A stretch of DNA of 47,423 nucleotides from a virus (lineage: Duplodnaviria > Caudoviricetes): positions 1 through 47,423 of the IMG/VR virus record IMGVR_UViG_3300027749_000176. The stretch is one strand, 5' to 3'. The position numbers and the translations under genes were made by a program. Shown here in pieces: positions 1 through 47,423 of this stretch; within the stretch, counting starts at the first letter, position 1, and the number at the start of each line of letters is the position of its first letter. Below the pieces are notes generated by a model. The model saw only the letters and a program-made list of their open reading frames with translations. It was not told the origin of the DNA and searched no databases.

Positions 1-131
1 TTGCGGAGATTACCCGATTATTCACCGCATTATACCCGATCAAGCCGCACACCAATAATTAACAACCTTGCATAAAATCCGAGACACAGTTTCGGAAATT
101 CACCAACCCGATAAAGACACAACCCTCCTCC

Positions 132-350
132 TAACTCGTAACAGAAGTCGAGTTAAGGCATTTCCAAAGGGGAACATTCGTCTATTTTGGCGAGTTAAGA
201 ATCACCCAACTACTAATTATAAATGTTTTAGTAGTTGATTGCCTATATGGTCAAAGATCCTTGTTTTTTGACCATGAACCTATGGATATGGATGCTTAAT
301 CAACATTCACTTTACACAAGCCGATTTAAGTAAAGTGCGCTTTACATAAG
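132..350. repeat. Cluster of short spaced inverted repeats
   Basis: TAACTCG 132-138/CGAGTTA 149-155; CAACTACTAA 207-216/TTAGTAGTTG 228-237; ATGGTCAAA 247-255/TTTGACCAT 267-275; CACTTTAC 308-315/GTAAAGTG 330-337. Confidence 0.75.
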
Positions 351-491
351 GTTGCATTATTCGCAATCAAATGTGCAGGCAACCGACACACCAACATTTA
401 CCGAAATTTTGACGGCGGATGACGGCATCCGAGGCTGATCAACACTCAAAACCAGCAAGTCACCAGCAAGGGGGGTCACAAGTACCCCTGC

Positions 492-534
492 AAAGAAAAG
501 CCCCTCACTCGCACATGACAACGAGTGAGGGGCT
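492..534 (-). terminator. Intrinsic terminator-like hairpin on the minus strand
   Basis: Perfect 13-bp stem AGCCCCTCACTCG 499-511/CGAGTGAGGGGCT 522-534, 10-nt loop. On the minus strand it is followed by TTTCTTT (complement of 492-498). Confidence 0.7.
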
Positions 535-603
535 AGCACTAGCACACAACCAAAAAGTAGATGCCCTCTGCCTTAAACCCATAAGGCGAGAGGGCGTGTT
601 GAG

Positions 604-694
604 AATCTACAAGAGCAAGAGAATCGCAACGATGAAAATATGCCGTTGACAATGATGCGGCGCAAGGATAATCGTAATAAATCTACAAGAGCAA
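604..694 (+). promoter_or_regulatory. Two 15-bp direct repeats flanking a sigma70-like promoter
   Basis: AATCTACAAGAGCAA at 604-618 and 680-694; TTGACA 646-651 and GATAAT 667-672 lie between them (15-bp spacer, suboptimal). Confidence 0.45.
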
Positions 695-976
695 ATGTAG
701 GTATCGTAACCACTGGAAATCGAGATTGTGTCGAGCCACTGGCGAAGGCAGGAGCCGCGTCTAACCCTCGCGGCTTAATTCGGAGGACACACACTCCATC
801 CTCACTACGCTCCGATCTGAGAGCAGGCTTATCCTTGGGCTGTGGTAGTGAGAGACGCTTTTCGTCTTATGTGAAATTGATCTGATTTCAGATCGCACTT
901 TTCTCTTTTCTATTTTCTTTGGGGGGTTTCTTTTTATCTTTTCTTTTTAACGCTGGGTGATCAATTCTTACCTTCT

Positions 977-1483
977 ATGGAAATCAAAACATCTCAACAG
1001 ATTGAGCAAATCGCTCTCAAGAAGCTAATCCCTTACGCTCGCAATAGCAGGACGCACAGCGACATTCAGGTAAGCCAGATCGCCGCCAGCATTAGGGAGT
1101 TTGGATTTACCAATCCTGTACTCATTACCGAGAACTACGACATCCTAGCAGGTCATGGGCGCGTACTAGCCGCAAAGAAACTGGGAATGGATTCAGTGCC
1201 ATGCATCAAGGTTGATCATCTAAACGAGTTCCAACGAAAGGCGTACATCATTGCAGACAACCAACTGGCACTCAACAGCGATTGGAACTTTGATATGCTT
1301 TCGGTAGAAATTGATGAGCTAAACGATGTGAAGTTTGATGTTTCATTGCTGGCCTTCACAAACGAGCAACTGGCAGAAATGATCGGATCTCCTGAAGAAC
1401 CAGTCGATAATGGACTGAAAGCGGATGAAAAGGAGAGAGAAACCTGCATTTGTCCCAAGTGCCGATTCGAATTTGTGAAGTAG
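977..1483 (+). CDS. ParB/Sulfiredoxin-like N-terminal domain protein with C-terminal CxxC knuckle
   Basis: LIPYARNSRTH..QIAASIREFGFTNPVLI..ILAGHGRVLAAKKLG..AYIIADN matches the phage ParB-N pattern; ends in CPKC. Confidence 0.85.
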   Translation: MEIKTSQQIEQIALKKLIPYARNSRTHSDIQVSQIAASIREFGFTNPVLITENYDILAGHGRVLAAKKLGMDSVPCIKVDHLNEFQRKAYIIADNQLALNSDWNFDMLSVEIDELNDVKFDVSLLAFTNEQLAEMIGSPEEPVDNGLKADEKERETCICPKCRFEFVK

Positions 1484-1525
1484 TTATTACTTGCCCTTGG
1501 ATTATAAATAACATATCACAAACTA

Positions 1526-2104
1526 ATGGCTACACCAATTTTAGGGATGCTGCCGCCTTCTGGCTGGCATTATATTGAGGGAGACGTGCGTATAAACGGC
1601 GTCACCTACGATACCCTGATCAAGAATGTCGAGACTTACCGCGCCGAGAATCATCTGCCTAGTGGAGACGTAGAAGGGGATGTAAATAGCTTTGTCTGTT
1701 CCAACTGGCCTCAGTTTTGTCATGGGGTTGACATGGTCGCAATCACTTCAGTAAACCCTGAGACTGACACGACGGCGTTGTTAAATGACATCCAGTCGTG
1801 GGCTAAGAACCTCCAGCAAAGTCAGAACCAAATAAACATGGTTACGGACGAACTGGCAGAGGCTAGGGCAAAGACCTGTAGGAACTGCCCTGAGAATTTG
1901 AACTGGCGCGGAGGCTGTAGCTCATGCATCAGCACCACCGAAAGGCTGACCGCAAGCGTGAGGCAGGGTCGAGACACACAATCAAGTGGGGTGCTTGGAG
2001 GTTGCAGGTCAATGCGTCACGACAACAGAACCGCTATCTTTATCGACAAGGATAATTTCAACAAATCAACCAACCTGCCTGCTAACTGCTGGCTCAATAC
2101 ATAA
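1526..2104 (+). CDS. Cys-rich hypothetical protein
   Basis: 192-aa ORF ending 2 nt before the next gene; CRNC and CSSC motifs plus further Cys, ends CWL. Confidence 0.75.
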   Translation: MATPILGMLPPSGWHYIEGDVRINGVTYDTLIKNVETYRAENHLPSGDVEGDVNSFVCSNWPQFCHGVDMVAITSVNPETDTTALLNDIQSWAKNLQQSQNQINMVTDELAEARAKTCRNCPENLNWRGGCSSCISTTERLTASVRQGRDTQSSGVLGGCRSMRHDNRTAIFIDKDNFNKSTNLPANCWLNT

Positions 2105-2106
2105 TT

Positions 2107-4524
2107 ATGGCAAACCTAAAGCCTCTTCCTCCAAAAATTACAGATTACTACGGAACAAAATCCGCTCGCGTTGTAGACGTCCACGACAAGCCAAGGATTC
2201 TTGGTCTGGATGTAGTCAACCCTGATCATGGCAATCTTGATGTCGTCAACAAGGACACGCTTCAAGTTAGGAGGACTTTTATAGATGCGACTCAGGCGCA
2301 CGCCGCATACCGCAGGCTAAAACAACAGAATGTTGAGAGGAACAGGAAGAACCAACTAATCCAGAAGAAACTCAACAACGAGCCTCCATATCAGGCTAAG
2401 AAGCTGGAAAGCATGGGTCAGAATTGGAGGAGCAACCGACCCACAGGATTCCTTTCTACGATGGTCAGCCGAATTCAGCCCCCATTCAGGCAGGTAATTG
2501 AAAGTGCGGCTACGCTTACATACGCGAAGTACCCGATTGATTCACTCGATGCCGAGAATAAGACCAAAGTATTCCGCGACGAAATAACCAAGTGCATTAG
2601 GGGATGGAAAGGGTTTGACGATTTGGTTGCCCAGATCGTCCATGAGAATACAACCTTTGGATTCTGTGGAATGTGTTGGGATGACCTTCGCGACTGGAAG
2701 CCCGAATTCCTTCGACAAGATTATACCTTCTTCTCTATCGAGACACCGCAACAAACTGACCAGACGCCAATCTGGGCGCGAAAGAGACGCTATCAGATCG
2801 CGGAGTTGCTCCCAGTCTTGGAACAGCCTGAACTTTCGGCAGCCGCTGGCTGGCATATTAACCACCTGATCCAGTCGATCAACCAAGCGATCCCTGCTGG
2901 CAGGACGCTTGACGCCGACGACGACGCTCGCAGGTACGAGGATTGGATTCGCGAGGGAAGTTACGGAGCCAGCTACGAGAACGACGCAAAGTATGTTGAG
3001 CTTGGAGAGATCCTAGTCAGGGAACCCCACGGCAAAATCAGCAGGTTCTTGTTTGACGACAAGAGCGGATTGGAAATCTGCACGCAGGTAGATCGATACA
3101 ACAAGATGAGCGAGACGCTCGCTCTATTCAGTATTGAGATCGGTAGCGGAAACCTGATGTCATCTCGCGGGGCTGGGCGTGACCTGTACAATACGCACGT
3201 TGCAGTGGAGAAGGCTCGCAACCTAGTTGTAGACAACACCTACTTGAAGGGGTTGCTGCTCTTGAAGAAGGGGCCAAACGCAAAGGTAGGAGTGCCTCCG
3301 CTTTCAGTGCTTCACCCAGTCGGATATATCTCCGAGGGATACGAGGTCATCCCACAGCAATTGCCAGCGGATGTGGACGATTTCCTCAAGCTGGATCAAT
3401 TCATCACTGGGTTGGCTGAGATTCAGGTGGGAACATTCCTGCCATCTGCACCTGTTGACAATAGCGGACAAAAGAAAACCGCTTCTGAGATCAATCGCAC
3501 AGCCGCAATTGAGAACCAGCTTCGCGAGGGAATCCTCACGCGCTTCTCGCGCCAGTTCTCACAAGCTGTTGAGCGTATGCAGAAAGGAATCTGTCACCCT
3601 GAACACATCAAGGCGGCGGCTGACTTGAAAGAAAAGATGGATGTTGTGAAACAATCCGAACCAAACGCCGTATGGGCTAGGCGCGAAGTGGTGGACGCAT
3701 TTGATAAGAGCCTTATGGAAATGCCTCCGTTCATGGTTCCATTTGATGTTCCTGAACACCTTGATGAGGACGCAATTAACTGCGTGTACGACATGCTCCA
3801 AAAGAATGTCCCACCATCTGACATTCTTCTCATGGCATACTCACCTGCCAGCCAGCTTCTTCAGGATACAACGCCACAAGACAATGTGATCCTAGACTCA
3901 CTGATCCAACGCTACACTGGCAATCCTAACGTAAACCAAGACGAGCTTCTAAAGCTGGATTGGAGCAGGAAACTGGGAGAGACAGTCGCCAACAGCGTCA
4001 TCCTTCCAAAGGATCAGGTTGAGGCAATCGCTATTGAAGCCACGCGCCAACAGGTATTGGAACTTCAGGCCATCATCGCAGGTCAGGACATTCCTGTCTC
4101 ACCACGAGACAACGACATCGTCCATCTTGATACAATGAGCCAAAAGCTGATGCCAGTGATTGCCAACGTGCCAAGGGGTGGTCTGACCCAAGAGGCAATT
4201 GCCCCGCTTATGGCTGCCATGAAGCACTACGTTGGACACATTACCGCCGCTGAACAAAAGGGCGCAATGCCAAAGCAGACGCAAAAGTATAGGCAGGCCG
4301 CAAAAGATGCGTACACGCACCTAACCGCTGGTCAAGCCGCCCCTCCTGCTGAGAACGTGATACCTGCCGCCATGCCTCATGGTCATCGCGGTGGTGGCGG
4401 TCACGCAGTAACATCAGTAGCGCAGGAAAAGAACCTTCAACAACAATACCAACAACAAAATCCTAGCCAAGGTGGAATGATTGCAAGTGTCGCCAATCCA
4501 CCAAGGCCAGTAACAGCGGCGTAA
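2107..4524 (+). CDS. Putative portal protein
   Basis: 805 aa, helical character, KTASEI motif similar to the portal TATE motif, low-complexity Gln/Pro/Ala tail, positioned before scaffold- and capsid-like genes. Function is inferred. Confidence 0.6.
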   Translation: MANLKPLPPKITDYYGTKSARVVDVHDKPRILGLDVVNPDHGNLDVVNKDTLQVRRTFIDATQAHAAYRRLKQQNVERNRKNQLIQKKLNNEPPYQAKKLESMGQNWRSNRPTGFLSTMVSRIQPPFRQVIESAATLTYAKYPIDSLDAENKTKVFRDEITKCIRGWKGFDDLVAQIVHENTTFGFCGMCWDDLRDWKPEFLRQDYTFFSIETPQQTDQTPIWARKRRYQIAELLPVLEQPELSAAAGWHINHLIQSINQAIPAGRTLDADDDARRYEDWIREGSYGASYENDAKYVELGEILVREPHGKISRFLFDDKSGLEICTQVDRYNKMSETLALFSIEIGSGNLMSSRGAGRDLYNTHVAVEKARNLVVDNTYLKGLLLLKKGPNAKVGVPPLSVLHPVGYISEGYEVIPQQLPADVDDFLKLDQFITGLAEIQVGTFLPSAPVDNSGQKKTASEINRTAAIENQLREGILTRFSRQFSQAVERMQKGICHPEHIKAAADLKEKMDVVKQSEPNAVWARREVVDAFDKSLMEMPPFMVPFDVPEHLDEDAINCVYDMLQKNVPPSDILLMAYSPASQLLQDTTPQDNVILDSLIQRYTGNPNVNQDELLKLDWSRKLGETVANSVILPKDQVEAIAIEATRQQVLELQAIIAGQDIPVSPRDNDIVHLDTMSQKLMPVIANVPRGGLTQEAIAPLMAAMKHYVGHITAAEQKGAMPKQTQKYRQAAKDAYTHLTAGQAAPPAENVIPAAMPHGHRGGGGHAVTSVAQEKNLQQQYQQQNPSQGGMIASVANPPRPVTAA

Positions 4525-4537
4525 GCCAAACAAAACT

Positions 4538-4858
4538 ATGGGCGGATCACCTACACAACCAACTCAAGGCGCAACAAACGCAGCCCCACAGGCTCCAACA
4601 ACGCAACCGCTAACCAACCCAGATGGAAGTTATCGCTTGGACGCTGAAGGAAAACCAATGTACGCACCTGTGGAAACAAACCCACAAGACGCCGTGATGA
4701 AGCAAAGAAGTGAGGCTGCACAAAAACCAACCACCTCAGAAGATGCTTTCCAAAAGGCTTGGAAAGGAAAAACCGCTGGCGTGAGTCCTAATTCTTACGG
4801 ACGCGATTCAAGCAAGCCGCTTTCTTCTGAGCAGGCAATAGATATTGGCTTGGCATAA
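4538..4858 (+). CDS. Small MGG-start virion-associated hypothetical protein
   Basis: MGGSPTQPTQ start, Pro/Thr/Gln-rich, C-terminus SEQAIDIGLA. Confidence 0.7.
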   Translation: MGGSPTQPTQGATNAAPQAPTTQPLTNPDGSYRLDAEGKPMYAPVETNPQDAVMKQRSEAAQKPTTSEDAFQKAWKGKTAGVSPNSYGRDSSKPLSSEQAIDIGLA

Positions 4859-4922
4859 TATAGTTGACATAAATTAAATTAAGTCAGAAAACCTATGCGT
4901 CTTCTGACACAACAAATAAATT

Positions 4923-5162
4923 ATGACTTGGGAAACATCTGACTCTGCACGATTCCGCGAATATCATCAAAAGTCTGGGGGGAAGCTAATTGGCTTCCTG
5001 TATTCCATTATTCCACCAACCACTGGAAAAACAATTGAGTCAGTTGCCCTTGAGGCAAAGTACAAGGAAGGCGCGGAGTTTATCCTGCGCCAGATGAATG
5101 ACATACTTTTAGACGAAAACAAAAATGATGATGCTTCGTCGGCGTCATTTGTGTCGATGTAA
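4923..5162 (+). CDS. Small hypothetical protein between portal and scaffold
   Basis: 79-aa ORF with A-rich leader, tightly packed with neighbours. Confidence 0.65.
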   Translation: MTWETSDSARFREYHQKSGGKLIGFLYSIIPPTTGKTIESVALEAKYKEGAEFILRQMNDILLDENKNDDASSASFVSM

Positions 5163-5168
5163 TAAATT

Positions 5169-6488
5169 ATGGAAGAAGAAAACCTAGTACCAGAGATCAC
5201 CGCCGCCAACCGCGATGGTGGAGCCGCAAACCTCAACGCTGATCCAATCAGCAGTGACGTTCATCAATCAATCGACTCGCTTCTCGATGAGGCGGAAAGA
5301 GAGACAGGGGTAGAACCCCAAGAAACACAAGAACCAACAACATCAAATGAAGACACTACAACGCTTGATAGCATCTCTGGCACAAACAGCCAGCAACCTG
5401 AAGCAATCGTTCCAGATCCTGTTCAACCAGCAACAGAAATACCACAACCAGAGTCTGGAGTCGAAGTTTCACCCAGTTCCGTTCAAGAACAAAAAGCCGA
5501 AATCGATCCAGAAATTCTCGCCATCGAACAGCCGCGCAACCTCTCCGAAAAAAATCAAAACAATTGGCGCAAGCTGCAAGAAACAGCCAGCGAGTACAAA
5601 AAGCAAGCGGCGGAAGCCGAAGTCTTGCGGCAACGGCTAACCGAATCCCAACAGCAACAGGTACAGGCTCCCACCGATTACGAAGAGCTAAAGAAATTCA
5701 GGCAAATCTTTGACATCAAGAACGACCCTGAGTTCCAAAGCAAGTATACGCAGCCAATCAATTCTGCAAAGGAGAACATCTATAGCATCATGAAAAAAAA
5801 TGGGGCTACGGATGACCTCATTGCCAGTATTGAAAAGGCAGGTGGCCCAGACAAGGTTGACGACAAGTGGTGGCAAAACAACGCCATCAGCAAGCTGGGA
5901 CTGACTGACGCCGAGAAGCTAAAGCGAAGCCTGATTGATGTATCAGACCTGAAAGAAAAGCAAGAGGCTGAGATTTCTCACGCCGCTGAGAACGCAGAGC
6001 AGATCCTTGAACAGCGTCAGAACCAAGCCAAGGACTGGTATCAGAAAGAGACAACGGAAGTACGAGATTATGTTAACCAGCTTACAAAAGAAGTACCTTG
6101 GGCAAGATACCAAGAGCCTCCTGCGAATGCTACACCTGAACAGATTGAAAAGATCCAGCACCACAACAAAAATGTGTCAGCACTTGAGGGGAAGTTTAAC
6201 AGCGCGCTCTGGCCCAAGACCGCAAACGAACGTGCGTCAATCGCCGCAGCAGCCGTTTATAGCGACATCCTGAGTGCGACCCTCCAACAAGAACAGGCCG
6301 CAAAGGCTTCTCTAGAGGCCCAACTCAAGAAATTGACTGATGAGAACGGCAAGTTGAAGGCGTCTGGAAGGATGCCAAAGCAGAATGTTACGACCCAGTC
6401 TGTCAATAAATCAAACGATCTCCAGTCACGAATCAAGATGAATGCCAGCGATGCCATTGACCTTGGACTTGACGAAGCGGGAGCATAA
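5169..6488 (+). CDS. Putative capsid scaffolding protein
   Basis: Acidic disordered N-terminal third, long coiled coils, short C-terminal helix (DAIDLGLDEAGA), located upstream of the capsid gene. Confidence 0.6.
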   Translation: MEEENLVPEITAANRDGGAANLNADPISSDVHQSIDSLLDEAERETGVEPQETQEPTTSNEDTTTLDSISGTNSQQPEAIVPDPVQPATEIPQPESGVEVSPSSVQEQKAEIDPEILAIEQPRNLSEKNQNNWRKLQETASEYKKQAAEAEVLRQRLTESQQQQVQAPTDYEELKKFRQIFDIKNDPEFQSKYTQPINSAKENIYSIMKKNGATDDLIASIEKAGGPDKVDDKWWQNNAISKLGLTDAEKLKRSLIDVSDLKEKQEAEISHAAENAEQILEQRQNQAKDWYQKETTEVRDYVNQLTKEVPWARYQEPPANATPEQIEKIQHHNKNVSALEGKFNSALWPKTANERASIAAAAVYSDILSATLQQEQAAKASLEAQLKKLTDENGKLKASGRMPKQNVTTQSVNKSNDLQSRIKMNASDAIDLGLDEAGA

Positions 6489-6490
6489 TT

Positions 6491-7513
6491 ATGGCAATCC
6501 TTGATCCTATCTCTACTCCTATGCAGGAGCGGACAATGAAGGCTACGGACTCACCGAATCCTTTCATGACTCCAACTCCGCCCCCTCGCAGGTTGGACGG
6601 CAGGCCAGTGGCTCCAGTTGTTCCAATTCCCTCGAATTTGGGGGAATTAAAACCAGAACCAGAACCAGATCCTGTACAGGAAGTTGTACAACCTGAACCT
6701 GTGGAAGAAGCAGAAAAGCCAAAGCGCGGACGCAAGCCAAAGCAAGCATTAGAAGAAGTTGAAGCACCAAGAGTACAGAACCCCATTATTGAAAGTAGAA
6801 CCAAAGAAGGGCTTCCTTCGTACCGCTGTGAGTTTGCTGGGCGCGACATCTTTGTTGGCTGGCCTTGGTACAAGTCTTCTAATCCTGTCACAGCCGCAGT
6901 CAATGTCGCGATCGCCCTTGACTTTGGAAAAGACAAGATTCGTTTTGATATGTCAATCGGTGATGCAAAAATTGAGCATTCACGCAACCGACTAGCTCAC
7001 AAGTTCCTAGAAACTGACGCCAAGTGGATGCTGATGATCGACGACGACATCATCCCATCAATCGGACGCCCAGCTTGGTTTAGGCACTGGGTTGCGGGAG
7101 CAAGGTCACTAGGAGACCTGCCACTACAGCGTCATGTGTTACACAGGCTTATAGGCGCGGGAAAGAGCCTTGTGGGGGCGGCTTACTTCGGTCGTCAGGA
7201 GGGAGGAGCCATAATGTGCGCCGATCCACTCCTCGCACCGCGAGCCAAGGCATACGAGGACGCAGTAGTTCCAGTTGATTGGGTAGGAACAGGCTGTATG
7301 CTAGTTCACCGAAAAGTATTTAACGACATTAAGGAAAAATTTGGAGATAGCCTGAAGATCGATGTACCTGACTACGATTACGATTACTTCCGACCATTCG
7401 ATAGCGCAAGGGGCGAGGATGTTTCATTCTGTCTGAGGGCAAAGGAGGCCAGCCACCAACCCCACATCGACCTTGGTCTACCAGTATTCCACGTTGGCTA
7501 TAAAACATACTAA
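6491..7513 (+). CDS. GT-A fold glycosyltransferase-like protein with Pro/Glu-rich N-terminal extension
   Basis: SRNRLAHKFL..WMLMIDDDII (DxD), VGTGCMLVHRKVF, GEDVSFCLRA, HVG. Confidence 0.8.
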   Translation: MAILDPISTPMQERTMKATDSPNPFMTPTPPPRRLDGRPVAPVVPIPSNLGELKPEPEPDPVQEVVQPEPVEEAEKPKRGRKPKQALEEVEAPRVQNPIIESRTKEGLPSYRCEFAGRDIFVGWPWYKSSNPVTAAVNVAIALDFGKDKIRFDMSIGDAKIEHSRNRLAHKFLETDAKWMLMIDDDIIPSIGRPAWFRHWVAGARSLGDLPLQRHVLHRLIGAGKSLVGAAYFGRQEGGAIMCADPLLAPRAKAYEDAVVPVDWVGTGCMLVHRKVFNDIKEKFGDSLKIDVPDYDYDYFRPFDSARGEDVSFCLRAKEASHQPHIDLGLPVFHVGYKTY

Positions 7514-8109
7514 TGAAAATCTACGCATACTACCAAAACATCTCCCAATCAAAGCAAGGCGAGGAATTTGCCTGCGCCAATTGGTGGAAGACTAGCTGGA
7601 CAAATCAAGGATGGGAGCCTGTCATGCTCAATAGGAGCCACGCTCTTGGTAGCCCGATATACAACAAGCTCCAACAGAAGTTGATGGCTAATACAATGGG
7701 CCTTCACCCTGAATTACTGAACAGATTTGACTGGATAGTAGCACGTTTCATCCGTTGGTGCGCCCTCTACGCCGCTGGCGGCGGATGGATGAGCGATTAT
7801 GATGTAGTGAACAAAAAATTCACCCCAGAGATAGCAAAAACGTATGAAGATCACGGAACTCTCCACATGAACTGCGGCGAGCCTGCATATATCTTTTATG
7901 CGACCAAGGAACATTGCGCGAACGCGATAAAGAAATTTATTCAAGAGCCTATTGTAGATAGCAATAAGATGATTAACGAGTCCGAAGTTCTTGAAATACA
8001 AAATACTTTGGATGATGTTCTTCATTTAATTCATCACGCAAAAAGTTCTGATCTTGAAGCTAGATCACAGGTTATGTTAAATACTCTCTCTGATGAGAAG
8101 CCCGTTTGA
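7513..8109 (+). CDS. DxD glycosyltransferase-like protein (GT32/Och1-like)
   Basis: RWCALYAAGGGWMSDYDV resembles R..LY..GG.Y.DxD; TAATG overlap with the upstream gene. Confidence 0.65.
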   Translation: MKIYAYYQNISQSKQGEEFACANWWKTSWTNQGWEPVMLNRSHALGSPIYNKLQQKLMANTMGLHPELLNRFDWIVARFIRWCALYAAGGGWMSDYDVVNKKFTPEIAKTYEDHGTLHMNCGEPAYIFYATKEHCANAIKKFIQEPIVDSNKMINESEVLEIQNTLDDVLHLIHHAKSSDLEARSQVMLNTLSDEKPV

Positions 8110-8821
8110 GAAGCGAATAACCTTTATGCACACTGGTCACATAGGTGACATTATTGCATTTTTGCCTGTATTCAAGGCGATGGGTGGAACCACAATAGTT
8201 ATTCGTGATGAAACTTGGATGGAGCCAATGAGTGGATATAAGTACAACTCACTAAAGCCGTTACTTGAAAGCCAGAACATTGAAGTTTTATGGAATGACG
8301 GAAGGTATGGAATTGATCATGACTTGGCGGGGTGGCGCGAGTGCTACGAACACCATATTTCACTTACCGACGCACAAGCAAGATACTTGTATCTTGTTCC
8401 AAGGGGTCATGGTTACATGGACATAAAAGAGCCTTGGATCAAGGTAGAAGCTGATGTAAATACAAAAGGAAGAGTTATATTTAATCGCACACCAAGATAC
8501 AGAAGCCCTCATTTTTCATGGGATAAAGTACATAAACATTTTGGAGATAAAGCGTTGTTCATTGGAAGAGAAGATGAACATAAAGAATTCTGCGATCTTA
8601 TTGGGAACATTGAATACTACAAAACAGATAATTGTCTTGATGTTGCAAAAGCAATTGAAGGTGCTGATTTTTTTGTTGGAAACCAATCTAGTTCATTCTG
8701 GATAGCCGCTGGTCTTTTCAAGCCATTACTACAAGAAACTTGTGAGGTTCCTAATAGCATTGTCAGATACAAAGGAGCGCACTACACGCCAAATTGTGAC
8801 GCAAACCTTTCAGTGTTATGA
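8093..8821 (+). CDS. GT-B glycosyltransferase-like protein (GT9/heptosyltransferase-like)
   Basis: N-terminal HTGHIGDII and C-terminal LDVAKAIEGADFFVGNQSSSFWIAAGL patterns. Confidence 0.7.
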   Translation: MRSPFEKRITFMHTGHIGDIIAFLPVFKAMGGTTIVIRDETWMEPMSGYKYNSLKPLLESQNIEVLWNDGRYGIDHDLAGWRECYEHHISLTDAQARYLYLVPRGHGYMDIKEPWIKVEADVNTKGRVIFNRTPRYRSPHFSWDKVHKHFGDKALFIGREDEHKEFCDLIGNIEYYKTDNCLDVAKAIEGADFFVGNQSSSFWIAAGLFKPLLQETCEVPNSIVRYKGAHYTPNCDANLSVL

Positions 8822-9447
8822 AAACACTTTTGTTTTGCACCTCTTATGCTGATTCACAGGATGGGTGGAGCGGAAGATATAAATCTTGGTACGATTATTA
8901 TGTATCAGGAAAAGTAAAGCATGATAAAATGCTTATGTTTGATGATGGAAGTCCTATGATGCCATCATTTTGTCCATCAGAAGTTATATATACTTTTCCA
9001 ACTCATTTAGGAAAACGAACAATTGTTGATTACGATGGATGGTATAGGAGCTTTGGAAGTGCAATACAATACGCACAGAATAACGGATTTGATAAAATTG
9101 TTCACTGCGAGGCTGATGCGTATTTATTATCAACTAGGATAATTGATTTTGTAAACTCGCTAACTTCTGGATGGCATTGCTTTTGGTGTCCAAAACACAA
9201 TATGCATGAATCCGCATTGCAAGTAATATGTTCAGACCAAATCCAATCATGCATAAACTTTACTAGCGAGCCTTACGACAAATATAGAAATCAACCAATA
9301 GATTGTTTATTTCCATATACTGATGTACATAAATTTTTTATAGGGGATCGGTACGGAGAATATGGTGGAGATTACATACCAGTAGGTTCAGATTATTCGT
9401 GCCAGACAAGTAGCAACATGATAAACAAATTCCAAAATGAACATTGA
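8818..9447 (+). CDS. Putative glycosyltransferase-like protein
   Basis: MLMFDDGS and FDKIVHCEADAY (ExD) GT-A-like motifs; ATGA overlap with the upstream gene. Confidence 0.55.
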   Translation: MKTLLFCTSYADSQDGWSGRYKSWYDYYVSGKVKHDKMLMFDDGSPMMPSFCPSEVIYTFPTHLGKRTIVDYDGWYRSFGSAIQYAQNNGFDKIVHCEADAYLLSTRIIDFVNSLTSGWHCFWCPKHNMHESALQVICSDQIQSCINFTSEPYDKYRNQPIDCLFPYTDVHKFFIGDRYGEYGGDYIPVGSDYSCQTSSNMINKFQNEH

Positions 9448-9985
9448 AGAAATGCTATCTATAACTGGGAAGAGAGAAAAATCTTTCCGCTACATGGTTG
9501 ATTTCTTAAACGGAATAGAAAATCCAATAATTGTAGAAACAGGATGTGCTAGGGTTGAAAACAATTTTGAGGGAGATGGAATGTCCACGCTAATTTTTGA
9601 TGCATTTGTTGGATCAAATGGAGGCAATTTTTACTCGGTGGACATCAGCGAGGACTCTGTTGCATTTGCAAAATCTAAAATTACCAGTGAAAAAACTCGA
9701 ATTGCCTGTGAAGATAGCGTCGGATTCCTTCACAGATTTAATCAACAAATTAATCTTCTTTATTTAGACAGCTACGATTTAGATCCAACAAACCCGCATC
9801 CGTCATCTCTTCATCATATTTACGAATTGATTGCTGTATCAAAGTGCTTAAAAAAGGGAACAATGGTTGTTGTTGATGACAACCTCAACGATGAAATTGG
9901 CAAAGGGAAATACATTGCTGACTACTTTGTTAAGATTGGAGTTCCAATGATATATTCAGGGTATCAACAAATTTGGAAAATATAG
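9437..9985 (+). CDS. Class I SAM-dependent methyltransferase (Methyltransf_24-like)
   Basis: IIVETG, FYSVDI, DSVGFL, LLYLDS, VVVDD motifs. Confidence 0.8.
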   Translation: MNIEEMLSITGKREKSFRYMVDFLNGIENPIIVETGCARVENNFEGDGMSTLIFDAFVGSNGGNFYSVDISEDSVAFAKSKITSEKTRIACEDSVGFLHRFNQQINLLYLDSYDLDPTNPHPSSLHHIYELIAVSKCLKKGTMVVVDDNLNDEIGKGKYIADYFVKIGVPMIYSGYQQIWKI

Positions 9986-10014
9986 TTGACGATTAATTAT
10001 TTATTTAGTAATAG
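9986..10014 (+). promoter_or_regulatory. Candidate promoter for the capsid transcript
   Basis: TTGACG 9986-9991, 17-bp AT-rich spacer, TAATAG 10009-10014. Confidence 0.45.
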
Positions 10015-10198
10015 TCACTCAACTCGGTGTGTTCCCTCCGTATGGGAATGGCTTGGTGGAAGCCGCAAACATTCACTAACACAGGCCGCAAACAGAAGCT
10101 AGAGCGTGCCGCTAGCGACACCAACCAAACTTCGTATCGTGACTGCACGCAGTCGCTGTACACCCTTGGGGTTGTCGCTACCACAATTGGTTGTGACT
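10013..10198 (+). ncRNA. Candidate structured RNA / 5' leader of the major capsid gene
   Basis: Multiple complementary segments (detailed in findings) in a GC-richer intergenic stretch between a promoter-like element and the capsid ATG at 10225. Confidence 0.5.
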
Positions 10199-10224
10199 CC
10201 TTCAAGTCAACCAAACTAAATAAT

Positions 10225-11553
10225 ATGGCTAGTCAAGGAACTGGGGTAGGTAACTCTGCTGTTGCAAACAGCGGGTACATCCCCAACACAGATACGGCTC
10301 CAGTAAATTACTCCAATCTTGGAGCTTCTACTAATGCGAGCGCAAACTTCAGCAATTGTATTCCACTTGCTACGATCCAGAATTTCGCTTCGAAGGATGT
10401 CTCGCGCATCATCGGACAGATTGCAAAGGTTCTTGCTCGTAAGTCCCCCTACATCAACTCCATCGACGGCGGAACTATTCCTAACGTCTCGGATGTTGTC
10501 CGTAGTGTTGTCGAGGAAATGGCAGTCCCTGTCGCTTCTCTCGCTTCTCCTACGTTCGTGGATGACACTACGCTTTGCGGCGTCGGTGCTGCCGCTGATC
10601 AAGTGGGATCGACCGAATACCAGTTCAGCTTGCAAACCCTTCGTGGTGCTGGCCCTCGTATTTGCGTCAAGCAGGCTCGTACGGCGTTCAAGGGAAGCTA
10701 TCTTCAGGCTCAAGTCAGCCTTGAGAAGAGCATCCTCCAGATCATCAACGCTGACATCCGTTATCAGTATCTCATCCAGTCTGGTGTGAAGTATGTGGTC
10801 AATTCGACCCAGTCCTTCACCTCCAACCTCACGGGTGATATGCAGCAGATCAACACCAAGTTCGCTCAGATTCTTCCTGACTCTGCTCTGAACTTCAAGA
10901 CGCTCTATCGCATCGGAACCTTCCTTCGTGAAGAGATGCTTGCAGAGCCTTTTGCCTCCAAAGAGGGTGAGTTCTTCCAAGTCATGCTCTCCGCTGACGC
11001 CATCGAAAACATCCGCAACGATGCGGACGTCAAAGAGGATCTCCTCTATTTGACCGCTGGTTCGTTCAAGCTGGGTGAGGACAGCATCAGTGGCTATCAG
11101 TTCCAAGGATATCGTGGATTTGCTTTTGGTATTGACCAACAGCCTCTCCGCGCCTCTGGTTTTGACGGCAACGGAAACCTTGTCCTGATCAACCCAATCG
11201 TTAGCTCGGCTGTCACGAACGGCTTCGCTCAACGCCGTAACCCATCATGGGTTGCAGCTAACTACGAGGTTGGTTTCGTCATCGCTGGTGACGCCTTCAA
11301 GCGTCTTGTACCAGAGCAGTACGTTGGCGAGGGAACCTTCAGGTTTGCTCCTCAACTCGCTATGGGTGAGCTTGAGTGGACGTACTTCCGCGACAACGAT
11401 TGCAATCTCTACGGAGATTTCGGTCAGCACATCTATCAGATCCAACGTGCGATCCAGCCAGTGAGGCCGCAGAATGTGGTTCCTGTCTTGTACAAGCGTT
11501 GCCCATTTGATGGTGCGCCTCTTCCTTGCTCGACCAGTTCGACTGGCCTGTAA
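10225..11553 (+). CDS. Major capsid protein (start re-assigned to ATG 10225)
   Basis: 442 aa, strongly biased codon usage that yields a long antisense shadow ORF, follows scaffold, followed by a strong hairpin. The ATG has the A-rich leader AAACTAAATAAT typical of this genome. Confidence 0.75.
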   Translation: MASQGTGVGNSAVANSGYIPNTDTAPVNYSNLGASTNASANFSNCIPLATIQNFASKDVSRIIGQIAKVLARKSPYINSIDGGTIPNVSDVVRSVVEEMAVPVASLASPTFVDDTTLCGVGAAADQVGSTEYQFSLQTLRGAGPRICVKQARTAFKGSYLQAQVSLEKSILQIINADIRYQYLIQSGVKYVVNSTQSFTSNLTGDMQQINTKFAQILPDSALNFKTLYRIGTFLREEMLAEPFASKEGEFFQVMLSADAIENIRNDADVKEDLLYLTAGSFKLGEDSISGYQFQGYRGFAFGIDQQPLRASGFDGNGNLVLINPIVSSAVTNGFAQRRNPSWVAANYEVGFVIAGDAFKRLVPEQYVGEGTFRFAPQLAMGELEWTYFRDNDCNLYGDFGQHIYQIQRAIQPVRPQNVVPVLYKRCPFDGAPLPCSTSSTGL

Positions 11554-11569
11554 TAGGTAGCTAGTTATC

Positions 11570-11605
11570 GGTGGCTGATGCAGGATAAAACTTGCATCAG
11601 CCACC
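11570..11605 (+). terminator. Strong hairpin after capsid gene (terminator or stabiliser)
   Basis: GGTGGCTGATGCA 11570-11582/TGCATCAGCCACC 11593-11605, perfect 13-bp stem; no immediate U-tract. Confidence 0.65.
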
Positions 11606-11640
11606 TCAACTGACTATTTTTCCAACAAAACCTAATTACC

Positions 11641-12789
11641 ATGTCACAATTTCCTGAATTCACCTCTAATCTCTCAACGGCAAACTGGCGCGCAAGTGTT
11701 CTTGCTTACCTACAGGGAATAACCAATGGAACTTACGCCGATTATGTAAAGCTAGCAGCACCTATTCCTGCTGGGACAAATAGCATTGGAACCGTTGGAC
11801 TTAATACTGGAACAAACAGCATCGGAGTTGTTGGTCTTAATGCTGGAACAAACAGCGTTGGAACCGTTGGACTTAATACTGGGACTAATTTCATTGGTAG
11901 TGTGAATCCAGACTCTACTGGAAGCGGCTCAGTAACGACTAGCACGCCCCTTGTTATTACAACCACAAGTTTTGGCACTCTTGCATTTCAATCGGATGCC
12001 GTTGCAACTGGGACGGTAACAATCGAAGCGTCTGTTGATGGAACAAATTATACCGCTACAACTTATGCCGCTCTAACTACTGGAAATACGTCTTCTAGTT
12101 TTAACGCTGCAACAGCAACCATTGGTCAGATTGATACCTCTGGGTTTAAAAACATCAGATTTAGGTCTAACACAATTGTTGGCACTGTAGGAATCACTTA
12201 CAATTTAAGCAAAAACGTCAGCAATGTGATGCTTGATAATCCCCTTCCTGCTGGAAGCAATGTGATTGGGGCTGTCACCTCAAATAACTCTGAGATCAAG
12301 GTTCAATCATCTTTCACTCGTCCAGCAAACACTACGGCATATGTGAGCGGTTATCTTGTAGCTAACAGCACCACTGCTGGTTCCGTAGTTGCTCTTTCTT
12401 TTGCGTCTGTATCTAGGAATGCTGGAGATTGCGTGAGAATTGAGAGGGCTAGGATCAACACGAGTAATGCTCTGCTTACCAACGCTAGCTTTAGGCTGCA
12501 CCTATTTGAAGGAACGCCTGTTCCCACAGTAGGTGATGGGGCTGCATTTAATGCTTCTGGAGTCCTTTCAACATCTGGTGTAGCTGGATACCTTGGAAGT
12601 ATTTCCATAACCCTTTCAAACTCTGGAAGTGATGGATCAAGCGGCAGGGGTGTTCCTGATGTTGGGAGTGCCATAACGGCATCTCCGACAAGCGGAACAA
12701 CCATTTATGGTCTACTTGAAGCCACCGCAGCATATGTTCCAACAAGTGGTGCTGTATTCACAGTATCTCTTGAAGGGTATCGCCCTTAA
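11641..12789 (+). CDS. Virion decoration/fibre-like protein
   Basis: Thr/Ser/Gly-rich beta composition; LPAGTNxIG-type repeats; FTRPANTTAY motif. Confidence 0.7.
   Translation: MSQFPEFTSNLSTANWRASVLAYLQGITNGTYADYVKLAAPIPAGTNSIGTVGLNTGTNSIGVVGLNAGTNSVGTVGLNTGTNFIGSVNPDSTGSGSVTTSTPLVITTTSFGTLAFQSDAVATGTVTIEASVDGTNYTATTYAALTTGNTSSSFNAATATIGQIDTSGFKNIRFRSNTIVGTVGITYNLSKNVSNVMLDNPLPAGSNVIGAVTSNNSEIKVQSSFTRPANTTAYVSGYLVANSTTAGSVVALSFASVSRNAGDCVRIERARINTSNALLTNASFRLHLFEGTPVPTVGDGAAFNASGVLSTSGVAGYLGSISITLSNSGSDGSSGRGVPDVGSAITASPTSGTTIYGLLEATAAYVPTSGAVFTVSLEGYRP
11770..11898 (+). repeat. 36-nt coding tandem repeat (about 3.6 copies)
   Basis: AGTNSIGTVGLN-TGTNSIGVVGLN-AGTNSVGTVGLN-TGTNFIG. Confidence 0.85.
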
Positions 12790-12794
12790 TTAGC

Positions 12795-14228
12795 ATGAGC
12801 GGATTTCCGATTATATTCGGAGGTGGTTTTGACCCAAATGCCCTAGCCTACTTTACCACGGCGGGAATTGGAACTGAGGCGGTCACCCCTACGGCATATG
12901 ATTCTGCCGCTAGTTTTAATGGTAGCACTCAGTATTTGACGACACCTAGCTTTTCGCAGACTGGATCGTTTACTATATCTTTGTGGGTTTATCCCACAAG
13001 TTCCACATATAATGGGATTTTAGTTAAAGGCACTTTTTCAGCGTATGATTGGCAAATTTTTACTATTGGAACTAATGTGTACCTTCAAGGGGGAACTGGT
13101 CAGGCAGTTTCAATCAACACGCCAATAACTTTGAATGCTTGGAATCACCTTGTTGTGACTTACGATTCTTCTACTTTGATAAAAACAATTAGAGTTAATA
13201 ACGGAACGGCTGTGTCTAATACTGGCACTGGCACGATGCCAAATAGTTATTCTGTTATTATCCTTGCATATATGTATGCATTGGTGGCGTTAACAGGAAA
13301 CGCCGCAGGGATGGGATATTGGAGCCGAGTCCTTTCATCCACTGAAATCACCTCCCTTTACAACGGAGGCATTGGCCTTACTTACTCTGGCATTCAGGGT
13401 GCTGGACTCACCACAAACCTCGTCTCTTACTGGGCACTCAACCAAAATAGCGTCACGGCAGATTCAGCAGGATCAAATACCCTCACCAATACTGGAAGCG
13501 TAACGGCATCTGCCACCTCTCCAATAGCTTCTGCCACAGCTTCATCTCGTCAACTGATCAATTCCTTTGTTAAAGGCGTGAAAGGATTGGGACTCTGGTC
13601 AAACATGGTTTGCTGGCCTTTGAGGAGCAGTCAAAATGCCAATGGCACAACGGCTTATTCACTCGGTGGTGCTGGAACCTATAATGGAACACTAACTAAC
13701 ATTCCCGTAGGTAATTGGACATCAACAGGATTACTTAACTCGTCAACAGGCTATGTCACCACAACTCTTTTAACTGGAAGCACTGCGTCAAATAATTTTA
13801 TTGTTGTTAACGAAATTGTTAATGGCTCTAAAACTTATTATGGAGATTTAACTTCGTCTAACTCAAAAGGAGCTAGGGCAAGAGACGATCAGTTTCTTGT
13901 AGGAAATGGAACTTCTTACACATCAATTCCATATTCAGCAACTAGCTTAAATAATTTCAAATCTCTTAATTATGATGTGACCGCATCTACTGCGACAGTG
14001 TATTTGAATGGATCTAGTATTGCAACTGGATCTTTAACTGTACTGCCCCCAGCATCAACAATTCCAATTTCATTTTTAGCGGCTAATGATGCTGGAAGTG
14101 TTGCTCAATACATGCTAGGAACGATGTCATTTTATATGTGGCAAAATACAAATTTAAGTTTTAGCTCTACTGCTTCGCTTTACTCTCTTTACAAACAAAC
14201 AATTGGACAAGGATTGGGATTACCATAA
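12795..14228 (+). CDS. LamG/concanavalin-A-like domain virion protein
   Basis: SFNGSTQYL..FTISLWVYP..NAWNHLVVTYD..VLSSTEITSLYN, with a second degenerate LamG-like half. Confidence 0.8.
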   Translation: MSGFPIIFGGGFDPNALAYFTTAGIGTEAVTPTAYDSAASFNGSTQYLTTPSFSQTGSFTISLWVYPTSSTYNGILVKGTFSAYDWQIFTIGTNVYLQGGTGQAVSINTPITLNAWNHLVVTYDSSTLIKTIRVNNGTAVSNTGTGTMPNSYSVIILAYMYALVALTGNAAGMGYWSRVLSSTEITSLYNGGIGLTYSGIQGAGLTTNLVSYWALNQNSVTADSAGSNTLTNTGSVTASATSPIASATASSRQLINSFVKGVKGLGLWSNMVCWPLRSSQNANGTTAYSLGGAGTYNGTLTNIPVGNWTSTGLLNSSTGYVTTTLLTGSTASNNFIVVNEIVNGSKTYYGDLTSSNSKGARARDDQFLVGNGTSYTSIPYSATSLNNFKSLNYDVTASTATVYLNGSSIATGSLTVLPPASTIPISFLAANDAGSVAQYMLGTMSFYMWQNTNLSFSSTASLYSLYKQTIGQGLGLP

Positions 14229-14524
14229 TGAGAACTTTTTCTTCTTTATATCCATTACAAGATGCCAGTTCATTGCCTTGGGCGTGGGAATTGTCTTCAA
14301 CTCCTGAATGCATTCCTGTTTGGGGGGGTAATATACGACCCACTCCTCAATTTAATTCTTATAACATTGATGAAACAGGATGTCCAATAGGTGTAGGAAA
14401 CCCCATCTCCTACACATGGGAAGCACTCCTCGATCCTGCCGACACCCCATTGCCTGATTGGATCACGGAAACGACTCCTTCAAATGCTATTGAAGATCAA
14501 TTAAATCCTGCTACAACAAACTAA
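14228..14524 (+). CDS. Hypothetical protein
   Basis: TAATG overlaps on both sides. Confidence 0.65.
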   Translation: MRTFSSLYPLQDASSLPWAWELSSTPECIPVWGGNIRPTPQFNSYNIDETGCPIGVGNPISYTWEALLDPADTPLPDWITETTPSNAIEDQLNPATTN

Positions 14525-14685
14525 TGAACGCATCTGGACAATCTCCCCTTTTAGGGTCTGCTACAAGTTTGACATTTTTGTTTTTTTCTATTGTGCCAGA
14601 GGTTCCTCCACTTGCTCAATGGATCTGCCTTGGTCTTTCTGCTTTAGCTTCAATCCTAACAATCATCAAAAACGCAAGCCGATGA
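14524..14685 (+). CDS. Small two-TM holin-like protein (53 aa; not in ORF track)
   Basis: MNASGQSPLLGSATSLTFLFFSIVPEVPPLAQWICLGLSALASILTIIKNASR; TAATG and ATGA overlaps with neighbours. Confidence 0.6.
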   Translation: MNASGQSPLLGSATSLTFLFFSIVPEVPPLAQWICLGLSALASILTIIKNASR

Positions 14686-14873
14686 AAAAAAACTTGGAAG
14701 CATTGATTCCTCTGCTTGGAACACTTCTCATGGTTTTTGGTGGGTGCGCTCATAATCCAACCACAATTTCGGTAGCTCCTGCGGTGGACAATATTAGCGC
14801 AATTCAAGGCAACCTTTCTGCGGTTGACAATAAAGCAATAGTAATTCAACAATGGTTAAAAACACAGAAATGA
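14682..14873 (+). CDS. Lipoprotein, o-spanin-like (start re-assigned to 14682)
   Basis: MKKNLEALIPLLGTLLMVFGG-C signal peptide with lipobox-like Cys, inside the lysis cassette. Confidence 0.6.
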   Translation: MKKNLEALIPLLGTLLMVFGGCAHNPTTISVAPAVDNISAIQGNLSAVDNKAIVIQQWLKTQK

Positions 14874-15307
14874 ATAAACTAGCATTAGCAATTTTATTTG
14901 TCATGGCGGTAGCAGTTCAGGCTACAACTATAACTAAAAATGACATTATCAAAACAATCGAACACCAGCGTCAATTAGTCCATGAGGCACAAGATCAAGC
15001 TACCGCAGCTAAAAGCGAGCTAGTGGGCGTGCAGGAAGCAATAAACACACAGACAGCAAAGCTGCACGACACAGAAAACAAGCTAGATGTCGCTACCAAG
15101 GAGCTTTCTACCGCAAAACATCACCTGCATATGCTTCTTTTACTTTGCTCAAGCCTTATCGGGTTCATTGTATTTACTGGCGTACTTCGCTTCTCGTCCA
15201 CTCTGCTTGCGTTCTACCCTCCTGCGCTAGCTGAGTCGTGGTTAATATCTGTTGGGGCGGGCTTCATAGCAGGGGGGGCGGCATGGAGCCTTCTGGGTCA
15301 TCTGTAA
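14870..15307 (+). CDS. Membrane coiled-coil protein, spanin-like
   Basis: Signal-like N-terminus, central coiled coil, two C-terminal hydrophobic helices; ATGA overlap at 14870. Confidence 0.55.
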   Translation: MNKLALAILFVMAVAVQATTITKNDIIKTIEHQRQLVHEAQDQATAAKSELVGVQEAINTQTAKLHDTENKLDVATKELSTAKHHLHMLLLLCSSLIGFIVFTGVLRFSSTLLAFYPPALAESWLISVGAGFIAGGAAWSLLGHL

Positions 15308-15672
15308 TCAAGCAGAAGCTAGAGCAGAGACCTCTAGACAGCAAAAAGTGTCTCTATGCGATTTTCGGATCGTTGTGTGTTCTTCTTGTTTTCTCTGGTT
15401 CTGCGTTCCTGATTCTGACCCATGCGGAGGCCGCCAAGGAGATAGTGGAACTCGCAAACTTGGTCGTGATGTTCTTTGGTGCGGTTGTGACGACACTCAT
15501 TACAGGGACAGCCGTAATGGACTGGAAGGCGGTCACGGCATTGCAGCACATTGATGAATCCTCTAACCAACGTATTGAAAGCAATCAAGCACTTCCACAA
15601 TACCAATCAAACACTACGGAATTACGGCGAGACCCAAAAGATTATCTGATAGCGCATGACACCACGTTTTAG
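15283..15672 (+). CDS. Two-TM membrane protein, holin-like
   Basis: DSKK followed by two hydrophobic segments, directly before the lysozyme. Start uncertain (15238 or 15283). Confidence 0.55.
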   Translation: MEPSGSSVIKQKLEQRPLDSKKCLYAIFGSLCVLLVFSGSAFLILTHAEAAKEIVELANLVVMFFGAVVTTLITGTAVMDWKAVTALQHIDESSNQRIESNQALPQYQSNTTELRRDPKDYLIAHDTTF

Positions 15673-16141
15673 TAACTTCCTGCCCTTCATATTCCAGCAT
15701 GAATGCGTATTTGCAAGGGGCCACTATGGTGATTACAATTACGTCATTGCAGAGGAGGTTCAGGGAGATGATGGTGGCGTAACAAAGTGGGGATGCGACT
15801 TCCGAGAGTTCAGTGAGGCTCCATTCAAGTTAACAAAAGACGACATCAGAAATCTCACTTGTGACAAGGCAACAAAATTATACTGGTACAACTGGGATAA
15901 GTACCATGTTGACCATATGCCAGAAAAAGTTGGTGAGGTATGGTTCAATTGTAAGATTGTTAGCGGCGCACCTCAAGCGTACAAGATCCTGTACAGGACT
16001 GGCAACGATGCCGCTAAATTTATTGCCGACCAAAAACGAGTAAATTCTTTGATAATAAAAGCACATCCGAACGATAAAAAATTCTTGGCTGGGTGGAACA
16101 ATCGTCTCGACGATCTAACAAAATATCTGCATATCACATAG
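15656..16141 (+). CDS. Endolysin, glycoside hydrolase family 108-like
   Basis: FIFQHE..DDGGVTKWG..DIRNLT..A.KLYW..W and C-terminal KFLAGWNNRL. Confidence 0.8.
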   Translation: MTPRFSNFLPFIFQHECVFARGHYGDYNYVIAEEVQGDDGGVTKWGCDFREFSEAPFKLTKDDIRNLTCDKATKLYWYNWDKYHVDHMPEKVGEVWFNCKIVSGAPQAYKILYRTGNDAAKFIADQKRVNSLIIKAHPNDKKFLAGWNNRLDDLTKYLHIT

Positions 16142-16410
16142 AAGTGAAACGCAACAAACCAAACAACGTAACAAACGAAGAATGGGAGGCGATAAACAAG
16201 GCGATACAAGTAATCTCCGAACACTTTTTGAATACGGCATTGTTTATTAACTGGGTAGATGAGGAAGGGGAAACCCAGCACTGCGAGATATTTGATGGAA
16301 ATGGATTCGCTTTAGAAAACCACATTGAAAAGTGGGTTGATGGTGATTTTCTTCCAGATGAATTTGATGATGACGACGACGATGACAAGCCCAAAAAGGC
16401 AAAGGTGTAA
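16093..16410 (+). CDS. Hypothetical acidic-tailed protein
   Basis: ORF with poly-Asp tail; the true start may be GTG 16144. Confidence 0.6.
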   Translation: MEQSSRRSNKISAYHIEVKRNKPNNVTNEEWEAINKAIQVISEHFLNTALFINWVDEEGETQHCEIFDGNGFALENHIEKWVDGDFLPDEFDDDDDDDKPKKAKV

Positions 16411-16462
16411 ATATATGCATTTAGTCTTTACAAAAAACTATCAGTGATCAATATTTGCGGAT

Positions 16463-17245
16463 ATGTCATGTGGATGTAACAATAATTCTAATGGCGATCC
16501 TTTTGGGTATAGTCCGTATGGAAGTGCCTGTGCGCCAGAGCTTCCATATCCTCAAGTTTCAGCAGAGTCAGTCCCATCGCTAATTAGCAATTTGACCTAC
16601 GCTCTTTATGGAACGATTACAAAATCAGTAGTCAACGGACAGATTATTTGGACTACCCAATGTGATCCAAGCTCCACGGCAACAATAAATGGATTTCCAC
16701 GAAATGATGGTGAGGGTCTTTTGTGTTATTTGTTAAGGTTTTTCAATTACATCGGAGTAAACACAATAACTCCCGTTAATTTTAGCGGACAACTTTTGGG
16801 AGATGTTACAGGAACTCAAGCTGCGACATCTGTTGTAAAAGTAAATGGAGCTTCATTGCCAACATCAGCAACAGTTGTGGGAACAGATCCCTACGGAAAA
16901 ATTGTAAATAATACAACATTATTTCCATCTATTCCACGATCCATAAATAATGTTTCTACTGCGACATATACATTTGCTTCGGGGGATCTTGGTGCGGTAA
17001 CAGTTTTCAATCTAAATGCTACAACAACGGCAACAATTCCCACCTACTCCTCCGTTCCTTTTGTTTATGGTCAAAGACTTGAGGTAATTGCAAATGGGAC
17101 AGGTCACGTTCATATCGTTGGTGCTAGCGGAGTCACTATAAATTCTGCAAACGGAACATATCTACGAACTCAATACTCTAGCGGACACCTAATTTATACG
17201 GGAATTAACATTTGGAACGCTGTCGGTGACTTTGCAACTTCATAA
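16463..17245 (+). CDS. Tail fibre-like protein 1
   Basis: Cys-containing N-terminal domain shared with the next gene; LLGDVTG fibre motif; C-terminal GVTINS..LRTQYS..W.AVGD beta domain. Confidence 0.7.
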   Translation: MSCGCNNNSNGDPFGYSPYGSACAPELPYPQVSAESVPSLISNLTYALYGTITKSVVNGQIIWTTQCDPSSTATINGFPRNDGEGLLCYLLRFFNYIGVNTITPVNFSGQLLGDVTGTQAATSVVKVNGASLPTSATVVGTDPYGKIVNNTTLFPSIPRSINNVSTATYTFASGDLGAVTVFNLNATTTATIPTYSSVPFVYGQRLEVIANGTGHVHIVGASGVTINSANGTYLRTQYSSGHLIYTGINIWNAVGDFATS

Positions 17246-17268
17246 TACCATCCCAACACAACAAAAGA

Positions 17269-19770
17269 ATGTCCTGCCAACCAAATAAAACTACCTACGG
17301 AAGTGTTTGTCGCCCAGATATTCCATATCCACAAATATCAGCAGAGTCAGTTCCTAGTTTAATTTCTAATTTGACCTATGCGTTATATGGACAAATTGGG
17401 AAAAGCGTTTTAAATGGAAGAGTCGTCTGGAACGTCCCATGCGACCCAAACAATACTGCCTCCATTGCAGGATTTCCAAGAAAGGCTGGAGAAGGATTGC
17501 TTTGTTACATCTTGAGAGTATTGCCTAACCTTCCTACAAATAATGGGGGTGGTGGCGGTGGTGATCTTGCTAATGCAACCACCCTTTATCCTAAAAACTT
17601 TGGAGCAGTCGGAGATGGAAGTACTGATGATACTATTGCATTGATGAAAATGTTCGATGCAGTAGTTGATAATGATTATGTTGCTTATGATTTTGGAACA
17701 GGAACATACAAGGTTGCTTGGAATGCGTCACAAGTTGCTCCTGAGTATCAAGACTTGGCGGGGTTAGGAAATGGCATACTGCAAATTGGAGCAAGGGATA
17801 CGGATAAAATCTACAAAAAAATGTGGTTTTTGGGAAATGGCACGGCTTCAATAGTTGCTAATCAATTATCACTGAATCCGATTCTTGCGATTCGCTCAAA
17901 AGGGCAATCTCTTTATTTTCAACAACTTAATTTTACTAGGTTCGAGCATTGTGTTACTGGATCTGTAGATGTTCAGTATAGTTTACCGTTTTCTGGCGGG
18001 GCAGGACTTTTTATTTCTACGGAAGTTCCTTACACAAAAGTGGATGAAATTATTTTTGATGGATGCACATTCTCAAATTGCCATCGTTCGGTAACTGTAA
18101 TATCTGGAGAAAGCGGGGTTATAACCACCAAATATTCTACAGATATTCCTTACCCAAAACCTATTAACTGGGGGTGTATTGGATCGCTTGAATATAAATC
18201 TTGTAATTTTATTTATCCGTATGGATCAAATTCAGCTGTCACAGCGGGGGGTGGTCAGGGAACTCTTGCAGATAGTTCAGTTCAGGTAGCAAGATTTAAT
18301 AAGTGTTTTTTTGATGGGTGTGTTGGAGGCATTTTATCAGTTTCCCCAAATGGGCTTGCAGTAGATGGAATTATTACTGGGACTCCTCAACAATTAATTA
18401 TTGAAAATAGTTGTGAATTTAATAACGGAGGGGTTGAAATGGTATATCAAGAATCAGGGATACGGGCGTTTAGCCTTCTACCTAACGATTTTGTGGTTCC
18501 CCCGATTCGTGGGACTGTAGATGTAGGGGTTGGTCAATCTTGTTATTCTCTTGGGTTGAACACAGGACAGAAGTTCTTAATTAGCAGCATTACTACAAAT
18601 GAACTTTATTCTGGAGGAGCTGATTTTCCGTTTATTATTCAACAAGTTTTAGACGACAATACTATTAGGATAATTAACGATGGCAAGGCTCTCCCTCCTG
18701 TGGCGACAATCGTAATTAGCGGAACAACGGCAACCATTACATTTAATGCAATACACAACTTAATTTTGGCAGATCAGGTTACGTTAACTGGGTTTGTTGC
18801 CGCCACAAACTCCGCTAATCTAAACCTCACTAATACTCAGGTTGTAACAATCCCTAGCACAACTCAAATCACGATTGCGCTTCCTTCAACAAACACCCCA
18901 ACTGGCACGGTTAATACAAGCTCTGGTAAGGTTTCTGTTTTGAACGGAACCGATGTCGGACATCCAGCACCCGTGGGGACGACTATAAACTTGAGCGATG
19001 GTCGCCCCACTGCATGTTACTTTTACGATTGGAACCAATCAAGCAGAAGTGTTAAAATAGAAAACTTGAAAATAGGAGGGAATTTAATCTCTCCTGTCAC
19101 AAATACTGGAAAAGCCTATGCCCAACCAGCAATAAGAATTGATGATACAAACTTTAGCATAAAGCATGTTGATATAACTGGAAATGCGGGGTGTTTATTC
19201 ACTAGCAATAGTTCGACATTTACCAGCGATCTTTTGAACAACAACCCATTTGCACTTTCAGGATATATGTATGATTGTAGTTTTCATTTATATGATAACG
19301 TCCCTACTCATCAATTCACCTATGGAGTTCAGTGCTTTTTTTACCAAAACATTAAAATAGAGTATTGCGATTTTACTGTAAATGCTTGCTCTAATGTTTC
19401 TTTGGTTCAATTATGGGCATTAAGAAGTTGGGTTCAATATTGCAACTTTCGTTCAGGTGCTGCTGCCGCAAAAGTGATAACTAATCCCAAATTTGGTCAA
19501 AATAGTTCTGGTGTTTTTATTGGGAATAATGGTAATTACCTATATTCCTCTCAGGGTGTTGCGCCCCGAATTAATAACTGTTATTTTTACCAGTTAAATA
19601 AAGCAATAGATACTTCATATGGACAAACAAATAGATTGTCTTTAGGAATAAAAAATTCAACCGTTCCTTATGTAGACACAAATACCTACCAAAATATTTA
19701 TCAGCCAGTCAATGAGACCCTCTATAATTCAGACAAAACGATTTTTGGGGATGCATACACAAATGTTTGA
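17269..19770 (+). CDS. Tailspike with pectate-lyase-like beta-helix (putative depolymerase)
   Basis: KNFGAVGDGSTDDTIAL beta-helix entry motif; repeated xxFxxCxF rungs. Confidence 0.75.
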   Translation: MSCQPNKTTYGSVCRPDIPYPQISAESVPSLISNLTYALYGQIGKSVLNGRVVWNVPCDPNNTASIAGFPRKAGEGLLCYILRVLPNLPTNNGGGGGGDLANATTLYPKNFGAVGDGSTDDTIALMKMFDAVVDNDYVAYDFGTGTYKVAWNASQVAPEYQDLAGLGNGILQIGARDTDKIYKKMWFLGNGTASIVANQLSLNPILAIRSKGQSLYFQQLNFTRFEHCVTGSVDVQYSLPFSGGAGLFISTEVPYTKVDEIIFDGCTFSNCHRSVTVISGESGVITTKYSTDIPYPKPINWGCIGSLEYKSCNFIYPYGSNSAVTAGGGQGTLADSSVQVARFNKCFFDGCVGGILSVSPNGLAVDGIITGTPQQLIIENSCEFNNGGVEMVYQESGIRAFSLLPNDFVVPPIRGTVDVGVGQSCYSLGLNTGQKFLISSITTNELYSGGADFPFIIQQVLDDNTIRIINDGKALPPVATIVISGTTATITFNAIHNLILADQVTLTGFVAATNSANLNLTNTQVVTIPSTTQITIALPSTNTPTGTVNTSSGKVSVLNGTDVGHPAPVGTTINLSDGRPTACYFYDWNQSSRSVKIENLKIGGNLISPVTNTGKAYAQPAIRIDDTNFSIKHVDITGNAGCLFTSNSSTFTSDLLNNNPFALSGYMYDCSFHLYDNVPTHQFTYGVQCFFYQNIKIEYCDFTVNACSNVSLVQLWALRSWVQYCNFRSGAAAAKVITNPKFGQNSSGVFIGNNGNYLYSSQGVAPRINNCYFYQLNKAIDTSYGQTNRLSLGIKNSTVPYVDTNTYQNIYQPVNETLYNSDKTIFGDAYTNV

Positions 19771-19820
19771 TAAAGATTTGATTGAAACTTTTACCAACAA
19801 CCGATAAAACACTAGAACTT

Positions 19821-20213
19821 ATGGCATACGACGCAAAACAAACTATCCCTGAAGGTTTTCACGATCTTGGCGAAGGAGACTTCGGGGGATTGCATGAGGA
19901 GGCGACTGACGCAAAGAACAAGACTGCCGAGGTTCACTATCCTGAGATTCACTTTCATGGCGCACACGCTGAACACCTAAAAAAACACCTCAAGGAACAT
20001 GGCAAGGCTACTATTCACTACAAAAAGATTTCTGAAAGTCATCGCATGGAAAATGGCAAACACCATCACTCTGTGGGAATCCAACTTCATGGAATTCGCG
20101 CCGAATCCGCAAAGGGCGATGATATGACACGCAATACCTCAAAAGAATCGCCGTCTGAAGATGCCATTGAAATGGGATTGGAAGCCGCCGCAAAAGAAAC
20201 CACTGAAAAATAA
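19821..20213 (+). CDS. His-rich hypothetical protein (start re-assigned to ATG 19821)
   Basis: HYPEIHFHGAHAEHLKKHLKEH, KHHHS; C-terminal SEDAIEMGLEAA. Confidence 0.7.
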   Translation: MAYDAKQTIPEGFHDLGEGDFGGLHEEATDAKNKTAEVHYPEIHFHGAHAEHLKKHLKEHGKATIHYKKISESHRMENGKHHHSVGIQLHGIRAESAKGDDMTRNTSKESPSEDAIEMGLEAAAKETTEK

Positions 20214-20217
20214 TACT

Positions 20218-20574
20218 ATGGCTGACAAAACTATGCCCCCTTCCGATCCAATGCCATCTCCTGACCAAGGACAAGGCCCAGCACCCATGCAAGACATGGC
20301 ATCACCAGCCCCTCAAGGTGGGGATGGTGGGTCTGTCATGATCTCAATGCCGAAGGAGGCATTTGATGCAATCCATCAGCTTATTAGCCAGCTTTCAAGT
20401 GGATTTGATAACCTCGCCCAGAGCGTAGGTCAACAAGCTAGCGGTGCTGAAGAGCCTGCAATGCCTCCTCAAGGCGGAATGCCTCCACAGGCTCCTGCTG
20501 GTGGTATGCAAGGTGGTGGTGACGACGACTTCCTAAAAAGCATCGCCCAAGAAGGAAACGCTCGTACTAAATAA
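20218..20574 (+). CDS. Pro/Gly/Gln/Met-rich hypothetical protein
   Basis: ATG 20218 after AATAATACT; low-complexity ends around one central helix. Confidence 0.65.
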   Translation: MADKTMPPSDPMPSPDQGQGPAPMQDMASPAPQGGDGGSVMISMPKEAFDAIHQLISQLSSGFDNLAQSVGQQASGAEEPAMPPQGGMPPQAPAGGMQGGGDDDFLKSIAQEGNARTK

Positions 20575-20586
20575 GGATCACAATCG

Positions 20587-23500
20587 ATGTTCGTCTCGCA
20601 AATCATTGACGAGGCTAGCGAAATTCTTGCTACTACTGACCAAACCAAGATATTTCGCAAGCTAACTCAGGCAGTCCAGATCCTCATGGAGTCTGGTCAC
20701 TACTTCCACACCAATTCGGAAGTGGATGTTTGCACTGGATGGGATGGACAGACGATTACCCTTCCTCGTGGAATTGAGGTTCCGCTTGGCGTAAATGTAG
20801 ACGGCTCTCCCCAGTATTTCAGGGGAAGGCTGTTCCAGTACCATGTCAACAAGGGTGGAATGTACAACCCCGTGTCATGGGCATGGGATGATCGCGGATT
20901 CGTCTCGACGATCATGGACATCCGCCAACCTAGCCAGCTTATTGCTGTGGCTGAACACCAGTCAGATGCGGGTTTGCAAATACGAGTGGTAGGCACGGAT
21001 GGAAACAACCGCGAACTGCGCTCACAGGACGCTAGCGGCGCAGGAATTGATGGTCTGGTGATACCAGTCCATGCCCAGTCTGACTTCCCATACGGAACGA
21101 TCCAGCCTGACGGCGTTACAATTGCAACTCGCACCGCTTCGGTATCACCAATAACGAAATTTGCCAGTGGATCGACGGCCCACAACTTCTCTGCTGGTCA
21201 GAACGTGCTTCTTGGGCTTGCCTCTGGACTTGTTCTGTCTCCCCTAATCAATGGAAGCACCTATTACACTGGCATTGTAGATAATTTTACCATCCAACTT
21301 TATCAGAGCGCGCTAGACGCTAAGAACAATACCAATCCGATTGCTATGCAGAGCATTGTTGGTGCTACGACTGGTGGGGTTACGCTTACGGACTCAAGAC
21401 CGATTAGCTTGCTAACCTGCCTCAATTTTCAGTCAGTTCCCGCCATTTCGCTGTCATCTCCTAATGAGGTGACATTTACAATTGGCTCAGGAGCTACTGC
21501 CACTGCCACAATTAATAGTGGGTCAGTAAATACAATTACCATAGTTTCTGGTGGGTCTGGTTATGTTGTTGCTCCAACAATTGTTTTTAGTGGTGGTGGA
21601 TTTACAACCACAGCATCTGCTACGGCAGTTATCACAAATGGAGTTGTTACAGGTATTTCAAATCTCGTTGGAGGTTCAGGATATACAACGCCACCAACTC
21701 TTTCAATTAACTCTGCTGGAAGCCTTGCCAGCCCACTAGTTGCAAATACGACATACTTCACGCAGAACCTTGATTCCACAAACCTTCAATTGTTTGCATC
21801 ATACAGCGATGCACTGAACAACATAAACCCAGTATATCTGTCTGGAAACAGCGGTCAGTTCAATGTGAACCTGCGTTCACCAATGGCTCCAATCACGACG
21901 TTAACATTCTCAATACCTCATTATTTTGCAACAGGAGATGTCGTGCAGGCTTTCACGGCTGGCGGAACACTTCCTCTTCCCCTAATCGCGGGACAAAATT
22001 ACTATGTCAATGTTATCACGCCAACTTCGGTAACGATCCATACAAATCAAGCCGACTCAGTTACTGGAATTAATCCGATCATCCTAACGACCTCTGGATC
22101 TGGAACAAATTCTCTTGTTAAGCTAATCCCTGCCACAGCAAACCTTGGTCAGACAAGCAACATCACCGCATCAGGGCTTTCCGTAAGCTCACCATCAGGA
22201 AGCGGCGCGGCGGCATCGGCAGTCGCTGTAGGTTCTGTTACTGGAATTACAATTACATCAGGTGGAACTGGATATACTACGCCTCCTCTTGTTCAATTTA
22301 GTCCACCACCAAACCCTCCTGTTAACACAAACCAGCAATTTAGAACAGCGACTGGGTATGCAACAATTGTTTCTGGTGGTGCTGTAACAGCAATTACAAT
22401 TACTGATGGTGGATTGGGTTATTCAGGCGCACCAACAATCTCATTTATTGGAGCAAATACAACTGGTGCAACGGCTAATGCATCTATAACTCTATCATTT
22501 GTATCTTCATTTAATATTGTTTCTGGAGGATCTGGATATACAACTCCACCAGCAGTAAAAATTACTGGCGCAGGGTCAGGAGCAACGGCTATTGCAAGCA
22601 TTTCAAATGGTCAGGTCACAAGCATAAATGTTGTTACGCAAGGTTCTGGATATGCAACCGCTCCTGTTGTTTCTATCACGCCATCGACTGGCGTATTTAT
22701 CCAATTCTCAAGCACAGGAACACTTCCATCTCCTTTAGTGGCAGGCACAACATACATTGCACAGCCACCTCTGAATGCCGCTGGTGGAACATTCAGTGTT
22801 GTTGATCAATTCTTTAACCCTGTCAACATTACTAGTAACGGAACTGGAACTTTTTATGTTCAACTTAGCAGGTCGTTTTCTATTGGATTTAATAATCAGT
22901 GGGAAGGGACATTTTCAGGACTAACAAATGGTCAGCTTGTTCAGTTTGGATCTGATTATTTGCTCCCAACACTAAGCCCAGCTTCTTCCAGTGGTTATAT
23001 TGCTTTAATTTCTAACACGCTTGCAAAGTTCTATTCAACGCAAGCCGAAGCGACAGCAAATTTTCCAATTACAAACATAAAAGTAACTAGTGGAGGGGTT
23101 AATTATTCACTTGTTCCATCAGTTGCAATAACAGGAGGCAGTGGAACATTTACTACTGCACCAACTGCAACTATTGAGCGAACTATTACTTCTACCAATA
23201 TTGTTTTTGGAGGATCTGGTTATATCACGCCTCCATCAGTAACTATTTCTGGAAGCGGAGCCTCGGCAAAAGCTACAGCCTCGGTTGGTCATATATCTAC
23301 AATATTTTCTGGGTGGATCTCAGGAACTACTCTCCATGTTACTACATATCCAATCCAAACGGATGTATTGTCAGTTGGTATGTCAATTATTGCGACAAAC
23401 ACAGCTACAGGAATACCTAGTGGTACTTATATTACTGCTTTGGGTACTGGGACAGGTGGAGTTGGAACTTATACACTTAATAATTCTTTCACTTTTGCTA

Positions 23501-25251
23501 GTTCTGGTACTCCTTCAAGCATAACTGGCCTTGCAAATGGGATCACAGCGGTAAACTTACAAGTTGGAAGTCAATCTGGAACATTTGCAACCGCTCCTGT
23601 TGTAACAATTGATGCAAGTCCGAATGGAGTCACCGCAACGGCAACTTCCACAATCAATGGAAGTGGAATAATTATAGGATTTACGATTACTGGTCAGGGA
23701 TCTGGATACACATCTATACCATCTGTAACATTTATTGGCGGAGGATACACCAGCCTAGCAACTGCTGGAGCAAGTGTTCTCAATGGATCAATCAGTTCAA
23801 TAAAAATGATTTTGGCTGGTGCAGGGTATACCGCCGCCCCAAGCGTTCAGATCGGAACACCTTGGTCTGTTAATACGCAGTATTTTATTGGACAACAAGT
23901 GTATTTTGGTTCTTATATTTATACCTGTACAGCGGCTGGTTCTACATTGGGTTCAGGAAATGGAACTCCAACACCAGCAGATCCAAACAATGGGACAGAT
24001 GCCGATCTATTCTTTTCATATGCTGGAACAATTGCAACAGCAGTTGCAAATACCTGCTATGTAAGCTCAATTTCAGTTCCAAGCGGTACTTTGGGGTATT
24101 CTACTCTACCGACAATTACTATCACGCCTGCATCTGGCGACACAACAGGAACTGGAGCCACTGCAATTGTTGTAGATAACGCGATCACAACGCTTACACT
24201 TGGCGTTGGTCAGGCTTATTACGCAGTCCAACAGCCAGCGTATGCAAAGGCGTACATCCCTGCTGGAAACCTTACCAACGGAGCCAGCTTGCTTGCTCCT
24301 TCAACTAATCAGCTGCTGAATGATGGTACGCTAGTCACATTCCAATCCAGTTCTTCTAACTCAGTCTTGCCGTATCCATTGACACTGGGGACGCAATACC
24401 AAATCAAAAATTACGGATCTGACATTTACTTATACGATTCTACAGGAACCACTCCAATTGTATTTGTGAATGGTTTAATTCCAACGCTTGCTAACGGAAC
24501 TCTGACAATGAATCATGCCGTCAGCTTCACTCCTATAGCGTCATCAACGCTTTATGTGCCTAATTCGACCTATGACACAGGCGTTCAGGTCATCGTGCGA
24601 GCAAGCTCAAATGACACCCTGCCAAACCCATTAAACACCTCTGCTGCTTACTACGCTAGGGTTGTCGATTCCAGCACAATCTCCCTCTATTACACTCAAT
24701 CCTATGCAAATACAGGTGGAACAATTGGCCTAGTATCGTATTTCAGCACTGGCAAAACGACAACTAGCTCGTTCTTTATTGATTCGCTCCTATCTCCAAC
24801 TCTTGTAAAAGCAATCCTTCACATTGAAAAGCCTGTTAGTGTTGGGTACATCAGTTTGTATGCACTTGACTATGGTCGCAGCAACGACATGGATTTGATA
24901 GGTCAGTATCACCCATCCGAAACCAATCCAAAGTACCGCCGCATTAGGATTGGAAAATCTGCCGCTTGGGCGCGCATCATTTACCGCACAAAGTCTCCAA
25001 CAATCACCAGTGTTTACGATTATATCCCTCTTGAGAATGCTCGCGCCATTCTTGCCGCTGTTCACGCTTGCGATCTGGAAGACAAGGACTTCATTGAGCA
25101 ATCCCAAAAATACTGGCAGGTTGCCATTGCATACCTCCACAACCAGAACGAAAGCATGGAGGGACACGCCATGATGCCGCCCCAGATCAATGGGTTGACG
25201 TACGGCGACCAAACCGACCCTGTTATTGACTCAGACTTTTACGGATACTAA
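20587..25251 (+). CDS. Giant tail protein: globular N- and C-termini with a long repeat insertion (adaptor/tail tubular A-like position)
   Basis: 1554 aa; about 11 GxGY..P repeats and 6 PLxxxxxYY-type repeats between non-repetitive ends; precedes the nozzle-like gene. Confidence 0.65.
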   Translation: MFVSQIIDEASEILATTDQTKIFRKLTQAVQILMESGHYFHTNSEVDVCTGWDGQTITLPRGIEVPLGVNVDGSPQYFRGRLFQYHVNKGGMYNPVSWAWDDRGFVSTIMDIRQPSQLIAVAEHQSDAGLQIRVVGTDGNNRELRSQDASGAGIDGLVIPVHAQSDFPYGTIQPDGVTIATRTASVSPITKFASGSTAHNFSAGQNVLLGLASGLVLSPLINGSTYYTGIVDNFTIQLYQSALDAKNNTNPIAMQSIVGATTGGVTLTDSRPISLLTCLNFQSVPAISLSSPNEVTFTIGSGATATATINSGSVNTITIVSGGSGYVVAPTIVFSGGGFTTTASATAVITNGVVTGISNLVGGSGYTTPPTLSINSAGSLASPLVANTTYFTQNLDSTNLQLFASYSDALNNINPVYLSGNSGQFNVNLRSPMAPITTLTFSIPHYFATGDVVQAFTAGGTLPLPLIAGQNYYVNVITPTSVTIHTNQADSVTGINPIILTTSGSGTNSLVKLIPATANLGQTSNITASGLSVSSPSGSGAAASAVAVGSVTGITITSGGTGYTTPPLVQFSPPPNPPVNTNQQFRTATGYATIVSGGAVTAITITDGGLGYSGAPTISFIGANTTGATANASITLSFVSSFNIVSGGSGYTTPPAVKITGAGSGATAIASISNGQVTSINVVTQGSGYATAPVVSITPSTGVFIQFSSTGTLPSPLVAGTTYIAQPPLNAAGGTFSVVDQFFNPVNITSNGTGTFYVQLSRSFSIGFNNQWEGTFSGLTNGQLVQFGSDYLLPTLSPASSSGYIALISNTLAKFYSTQAEATANFPITNIKVTSGGVNYSLVPSVAITGGSGTFTTAPTATIERTITSTNIVFGGSGYITPPSVTISGSGASAKATASVGHISTIFSGWISGTTLHVTTYPIQTDVLSVGMSIIATNTATGIPSGTYITALGTGTGGVGTYTLNNSFTFASSGTPSSITGLANGITAVNLQVGSQSGTFATAPVVTIDASPNGVTATATSTINGSGIIIGFTITGQGSGYTSIPSVTFIGGGYTSLATAGASVLNGSISSIKMILAGAGYTAAPSVQIGTPWSVNTQYFIGQQVYFGSYIYTCTAAGSTLGSGNGTPTPADPNNGTDADLFFSYAGTIATAVANTCYVSSISVPSGTLGYSTLPTITITPASGDTTGTGATAIVVDNAITTLTLGVGQAYYAVQQPAYAKAYIPAGNLTNGASLLAPSTNQLLNDGTLVTFQSSSSNSVLPYPLTLGTQYQIKNYGSDIYLYDSTGTTPIVFVNGLIPTLANGTLTMNHAVSFTPIASSTLYVPNSTYDTGVQVIVRASSNDTLPNPLNTSAAYYARVVDSSTISLYYTQSYANTGGTIGLVSYFSTGKTTTSSFFIDSLLSPTLVKAILHIEKPVSVGYISLYALDYGRSNDMDLIGQYHPSETNPKYRRIRIGKSAAWARIIYRTKSPTITSVYDYIPLENARAILAAVHACDLEDKDFIEQSQKYWQVAIAYLHNQNESMEGHAMMPPQINGLTYGDQTDPVIDSDFYGY

Positions 25252-27380
25252 TGAAATCTCCAAATATATCCGCTGGCAGGCGGAACAAGGTTGGAAGCGG
25301 TTGGACGGGTGGCGCAAATAGCGTTGTAAACCCTTGGACATTACCTCCGCACCAGTACAAGTGGGGAGTGAATGTGAATTGCAGGGGAGGCGTCGTTCAA
25401 ACTCGCAATGGGTTCAAGATGCGCCTGTCGTTACCCGCTGGAAACTTTCAGGGAGGCATAGTTTTTAACTCCAACAAGATTTTTCAGCCTCAGTCAACCA
25501 TTACCAACCTGTCAGGCGTTGTAATCAATACTCCAGAGCAGGTATTTACGCCACAAGGCACTGGCAGCACTTCTGTATACTTGTCCCATGCGCTGTTTTG
25601 CGTTGATGGGAATGTCTATTACGCCCCATTCCCACTGACACAGCCTGCGGATTGGAACGAATACAAGTTGACCAATATCAAGCTAGATCCAAATGTTAAA
25701 ATGGTTAACTTTGTGATCGCAACTCAGGCGGCGCAGACTGATAGCTCAAGCAATGTAACCATCACACCATCTCACAACATCGTTATCATCCAAGACGGCA
25801 TCTCGCAGCCTGCGTATTGGGATGGTAGTAACACCACGGGCGCGCAGTCATCCGTAATGCCTATCGGGTATTGGATGGCATATTCTGGAAACCGATTATG
25901 GGTAGCAAATGGCAATATTGTATCTGCATCCGACCTTGGCAACCCGCTGGGGTGGCTTGAAAGGACGCAGGGAGGCGGAAGGGGTGACTTTGACATTGGT
26001 GGAGTAGTGACTGGGATGGCTGACTACATCGGTCAAAACGCCGCAACCGCTCTTTATGTCTTTACGGACTACTCTACAATCACCCTTAAGAGTGGAATCC
26101 TTGATAGGGCAACATGGGGCGTAACACCGAACTTCCAATCTGTACTTTACCCCTCGCTTGGGTGCGTTTCTGGAAACAGCATCGCATTTCAGGCTGGACT
26201 CATGTGGTGGTACTCACAGGGCGGATTGGTAGCCGCAGACATTGCTAAGACAAGCAACCTTTCAAGCCAAGTCCTGTACAAGGATGTTGAAATGGCAAAG
26301 GTGAAGCGGCTTCTGTCGTCCGACTTGAGCGGAGTTTGCGCGGCGTCGTTTGAAAACTACCTAATGTACTCGGTTCCGTATTTGGAGCCAGTAAACAGCG
26401 AGACGATGGTGCTTGATTACTCGGTCGCATCGGAGCTTTCTGACGGCAAGCCGCCTGCATGGTGCGGGGTTTGGAATGGAATTAGGCCGATCATGTGGTC
26501 ATCCGACATCATAGAAAACGAGAATCGTCTTTTTGCATTTTCAATTGATTATGCTCCAACAAACGATGGATCGTTTAACCACCTGTGGGAGGCATTCATG
26601 CCAGAGCGTTATGATACCTACCTACAAATCAATCAGGATGGATCAACGACCGACTTTGTAAATCGCATCTATTGCCAGATGGAGACCGCTCTAATGGGTG
26701 ATGAAATGGACTATAAACAGATGGCATTTGGTGAGATCGACTGCTCTCAGATTGCGGGAACTACGGATGTGAAGGTTTCGTATCGCGGAACAAGGGGATA
26801 TTACCAGACCATATTGTCTACGCGCCTGCTTGCGGTAAACGACCCATACCAGTACAGCACAAGTCCCAATGCGGCTGAGATTGAGAGCCTTGGTTTCTTG
26901 CAAACTCAATACCGCAGGCTGATAACTGAAAATGTCAGCAGGACATCACAAGTTGCATCCTGTGAGTCAAAGTACACGATGGATGTTGACAAGGCGTTCA
27001 GCTTTTTAATCGAATGGTGCGGTCAGTTAGGCGTTGACGCTCTAAGAATGTACATGGACGAATGGCAGGAGAAATCTGTTGGACTTCCAAGCAGCAACGA
27101 GACCCAGTCGTGCGTAGTTGGCGAGAATGGTTCGTCTGTCGTCGTAACGCTTGCCTCTCCTCCGCAAGAATCGTCTGGCAATATTGTAAATACATGGAAC
27201 AGCACCCAAACAGCTACAATTACACTCTCAGCCACTAGAACAAGCCCATCGGTATCAGCGACCGCCACAGCCTCCTACACCTCGTACATCTCGCCAGCCG
27301 ACGCTCAGTCTAATGCGCTCACGCTAGCGCGTCAGGAGGCCACAAACGCCGCCAATCAGTATCGCAAGGCCAACCCATAA
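25251..27380 (+). CDS. Tail nozzle/stabilisation protein-like (tail tubular B/P22 gp10-like)
   Basis: 709 aa, beta-propeller-like strands (AYSGNRLWVA..SASD), located before the ejection genes; C-terminal SYISPADAQSNA motif. Confidence 0.55.
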   Translation: MKSPNISAGRRNKVGSGWTGGANSVVNPWTLPPHQYKWGVNVNCRGGVVQTRNGFKMRLSLPAGNFQGGIVFNSNKIFQPQSTITNLSGVVINTPEQVFTPQGTGSTSVYLSHALFCVDGNVYYAPFPLTQPADWNEYKLTNIKLDPNVKMVNFVIATQAAQTDSSSNVTITPSHNIVIIQDGISQPAYWDGSNTTGAQSSVMPIGYWMAYSGNRLWVANGNIVSASDLGNPLGWLERTQGGGRGDFDIGGVVTGMADYIGQNAATALYVFTDYSTITLKSGILDRATWGVTPNFQSVLYPSLGCVSGNSIAFQAGLMWWYSQGGLVAADIAKTSNLSSQVLYKDVEMAKVKRLLSSDLSGVCAASFENYLMYSVPYLEPVNSETMVLDYSVASELSDGKPPAWCGVWNGIRPIMWSSDIIENENRLFAFSIDYAPTNDGSFNHLWEAFMPERYDTYLQINQDGSTTDFVNRIYCQMETALMGDEMDYKQMAFGEIDCSQIAGTTDVKVSYRGTRGYYQTILSTRLLAVNDPYQYSTSPNAAEIESLGFLQTQYRRLITENVSRTSQVASCESKYTMDVDKAFSFLIEWCGQLGVDALRMYMDEWQEKSVGLPSSNETQSCVVGENGSSVVVTLASPPQESSGNIVNTWNSTQTATITLSATRTSPSVSATATASYTSYISPADAQSNALTLARQEATNAANQYRKANP

Positions 27381-27384
27381 GAAT

Positions 27385-27630
27385 ATGCCAACGATCACTC
27401 AAGCCAGCGTCCCAATTACCTCATACGCAAAGCTGTTCATCAGCCCATACGGAAATGATGGAATTGTTCCGCTGTATTCTAGCATTCCACTGAACAATCA
27501 AACAACTGGTGCTTGCTTACCTTGTGTATTGTGTGGTAATTCAAATGTCAGGCAGTCTGTGATCCAAACAGAGGCCGCCAACCCTCAATATCCATCAGCC
27601 AATACAATATCCTTGAACACAGGCGCATAA
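27385..27630 (+). CDS. Small hypothetical protein with CLPCVLC
   Basis: 81 aa, tightly packed with neighbours. Confidence 0.65.
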   Translation: MPTITQASVPITSYAKLFISPYGNDGIVPLYSSIPLNNQTTGACLPCVLCGNSNVRQSVIQTEAANPQYPSANTISLNTGA

Positions 27631-27631
27631 A

Positions 27632-28018
27632 ATGAGACACCAAATAAATTATAAATATGTTGCACCAAATACACGCGAATTTGAACAGATGCAGACATTT
27701 GCATCTAGTTTTGACCACAGCATTATACCTGATGCTAACACCAATCTTCATGCTTTCTACAGGGGAGAAACTTGTTTTGGGTATGCAGACTCCGTTTTTG
27801 TACCTGTGGTGTACCCAGCATTTCACCCTGCTTTAACGCGACCTCAAGATGTTATTCAGGTAATGAACGACTGGCGCGCATCTACTCAGTGGGCTGGAAA
27901 ACGAGGTTATATTGGAGTTCCATCTAATAATAACAACGGAAAAGGAAACTTCCCTGAAGAAACAATGAATAAGTTAGGTCTTGAAAGATTAAACAGAGAG
28001 ATATACTCTCCTTTCTAA
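27632..28018 (+). CDS. Hypothetical protein, possibly degenerate GNAT-like (T7 gp13-like position)
   Basis: 128 aa; AFYRGETCFGY and MNKLGLE faintly recall GNAT elements; first gene before the ejection block. Confidence 0.45.
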   Translation: MRHQINYKYVAPNTREFEQMQTFASSFDHSIIPDANTNLHAFYRGETCFGYADSVFVPVVYPAFHPALTRPQDVIQVMNDWRASTQWAGKRGYIGVPSNNNNGKGNFPEETMNKLGLERLNREIYSPF

Positions 28019-28020
28019 TT

Positions 28021-28839
28021 ATGGGCGGACAATCCTCAAGTTACTCACCTCCAATGCCATCGACTTATGCGACGATGGCACAGCTTGGAAATCAAGGAGC
28101 CGCAACTGCTGGTGCGCTACAGGACTATAATATGCTTCTTACAACAGGAGCAAAAATCCCTTTACAGCCATTCACACCTGACATTTTTGGAGGTGGGGGA
28201 GCGGCTACTCAGGCAGGAATGATATCTGCTGTCGATGCCTTTAAGAATAAACAGCTTGAACAGCAACAAAATGCACCAGCCGCCGCCGCGAGAGAAAACC
28301 TCATGCAGGCCGCTCAAGATTATACCTCTCCTGATTATTGGAATAAACAGATGGAGCAGTATGCCAAAACAACTGGCCTTCAAAACCAACTTGCGTCTGG
28401 ACTAGGGGACAGCACCATCGGAAAATCCGCTCTATATGATAAAGCGACTGCACAAGGACAAGCATTTAAGAATGCAAATCTTGGAGCCGCTCAAAATATC
28501 ATTGGAGCCGCCCCTACAGGCGGTTATATTGACCCTGCTTCAGCAATTTCTGCACAACAGGCCGCTCAAGCGCGGAATGCCCAATCCAGAGGTAAATTTG
28601 TTGGTAGCGTTCTTCAAGGGGCGCAGGCAAACCAACAATCTACCACAGATGCAATTAATCAATTGATGGGATCTACCTCTCAAGGAATTAATTCATGGCA
28701 ACAAAATTGGCAAAACAATGATCAAATGAATATGAATAAATCCGCACAAAATGCCGCAGGAGCAAATGCATCAACTGGTGGAATGGTTCAGGGTGGAGCA
28801 ACAATTGCCGCCGCCGCCGCCGTAGTTGCCGCTCTATAA
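28021..28839 (+). CDS. Ejection/pilot-like protein (MGG start, hydrophobic Ala-rich C-terminus)
   Basis: Gln/Ala/Gly/Asn-rich, ends VQGGATIAAAAAVVAAL; TAATG overlap with ycaO. Confidence 0.65.
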   Translation: MGGQSSSYSPPMPSTYATMAQLGNQGAATAGALQDYNMLLTTGAKIPLQPFTPDIFGGGGAATQAGMISAVDAFKNKQLEQQQNAPAAAARENLMQAAQDYTSPDYWNKQMEQYAKTTGLQNQLASGLGDSTIGKSALYDKATAQGQAFKNANLGAAQNIIGAAPTGGYIDPASAISAQQAAQARNAQSRGKFVGSVLQGAQANQQSTTDAINQLMGSTSQGINSWQQNWQNNDQMNMNKSAQNAAGANASTGGMVQGGATIAAAAAVVAAL

Positions 28840-29987
28840 TGAAGTTTAAGTTGGAGGGAGCGCAACGCGCTTGCTCTCCTGAAGATACAATAAGTAGGAT
28901 GAAGCCATTTTTTGAAATGGCTGGTATCACTAGGGTTGGTGACATTACTGGATTAGACAGGATTGGAATACCAGTTGCCCAATGCATAAGACCTGATGCA
29001 GTATCACTGGTAGTAGATTCAGGGAAGGGTTATACCAAAATGCAGGCAAGATGCAGTGCTATTATGGAGGGATTTGAAAGACATATAGCCGAAACTGCAA
29101 ACATAGAATCCATAGATACATCAGAGTCTAATTTGTTAAATTCCGAAACCAGATTTCCAATGTTTAATGGTGCGCCATACATAAAAGATGTGTCTATTAA
29201 ATGGACTACTGCAAAGACCATTTATTCACAAAAAGAAACCTTCGTCCCATTGAATTGTGTAAAAATGATACCAAGGAATTCTTTGCAAAGTATGTTGTCG
29301 GCAAATTTTTCATCTAATAGCAATGGACTTTCTAGTGGAAACACACTTGAGGAGGCAATCTGCGGTGGGCTTTATGAAGTGATAGAAAGGGATCAAGTAA
29401 CTAGGGTCTTCTGCAATCCTGAATTAGGATCAGTAGTCGATATTGATTTAATAAAGGATGAACATCTAAGCACATTGATAGAAAAAATAAAATCAAAGGA
29501 TGTAAATGTAATATTGTTTGATTGCACTGGTGACATTGGACTTCCAACATATATGTGTTACTTATGGGACAATGAGAGAGGTAACGCGCTGTGTAGGGGG
29601 TATGCCGCTCATCTTAACCCTGTAGTAGCCCAAAGCAGGGCAATATGTGAGGCAATACAAGGAAGGGTGGTTTGGATTGCAGGTAGCCGCGATGATATTA
29701 CGCACGAAAAATTTGTAGCATCTAAGAATGATGACACTATTGAAATGGTTGATTCATTGAAAAATTGGAAACCCAAAAAACATATAGAAAGATATGATAT
29801 GAGCGGAAATCTATTTTCAGATGACATTGCAAAGATACTTTCATTACTGGAAAAAGCAGGCATTCCTGAACCATTGATATGCGAATTCCAGCACCAGTAT
29901 CCTTGTAGCGCGGTAAGGATTATGATCCCAACACTTGAAGGGTATTACAATAACTTCATCCAGCGCGGAGCGCGTTCTGTGGCATGA
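28839..29987 (+). CDS. ycaO: YcaO-family ATP-dependent enzyme, TfuA-associated (thioamide-forming) type
   Basis: GITRVGDITGLDRIGIPV, SGKG..SAIMEGFER, SNGLSSGNTLEEAI..GLYEVIERD, AHLNP..RAICEAIQGR..IAGSRDDI, C-terminal RIMIPTLE. Confidence 0.95.
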   Translation: MKFKLEGAQRACSPEDTISRMKPFFEMAGITRVGDITGLDRIGIPVAQCIRPDAVSLVVDSGKGYTKMQARCSAIMEGFERHIAETANIESIDTSESNLLNSETRFPMFNGAPYIKDVSIKWTTAKTIYSQKETFVPLNCVKMIPRNSLQSMLSANFSSNSNGLSSGNTLEEAICGGLYEVIERDQVTRVFCNPELGSVVDIDLIKDEHLSTLIEKIKSKDVNVILFDCTGDIGLPTYMCYLWDNERGNALCRGYAAHLNPVVAQSRAICEAIQGRVVWIAGSRDDITHEKFVASKNDDTIEMVDSLKNWKPKKHIERYDMSGNLFSDDIAKILSLLEKAGIPEPLICEFQHQYPCSAVRIMIPTLEGYYNNFIQRGARSVA

Positions 29988-30976
29988 AAATATTTATTGG
30001 GCCAACAGGAATCGGAATAGAAAAAGAGTTGTCTGAATTTGATGTGATGCCGCCAGCCCAGCAGGGTGACATTGCCTCTGTAGCTTTGGAAGGGGCAACA
30101 ACTATAATTCTAATTGATGGATACTTTTCTCAACATCTGTCGCCTTGGCATAAAGAAGTTATATTTGCGATTGAAAAAGGTTGTAGGGTAATAGGTGCTG
30201 GGTCATTGGGGGCATTGCGAGCAGTAGAATGTGAGAGGTACGGAATGGAATTGGCTGGTGATATTGCACAATGGTACAAGGATGGAATTTGCATCGATGA
30301 CTCTGATGTCGCGTTAGCTCATGCGTGCAAAGAAGATGGATACATGAATCTTTCTGTTCCTCTTGTAAATATTCTTTCTACCTGCATTTCATTAAACATT
30401 GAATATAATCAAATAATAGAAAAATGCAGGTCGATCTTTTATATGGAAAGGAGTTGGAAGCGACTTGAAATTGAACTTGGAGATGATTATTTCAAAATAA
30501 AGAAAAATTACATTAACCAGAAGCAACTTGATACATTAGAGGCCATAAAATTAGCTAAAACGCCCAAGATAGTAGATCGTGAATCACCAAAAAATCTAAT
30601 GGGTAGGCATTTTATGGCAATGCTACTAAACGATGTGCCAAAAAACGGAATCAGGCCATATGAGACAGCAAAGTTAAGAAAAGAAGCCGCCGACTTCTTT
30701 TTACTTACAGAATTTGCTCTTGCATTAGGAGTTACTGCTACTAAAAACGAAATAATTGCGGCGTCTAAAGAAATGTGGATTAAGTCAGGAGTAACTTCAC
30801 AAGATGAATCAATTAAATGGTTATCTGCTAATAATGTCACTGAAGAGCAGTGGAATATGTTTGCACTCAGGACAGCAATCAGGAACGCCGCCGCAAATTG
30901 GCTTGACTCTGCAAGCGGAGGTTGCGACCTTATACCTTTAACAAACCAATATCAAAATCTAACTTTTAAGAATTAA
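29984..30976 (+). CDS. tfuA: TfuA-like protein
   Basis: IFIGPT, PPAQQGDI, ILIDGYF..SPWHKEV, GAGSLGALRAVEC..GM, DDSDVAL.H, LSVPLVNI, FY.ERSW, NQKQLD; ATGA overlap with ycaO. Confidence 0.93.
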   Translation: MKIFIGPTGIGIEKELSEFDVMPPAQQGDIASVALEGATTIILIDGYFSQHLSPWHKEVIFAIEKGCRVIGAGSLGALRAVECERYGMELAGDIAQWYKDGICIDDSDVALAHACKEDGYMNLSVPLVNILSTCISLNIEYNQIIEKCRSIFYMERSWKRLEIELGDDYFKIKKNYINQKQLDTLEAIKLAKTPKIVDRESPKNLMGRHFMAMLLNDVPKNGIRPYETAKLRKEAADFFLLTEFALALGVTATKNEIIAASKEMWIKSGVTSQDESIKWLSANNVTEEQWNMFALRTAIRNAAANWLDSASGGCDLIPLTNQYQNLTFKN

Positions 30977-30977
30977 T

Positions 30978-31361
30978 ATGGGTGGTTCTCCAACAGACTA
31001 CAATTCAAATAATTCTACACCTTTGCGTTTTAGCGGAGGTGGCCCTTCCCCAGTGCAATCTCAACCAACCCAACCTTGGCAGGTTCAAAGCACGCACCCA
31101 GAGGCAATTGCTCAAGGGGCCGCAACTGGTATAAGTAACGGAATTTCTCTTGGCATGGGTTTAGGTGGATCAAAAGGCGGCTCGCAACAGCCAAACTCTA
31201 CTGGAGGGTATGACACTCAACAGCAAGCCCAAGCCGCCGCTCCGAATGCGGCTGGATACACTAATGTTCAAGGAGTAGGATGGGTTCCACAAGCACAGGG
31301 CGTAAATTATCAGCCAGATCAAATGCAAAGAATGTATGGCTATAATTATGGCAATATGTAA
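30978..31361 (+). CDS. Small MGG-start Gly/Gln-rich virion protein
   Basis: MGGSPTDY start; IAQGAATGISNGISLGMGLGG segment. Confidence 0.7.
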   Translation: MGGSPTDYNSNNSTPLRFSGGGPSPVQSQPTQPWQVQSTHPEAIAQGAATGISNGISLGMGLGGSKGGSQQPNSTGGYDTQQQAQAAAPNAAGYTNVQGVGWVPQAQGVNYQPDQMQRMYGYNYGNM

Positions 31362-31386
31362 TCACAACCAATAACTGAATAATATT

Positions 31387-31896
31387 ATGGGAGGAGGCTC
31401 AACAGGATCAAACCAAGCGCAATCTGACTCAGCCAATCAAATGGCTCAAGAGCAGATGTGGATAGGATATTTGAAACAACAGCAACAACAACAATCTGCG
31501 ATGCAAGCCGCCGCCATGAAAGCACAACAGCAGGCGATTAAAGACGCGCAGATCAACGCTTCCCAAAGCTCACAATTGGAAGGCGAGCAACGCGCACAGC
31601 AACAGCTTGGTCTTCAAAATTCATTTCAGCAGGCACAGGATGCAACTGCTATGAATAATCTAAAAACCGCTACGGCTAACGCTCCGACTGGCGGAGCATT
31701 CAATTTTAACCTAGCCCAACAAAACCAGCTTTCCAACCTTGGAGCCGCTGGAGGACTTCCTCCATCCGCCGCAAATCAAGCTGGCAGCATGATGCCAACG
31801 ATCAACCCTGCTGCCACCACTGCTGCAAATCTTGGCACTGGAGCTAGGAACCAAATTCAGAGTCCAGCCGTAGGCAAAACCTTGGGGGGATACTAA
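31387..31896 (+). CDS. MGG-start Gln/Ala-rich ejection-like protein
   Basis: MGGGSTGSNQ start, poly-Gln, ends GKTLGGY. Confidence 0.7.
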   Translation: MGGGSTGSNQAQSDSANQMAQEQMWIGYLKQQQQQQSAMQAAAMKAQQQAIKDAQINASQSSQLEGEQRAQQQLGLQNSFQQAQDATAMNNLKTATANAPTGGAFNFNLAQQNQLSNLGAAGGLPPSAANQAGSMMPTINPAATTAANLGTGARNQIQSPAVGKTLGGY

Positions 31897-31902
31897 AATC
31901 TC

Positions 31903-33708
31903 ATGGCTTACTCACTTGACCAAGGTGGAGTAGCGTTTACGCCTGCTGTTCCAAATGATGACTCCCAAGCCGTTGCTTTAGCAGGACTTAAACCCATCTC
32001 TTTTCAACCTGTAGCATCACCAATTCAATTCCAGCCGCTGTCAGGATGGTCAACTCCTTCGACCCACCCTGAATACATCGCGCAGGGAATTAGTGGTGCT
32101 CTTGGTTCAATTGGTCAGGGAATTACTGCCGCATATCAAAGTAAGAGGCAGGAACAAAAAGATAAAACGGCTTCTGCTTTTGCACAAAGCAAGGAACAAG
32201 AAGCGATTCGACACAATAAAGTGTTAGAATCTATCATGCAAGAGCGCATCAAGAATGTTGTCCCAAAGTCGCTTTCAGCCCCATTGCAGACACTAAATAA
32301 TCCAGCAGGAGACGATACTACATCTTTGGAGCAACAGCAATTTACACCTGAAAATATCACACCAGAAACTCCATCAGAAAATCCATTCAAGGAAATCAAT
32401 CTTCCTGATCAGTTTGACCAACAAACAACTCCTGACAATACCCTAAAAATTGAGGGGTCACCTCTTGCAAATATTACTGCACCAGCCCCAGCAGGTGAAT
32501 TGAGGGGATCTCAGGCACTTGCCGCGCTGTCTTCAATTCCTTGGGGCGGTATTTCAGGCACATACAAGTCGGCAGGTGGAGTTCCATCACAACCATTCCA
32601 GCCATCTGCTCCTGATTGGTTGCGTAATCCAAAAGCCGCTATGGCAGGTGTACAAACGCTTGGTGGCGACACTGACAAGTCATTCGCGGCAGGACAGCGT
32701 GCAGTCGGATCAATTCTAGATGCCGCCCAACTCGGATATTCTCCAGAGACAGGAACTGCGGTTCGCCCATCAATGGCTAAAAACCCAACTATGGAAGCCG
32801 CAATTGGTGAGGATTCAATTTACTCCCAAGAAGATGCTCGCAAACTGCGAGACTACGCAGCTTCACATGGCAAGATTCCTCCACAGCTTATTGAGCAAAA
32901 GAATGGCAGTTACTTGGTAAAGTGGCCTACTCCTGAACAACTAGCAATGGAGGGAACTCGTAAAGAGCGTCTTGACATCGCCGCCAGCAATGCAATGGAG
33001 CGCAGGGCGAACGATTACATCACCAAAAACATAGGGCCAAAAAAGATTGAGGCTGGTCGCGCAGCCCTTGCTGGATTCCTTGCCGCATATAGGACTGGAC
33101 TGACATCTGGCAACCAAAATATCACCGATCTTGATCTTGCTGACAATTACATCGCCTTCGCTCGCGGAGCATCCTCACCAACTGGTGCGGGAGGTCAAGT
33201 AACCGAAGGCCAGTACGAAGAACTAAAGAAAAACGGAAGCCTGTACAACAAGTTGACCAAGGCCGTTACATCAAAAACCAGTGGTGCATTTTTGTCTCCA
33301 GATGATCGCAAGACCATGCTTAATACCTTGGTAGAGGCATACAATAGCCAAGCAAAACGCGAGAACGGAAAGCTGGACGCATTCCGCAAGGCAATGATCA
33401 AAGATTATCCCAACACTCCAGAAGAGAAGATACCAAAAGATTATCCGCTATTAAAGACTCCTGAAGAGACACACAAAGAGCAAATGGAGGCCGCTGACGA
33501 GGTCAGGAAGATTGCTAAAAAACTTACTCCGCAAGAACGTGCAACCCACCCAGAATATAAGGAAGCACTTGCAAAACTTAGCCAATTATCATCTAGTGGA
33601 GAAATCCCAGCCAACGCCGATGAAGTGAACAACACGACAGCAGGCGTTCAGGCAGGGTTTTTTGGAGGAACCGCTCCGATTAACTACATTCAACAACCCA
33701 CCCAATAA
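31903..33708 (+). CDS. Ejection (internal virion) protein-like
   Basis: 601 aa; IAQGISGALGSIGQGITAAY amphipathic Gly-rich helix, then disordered and helical regions. Confidence 0.6.
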   Translation: MAYSLDQGGVAFTPAVPNDDSQAVALAGLKPISFQPVASPIQFQPLSGWSTPSTHPEYIAQGISGALGSIGQGITAAYQSKRQEQKDKTASAFAQSKEQEAIRHNKVLESIMQERIKNVVPKSLSAPLQTLNNPAGDDTTSLEQQQFTPENITPETPSENPFKEINLPDQFDQQTTPDNTLKIEGSPLANITAPAPAGELRGSQALAALSSIPWGGISGTYKSAGGVPSQPFQPSAPDWLRNPKAAMAGVQTLGGDTDKSFAAGQRAVGSILDAAQLGYSPETGTAVRPSMAKNPTMEAAIGEDSIYSQEDARKLRDYAASHGKIPPQLIEQKNGSYLVKWPTPEQLAMEGTRKERLDIAASNAMERRANDYITKNIGPKKIEAGRAALAGFLAAYRTGLTSGNQNITDLDLADNYIAFARGASSPTGAGGQVTEGQYEELKKNGSLYNKLTKAVTSKTSGAFLSPDDRKTMLNTLVEAYNSQAKRENGKLDAFRKAMIKDYPNTPEEKIPKDYPLLKTPEETHKEQMEAADEVRKIAKKLTPQERATHPEYKEALAKLSQLSSSGEIPANADEVNNTTAGVQAGFFGGTAPINYIQQPTQ

Positions 33709-33711
33709 AAC

Positions 33712-36700
33712 ATGGGCGAAAATGATGTCGAAAATGACATAAAAAAGGCGATGGCAGGAACAACACCTGCCTCCGTTCCTGTACCGACATCCGCTCCTGA
33801 AGATTCAGTAGAAGCAGACATTCAGAAGGCCATGAAGCCATCTGCTGGTCAGGTTGAGAAGGCCACTAATCCATATGCAGATATTGCAAAGAAAAAGCCA
33901 GAAGAGATTGACGAGGTTGACCGCGATATCCTTTCAACTGCCAAGACTCCTGAACAGATAACGCAGATTCCCAAACATCTACCCCTCACCAACGAGCAAC
34001 TTCGAACGAAGTTTGAGCATGAAAGGAGCCTCCCTTGGAACGAGGGGATGAAGACGCCTGAAGACTGGTACAATATTGGGAAGGACATCGTTGGTTCTGG
34101 AGTAAGTTTTGGTAAGGGTGCAAAGAAATTTGCAGAAAACTTATTATTCTCTGGTGCTGATGAAGATCCATCTGGCTGGGGGACACCCAGCGTACAACCT
34201 GTAAAAGATTTTGCTTCCAGCTTCTTTAAGATGCCAGAAGACATTCTGTATGCTGGAGGAAAAATCCATGAGGGGGGAATGGATTGGACTGACCGACTCA
34301 GTGAGAAATTTGGACTTCACGACAAAGAAAAGAGCTTTGAAAATTACAAGGCTCGCCATGCGATTGATCAAATCCATGCTCAAACACAAGTAGAAAATCC
34401 ATCTATATACAGCCGCATAATGAAAGGCGATGTGGCAAACAGCGCACTATCAGCCGTTATTCTGAATTCTTTGCCAGACTCACAGACCATAATGGAGCAA
34501 GATGGTGTAACACTTGAGCAGGCAAACCTCAAGCGAAAGGCGATGGCGGATCAGATTGCCCAGCAGACCACCTCCGAGATATCCTCTCAAGAAAAGCCAT
34601 CTGACGAAGACATTTCTACATTTGGAACATTCGCAATGCCATCTGGACTCGGACTTGGTGAGATGGGTGCGTTGACGATTGGTCTTGAAACGGCTGGCGC
34701 ATTGACTCCTAAAATTGCACAGGGACTGAAATACCTTGGCAAGACTGATGACGAGATCAAGGCAATGAATGATGCCGCGCAAGCGTTACAGAAACAGAAA
34801 TTTGCGGAGAAAATTGAGAAGGCTCAACAACCATCTATGATAGGCCGTAGTGCTGGCGCGATGGCTGAAGGAGTTGAGAAGCTAAAGACAATGGCGCAAA
34901 ATTCTCCTGATCTTCTCAAGAAGATTGCTCCATATGCAATCGGAGGCGTTGTTGGATATGAGACACAGCCTCAACATCCATACTTAGGCGCACTTGGAGG
35001 TGCTTTTATTGGAGAAAAAACAATCCCAAAGTTTTCAAAACTAGGTTCTAAGGCACTTCAAATACCTGCTCTTGTTAGGGACATCGATGAGGCCCGCGCT
35101 ATATCCGCAGGAGGAACTAGGGGGGCTTTTGAAACATTGGGATCTTTCCCTGACGTCAGTGAACAAACTGCAAAAATTTTAAGATTCGGAGGGAAGCGTT
35201 TGGATAACATTATCAACAATTCAGTTGATTATGCAAAATCTGGAATTCATCCAACATTGATAGCACTGGCTACTGGCGCACTTGATTCAGCATCGCCAGA
35301 GGAGCGCAGCAACCTTGTTTCACAGGGGCTTTTGTATGGACTTGGAGGCAGGGCATTACATCAAGCGTGGGGTAAGATTGCAGGAGTAGATCCTGTTGTT
35401 GAACAACGTGAGCGCAGGCAACAGGCAGTTGATGACTTTAAGACATATAAGAGCCTTGATCCTGAGACCCAGCAGACCATGAATGGATTGACAAGCTGGG
35501 ATAATGAAATCCTTCGCCAGCAAAATGCGCTAACGGAAGCCCAGAATGCTTATACGGAATCGGTTCGTACAGGAAGTCCTGATGCAGAAAAACTTGGCAA
35601 AGCAGTCTCTTCACAAGAAAAGATTGTATCTGCCGTAAAGCGAGCAAATGTACAAACTCGTAATGAATACGGACGGCAGTTTCTGACGCAGCTTACCAAG
35701 CTAAACGAACTTACTAACGGCACGCTACGCGCAGGACAGAACAATGTTGGCGTCCACATCCTGACACCTGACCAGATATTTACTAAGTTCAGGCAAGACC
35801 CTGCCAATAATGGCATGAGTGATGCCGAGGTAATGGAGACCGCTAACCAGCAGGGATTTTACAGCACTCCAGAGGGAGCAGTAGAGTATCAGGCAGGGAT
35901 GCCAATGGGTGGCGAAAAGAAGACCCTGATCTTTGATCGTACGAAGCCATCAATCGTCATCAATTCCAACCACTTGAAGGCTCGCCAGCAGATTTTTGGT
36001 GAAACCCCTATTGAGGCACTTACGCACGAATTCGGTCACCACATCCGCAACATCCCTGAATTCAGAGAGGCAAATAAAGACGCCGAAGACCTGCTATTCA
36101 GCCAAGAGATCAAGGATCTGAACGGAAATGTAACGGCTACCACATCTGGAAAGTACAGCACCAAGGATTTGGTGGATATGTACACCAACAACTACATGAA
36201 GGGGAAAAGCCCAGATCAGATCGAGCAGCTTTCTAAGCTGGCTGGCCTGTGGGATGAAACTCGCGGCGCGCTCAACGAGCAGGCTGTTGGTGATTATATG
36301 AAGGACGAGATCGTCGCTCAACTCAACGCTGGCACGCTTTCAAACCATCTTGGCAAGGATCTGGACTCAGCAACGCTCCATTTAGTGGATCTGGCTACCA
36401 TTAAGACCAAGAAAAACCTGCTCGATAGGGCGGTTCAGAAGTTCTTTGGACTGGGAGGAAAAGGCAGTCCTGTAGACCCTCTCACAGGCGCGGAGTTCTC
36501 CCCAGAGGTACTAGCCGCCAATAGGCAGGCCATACGCGCTCTACAAGCCTTGCAGGGCGAGGTTTCTCCTGCGGTAAAGGCTCCAGACGCACCGAAGATC
36601 AGCAGGGCGTTGATGATCAAGAACCGCGCCATCATGGAGAAGTACGGAAAGTACAGCGGACTCTTCAAGACAAAGACACAAGGGCAGATTTACGACGCCG

Positions 36701-39700
36701 CTGGTAACCCTGTAGGCGCACCTGTTGACATTGCCAACCCAGCAGCCGCTGAAGGCGCATGGGCGACCGACAGACAGCTTTCTGGTTATGGACAGAAGCC
36801 TGATGAGGTTCAGGGTATGGCAATACCCACAGGCGGCAAGCTAGTCGTCAGCAAGGCATTTGTCACAGAGGCAGACGGAGTAACGCCTGCGATGTATACG
36901 CCAGCGGAGGCAAAGAAGCTGCAAAAGGCTCGCAAGGATACGATCTTGCAGGCACTGGATACGCCTGATTATGGAACTCCAAACCGATTCCAGCCTGTAG
37001 CCGACAATTCCGAGACACTGCGTGGAACATTCACGCCACTACAGATTCAGGCCATCAAAGACCTGCCAGAAGGAATCATTCCAAAGTCGATCAAGGATCA
37101 TATCCTGAAGATCAACGATGCAATCGTCAGGGGAGATGGATCTCGCTTGCTGGTTGATTACGCCGCCGTCATGAACGACGCAGGCAAGTACACGGCTTAC
37201 TCTCCGAAGGTTTACGATGTGGTTCCCATTGGAATGCACCTATCCAAGGATGGCAACTTCCTTGTTACCACGATCTCCGTTGGCAGGATGTTTGAGAAGC
37301 TCAACGCATGGAGTCAGCGGATGCCAGCAAGACTATCACCTTGGGGTGGCGACAAGAACGCATTCTTCAAGGAGTTCACCGAGAAGTACCTCCAGAACTG
37401 GCAGAACGGACTTGCTGGAGAAACTGGTCTGGCTGGAACGCCTGCTGAAGCACTGGCAAAGAAGAACATCTTCAATGATTTCCTGAACCTCACCACAAAT
37501 GATTTCCGAGGATTGAATGAGGATCGCACTAGGACACCTCGTAAGCGCGGAGACGCGCGTGGAAAGGACATGGATCGAACGATCCTGTCAATGCGCTTGG
37601 ATCACATGGCAGAGTTGATGGACAACGAACACGCTCCGAAAGTTCCAGTAGATTACGGAAAGGCTATCAGGAATTTTATGCCTGCGGAGACAGAGCAAGA
37701 AAAGTATCCTACAACCGAAAAAGGATTCTATTCTGGGTTGCAAAAGGCCGTGGATGAAAAGATGCCATCAAAGGCTTCTCCGCAACAGGTGTTGCAAATC
37801 GTAAACAACCCACAGAACGCCAAGGCTGAAGAGGTAAAGTGGAGTAATATTGCAGGTTTCCTAGAAGGCAAGAAAAGCGTTACCAAACAAGAGGTTCTTG
37901 ATTACCTCAAGAACGAGGGTGCTGTTAAATTTGAGGAAGTAACGCAAGGAGATTGGGGTAAAGCTAGAGAAAAGATTTATCAGGCACATGATCGTGGAGA
38001 AATTTCTACGGAAGAAAGAAATCGTCAAATTGATGAGGTTGAAAAACAAATTCCTCGTCCAACGAAATTCTCCCAATACACCCTCCCCAACGGCGAGAAC
38101 TACAAGGAGGTTGTGCTGACGATGCCAGAGGCAGATAAGAATATAGATTCAATAGACATTGAAATAGCGAAAAAAAAAGAATATATTCAATACCTTGAAA
38201 ATGGTGGAGATCCTGTGGATGTCCTGTCCGATATATTTAACACACAGGAAAAATCACAACAAGAAGAGCTAAAAGAAGCTAGAGCAGATTTATTGCGTTT
38301 GGAATCCCAAAGAAAACAGCAACCTAATCTTGGATACACCTCATCCCACTTCTCCGACATCCCCAACTATGTAGCCCACATGAGGCTTAACGAGCGTCCT
38401 GACAGCGAGGGACGCAATGGGCTGTTCATTGAAGAACTTCAGTCTGACAGGCATCAGCAGGGTAGGGAGAAGGGGTATAAAGATGAAAATCAGTCATCAA
38501 AACTCCCAGAAGGATTTACATTTGAAAAAATACAAACCTCTGTTTTTGATTCTGGTGAAGGATGGGTTGCAAAAGACCAAAATGGCAGAACCGTTGGAAC
38601 CGTATCTCAAACTAGGGAGGGAGCAGAGGCACAAGCATTAAGGAACATCAATCAAGATAAACAAGGCATCCCAGACGCCCCCTTCCGCAAAGATTGGTCA
38701 GTCCAGATGTTTAAGCGAGCCTTGCGTGACGCTATCGCAAGCGGAAAGGAATGGATCGGCTGGACTAGCGGAGAGACGCAGGCCGAAAGATACGATCTAA
38801 GCAAACAGGTGAGGTTTATCGCATACAATAAAGTAGGAGATAAAATAGGGATCATAGCAAAAGACCATAATTTTCAGACAATAATTGCAAAATCATACAA
38901 CCCTTCAGAACTTCCAGATGTTATTGGAAAAGAGGTTGCACAAAAGATTATTAATGGGGAAGGCACAGAGAAGAAAACAGAGCTTTCAAATGGTGATGTA
39001 ATAAACATGAAGCACCTTTCTGGAGTTGACCTAAAAATCGGTGGAGAAGGCATGAAAGGATTCTACGACCAGATCCTTCCAAAAGAGATTGGCAAATATG
39101 TTAAAAAGTGGGGAGCGAAAGTTGAGGAGGGCGATGTAAAAACTGATCCCAAGGAATATGACACAACCCCAATCTGGAAAGTTGCCATCACCCCTGAAAT
39201 GCGTGAGAGCATCAAAAGGGGCGGTCAGATCCAGTTCTTGCCATCACGCGACGGCGAGGAGGAACGCATCACAGCAGCCACCTACACCAACCCTCGCACT
39301 GGAAAGGTTACCGAAGGTGCAACGCATCTTATTGCCAACCCCAACGCCCCACAGGAGGCGACTGACAGGGAAAGCCCAGCGTATGGATTCAAAACGAGTT
39401 CTGGGGGCATTGTAGACCGCGCAACGGCGTATCAGATCGCGAAGGACTCTGGTCAGTTGAAGGCTCCCACAACGGAGGAGGAGAAGTTCCATGCTGATCG
39501 CGGAATCCTGCACAGCGGAATGTATGAGCCGAAGGGTGACATCTCCTTCCCTCCCTCCGACGACGCGCACCGCGCCGCCGTCGAGTCAGGCGATACCGAG
39601 GAGGCGCAGAGGTTGGTGGATGAGGTGGCGAAGAAGGCTGGGTACACGATTGGGCCTCTGTGGCATGGAACTAGCGGAGATTTTTATGAGTTCCGACCTT

Positions 39701-41706
39701 CTGGAGATGAAAAAGCCATTTTCTTGTCCACCGACAAAAATGAAGCAAAAGCATTTGCTACAGGAAAAGGCGGAAAAGTAATGGGGCCATTGTATGTAAA
39801 AGCAACTGGGCCTGATAAATTGTACCACGCGACTGAAGAGCGTGAAGCGATTCAAAAAGCACGAAAAAAGGGATATACTGGAATAAAAGTCACCGATCAG
39901 TTGCCGTATTCAACATATACAATGAAACCACAAAGACAGATTGTTAATTACGCTGTTTTTGATCCCAACCAAATCAAATCCTCCGACCCTGCGACCTACG
40001 ACAAAGACGGCAACCTAATCCCTCTCTCGCAACGCTTTAATCCAACAAGCAGCGACATCAGGTTCATGCCGTCCAGCGAACTTCCAAAGACCGAGGACGG
40101 CGCAGTAGACTGGGAGTCGTTCAAGGTTAAGGCGCAGGAGATTTCCGCACCGCTAGCGAACCTCGCTCCGCTGGGTGGCATTAGCTTCATGCCTGCGAAA
40201 AATCCAGCCGCAACGCAGACAGGATATGATGATACATATCTAAAGAAAGCATTAAAGGCTGGTAAAGATGGTAAAGTTGCTCTTACTCGACCAGTTCGTC
40301 CTGATGAGGCTTTGCCACTTCTTTCCCAACGCATTCCAATCACAGGTGACAATGAATGGTCATCATTCGCTTTTGACAAGGCTGGCAATGTCACTCTTTA
40401 CAACCATGATGGAAATTCTGTGACATTCAAATACGATCCAGCTTTGTTAGCAAAACCTGTATTCAAGGATGCCGCCATAGAACACGCTGGAAAGGCTGTG
40501 CAATTAGCTATGGCTGATAGACACACCGCAACTGGTGGAGATATGGGAGGAATTCTGCACCCTTGGTTGTTGTCAAATATTAATTCCACAATCACTGGAA
40601 GCGATGGAAAAGAATATCGCGTAGTATGGGCAAACAATGAATGGAAGCCTGTTCTTTCAATGAAGAACAAAGCCAAGAAATGGGGTGCGTATGACCTCAT
40701 GACTTATCTTATGGGAAAAGACTCCCATGCGTCTAATTCTCGCTCTGTACGAACTATTTCAAACGAGATTGAGAATGCTCCGATAACTAGGCAACAAAAG
40801 GATCTTTTCCTTGTTCTAGCGAACATTGGAATAACAAAGCAAAAAGCGGCTGATCAGGTAAAAAACATTGCAAAAGCAAACAAGAAAATTGCCAAGCATG
40901 AAAAGATCCTGAAAACAGAAACAGATGAAAAGAAAGTTAACGCTTCCACAAATGCAATTGCCGCAGCTAACCGCCAATTAGAAACAGCACAATCCAAGTT
41001 ATCAAATCACATATTAAATGATGATCAAATGGCATTGGGTGCTTTGCTAACAAAGTACAAAACAGCATACACTGCATACAAAAATGGAAGCAGAAGTGAA
41101 GAAAGTTTCTTAAAAAATAAACAAGAATTAGAAAATTACAAAAAATCACAAGAATTTAAGAATCTTGTAAAAGACGTTCATGGCAAGCAACTAGTAAACC
41201 TTGATAAAACTTTCAAAGGAAGAAAGTCAGCCATAAAAGAAATGATGAATGTCAATTTAGATGGGTTTGATGTGAATCAAATCCTGCATGAGACATCTGA
41301 TTTTGAAAATGGAAGAATCAATCATTTTGTGGGTAGCGTAGAGCTTTCAAGAAATCCTGACCTTATGGCGGTATATCTTGGAAACGATCCAAAACAAGCA
41401 AAACGCATGACCGCGCAGGAAGCGGCGGCGGCGGCAAAATTAAAGGCTGATCCAAACTTTGTTCCTCACGAAGCATACACATGGGCAATGCTTGGGCCAG
41501 TCGATGGGAATCACTTCCTAAATAGTGAACCAGCAACCCATCTTGAATACTTCCCTGAATTCAGAGAGCAATATGCCGCACTAAAAAAAGATGCTAAAAA
41601 GAGAAAAGCAATTTTGAATGGTAGTGAAACCACAATGATGGGAGCTATGCGTGATACGCTTGATATGCCGCTTGTAATGAAGAGCCTTTCTGATATAAAA
41701 AAATAA
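33712..41706 (+). CDS. Giant polyvalent internal virion protein (zincin HExxH, EELQSD module, ART-like domain)
   Basis: 2664 aa; THEFGH 36022-36039; FYSGL..LFIEELQSD..PDAPF..GMKGFYD module; PLWHGT..IFLS..YAVFDPNQIKS ADP-ribosyltransferase-like module. Confidence 0.75.
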   Translation: MGENDVENDIKKAMAGTTPASVPVPTSAPEDSVEADIQKAMKPSAGQVEKATNPYADIAKKKPEEIDEVDRDILSTAKTPEQITQIPKHLPLTNEQLRTKFEHERSLPWNEGMKTPEDWYNIGKDIVGSGVSFGKGAKKFAENLLFSGADEDPSGWGTPSVQPVKDFASSFFKMPEDILYAGGKIHEGGMDWTDRLSEKFGLHDKEKSFENYKARHAIDQIHAQTQVENPSIYSRIMKGDVANSALSAVILNSLPDSQTIMEQDGVTLEQANLKRKAMADQIAQQTTSEISSQEKPSDEDISTFGTFAMPSGLGLGEMGALTIGLETAGALTPKIAQGLKYLGKTDDEIKAMNDAAQALQKQKFAEKIEKAQQPSMIGRSAGAMAEGVEKLKTMAQNSPDLLKKIAPYAIGGVVGYETQPQHPYLGALGGAFIGEKTIPKFSKLGSKALQIPALVRDIDEARAISAGGTRGAFETLGSFPDVSEQTAKILRFGGKRLDNIINNSVDYAKSGIHPTLIALATGALDSASPEERSNLVSQGLLYGLGGRALHQAWGKIAGVDPVVEQRERRQQAVDDFKTYKSLDPETQQTMNGLTSWDNEILRQQNALTEAQNAYTESVRTGSPDAEKLGKAVSSQEKIVSAVKRANVQTRNEYGRQFLTQLTKLNELTNGTLRAGQNNVGVHILTPDQIFTKFRQDPANNGMSDAEVMETANQQGFYSTPEGAVEYQAGMPMGGEKKTLIFDRTKPSIVINSNHLKARQQIFGETPIEALTHEFGHHIRNIPEFREANKDAEDLLFSQEIKDLNGNVTATTSGKYSTKDLVDMYTNNYMKGKSPDQIEQLSKLAGLWDETRGALNEQAVGDYMKDEIVAQLNAGTLSNHLGKDLDSATLHLVDLATIKTKKNLLDRAVQKFFGLGGKGSPVDPLTGAEFSPEVLAANRQAIRALQALQGEVSPAVKAPDAPKISRALMIKNRAIMEKYGKYSGLFKTKTQGQIYDAAGNPVGAPVDIANPAAAEGAWATDRQLSGYGQKPDEVQGMAIPTGGKLVVSKAFVTEADGVTPAMYTPAEAKKLQKARKDTILQALDTPDYGTPNRFQPVADNSETLRGTFTPLQIQAIKDLPEGIIPKSIKDHILKINDAIVRGDGSRLLVDYAAVMNDAGKYTAYSPKVYDVVPIGMHLSKDGNFLVTTISVGRMFEKLNAWSQRMPARLSPWGGDKNAFFKEFTEKYLQNWQNGLAGETGLAGTPAEALAKKNIFNDFLNLTTNDFRGLNEDRTRTPRKRGDARGKDMDRTILSMRLDHMAELMDNEHAPKVPVDYGKAIRNFMPAETEQEKYPTTEKGFYSGLQKAVDEKMPSKASPQQVLQIVNNPQNAKAEEVKWSNIAGFLEGKKSVTKQEVLDYLKNEGAVKFEEVTQGDWGKAREKIYQAHDRGEISTEERNRQIDEVEKQIPRPTKFSQYTLPNGENYKEVVLTMPEADKNIDSIDIEIAKKKEYIQYLENGGDPVDVLSDIFNTQEKSQQEELKEARADLLRLESQRKQQPNLGYTSSHFSDIPNYVAHMRLNERPDSEGRNGLFIEELQSDRHQQGREKGYKDENQSSKLPEGFTFEKIQTSVFDSGEGWVAKDQNGRTVGTVSQTREGAEAQALRNINQDKQGIPDAPFRKDWSVQMFKRALRDAIASGKEWIGWTSGETQAERYDLSKQVRFIAYNKVGDKIGIIAKDHNFQTIIAKSYNPSELPDVIGKEVAQKIINGEGTEKKTELSNGDVINMKHLSGVDLKIGGEGMKGFYDQILPKEIGKYVKKWGAKVEEGDVKTDPKEYDTTPIWKVAITPEMRESIKRGGQIQFLPSRDGEEERITAATYTNPRTGKVTEGATHLIANPNAPQEATDRESPAYGFKTSSGGIVDRATAYQIAKDSGQLKAPTTEEEKFHADRGILHSGMYEPKGDISFPPSDDAHRAAVESGDTEEAQRLVDEVAKKAGYTIGPLWHGTSGDFYEFRPSGDEKAIFLSTDKNEAKAFATGKGGKVMGPLYVKATGPDKLYHATEEREAIQKARKKGYTGIKVTDQLPYSTYTMKPQRQIVNYAVFDPNQIKSSDPATYDKDGNLIPLSQRFNPTSSDIRFMPSSELPKTEDGAVDWESFKVKAQEISAPLANLAPLGGISFMPAKNPAATQTGYDDTYLKKALKAGKDGKVALTRPVRPDEALPLLSQRIPITGDNEWSSFAFDKAGNVTLYNHDGNSVTFKYDPALLAKPVFKDAAIEHAGKAVQLAMADRHTATGGDMGGILHPWLLSNINSTITGSDGKEYRVVWANNEWKPVLSMKNKAKKWGAYDLMTYLMGKDSHASNSRSVRTISNEIENAPITRQQKDLFLVLANIGITKQKAADQVKNIAKANKKIAKHEKILKTETDEKKVNASTNAIAAANRQLETAQSKLSNHILNDDQMALGALLTKYKTAYTAYKNGSRSEESFLKNKQELENYKKSQEFKNLVKDVHGKQLVNLDKTFKGRKSAIKEMMNVNLDGFDVNQILHETSDFENGRINHFVGSVELSRNPDLMAVYLGNDPKQAKRMTAQEAAAAAKLKADPNFVPHEAYTWAMLGPVDGNHFLNSEPATHLEYFPEFREQYAALKKDAKKRKAILNGSETTMMGAMRDTLDMPLVMKSLSDIKK

Positions 41707-41713
41707 CACCAAA

Positions 41714-41917
41714 ATGAAGACAACTGATTATATTCAATACATAGAAGAGGCTGATCTCCCTGCCAACGAAATGGAGAAATTGGGATGCACAATCTATCCC
41801 TGCAATGATGGATCTTATTATTGTGTCGATGCAGATGCACCAGATGAGGCACATCAATTAGCAAATGGAGCTAGTCAAAATGACGATGCTTCAATTGAAG
41901 AAATTAACCAAACCTAA
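41714..41917 (+). CDS. Small acidic hypothetical protein
   Basis: 67 aa with A-rich leader. Confidence 0.6.
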   Translation: MKTTDYIQYIEEADLPANEMEKLGCTIYPCNDGSYYCVDADAPDEAHQLANGASQNDDASIEEINQT

Positions 41918-41919
41918 CC

Positions 41920-42057
41920 ATGCCACTACGCCTTTGCTCCTCCCAGAATTGTTTTAACCGAAATGTCTCCGCCGAGGTGAAGGCTGGTAAACCTGTCAAA
42001 CAGGCCGTAGCCATCGCTTATTCGCAACAACGCAAGGCCAAATCGAAGGGCAAATAA
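41920..42057 (+). CDS. Small basic phage protein of the QAVAIAY type (45 aa; not in ORF track)
   Basis: MPLRLCSSQNCFNRNVSAEVKAGKPVKQAVAIAYSQQRKAKSKGK; fills the intergenic gap exactly. Confidence 0.75.
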   Translation: MPLRLCSSQNCFNRNVSAEVKAGKPVKQAVAIAYSQQRKAKSKGK

Positions 42058-42060
42058 TTT

Positions 42061-43368
42061 ATGGCAACTGACATTTCCCAGATTAAAGACCCCAGCGATG
42101 TGGTCGCCTTAGTAGTAGACAACGGACTTTTCGTAGAGATCGCCATCAAACTGGCGAAGACATATAAGCGAGTGCTGTACTATGTCCCTTGGGAGAGCGC
42201 GTTTGCCAAGATGAACCTTGGCATGATCGGCACTGGGCTTGAGGGCATTGAGGTTGTGGACAGCATCTATGGGCCTCACTTCGACGAGGTTGACCTGTTC
42301 GTGTTCCCTGACATTTACTTCGGATACGAGCAGGAGATGCTTGAGAAGATGGGCAAAGCCGTATGGGGGTCTCGCACAGGCGAGTGTCTGGAACTCAAGC
42401 GTGAGGGCATGAAGCAGATCCTGACCGCTCTTGATATGCCAGTGGGCAAGTACACGCACATCAAGGGAATTGCCAACCTGCGCGCCTTCTTGAAAGAAAA
42501 CGAGGATGTCTACGTCAAGATCGACAAGTTCAGAGGCACATTTGAAACCTTTCATGCTCCAAACTACAAGGAAGTTGAGCCGAAACTGGACGAGGTTGAG
42601 TACAACATCGGCGCGTTCAAGCACACGATTGAATTCACCTGCGAGGAGGCGTTAAATGATTGCGTTGAGGTAGGAACAGATTGTTGGGTGATTACTGATG
42701 ACAATGGACAGGCCCACTATCCACAACACACAATCAGCGGGATTGAAATCAAGGATGTTGGATTTGCGTCGATTTTCAAGAAGTACGCTGACATCCCAGA
42801 GGTTGTTACACGATTTAACGAGCGCATGAAACCAGTTTTCGCAGCCTACAACTGGCGCGGATTCATGTCCACCGAAGTGCGTATTGGAAAAGACATGAAA
42901 CCATATATGCTTGACCTTTGTGGTCGCGCTCCATCGCCTCCAAACGAGTTGTACCAAGAACAATATTCGAACTTAGCTGATTGTATTTGGGCTGGTGCAA
43001 ATGGAATTGTGATTGAACCAGAAGCAACGGCTAAATACGGAGCCGAGATCATGCTCCACTCCTCATGGGCTGACAAGGGATGGCAACCTGTAAGTTTTCC
43101 TGATGAGTTGCGTGATCGCGTCAAGCTCCGTAACGCCACGATGATCGACGGCGTATACTACGCCATTCCGCAAGCCTGTGGCCTACCAGAGGTAGGCGCG
43201 GTGATCGGACTTGGTGAGACACTCAAAGAGGCTCTAGATGACGCTGTAGCCAACGCAGAGCAGGTTACAGGATACTATCTGGAAGCCAAGATGTCTGCCA
43301 TCGACTCCATCAAAGAAGAGTGCGAAAAACTTGAAGAACTTGGAGTTAATATGTTTGATACCAAGTAA
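42061..43368 (+). CDS. ATP-grasp ligase, PurD/GARS-like architecture
   Basis: 435 aa; VDLFVFPD, VWGS..LELKREGMKQIL..MP, VYVKID, EE..EVG, WRGFMSTE..PYMLDLCGR, C-terminal VIGLGETLKEA. Confidence 0.7.
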   Translation: MATDISQIKDPSDVVALVVDNGLFVEIAIKLAKTYKRVLYYVPWESAFAKMNLGMIGTGLEGIEVVDSIYGPHFDEVDLFVFPDIYFGYEQEMLEKMGKAVWGSRTGECLELKREGMKQILTALDMPVGKYTHIKGIANLRAFLKENEDVYVKIDKFRGTFETFHAPNYKEVEPKLDEVEYNIGAFKHTIEFTCEEALNDCVEVGTDCWVITDDNGQAHYPQHTISGIEIKDVGFASIFKKYADIPEVVTRFNERMKPVFAAYNWRGFMSTEVRIGKDMKPYMLDLCGRAPSPPNELYQEQYSNLADCIWAGANGIVIEPEATAKYGAEIMLHSSWADKGWQPVSFPDELRDRVKLRNATMIDGVYYAIPQACGLPEVGAVIGLGETLKEALDDAVANAEQVTGYYLEAKMSAIDSIKEECEKLEELGVNMFDTK

Positions 43369-43979
43369 TGCGCACAAATGAAATTGATTACATTCCTTCA
43401 AAAGGCATAACTAGAGGAGCAATGCGAGAAGAACCCATGAAAAATGGGTTTATTCGTAAACACCTTAATGGAGATGTCAGAAAATCTGATGGCATGGTTT
43501 TTTATGCATATCGATTTAGAAATGGAAAATATCAAGAAAATTGGAGAAGTGCAGAATCTTTTCAAAAAAGCCTAAAGCATGATGTTGAGGCAGGGCGCAT
43601 TTATAGAAAAATGAATCCTGAAAAAATAAAAAAATGCAATAGGAGGTGGGTAGAAAAAAACAGATTGAAATATAACGCTATTTCAAAAAAGTGGATTAAA
43701 AACAATCCTGACAAAGCGGTTGAGTTTGCAGGTCGCCGCCGAGCAAGAGAAATGAACGCTTGCGTAATGTTGCATCGTGATCAACAAAAAATTATTGATT
43801 CAATCTATGATTATAGTCAACGGCTTGCAAAATGCATGGGTATCAAACACCATGTAGACCACATCATTCCTATATCTCGCGGCGGAATTCATGTGCATAC
43901 GAATTTGCAAGTAATACCTGCTTCATTAAATTGCAGAAAACGCAATAAACTTCCCCATGAAATCGCCCAAGCCACTTAA
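43368..43979 (+). CDS. HNH endonuclease (probably homing type)
   Basis: HHVDHIIPISRGGIHVHTNLQVIPASLNCRKRNK; basic N-terminal region; AT-rich relative to the upstream gene. Confidence 0.88.
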   Translation: MRTNEIDYIPSKGITRGAMREEPMKNGFIRKHLNGDVRKSDGMVFYAYRFRNGKYQENWRSAESFQKSLKHDVEAGRIYRKMNPEKIKKCNRRWVEKNRLKYNAISKKWIKNNPDKAVEFAGRRRAREMNACVMLHRDQQKIIDSIYDYSQRLAKCMGIKHHVDHIIPISRGGIHVHTNLQVIPASLNCRKRNKLPHEIAQAT

Positions 43980-44028
43980 CCCTCCTGATCCGCCTCGCCG
44001 CGAAGAGGACATGCCTCCGTACAAATGA
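43957..44028 (+). CDS. Possible 23-aa Pro-rich peptide
   Basis: MKSPKPLNPPDPPRREEDMPPYK; its stop overlaps the next start (ATGA 44025-44028). Confidence 0.35.
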   Translation: MKSPKPLNPPDPPRREEDMPPYK

Positions 44029-44720
44029 GAATTGACATCAAAGCGGTTGATCCATCCGTAGTAAGATATTCTACAGCAGGCGACTGGTGGTGGAATGGCG
44101 ATGGCTCCCTGCAAATCTCAGTACCTGAATATGGAAGCCGCAACAGCAGTTTCCTAGTCGCCCTGCATGAGATGGTCGAGGCATGGCTTTGCCGCGCCGC
44201 TCACATCACCGAGGAGGAGGTTCTCAAGTGGGATCTTGACCACCCCGACAGCGATGAGCCTGCGGAGGAGAAAGGCTCGCCGTACATTCATCAACACAAT
44301 ACCGCGCTTAAGGTTGAGAAGATTGTAGCGAAGGCACTGGGCGTCGATTTTGGAAAGCATGACCACTGGGTGGTGAACGCCGCCGCTGAAGTCGATAGGC
44401 ATCTTGACAGCGGAGTACCTGTGGCTCGCATCACCAAGGAGGGGTCTCGCTACTGGACTGAGTTACACCTATTCGCACTTCGCGTGAGCGGCGAGAACCT
44501 GTGCCATGATTATTGGTTCACCGAGTGGATGAAGTCTTTACCATTTGAGGGATGCCCATGCGAGCAGCACCTGAAAGATTTTGTGCGGAAGAATCCTCCT
44601 GATTGGAACGACTTTTTCAAATGGTCTGTGGATCTCCATAACGCCGTAAACGCACGAATTGGAAGGTTGACGATTAATGTTGAGATGGCGAAAAAGATGT
44701 GGGTGGATCGTCAATTCTGA
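44025..44720 (+). CDS. Fusion: HExxE metal-binding domain plus Erv1/ALR sulfhydryl-oxidase-like domain
   Basis: VALHEMVE..H..HQH in the N-terminal part; YWTELH..LPFEGCPCEQH..WSVDLHNAVNARIGR..W in the C-terminal part. Confidence 0.7.
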   Translation: MRIDIKAVDPSVVRYSTAGDWWWNGDGSLQISVPEYGSRNSSFLVALHEMVEAWLCRAAHITEEEVLKWDLDHPDSDEPAEEKGSPYIHQHNTALKVEKIVAKALGVDFGKHDHWVVNAAAEVDRHLDSGVPVARITKEGSRYWTELHLFALRVSGENLCHDYWFTEWMKSLPFEGCPCEQHLKDFVRKNPPDWNDFFKWSVDLHNAVNARIGRLTINVEMAKKMWVDRQF

Positions 44721-44768
44721 CGGCGTGACTGGCTACAGAGCCAGTGTTCATGAGGCTCAAAATAATTG

Positions 44769-44797
44769 TTGACGAATCATCGGTTGGGTTATAGGAT
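44769..44797 (+). promoter_or_regulatory. Sigma70-like promoter for the small-gene region
   Basis: TTGACG 44769-44774, 17 bp, TAGGAT 44792-44797, with AT-rich sequence upstream. Confidence 0.65.
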
Positions 44798-44835
44798 GGT
44801 TGTGTAGTAAGAAATCCAACACACACCAAACACAC

Positions 44836-45078
44836 ATGAGCTACCCAACACACCCCTACGAAGTAGAAATCCACGATCAAGACGGCTATGCAGATTTAAT
44901 TCAATCGTACCGCACAGAAGCGCAGGCGATTGAGTCCATGCCATACCACATTGCCAAGGCGCAGGCAGAGGCTGTAGACCATCCAGAGGATTACGCTGGA
45001 TGCTTCTTCAAGCTGGTCAAGCATGAGGTGGACGGCATGAGCGAATGGCGTGAACCCATTGAAAGTTTTCAAATTTGA
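44836..45078 (+). CDS. Hypothetical protein
   Basis: ATG 44836 after an AC-rich leader. Confidence 0.65.
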   Translation: MSYPTHPYEVEIHDQDGYADLIQSYRTEAQAIESMPYHIAKAQAEAVDHPEDYAGCFFKLVKHEVDGMSEWREPIESFQI

Positions 45079-45494
45079 TTACCGCCATGTACACATTTAT
45101 ATCCACTAAAAAACAACTTGATATGTTCAGGAAGCGGAATGAGAAAAAGCGGCAAGCAAGGATTGCAAAAGCCGAAGCAATGGAAACTGGATACCGAGAG
45201 CGTATCTTTGCAAAGCTAGATTGCCCTCCACCACCACAACCCAAACCGATCAAGATCACCTTATACGCTGACGCTCTTCTGCGGAGGCATGAACCATTAC
45301 CAGCACAGGTTAAGCCTCGTCAGCAGGACTACAGCGACCACCAGTTCGAGCCGACCTACATAGGGCACCTCTGGGAGCCTGCTGGAGAGCGCAGATTTGA
45401 GGATTTTGAGAGATCCTACAACGGAGTGCAGCGCAAACTTGAAACGGGCAACCTGACGCACGACCTGACAACCTTGATTAGGACGCGAGGGTAA
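45075..45494 (+). CDS. Hypothetical protein
   Basis: 139-aa ORF overlapping the upstream stop; start may be ATG 45087. Confidence 0.6.
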   Translation: MITAMYTFISTKKQLDMFRKRNEKKRQARIAKAEAMETGYRERIFAKLDCPPPPQPKPIKITLYADALLRRHEPLPAQVKPRQQDYSDHQFEPTYIGHLWEPAGERRFEDFERSYNGVQRKLETGNLTHDLTTLIRTRG

Positions 45495-45508
45495 GGTATC
45501 ATGACGCC

Positions 45509-45730
45509 ATGCTGATAATGCTTGATTGTGACACAGAGCCACCTCCCTCAGTCCCTCCGATTGAGAGCATGGATCAGTTTTATAATTTTGTGGTCAAGGA
45601 CATCGCACGCCTACAATTCTACAAGGTCTCAAACGCTAGATACATGGAGGGGAGATTTTACGCAGAACTCAACGCCACTGAGGCAGGGTGGATTTGGAAC
45701 CTGTGCGAGATTCAGGAGGCCATGCCATGA
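45509..45730 (+). CDS. Hypothetical protein
   Basis: ATGA overlap with the downstream gene. Confidence 0.55.
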   Translation: MLIMLDCDTEPPPSVPPIESMDQFYNFVVKDIARLQFYKVSNARYMEGRFYAELNATEAGWIWNLCEIQEAMP

Positions 45731-46008
45731 GCTTTAAGAGGGTCTGTAGCGCGTTGATCAACGGAAAGCGATGGCAGATAGGGTTTGGCGTTGCTGGCGT
45801 CGATAACGACGGCCTGTGCAATTACGACAAAAAAAAGATAATTGTGAAGGCGGCGCACAATGGTCGCACTAGAACGCTTGAGGAGGTGACCATCCATGAG
45901 ATTGCCCACGCAGTAATGCCACAGATCGATGAGCCAACAATTTTGCATCTTGCGGAGGTGTGTGCCGTGGTGCTTGAGAAGATGAAATCCGCAGAAGGCA
46001 GTAAATAA
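45727..46008 (+). CDS. Small zincin-like (HExxH) protein
   Basis: DGLCNYDKKKIIV..EVTIHEIAHA..DE. Confidence 0.7.
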   Translation: MSFKRVCSALINGKRWQIGFGVAGVDNDGLCNYDKKKIIVKAAHNGRTRTLEEVTIHEIAHAVMPQIDEPTILHLAEVCAVVLEKMKSAEGSK

Positions 46009-46056
46009 GCGGCTCCAGAGGCCATAAAATTATTTTCACTTTTTTTAATTTTGCTA

Positions 46057-46084
46057 TTGCAAAACCCAAGCGATAGTCCATAAT
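46057..46084 (+). promoter_or_regulatory. Promoter-like element, possibly giving a leaderless mRNA
   Basis: TTGCAA 46057-46062, 16 bp, CATAAT 46079-46084, ATG at 46091; T-rich tract upstream. Confidence 0.5.
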
Positions 46085-46090
46085 GATCCT

Positions 46091-46318
46091 ATGAATCGAA
46101 TCCAAATATACCCAGCAGGCGGAAATATCACCGAGCATCCATTCTATCGCAACCGCTCAGAATGGGCGTTCCTTACGCACGCCATGATCGACGGAAAATA
46201 CGGATGCAAAATCTCTGGAAACTACCTCTGTCACGACACCTCTCTGGAAGATCAGAACGGACTGCCAACCTGCGTCACCTGCGCCAAGAAAGTTATCAAA
46301 TCCAGAAAAATTTCCTAA
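46091..46318 (+). CDS. Small Zn-finger-like hypothetical protein
   Basis: H..C..C..PTCVTC. Confidence 0.65.
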   Translation: MNRIQIYPAGGNITEHPFYRNRSEWAFLTHAMIDGKYGCKISGNYLCHDTSLEDQNGLPTCVTCAKKVIKSRKIS

Positions 46319-46349
46319 CCAACAACCAACACACACAACCCACACACAC

Positions 46350-46520
46350 ATGACATTCGAAACCTACATCACGATTGCCAGCACCCTCCGCGCTTCAATC
46401 CAAACATATTGGAAGAGGCGTAATACTGGAACTTTAGCCCATAACGCATGGGTGCGCATACAAATCAAAGACGCAGTAGAAGCATTGCGTTTCGTTCGCA
46501 ACTCACCAGTCACCTACTAA
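46350..46520 (+). CDS. Hypothetical protein (56 aa; not in ORF track)
   Basis: MTFETYITIA..NSPVTY after a long AC-rich leader. Confidence 0.6.
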   Translation: MTFETYITIASTLRASIQTYWKRRNTGTLAHNAWVRIQIKDAVEALRFVRNSPVTY

Positions 46521-46542
46521 CCCACATCCAACACACACACCC

Positions 46543-46749
46543 ATGACATACACCGAACACGAACAATTCGCCGCCGTTGAGCAAACTTGCGACGAGATCC
46601 GCAAAGAAAATGCCGACCTGCGCCTGTATATTTCTGAACTGCGCCAGCACATTGATGAGTTGAAGCATGGACTTGGTTACCTTTACAAGCTCAACTCCTT
46701 TGGAAAGACCAAAGAGTTGGCAGATACCATTGAGGAGCTACGCAAATGA
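46543..46749 (+). CDS. Hypothetical coiled-coil protein
   Basis: AC-rich leader; ATGA overlap with the next gene. Confidence 0.65.
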   Translation: MTYTEHEQFAAVEQTCDEIRKENADLRLYISELRQHIDELKHGLGYLYKLNSFGKTKELADTIEELRK

Positions 46750-46937
46750 GTTTGTCACCACTAGATCGCCAGTATCTCTCGGAGGCTAATGAAGCTAGAG
46801 ATCAGGATATGTACAAGCACACTCCGTTCAAATGGAGTGGACTATCACCTCGCGGACAGGCAGTTCAAGACCTGCTAGATGACGGCTGGGAGGCACATGA
46901 CTTCATTGAGCCTGCACCTGAAGAGGAGGATCAATGA
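46746..46937 (+). CDS. Hypothetical protein
   Basis: ATGA overlaps at both ends. Confidence 0.65.
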   Translation: MSLSPLDRQYLSEANEARDQDMYKHTPFKWSGLSPRGQAVQDLLDDGWEAHDFIEPAPEEEDQ

Positions 46938-47110
46938 ACACCCCAAGGTTCTCACTCACCGAAGATCAGTGGGATCTGCTTATGGTCACACTATTAACAG
47001 ATGCCGAAGATTCCGCTAAGTCAGGATACAAGGGCGACAGGGAAGTCGCTCGTCGCCTGACAACCATCATCCACAAATTCATCCAGTACAGAAAACTCAC
47101 CAACCAATGA
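46934..47110 (+). CDS. Hypothetical protein (58 aa; not in ORF track)
   Basis: MNTPRFSLTE..RKLTNQ; ATGA overlaps at both ends. Confidence 0.6.
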   Translation: MNTPRFSLTEDQWDLLMVTLLTDAEDSAKSGYKGDREVARRLTTIIHKFIQYRKLTNQ

Positions 47111-47322
47111 ACACACAAACTGCCCAGTTACTCAGCACCATAGAGTCCCTCCTTCACAGCCAAGTCAAAATGGCTGAAGTGCATGGACTAGAAACCCTGC
47201 CGCATATCAGCGTGGCTCGCGCTCGCACAATCTTAGCCGACATACGAGCCGTGAAGACCGATGCCAAGCCGCCCAAAAGCGAACCTACCTACTTTAATCG
47301 CTTGGACAAAATTCATGCTTGA
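47107..47322 (+). CDS. Hypothetical protein
   Basis: 71-aa ORF in a translationally coupled chain. Confidence 0.65.
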   Translation: MNTQTAQLLSTIESLLHSQVKMAEVHGLETLPHISVARARTILADIRAVKTDAKPPKSEPTYFNRLDKIHA

Positions 47323-47353
47323 CAAAGCTGTCAAAGTCTCTAAACCCAACCAG

Positions 47354-47423
47354 ATGGAAACACATCCATATACAACAGGCAGAGACGAGATGCGTGAGCA
47401 AATAATTGCTTTCGTGTACGAAC
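47354..47423 (+). CDS. Partial ORF running off the window
   Basis: METHPYTTGRDEMREQIIAFVYE, open to the window end. Confidence 0.45.
   Translation, partial: METHPYTTGRDEMREQIIAFVYE

Follow-up and report, generated by a model that had tools for sequence, protein, structure and literature searches.

What does a phage modify with a YcaO-TfuA pair whose genes lie among those of its virion proteins? The pair was found in the window, by which we mean the whole 47,423-nt stretch of freshwater phage DNA analysed here. A sequence-only reading had proposed that the two enzymes introduce thioamides into the flanking virion proteins. Comparison of sequences among related phages points instead to the product of the gene starting at 28021, and within it to the C-terminal tail, as the one substrate, and not to the flanking proteins generally. 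We put the probability that YcaO-TfuA thioamidates this aliphatic tail with host sulfur at roughly 0.6. The features concerned are:

27632-28018, + strand: conserved anchor gene, 128 aa, at the position of the N-acetyltransferase gene of phage JC1
28021-28839, + strand: first ejection-type gene, 272 aa, product starting with MGG, at the T7 gp14/P22 gp7 position; likely substrate
28753-31368, + strand: swappable block, made up of ycaO, tfuA, gene 30978 and the final ~29 codons of the preceding ejection gene
28780-28836, + strand: aliphatic C-terminal helix of the 28021 product, residues 254-272, ending in ATIAAAAAVVAAL; likely thioamidation site
28839-29987, + strand: ycaO, 382 aa, ATP-dependent enzyme activating backbone amides
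29984-30976, + strand: tfuA, long form, 330 aa, TfuA domain (residues 1-197) plus helical C-terminal domain
30668-30913, + strand: TfuA residues 229-310, weakly SurA/trigger-factor-like; possible substrate-binding domain
30978-31361, + strand: small ejection-type gene, 127 aa, product starting with MGG, within the swappable block; secondary substrate candidate
31387-31896, + strand: ejection-type gene, 169 aa, product starting with MGG; context, with no tie to the enzymes

Structure of the locus

ORF calls and Pfam matches agreed that ycaO and tfuA are intact at these coordinates, and the tight coupling described in the sequence-only reading could be read directly in the DNA (TAATG overlap at 28837-28841, ATGA overlap at 29984-29987 and a 1-nt gap at 30977). 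A chimeric contig, which had been named as a possible source of error, was excluded at both junctions, which were spanned by single contigs from three of four public sequencing runs (27949-31758, 28462-32132 and 28799-32132, one from each run). The gene order was identical in two further IMG/VR records (L001 and L002). In L014, a close relative (marker 97% identical) without an enzyme in this place, DNA similarity to the window ended at 28752 and restarted at 31369. A scan for promoters and terminators gave counts at about chance level, and none at the edges of the swappable block.

YcaO and TfuA

Both enzymes passed the HMM check by a wide margin: YcaO matched PF02624 with 205.5 bits (cut-off 25.7) over the full model (positions 1-325), and TfuA matched PF07812 with 99.2 bits (cut-off 30). 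The best solved relatives were the MJ1094 YcaO (E 7e-27) and the Methanosarcina acetivorans TfuA 6XP8 (E 1e-32), the latter superimposing on the AF2 model of the phage TfuA (pLDDT 89) with a Z score of 23.3 and an rmsd of 2.3 over 194 residues. In YcaO the SGKG motif and the residues E77/E80/R81, E180/E183/R184/D185 and E271/Q274/R276 were unvaried in 67/67 aligned rows, and they align to MJ1094; we take these Ser, Lys, Glu and Arg motifs to be the ATP/Mg ligands. Scores against more specialised models stayed lower: 221.6 bits for YcaO with TIGR03266 (equivalog cut-off 365), 115.5 for TfuA with NF033432 (equivalog cut-off 235.2), and a weak 44 bits for YcaO with NF040716 (cut-off 700), the match that bears on the likeness to E.coli YcaO. 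Residues 229-310 of TfuA resembled PEB4 (3RGC, Z 6.5, rmsd 4.2, 81 residues aligned), trigger factor 7ZGI (Z 6.3) and 9IBN (Z 6.0). Because all these Z scores are below 8, the likeness of the model to SurA and trigger factor, and with it a role of this segment as a substrate-binding domain, is only suggestive.

The genes were also free of the decay that the sequence-only reading had held would speak against its proposal: they are intact and under purifying selection, with dN/dS of 0.03-0.10 for ycaO and 0.08-0.13 for tfuA in divergent pairs. The GC content of ycaO-tfuA (38-39%) is below that of the flanks (about 48%), and the genes are missing in many relatives, as might be expected if they were a non-functional passenger acquired recently, or an error of assembly. 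This view is already largely refuted and can hardly be credited, given the dN/dS values far below 1, the invariant catalytic-type residues and the junctions bridged by three other runs. Recent import cannot be read from the low GC, because GC3 of the pair (0.32-0.33) matches that of the neighbouring genes (0.31-0.34).

The first ejection-type gene and its tail

The genes in this region run in the order nozzle, small gene, 128-aa gene, 28021, larger internal proteins. The cultured phage JC1 has the same order, and its gp64, the positional equivalent of the 28021 product, was detected in virions by MS. The flanking genes had no Pfam, PHROG or NCBIfam match, and they are likely to code for ejection proteins, judging from gene order and composition. 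Gene 28021 is the first internal-protein gene after the nozzle and its product falls in the range of about 200-300 aa and has a hydrophobic helix, as in the class of first ejection proteins represented by T7 gp14 and P22 gp7 in the accessible text of PMC8954989. The product itself had no match in Pfam, PHROG, NCBIfam or PDB; a feature match of 0.92 in the ESM Atlas to a cluster with 13% P22_gp7 members is a lead only. Residues 254-272 are its most hydrophobic 19-residue stretch (Kyte-Doolittle 1.67), and enzyme-less homologues carry a Gly-rich tail at the place of this helix. The preceding gene, 27632, had no match in Pfam, PDB or the Atlas and no similarity to JC1 gp63, and a GNAT fold considered for it was dropped for want of support from these comparisons.

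Viral loci with ycaO

A synteny search, which the earlier reading had recommended, did not find the pair in random contexts. An ejection-type gene lies directly upstream of ycaO in 74 of 79 distinct viral contigs, and in these 74 this first ejection-type gene ends in an Ala/Val/Ile-rich helix. At least five of the last six tail residues are A/V/I/L/M in 69 of the 74, the other five being Ala-rich with one F/G or S. There are 25 different tails among these loci, which are redundant (one tail is common to 32/74). Two ejection-protein families without detectable mutual homology precede the pair, tfuA lies beside ycaO in 63/63 viral loci with room to see it, and some loci have a short gene between the two. 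The pair is thus a genuine phage system, conserved, under selection and associated with the ejection operon.

Outside this operon ycaO-tfuA was found in four of the 79 contigs (L051, L052, L095 and L115); the records L052, L095 and L115 are fragmentary, with no ejection gene detected. In the complete genome G001 the pair lies ~17 kb away, in the replication module, and the ejection gene has kept its tail, AGAAAAAAI.

The window YcaO belongs to a phage-only clade; in a quick tree viral YcaOs formed a main clade of 22 rows (SH-aLRT 100) and a separate clade of four rows. Since a single origin of all viral YcaOs was not rejected (AU p 0.495), the claim of independent captures by phages was dropped. 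The best cellular YcaOs are at most 38% identical and spread over various phyla. Searches of 50,697 GenBank phage records with YcaO, the PP-loop enzyme described below, the nozzle and the capsid protein gave no match, at a sensitivity so limited that the PP-loop query missed even JC1 gp65. Homologues of the capsid protein and of YcaO carried no organism names that would point to a host. The statement in the sequence-only reading that it knew of no such phage system agreed with a literature search by title and start of abstract, which found none; subscription journals and bioRxiv supplements were outside its scope.

Alternation of enzymes and covariation of the tail

In the phage family of the window one slot is occupied by YcaO-TfuA, by an unrelated ATP-using enzyme of the PP-loop type or by no enzyme at all, and the two enzymes exclude each other there. 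In the PP-loop enzyme the SGGKDS motif and C230/C233/C244 (CxxC..C) are unvaried in 18/18 rows. Among 39 distinct loci with an enzyme, 38 had the aliphatic tail, against one of 25 empty ones. A sample selected by the anchor gene only (68 of 80 loci scorable) gave 5/5 for YcaO, 29/30 for PP-loop and 1/33 for empty loci. The tail threshold was set after the data had been seen, though the counts changed little when four others were used. In loci with a duplicated ejection gene, the tail is confined to the copy next to the enzyme (14/14). Since the tail is found among relatives almost only together with YcaO-TfuA or the PP-loop enzyme, the phage is likely to modify it with sulfur.

In a 62-row tree built on the nozzle, the enzyme state and the tail switched 11 times each, with seven independent pairs and none opposite (sign test, median p 0.016, up to 0.063); this covariation is partly linkage, because the tail lies next to the enzyme and the two are exchanged together in a single block. 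The unlinked test of the tie is a single genome, G001. There are exceptions: L381, L226 and L260 have an aliphatic tail without an adjacent enzyme and without ycaO in their incomplete records, the complete G005 (L254) ends in GGAAAA before a CWxAR ('CW') domain and lacks ycaO, and L371 has the PP-loop gene and the tail GGLIIF.

The CWxAR domain, of 63-82 residues, follows 71 of the 74 ycaO-linked tails. As a control, proteins ending in this domain were scored: the tail was aliphatic in 5/5 before ycaO vs 2/73 of the others. With ycaO following only five of 78 scored matches, the domain is widespread without ycaO and is therefore not part of the system. Its description as 'CFI-box-CTERM-like' was abandoned, as three full-length carriers had no NCBIfam match and neither a Pfam match nor a paper was found.

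The proposal that the flanking virion proteins are substrates can be narrowed to the upstream one. Homologues of 31387 occur with all three slot states and have a similar ..FGG-type end in each, aliphatic in 0/49, so that these C-termini do not change with the enzyme. It is also conceivable, but unlikely, that the enzymes act on the product of gene 30978, on a different virion protein or on one of the host, the aliphatic tail being only a hitch-hiker in the linked block. Gene 30978 lies inside the swapped block and has homologues in 11/39 enzyme-bearing loci (5/7 with YcaO, 6/32 with the PP-loop enzyme) vs 0/25 empty ones; the four contigs with the pair away from the ejection operon, and E.coli YcaO, which according to PMC13063428 targets the unlinked host protein uL16, would suit this view as well. 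However, the same type of tail accompanies two unrelated enzymes and two ejection families, it persists in G001 although the enzymes are far off, and homologues of 30978 were undetected in 26/32 PP-loop loci and beside ycaO in the second phage group.

Proposed reaction and other chemistries

In the reaction that we favour, one or more backbone amides of the Ala/Val-rich helix would be converted to thioamides before the protein is packed into the virion. In line with the established chemistry of YcaOs, the enzyme would use ATP to phosphorylate the amide oxygen as sulfide attacks, and TfuA would supply the sulfide. Neither ThiS nor ThiF was found by a Pfam scan of the 49 ORFs of the window, as the sequence-only reading had noted, or in five related records, four of them at least 90% complete; since these phages appear to lack them, the sulfide probably comes from a thiocarboxylated ThiS-type carrier of the host. 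For the helix, entry into the outer membrane of the host is predicted, in the manner of T7 gp14-type proteins. In the weakest step, thioamidation might increase protease resistance or ease insertion. YcaO and TfuA form thioamides in MCR, thioamitides and thiovarsolins (PMC6511847, bioRxiv 2020.12.17.423248, PMC7581889, as far as the accessible texts go). According to PMC6511847, precursor, YcaO and TfuA are enough in a heterologous host. The thiostreptamide core is aliphatic, with thioamides at Val2-Met3 and Ala5-Ile6 (bioRxiv 2020.12.17.423248, accessible part).

The same substrate might undergo chemistry at or near its terminal carboxylate, namely amidation, formation of a thiocarboxylate, or cross-linking, through an amidine or amide, to the N-terminal Gly of a protein starting with MGG. 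Tails linked to the PP-loop enzyme end free (CW domain in 0/32), with Ile as last residue in 29/32, which suits carboxylate adenylation; the model of that enzyme (pLDDT 65) matches FAD synthase, CysH, CysD and TtuA about equally; PMC13063428 also ascribes amidine formation and peptide cleavage to YcaOs; and four window ORFs start with MGG. We nevertheless regard such chemistry as improbable. TfuA accompanies all 63 phage YcaOs, and the YcaO-TfuA pairs in the accessible texts of the cited papers all make thioamides. MGG starts occur in every slot state. Because 71/74 YcaO-linked tails continue into the CWxAR domain, a free terminus is not needed, unless the domain is cut off.

Little credence is given to a third possibility, that the ejection protein also serves as the precursor of a RiPP, its thioamidated tail being cut off to act during infection, like a thioamitide, against the membrane or the ATP synthase of the host. 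The tail resembles in composition the cores of thioamitides, inhibitors of mitochondrial ATP synthase according to bioRxiv 2020.12.17.423248; in the bacterial locus L126, ycaO-ycaO-tfuA is preceded by the gene of a leader-type precursor with GASAAVAAA at its end; and the closest cellular YcaOs adjoin ABC-transporter genes resembling peptide exporters (labels read from translations). But no RiPP protease or transporter was found among the 49 ORFs, as the sequence-only reading had observed, and the tail lacks conserved Cys, Ser or Thr residues that further tailoring could use. Enzyme-less homologues have a Gly-rich tail in the corresponding position, which suggests that the aliphatic one stays part of the protein.

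Relation to known systems

Thioamidation of the tail, the reading preferred here, has its nearest parallel in the methanogen thioglycine system (McrA Gly465; TIGR03266, NF033432; 6PE3, 6XP8), with adjacent ycaO and tfuA, the same folds and a full-size protein as substrate (likely so in the phage). The phage pair differs in scoring under both equivalog cut-offs, in the absence of an McrA gene among the window ORFs, in the TfuA extension of ~130 residues, in being phage-encoded, and in its likely target, a terminal aliphatic helix and not an active-site Gly. As in thioamitide and thiovarsolin clusters (TsaH/TsaI; VarY/VarT), the enzyme genes adjoin the putative substrate gene and the tail resembles the Ala/Val/Ile core of thiostreptamide; for thiovarsolin, three genes reportedly suffice with host sulfur. 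Unlike these RiPPs, the likely phage substrate is a 272-aa virion-type protein with no short leader-core precursor, and protease, transporter and tailoring genes are absent among the 49 ORFs of the window, whose record is 75% complete. E.coli YcaO acts on intact ribosomal uL16, as the phage enzymes would on their protein, but is longer (586 aa) and has no TfuA (PMC13063428, accessible text).

The accessible text of PMC13063428 counted two thioamidated proteins in 2026, MCR and ribosomal uL16. If the preferred reading is true, the virion protein would join them as number three and as the first from a virus, modified by enzymes that the virus itself encodes, and its thioamidation would be a new kind of virus-protein modification. 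It would not be categorically new, because the difference lies only in substrate class and setting, the enzymes and their chemistry being known already. The three-gene system, expressible in E.coli, could reveal the effect of thioamides on a membrane-inserting helix and might yield a tool enzyme for thioamidation of aliphatic peptide tags.

The PP-loop enzyme of related phages

In sister phages the PP-loop enzyme is likely to do an analogous finishing job on the tail. By sequence it is nearer to CysD and PAPS reductase. Its PP-loop and CxxC..C recall the AANH/PP-loop thioamide synthetases (CtaC of closthioamide, TtuA-type thiolases), although its fold matches do not separate TtuA from CysH, CysD or FAD synthase; the enzyme is that of the relatives and is absent from the window. 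Thioamidation of a peptide backbone by an Fe-S PP-loop enzyme has a precedent in PMC6772006 (accessible part). We suggest tentatively, as a possibility with the odds still against it, that YcaO-TfuA and the Fe-S PP-loop enzyme are interchangeable routes by which short-tailed phages place sulfur in the backbone of a membrane-piercing ejection helix.

The late cassette of the Lessieviruses JC1 and Bcep22 (PMC9144972) has the same order: acetyltransferase gp63, virion protein gp64 and 'PAPS reductase' gp65. JC1 gp64, a proven virion protein, ends in ..GTVAGAGIMAF and is directly followed by the PP-loop enzyme gp65, which is distantly like the slot enzyme of the family (HH probability 89%). The JC1 slot has gp65 where the window has YcaO-TfuA, and gp64 has no detectable homology to the 28021 product. 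PMC9144972 read gp65 as a sulfate-reduction moron gene, without linking it to gp64. If the two routes are interchangeable, the many phage genes in this slot that have long been annotated as 'PAPS reductase' and assigned to auxiliary sulfur metabolism would gain a testable function instead, the synthesis of thioamides or thiocarboxylates in proteins. Lakes would then commonly contain thioamidated virions, and the idea can be tested in cultured JC1 and Bcep22.

Identity and integrity of the ycaO-tfuA pair

The arrangement described in the sequence-only reading, five ORFs with two stop-start overlaps and a 1-nt gap, holds in the sequence. The assignments of ycaO (28839-29987) and tfuA (29984-30976) were borne out by Pfam: the 382-aa protein matched the YcaO model over its full length (205.5 bits), and the 330-aa protein matched TfuA (99.2 bits). 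For both proteins the top NCBIfam models were those of methanogen McrA-thioamidation, with scores under the cut-offs, and the nearest solved structures were M. jannaschii MJ1094 (YcaO) and M. acetivorans 6XP8 (TfuA). For the phage TfuA, an AF2 model (pLDDT 89) aligned to 6XP8 over residues 1-197 (Z 23.3) and showed an additional, weakly SurA-like helical domain (Z about 6).

The record is a 47.4-kb virus contig, 75% complete, from freshwater metagenomes; its portal, capsid and nozzle labels reflect gene order and size, with no database matches behind them. An assembly artefact could be ruled out, as both junctions were crossed by single contigs in three of the four runs compared. Nor was the pair decaying: dN/dS was well below 1 (ycaO, 0.03-0.10 in all nine pairs; tfuA, 0.08-0.13 across five divergent pairs, against 0.27 for three near-identical ones that differ by 1-4 changes per class), and the usual YcaO motifs were invariant in 67/67 rows. 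GC3 of both genes equalled that of their neighbours.

Viral YcaOs and their gene context

About 62 protein clusters, at no less than 47% identity and exclusively on contigs of up to 63 kb, ranked well above cellular YcaOs. Viral scans for ycaO yielded 79 distinct contigs. An ejection-type gene, called by blastp to the gene 28021 product or the upstream protein of locus L006, often via the terminal domain, lay directly upstream of ycaO in 74 of the 79, and TfuA followed in all 63 loci with room to show it. Of the five exceptions, one (L113) had an HNH-like gene inserted, three (L051, L052, L095) carried the pair relocated to the replication module, and in L115 it stood beside capsid genes. This last phage is unrelated; its divergent pair (L115 5431-7571) has a terminase-like gene on one side and scaffold/capsid-like genes on the other, and the virion substrate may differ. 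In a 73-row YcaO tree one clade (SH-aLRT 100) brought together 22 viral representatives, the window's among them, and a second clade held four; a single origin of the viral YcaOs was not rejected. A bacterial RiPP-like cluster (L126 5294-12572) contained a leader-type precursor ending TTTTTTTTVFAGASAAVAAA, two YcaOs, a long TfuA and further enzymes.

A literature search turned up no publication describing YcaO-TfuA in phages, and the GenBank phages in the collection encoded no YcaO match. We conclude that ycaO-tfuA is a real, selected and undescribed phage use of known chemistry.

An aliphatic tail as the likely substrate

The proteins encoded directly upstream of ycaO in these 74 loci fall into two families without detectable homology to each other. 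Each ended in an Ala-rich aliphatic run (the tail), and in 69 loci A/V/I/L/M made up at least five of its last six residues. The tail was free in three loci, the window's ..ATIAAAAAVVAAL type among them, and in 71 a domain of 63-82 residues, beginning CWxAR, came after it. This domain commonly occurs without ycaO. A pattern scan of 8 of the 64 parts of the collection gave 78 matches in 74 loci with enough flank: the preceding residues were aliphatic in 5/5 matches before ycaO and in 2 of the remaining 73.

Across the CWxAR matches (L215-L335) this C-terminal domain, there 63-95 residues long and starting CW[VI]AR, ends ejection-type and other phage proteins, in an estimated 960 or so stretches, and occurs in three tandem copies in L229; a family search gave no match. 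The Cys at the domain start, right behind the tail, suggests putative self-cleavage.

YcaO O-phosphorylates the backbone amide at the expense of ATP and requires external sulfide (PMC7581889), and TfuA is described as a hydrolase partnering thiocarboxylated ThiS homologues (PMC13063428). Together they put several proteolysis-resistant thioamides into an aliphatic core (bioRxiv 2020.12.17.423248), and in a foreign host precursor, YcaO and TfuA were enough (PMC6511847). The likely substrate of the phage enzymes is the tail of the gene 28021 product, which would be thioamidated in the cytoplasm. Since neither ThiS nor ThiF was found in five related records searched, the sulfur would come from the host. 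First ejection proteins of the gp14 type insert into the outer membrane via predicted transmembrane helices (PMC8954989); the modified helix would act at membrane entry.

Three states of the slot behind the first ejection-type gene

Gene 27632 was used as an anchor to fetch the best 80 of 271 relatives irrespective of enzyme content; 68 were scorable, the others ending too early. The slot contained YcaO-TfuA in 5 and was empty in 33; in the other 30 it was occupied by a PP-loop enzyme of 276-321 aa, frequently accompanied by a CxxCxxCC gene or some other small gene. Aliphatic tails were present in 5/5 YcaO, 29/30 PP-loop and 1/33 empty loci. The set was then extended by 14 loci found via the PP-loop enzyme, by L119 and by the window itself, and identical rows were dropped; the tail was aliphatic in 38/39 enzyme-bearing and 1/25 empty loci; three of the seven YcaO rows were near-copies. 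The tail threshold was chosen after inspection, and four other thresholds left the table almost unchanged. Hydropathy averaged over the final 19 residues was 1.44 for YcaO, 1.79 for PP-loop and 0.21 for empty loci.

SGGKDS and CxxC..C were invariant in the PP-loop enzyme. Peptide thioamidation is possible for Fe-S PP-loop enzymes, as with CtaC (PMC6772006); fold matches of the slot enzyme did not separate the peptide-thioamidating type from adenylyltransferases. The tails beside it were free-ending without exception, with Ile as the usual last residue, which makes the tail carboxylate a possible site of action. The cultured lessievirus JC1 has the same layout, an MS-confirmed virion protein ending GAGIMAF preceding a 'PAPS reductase'. 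No PP-loop homologue was found in four ycaO records (a positive control was detected), no ycaO in two complete PP-loop genomes, and neither enzyme in five empty-slot genomes at least 90% complete; within the genomes tested the two are mutually exclusive.

One sub-lineage (L017-L043 and L119; e.g. L018 1898-2783) carries the first ejection gene broken into two ORFs, of about 120 and 175 aa, and a short motif is duplicated where the break falls. Another sub-lineage (L388-L407) has a duplication of the entire gene.

Linkage or functional coupling

Because the tail adjoins the enzyme, a single crossover transfers both. The nearest relative of the window, L014, has an empty slot and a Gly-zipper tail, the swapped stretch being 28753-31368. 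A nozzle plus anchor tree (62 rows with the window added; L119, L214 and L380, which have no nozzle sequence, omitted) showed 11 changes of enzyme presence and 11 of tail type. Seven independent pairs on supported branches gave 6.4 concordant and 0 opposite (p 0.016-0.063), and a quick tree nine pairs (p 0.008).

Three observations argue for more than linkage. Two enzymes with no relationship to each other, and likewise two carrier proteins, go with the same tail type. Where the ejection gene is duplicated, the tail is solely on the enzyme-adjacent copy (14/14), although linkage also fits this. The complete genome G001 retains a tail (..AGAAAAAAI, before the CW domain) with ycaO-tfuA about 17 kb off on the opposite strand. 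However, L381, L226 and L260 have Ala-rich tails and a negative ycaO search, as has, as a weak counter-case, the complete genome G005. Gene 30978 also counts against it, since it lies inside the same block as tail and enzymes.

Other genes of the window

1526-2104, Cys-rich 192-aa gene before the portal
33712-41706, last ejection-type protein, 2664 aa, with an ART-PolyVal domain (PF18760)
44025-44720, 231-aa protein with a C-terminal Erv1/Alr sulfhydryl-oxidase domain (PF04777, 28.7 bits)

The 1526-2104 product could partner the Erv1/Alr-domain protein. A 435-aa protein (42061-43368) had no match in Pfam, PHROG or NCBIfam; by eye it resembles an ATP-grasp ligase, making it a possible second candidate modifying enzyme. 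The near-identical relatives L001 and L002 differ in gene 31903 and the C-terminal half of the 33712-41706 protein, which points to a second swappable block. A low-GC run between scaffold-like and capsid genes (6491-9985), with a glycosyltransferase look and a Methyltransf_24 gene, is a possible capsid-glycosylation cluster. Four virion-type ORFs (4538, 28021, 30978, 31387) start with Met-Gly-Gly, a start that most of their homologues share in any slot state, and a ..FGG-x motif is conserved at the end of the 31387 homologues.
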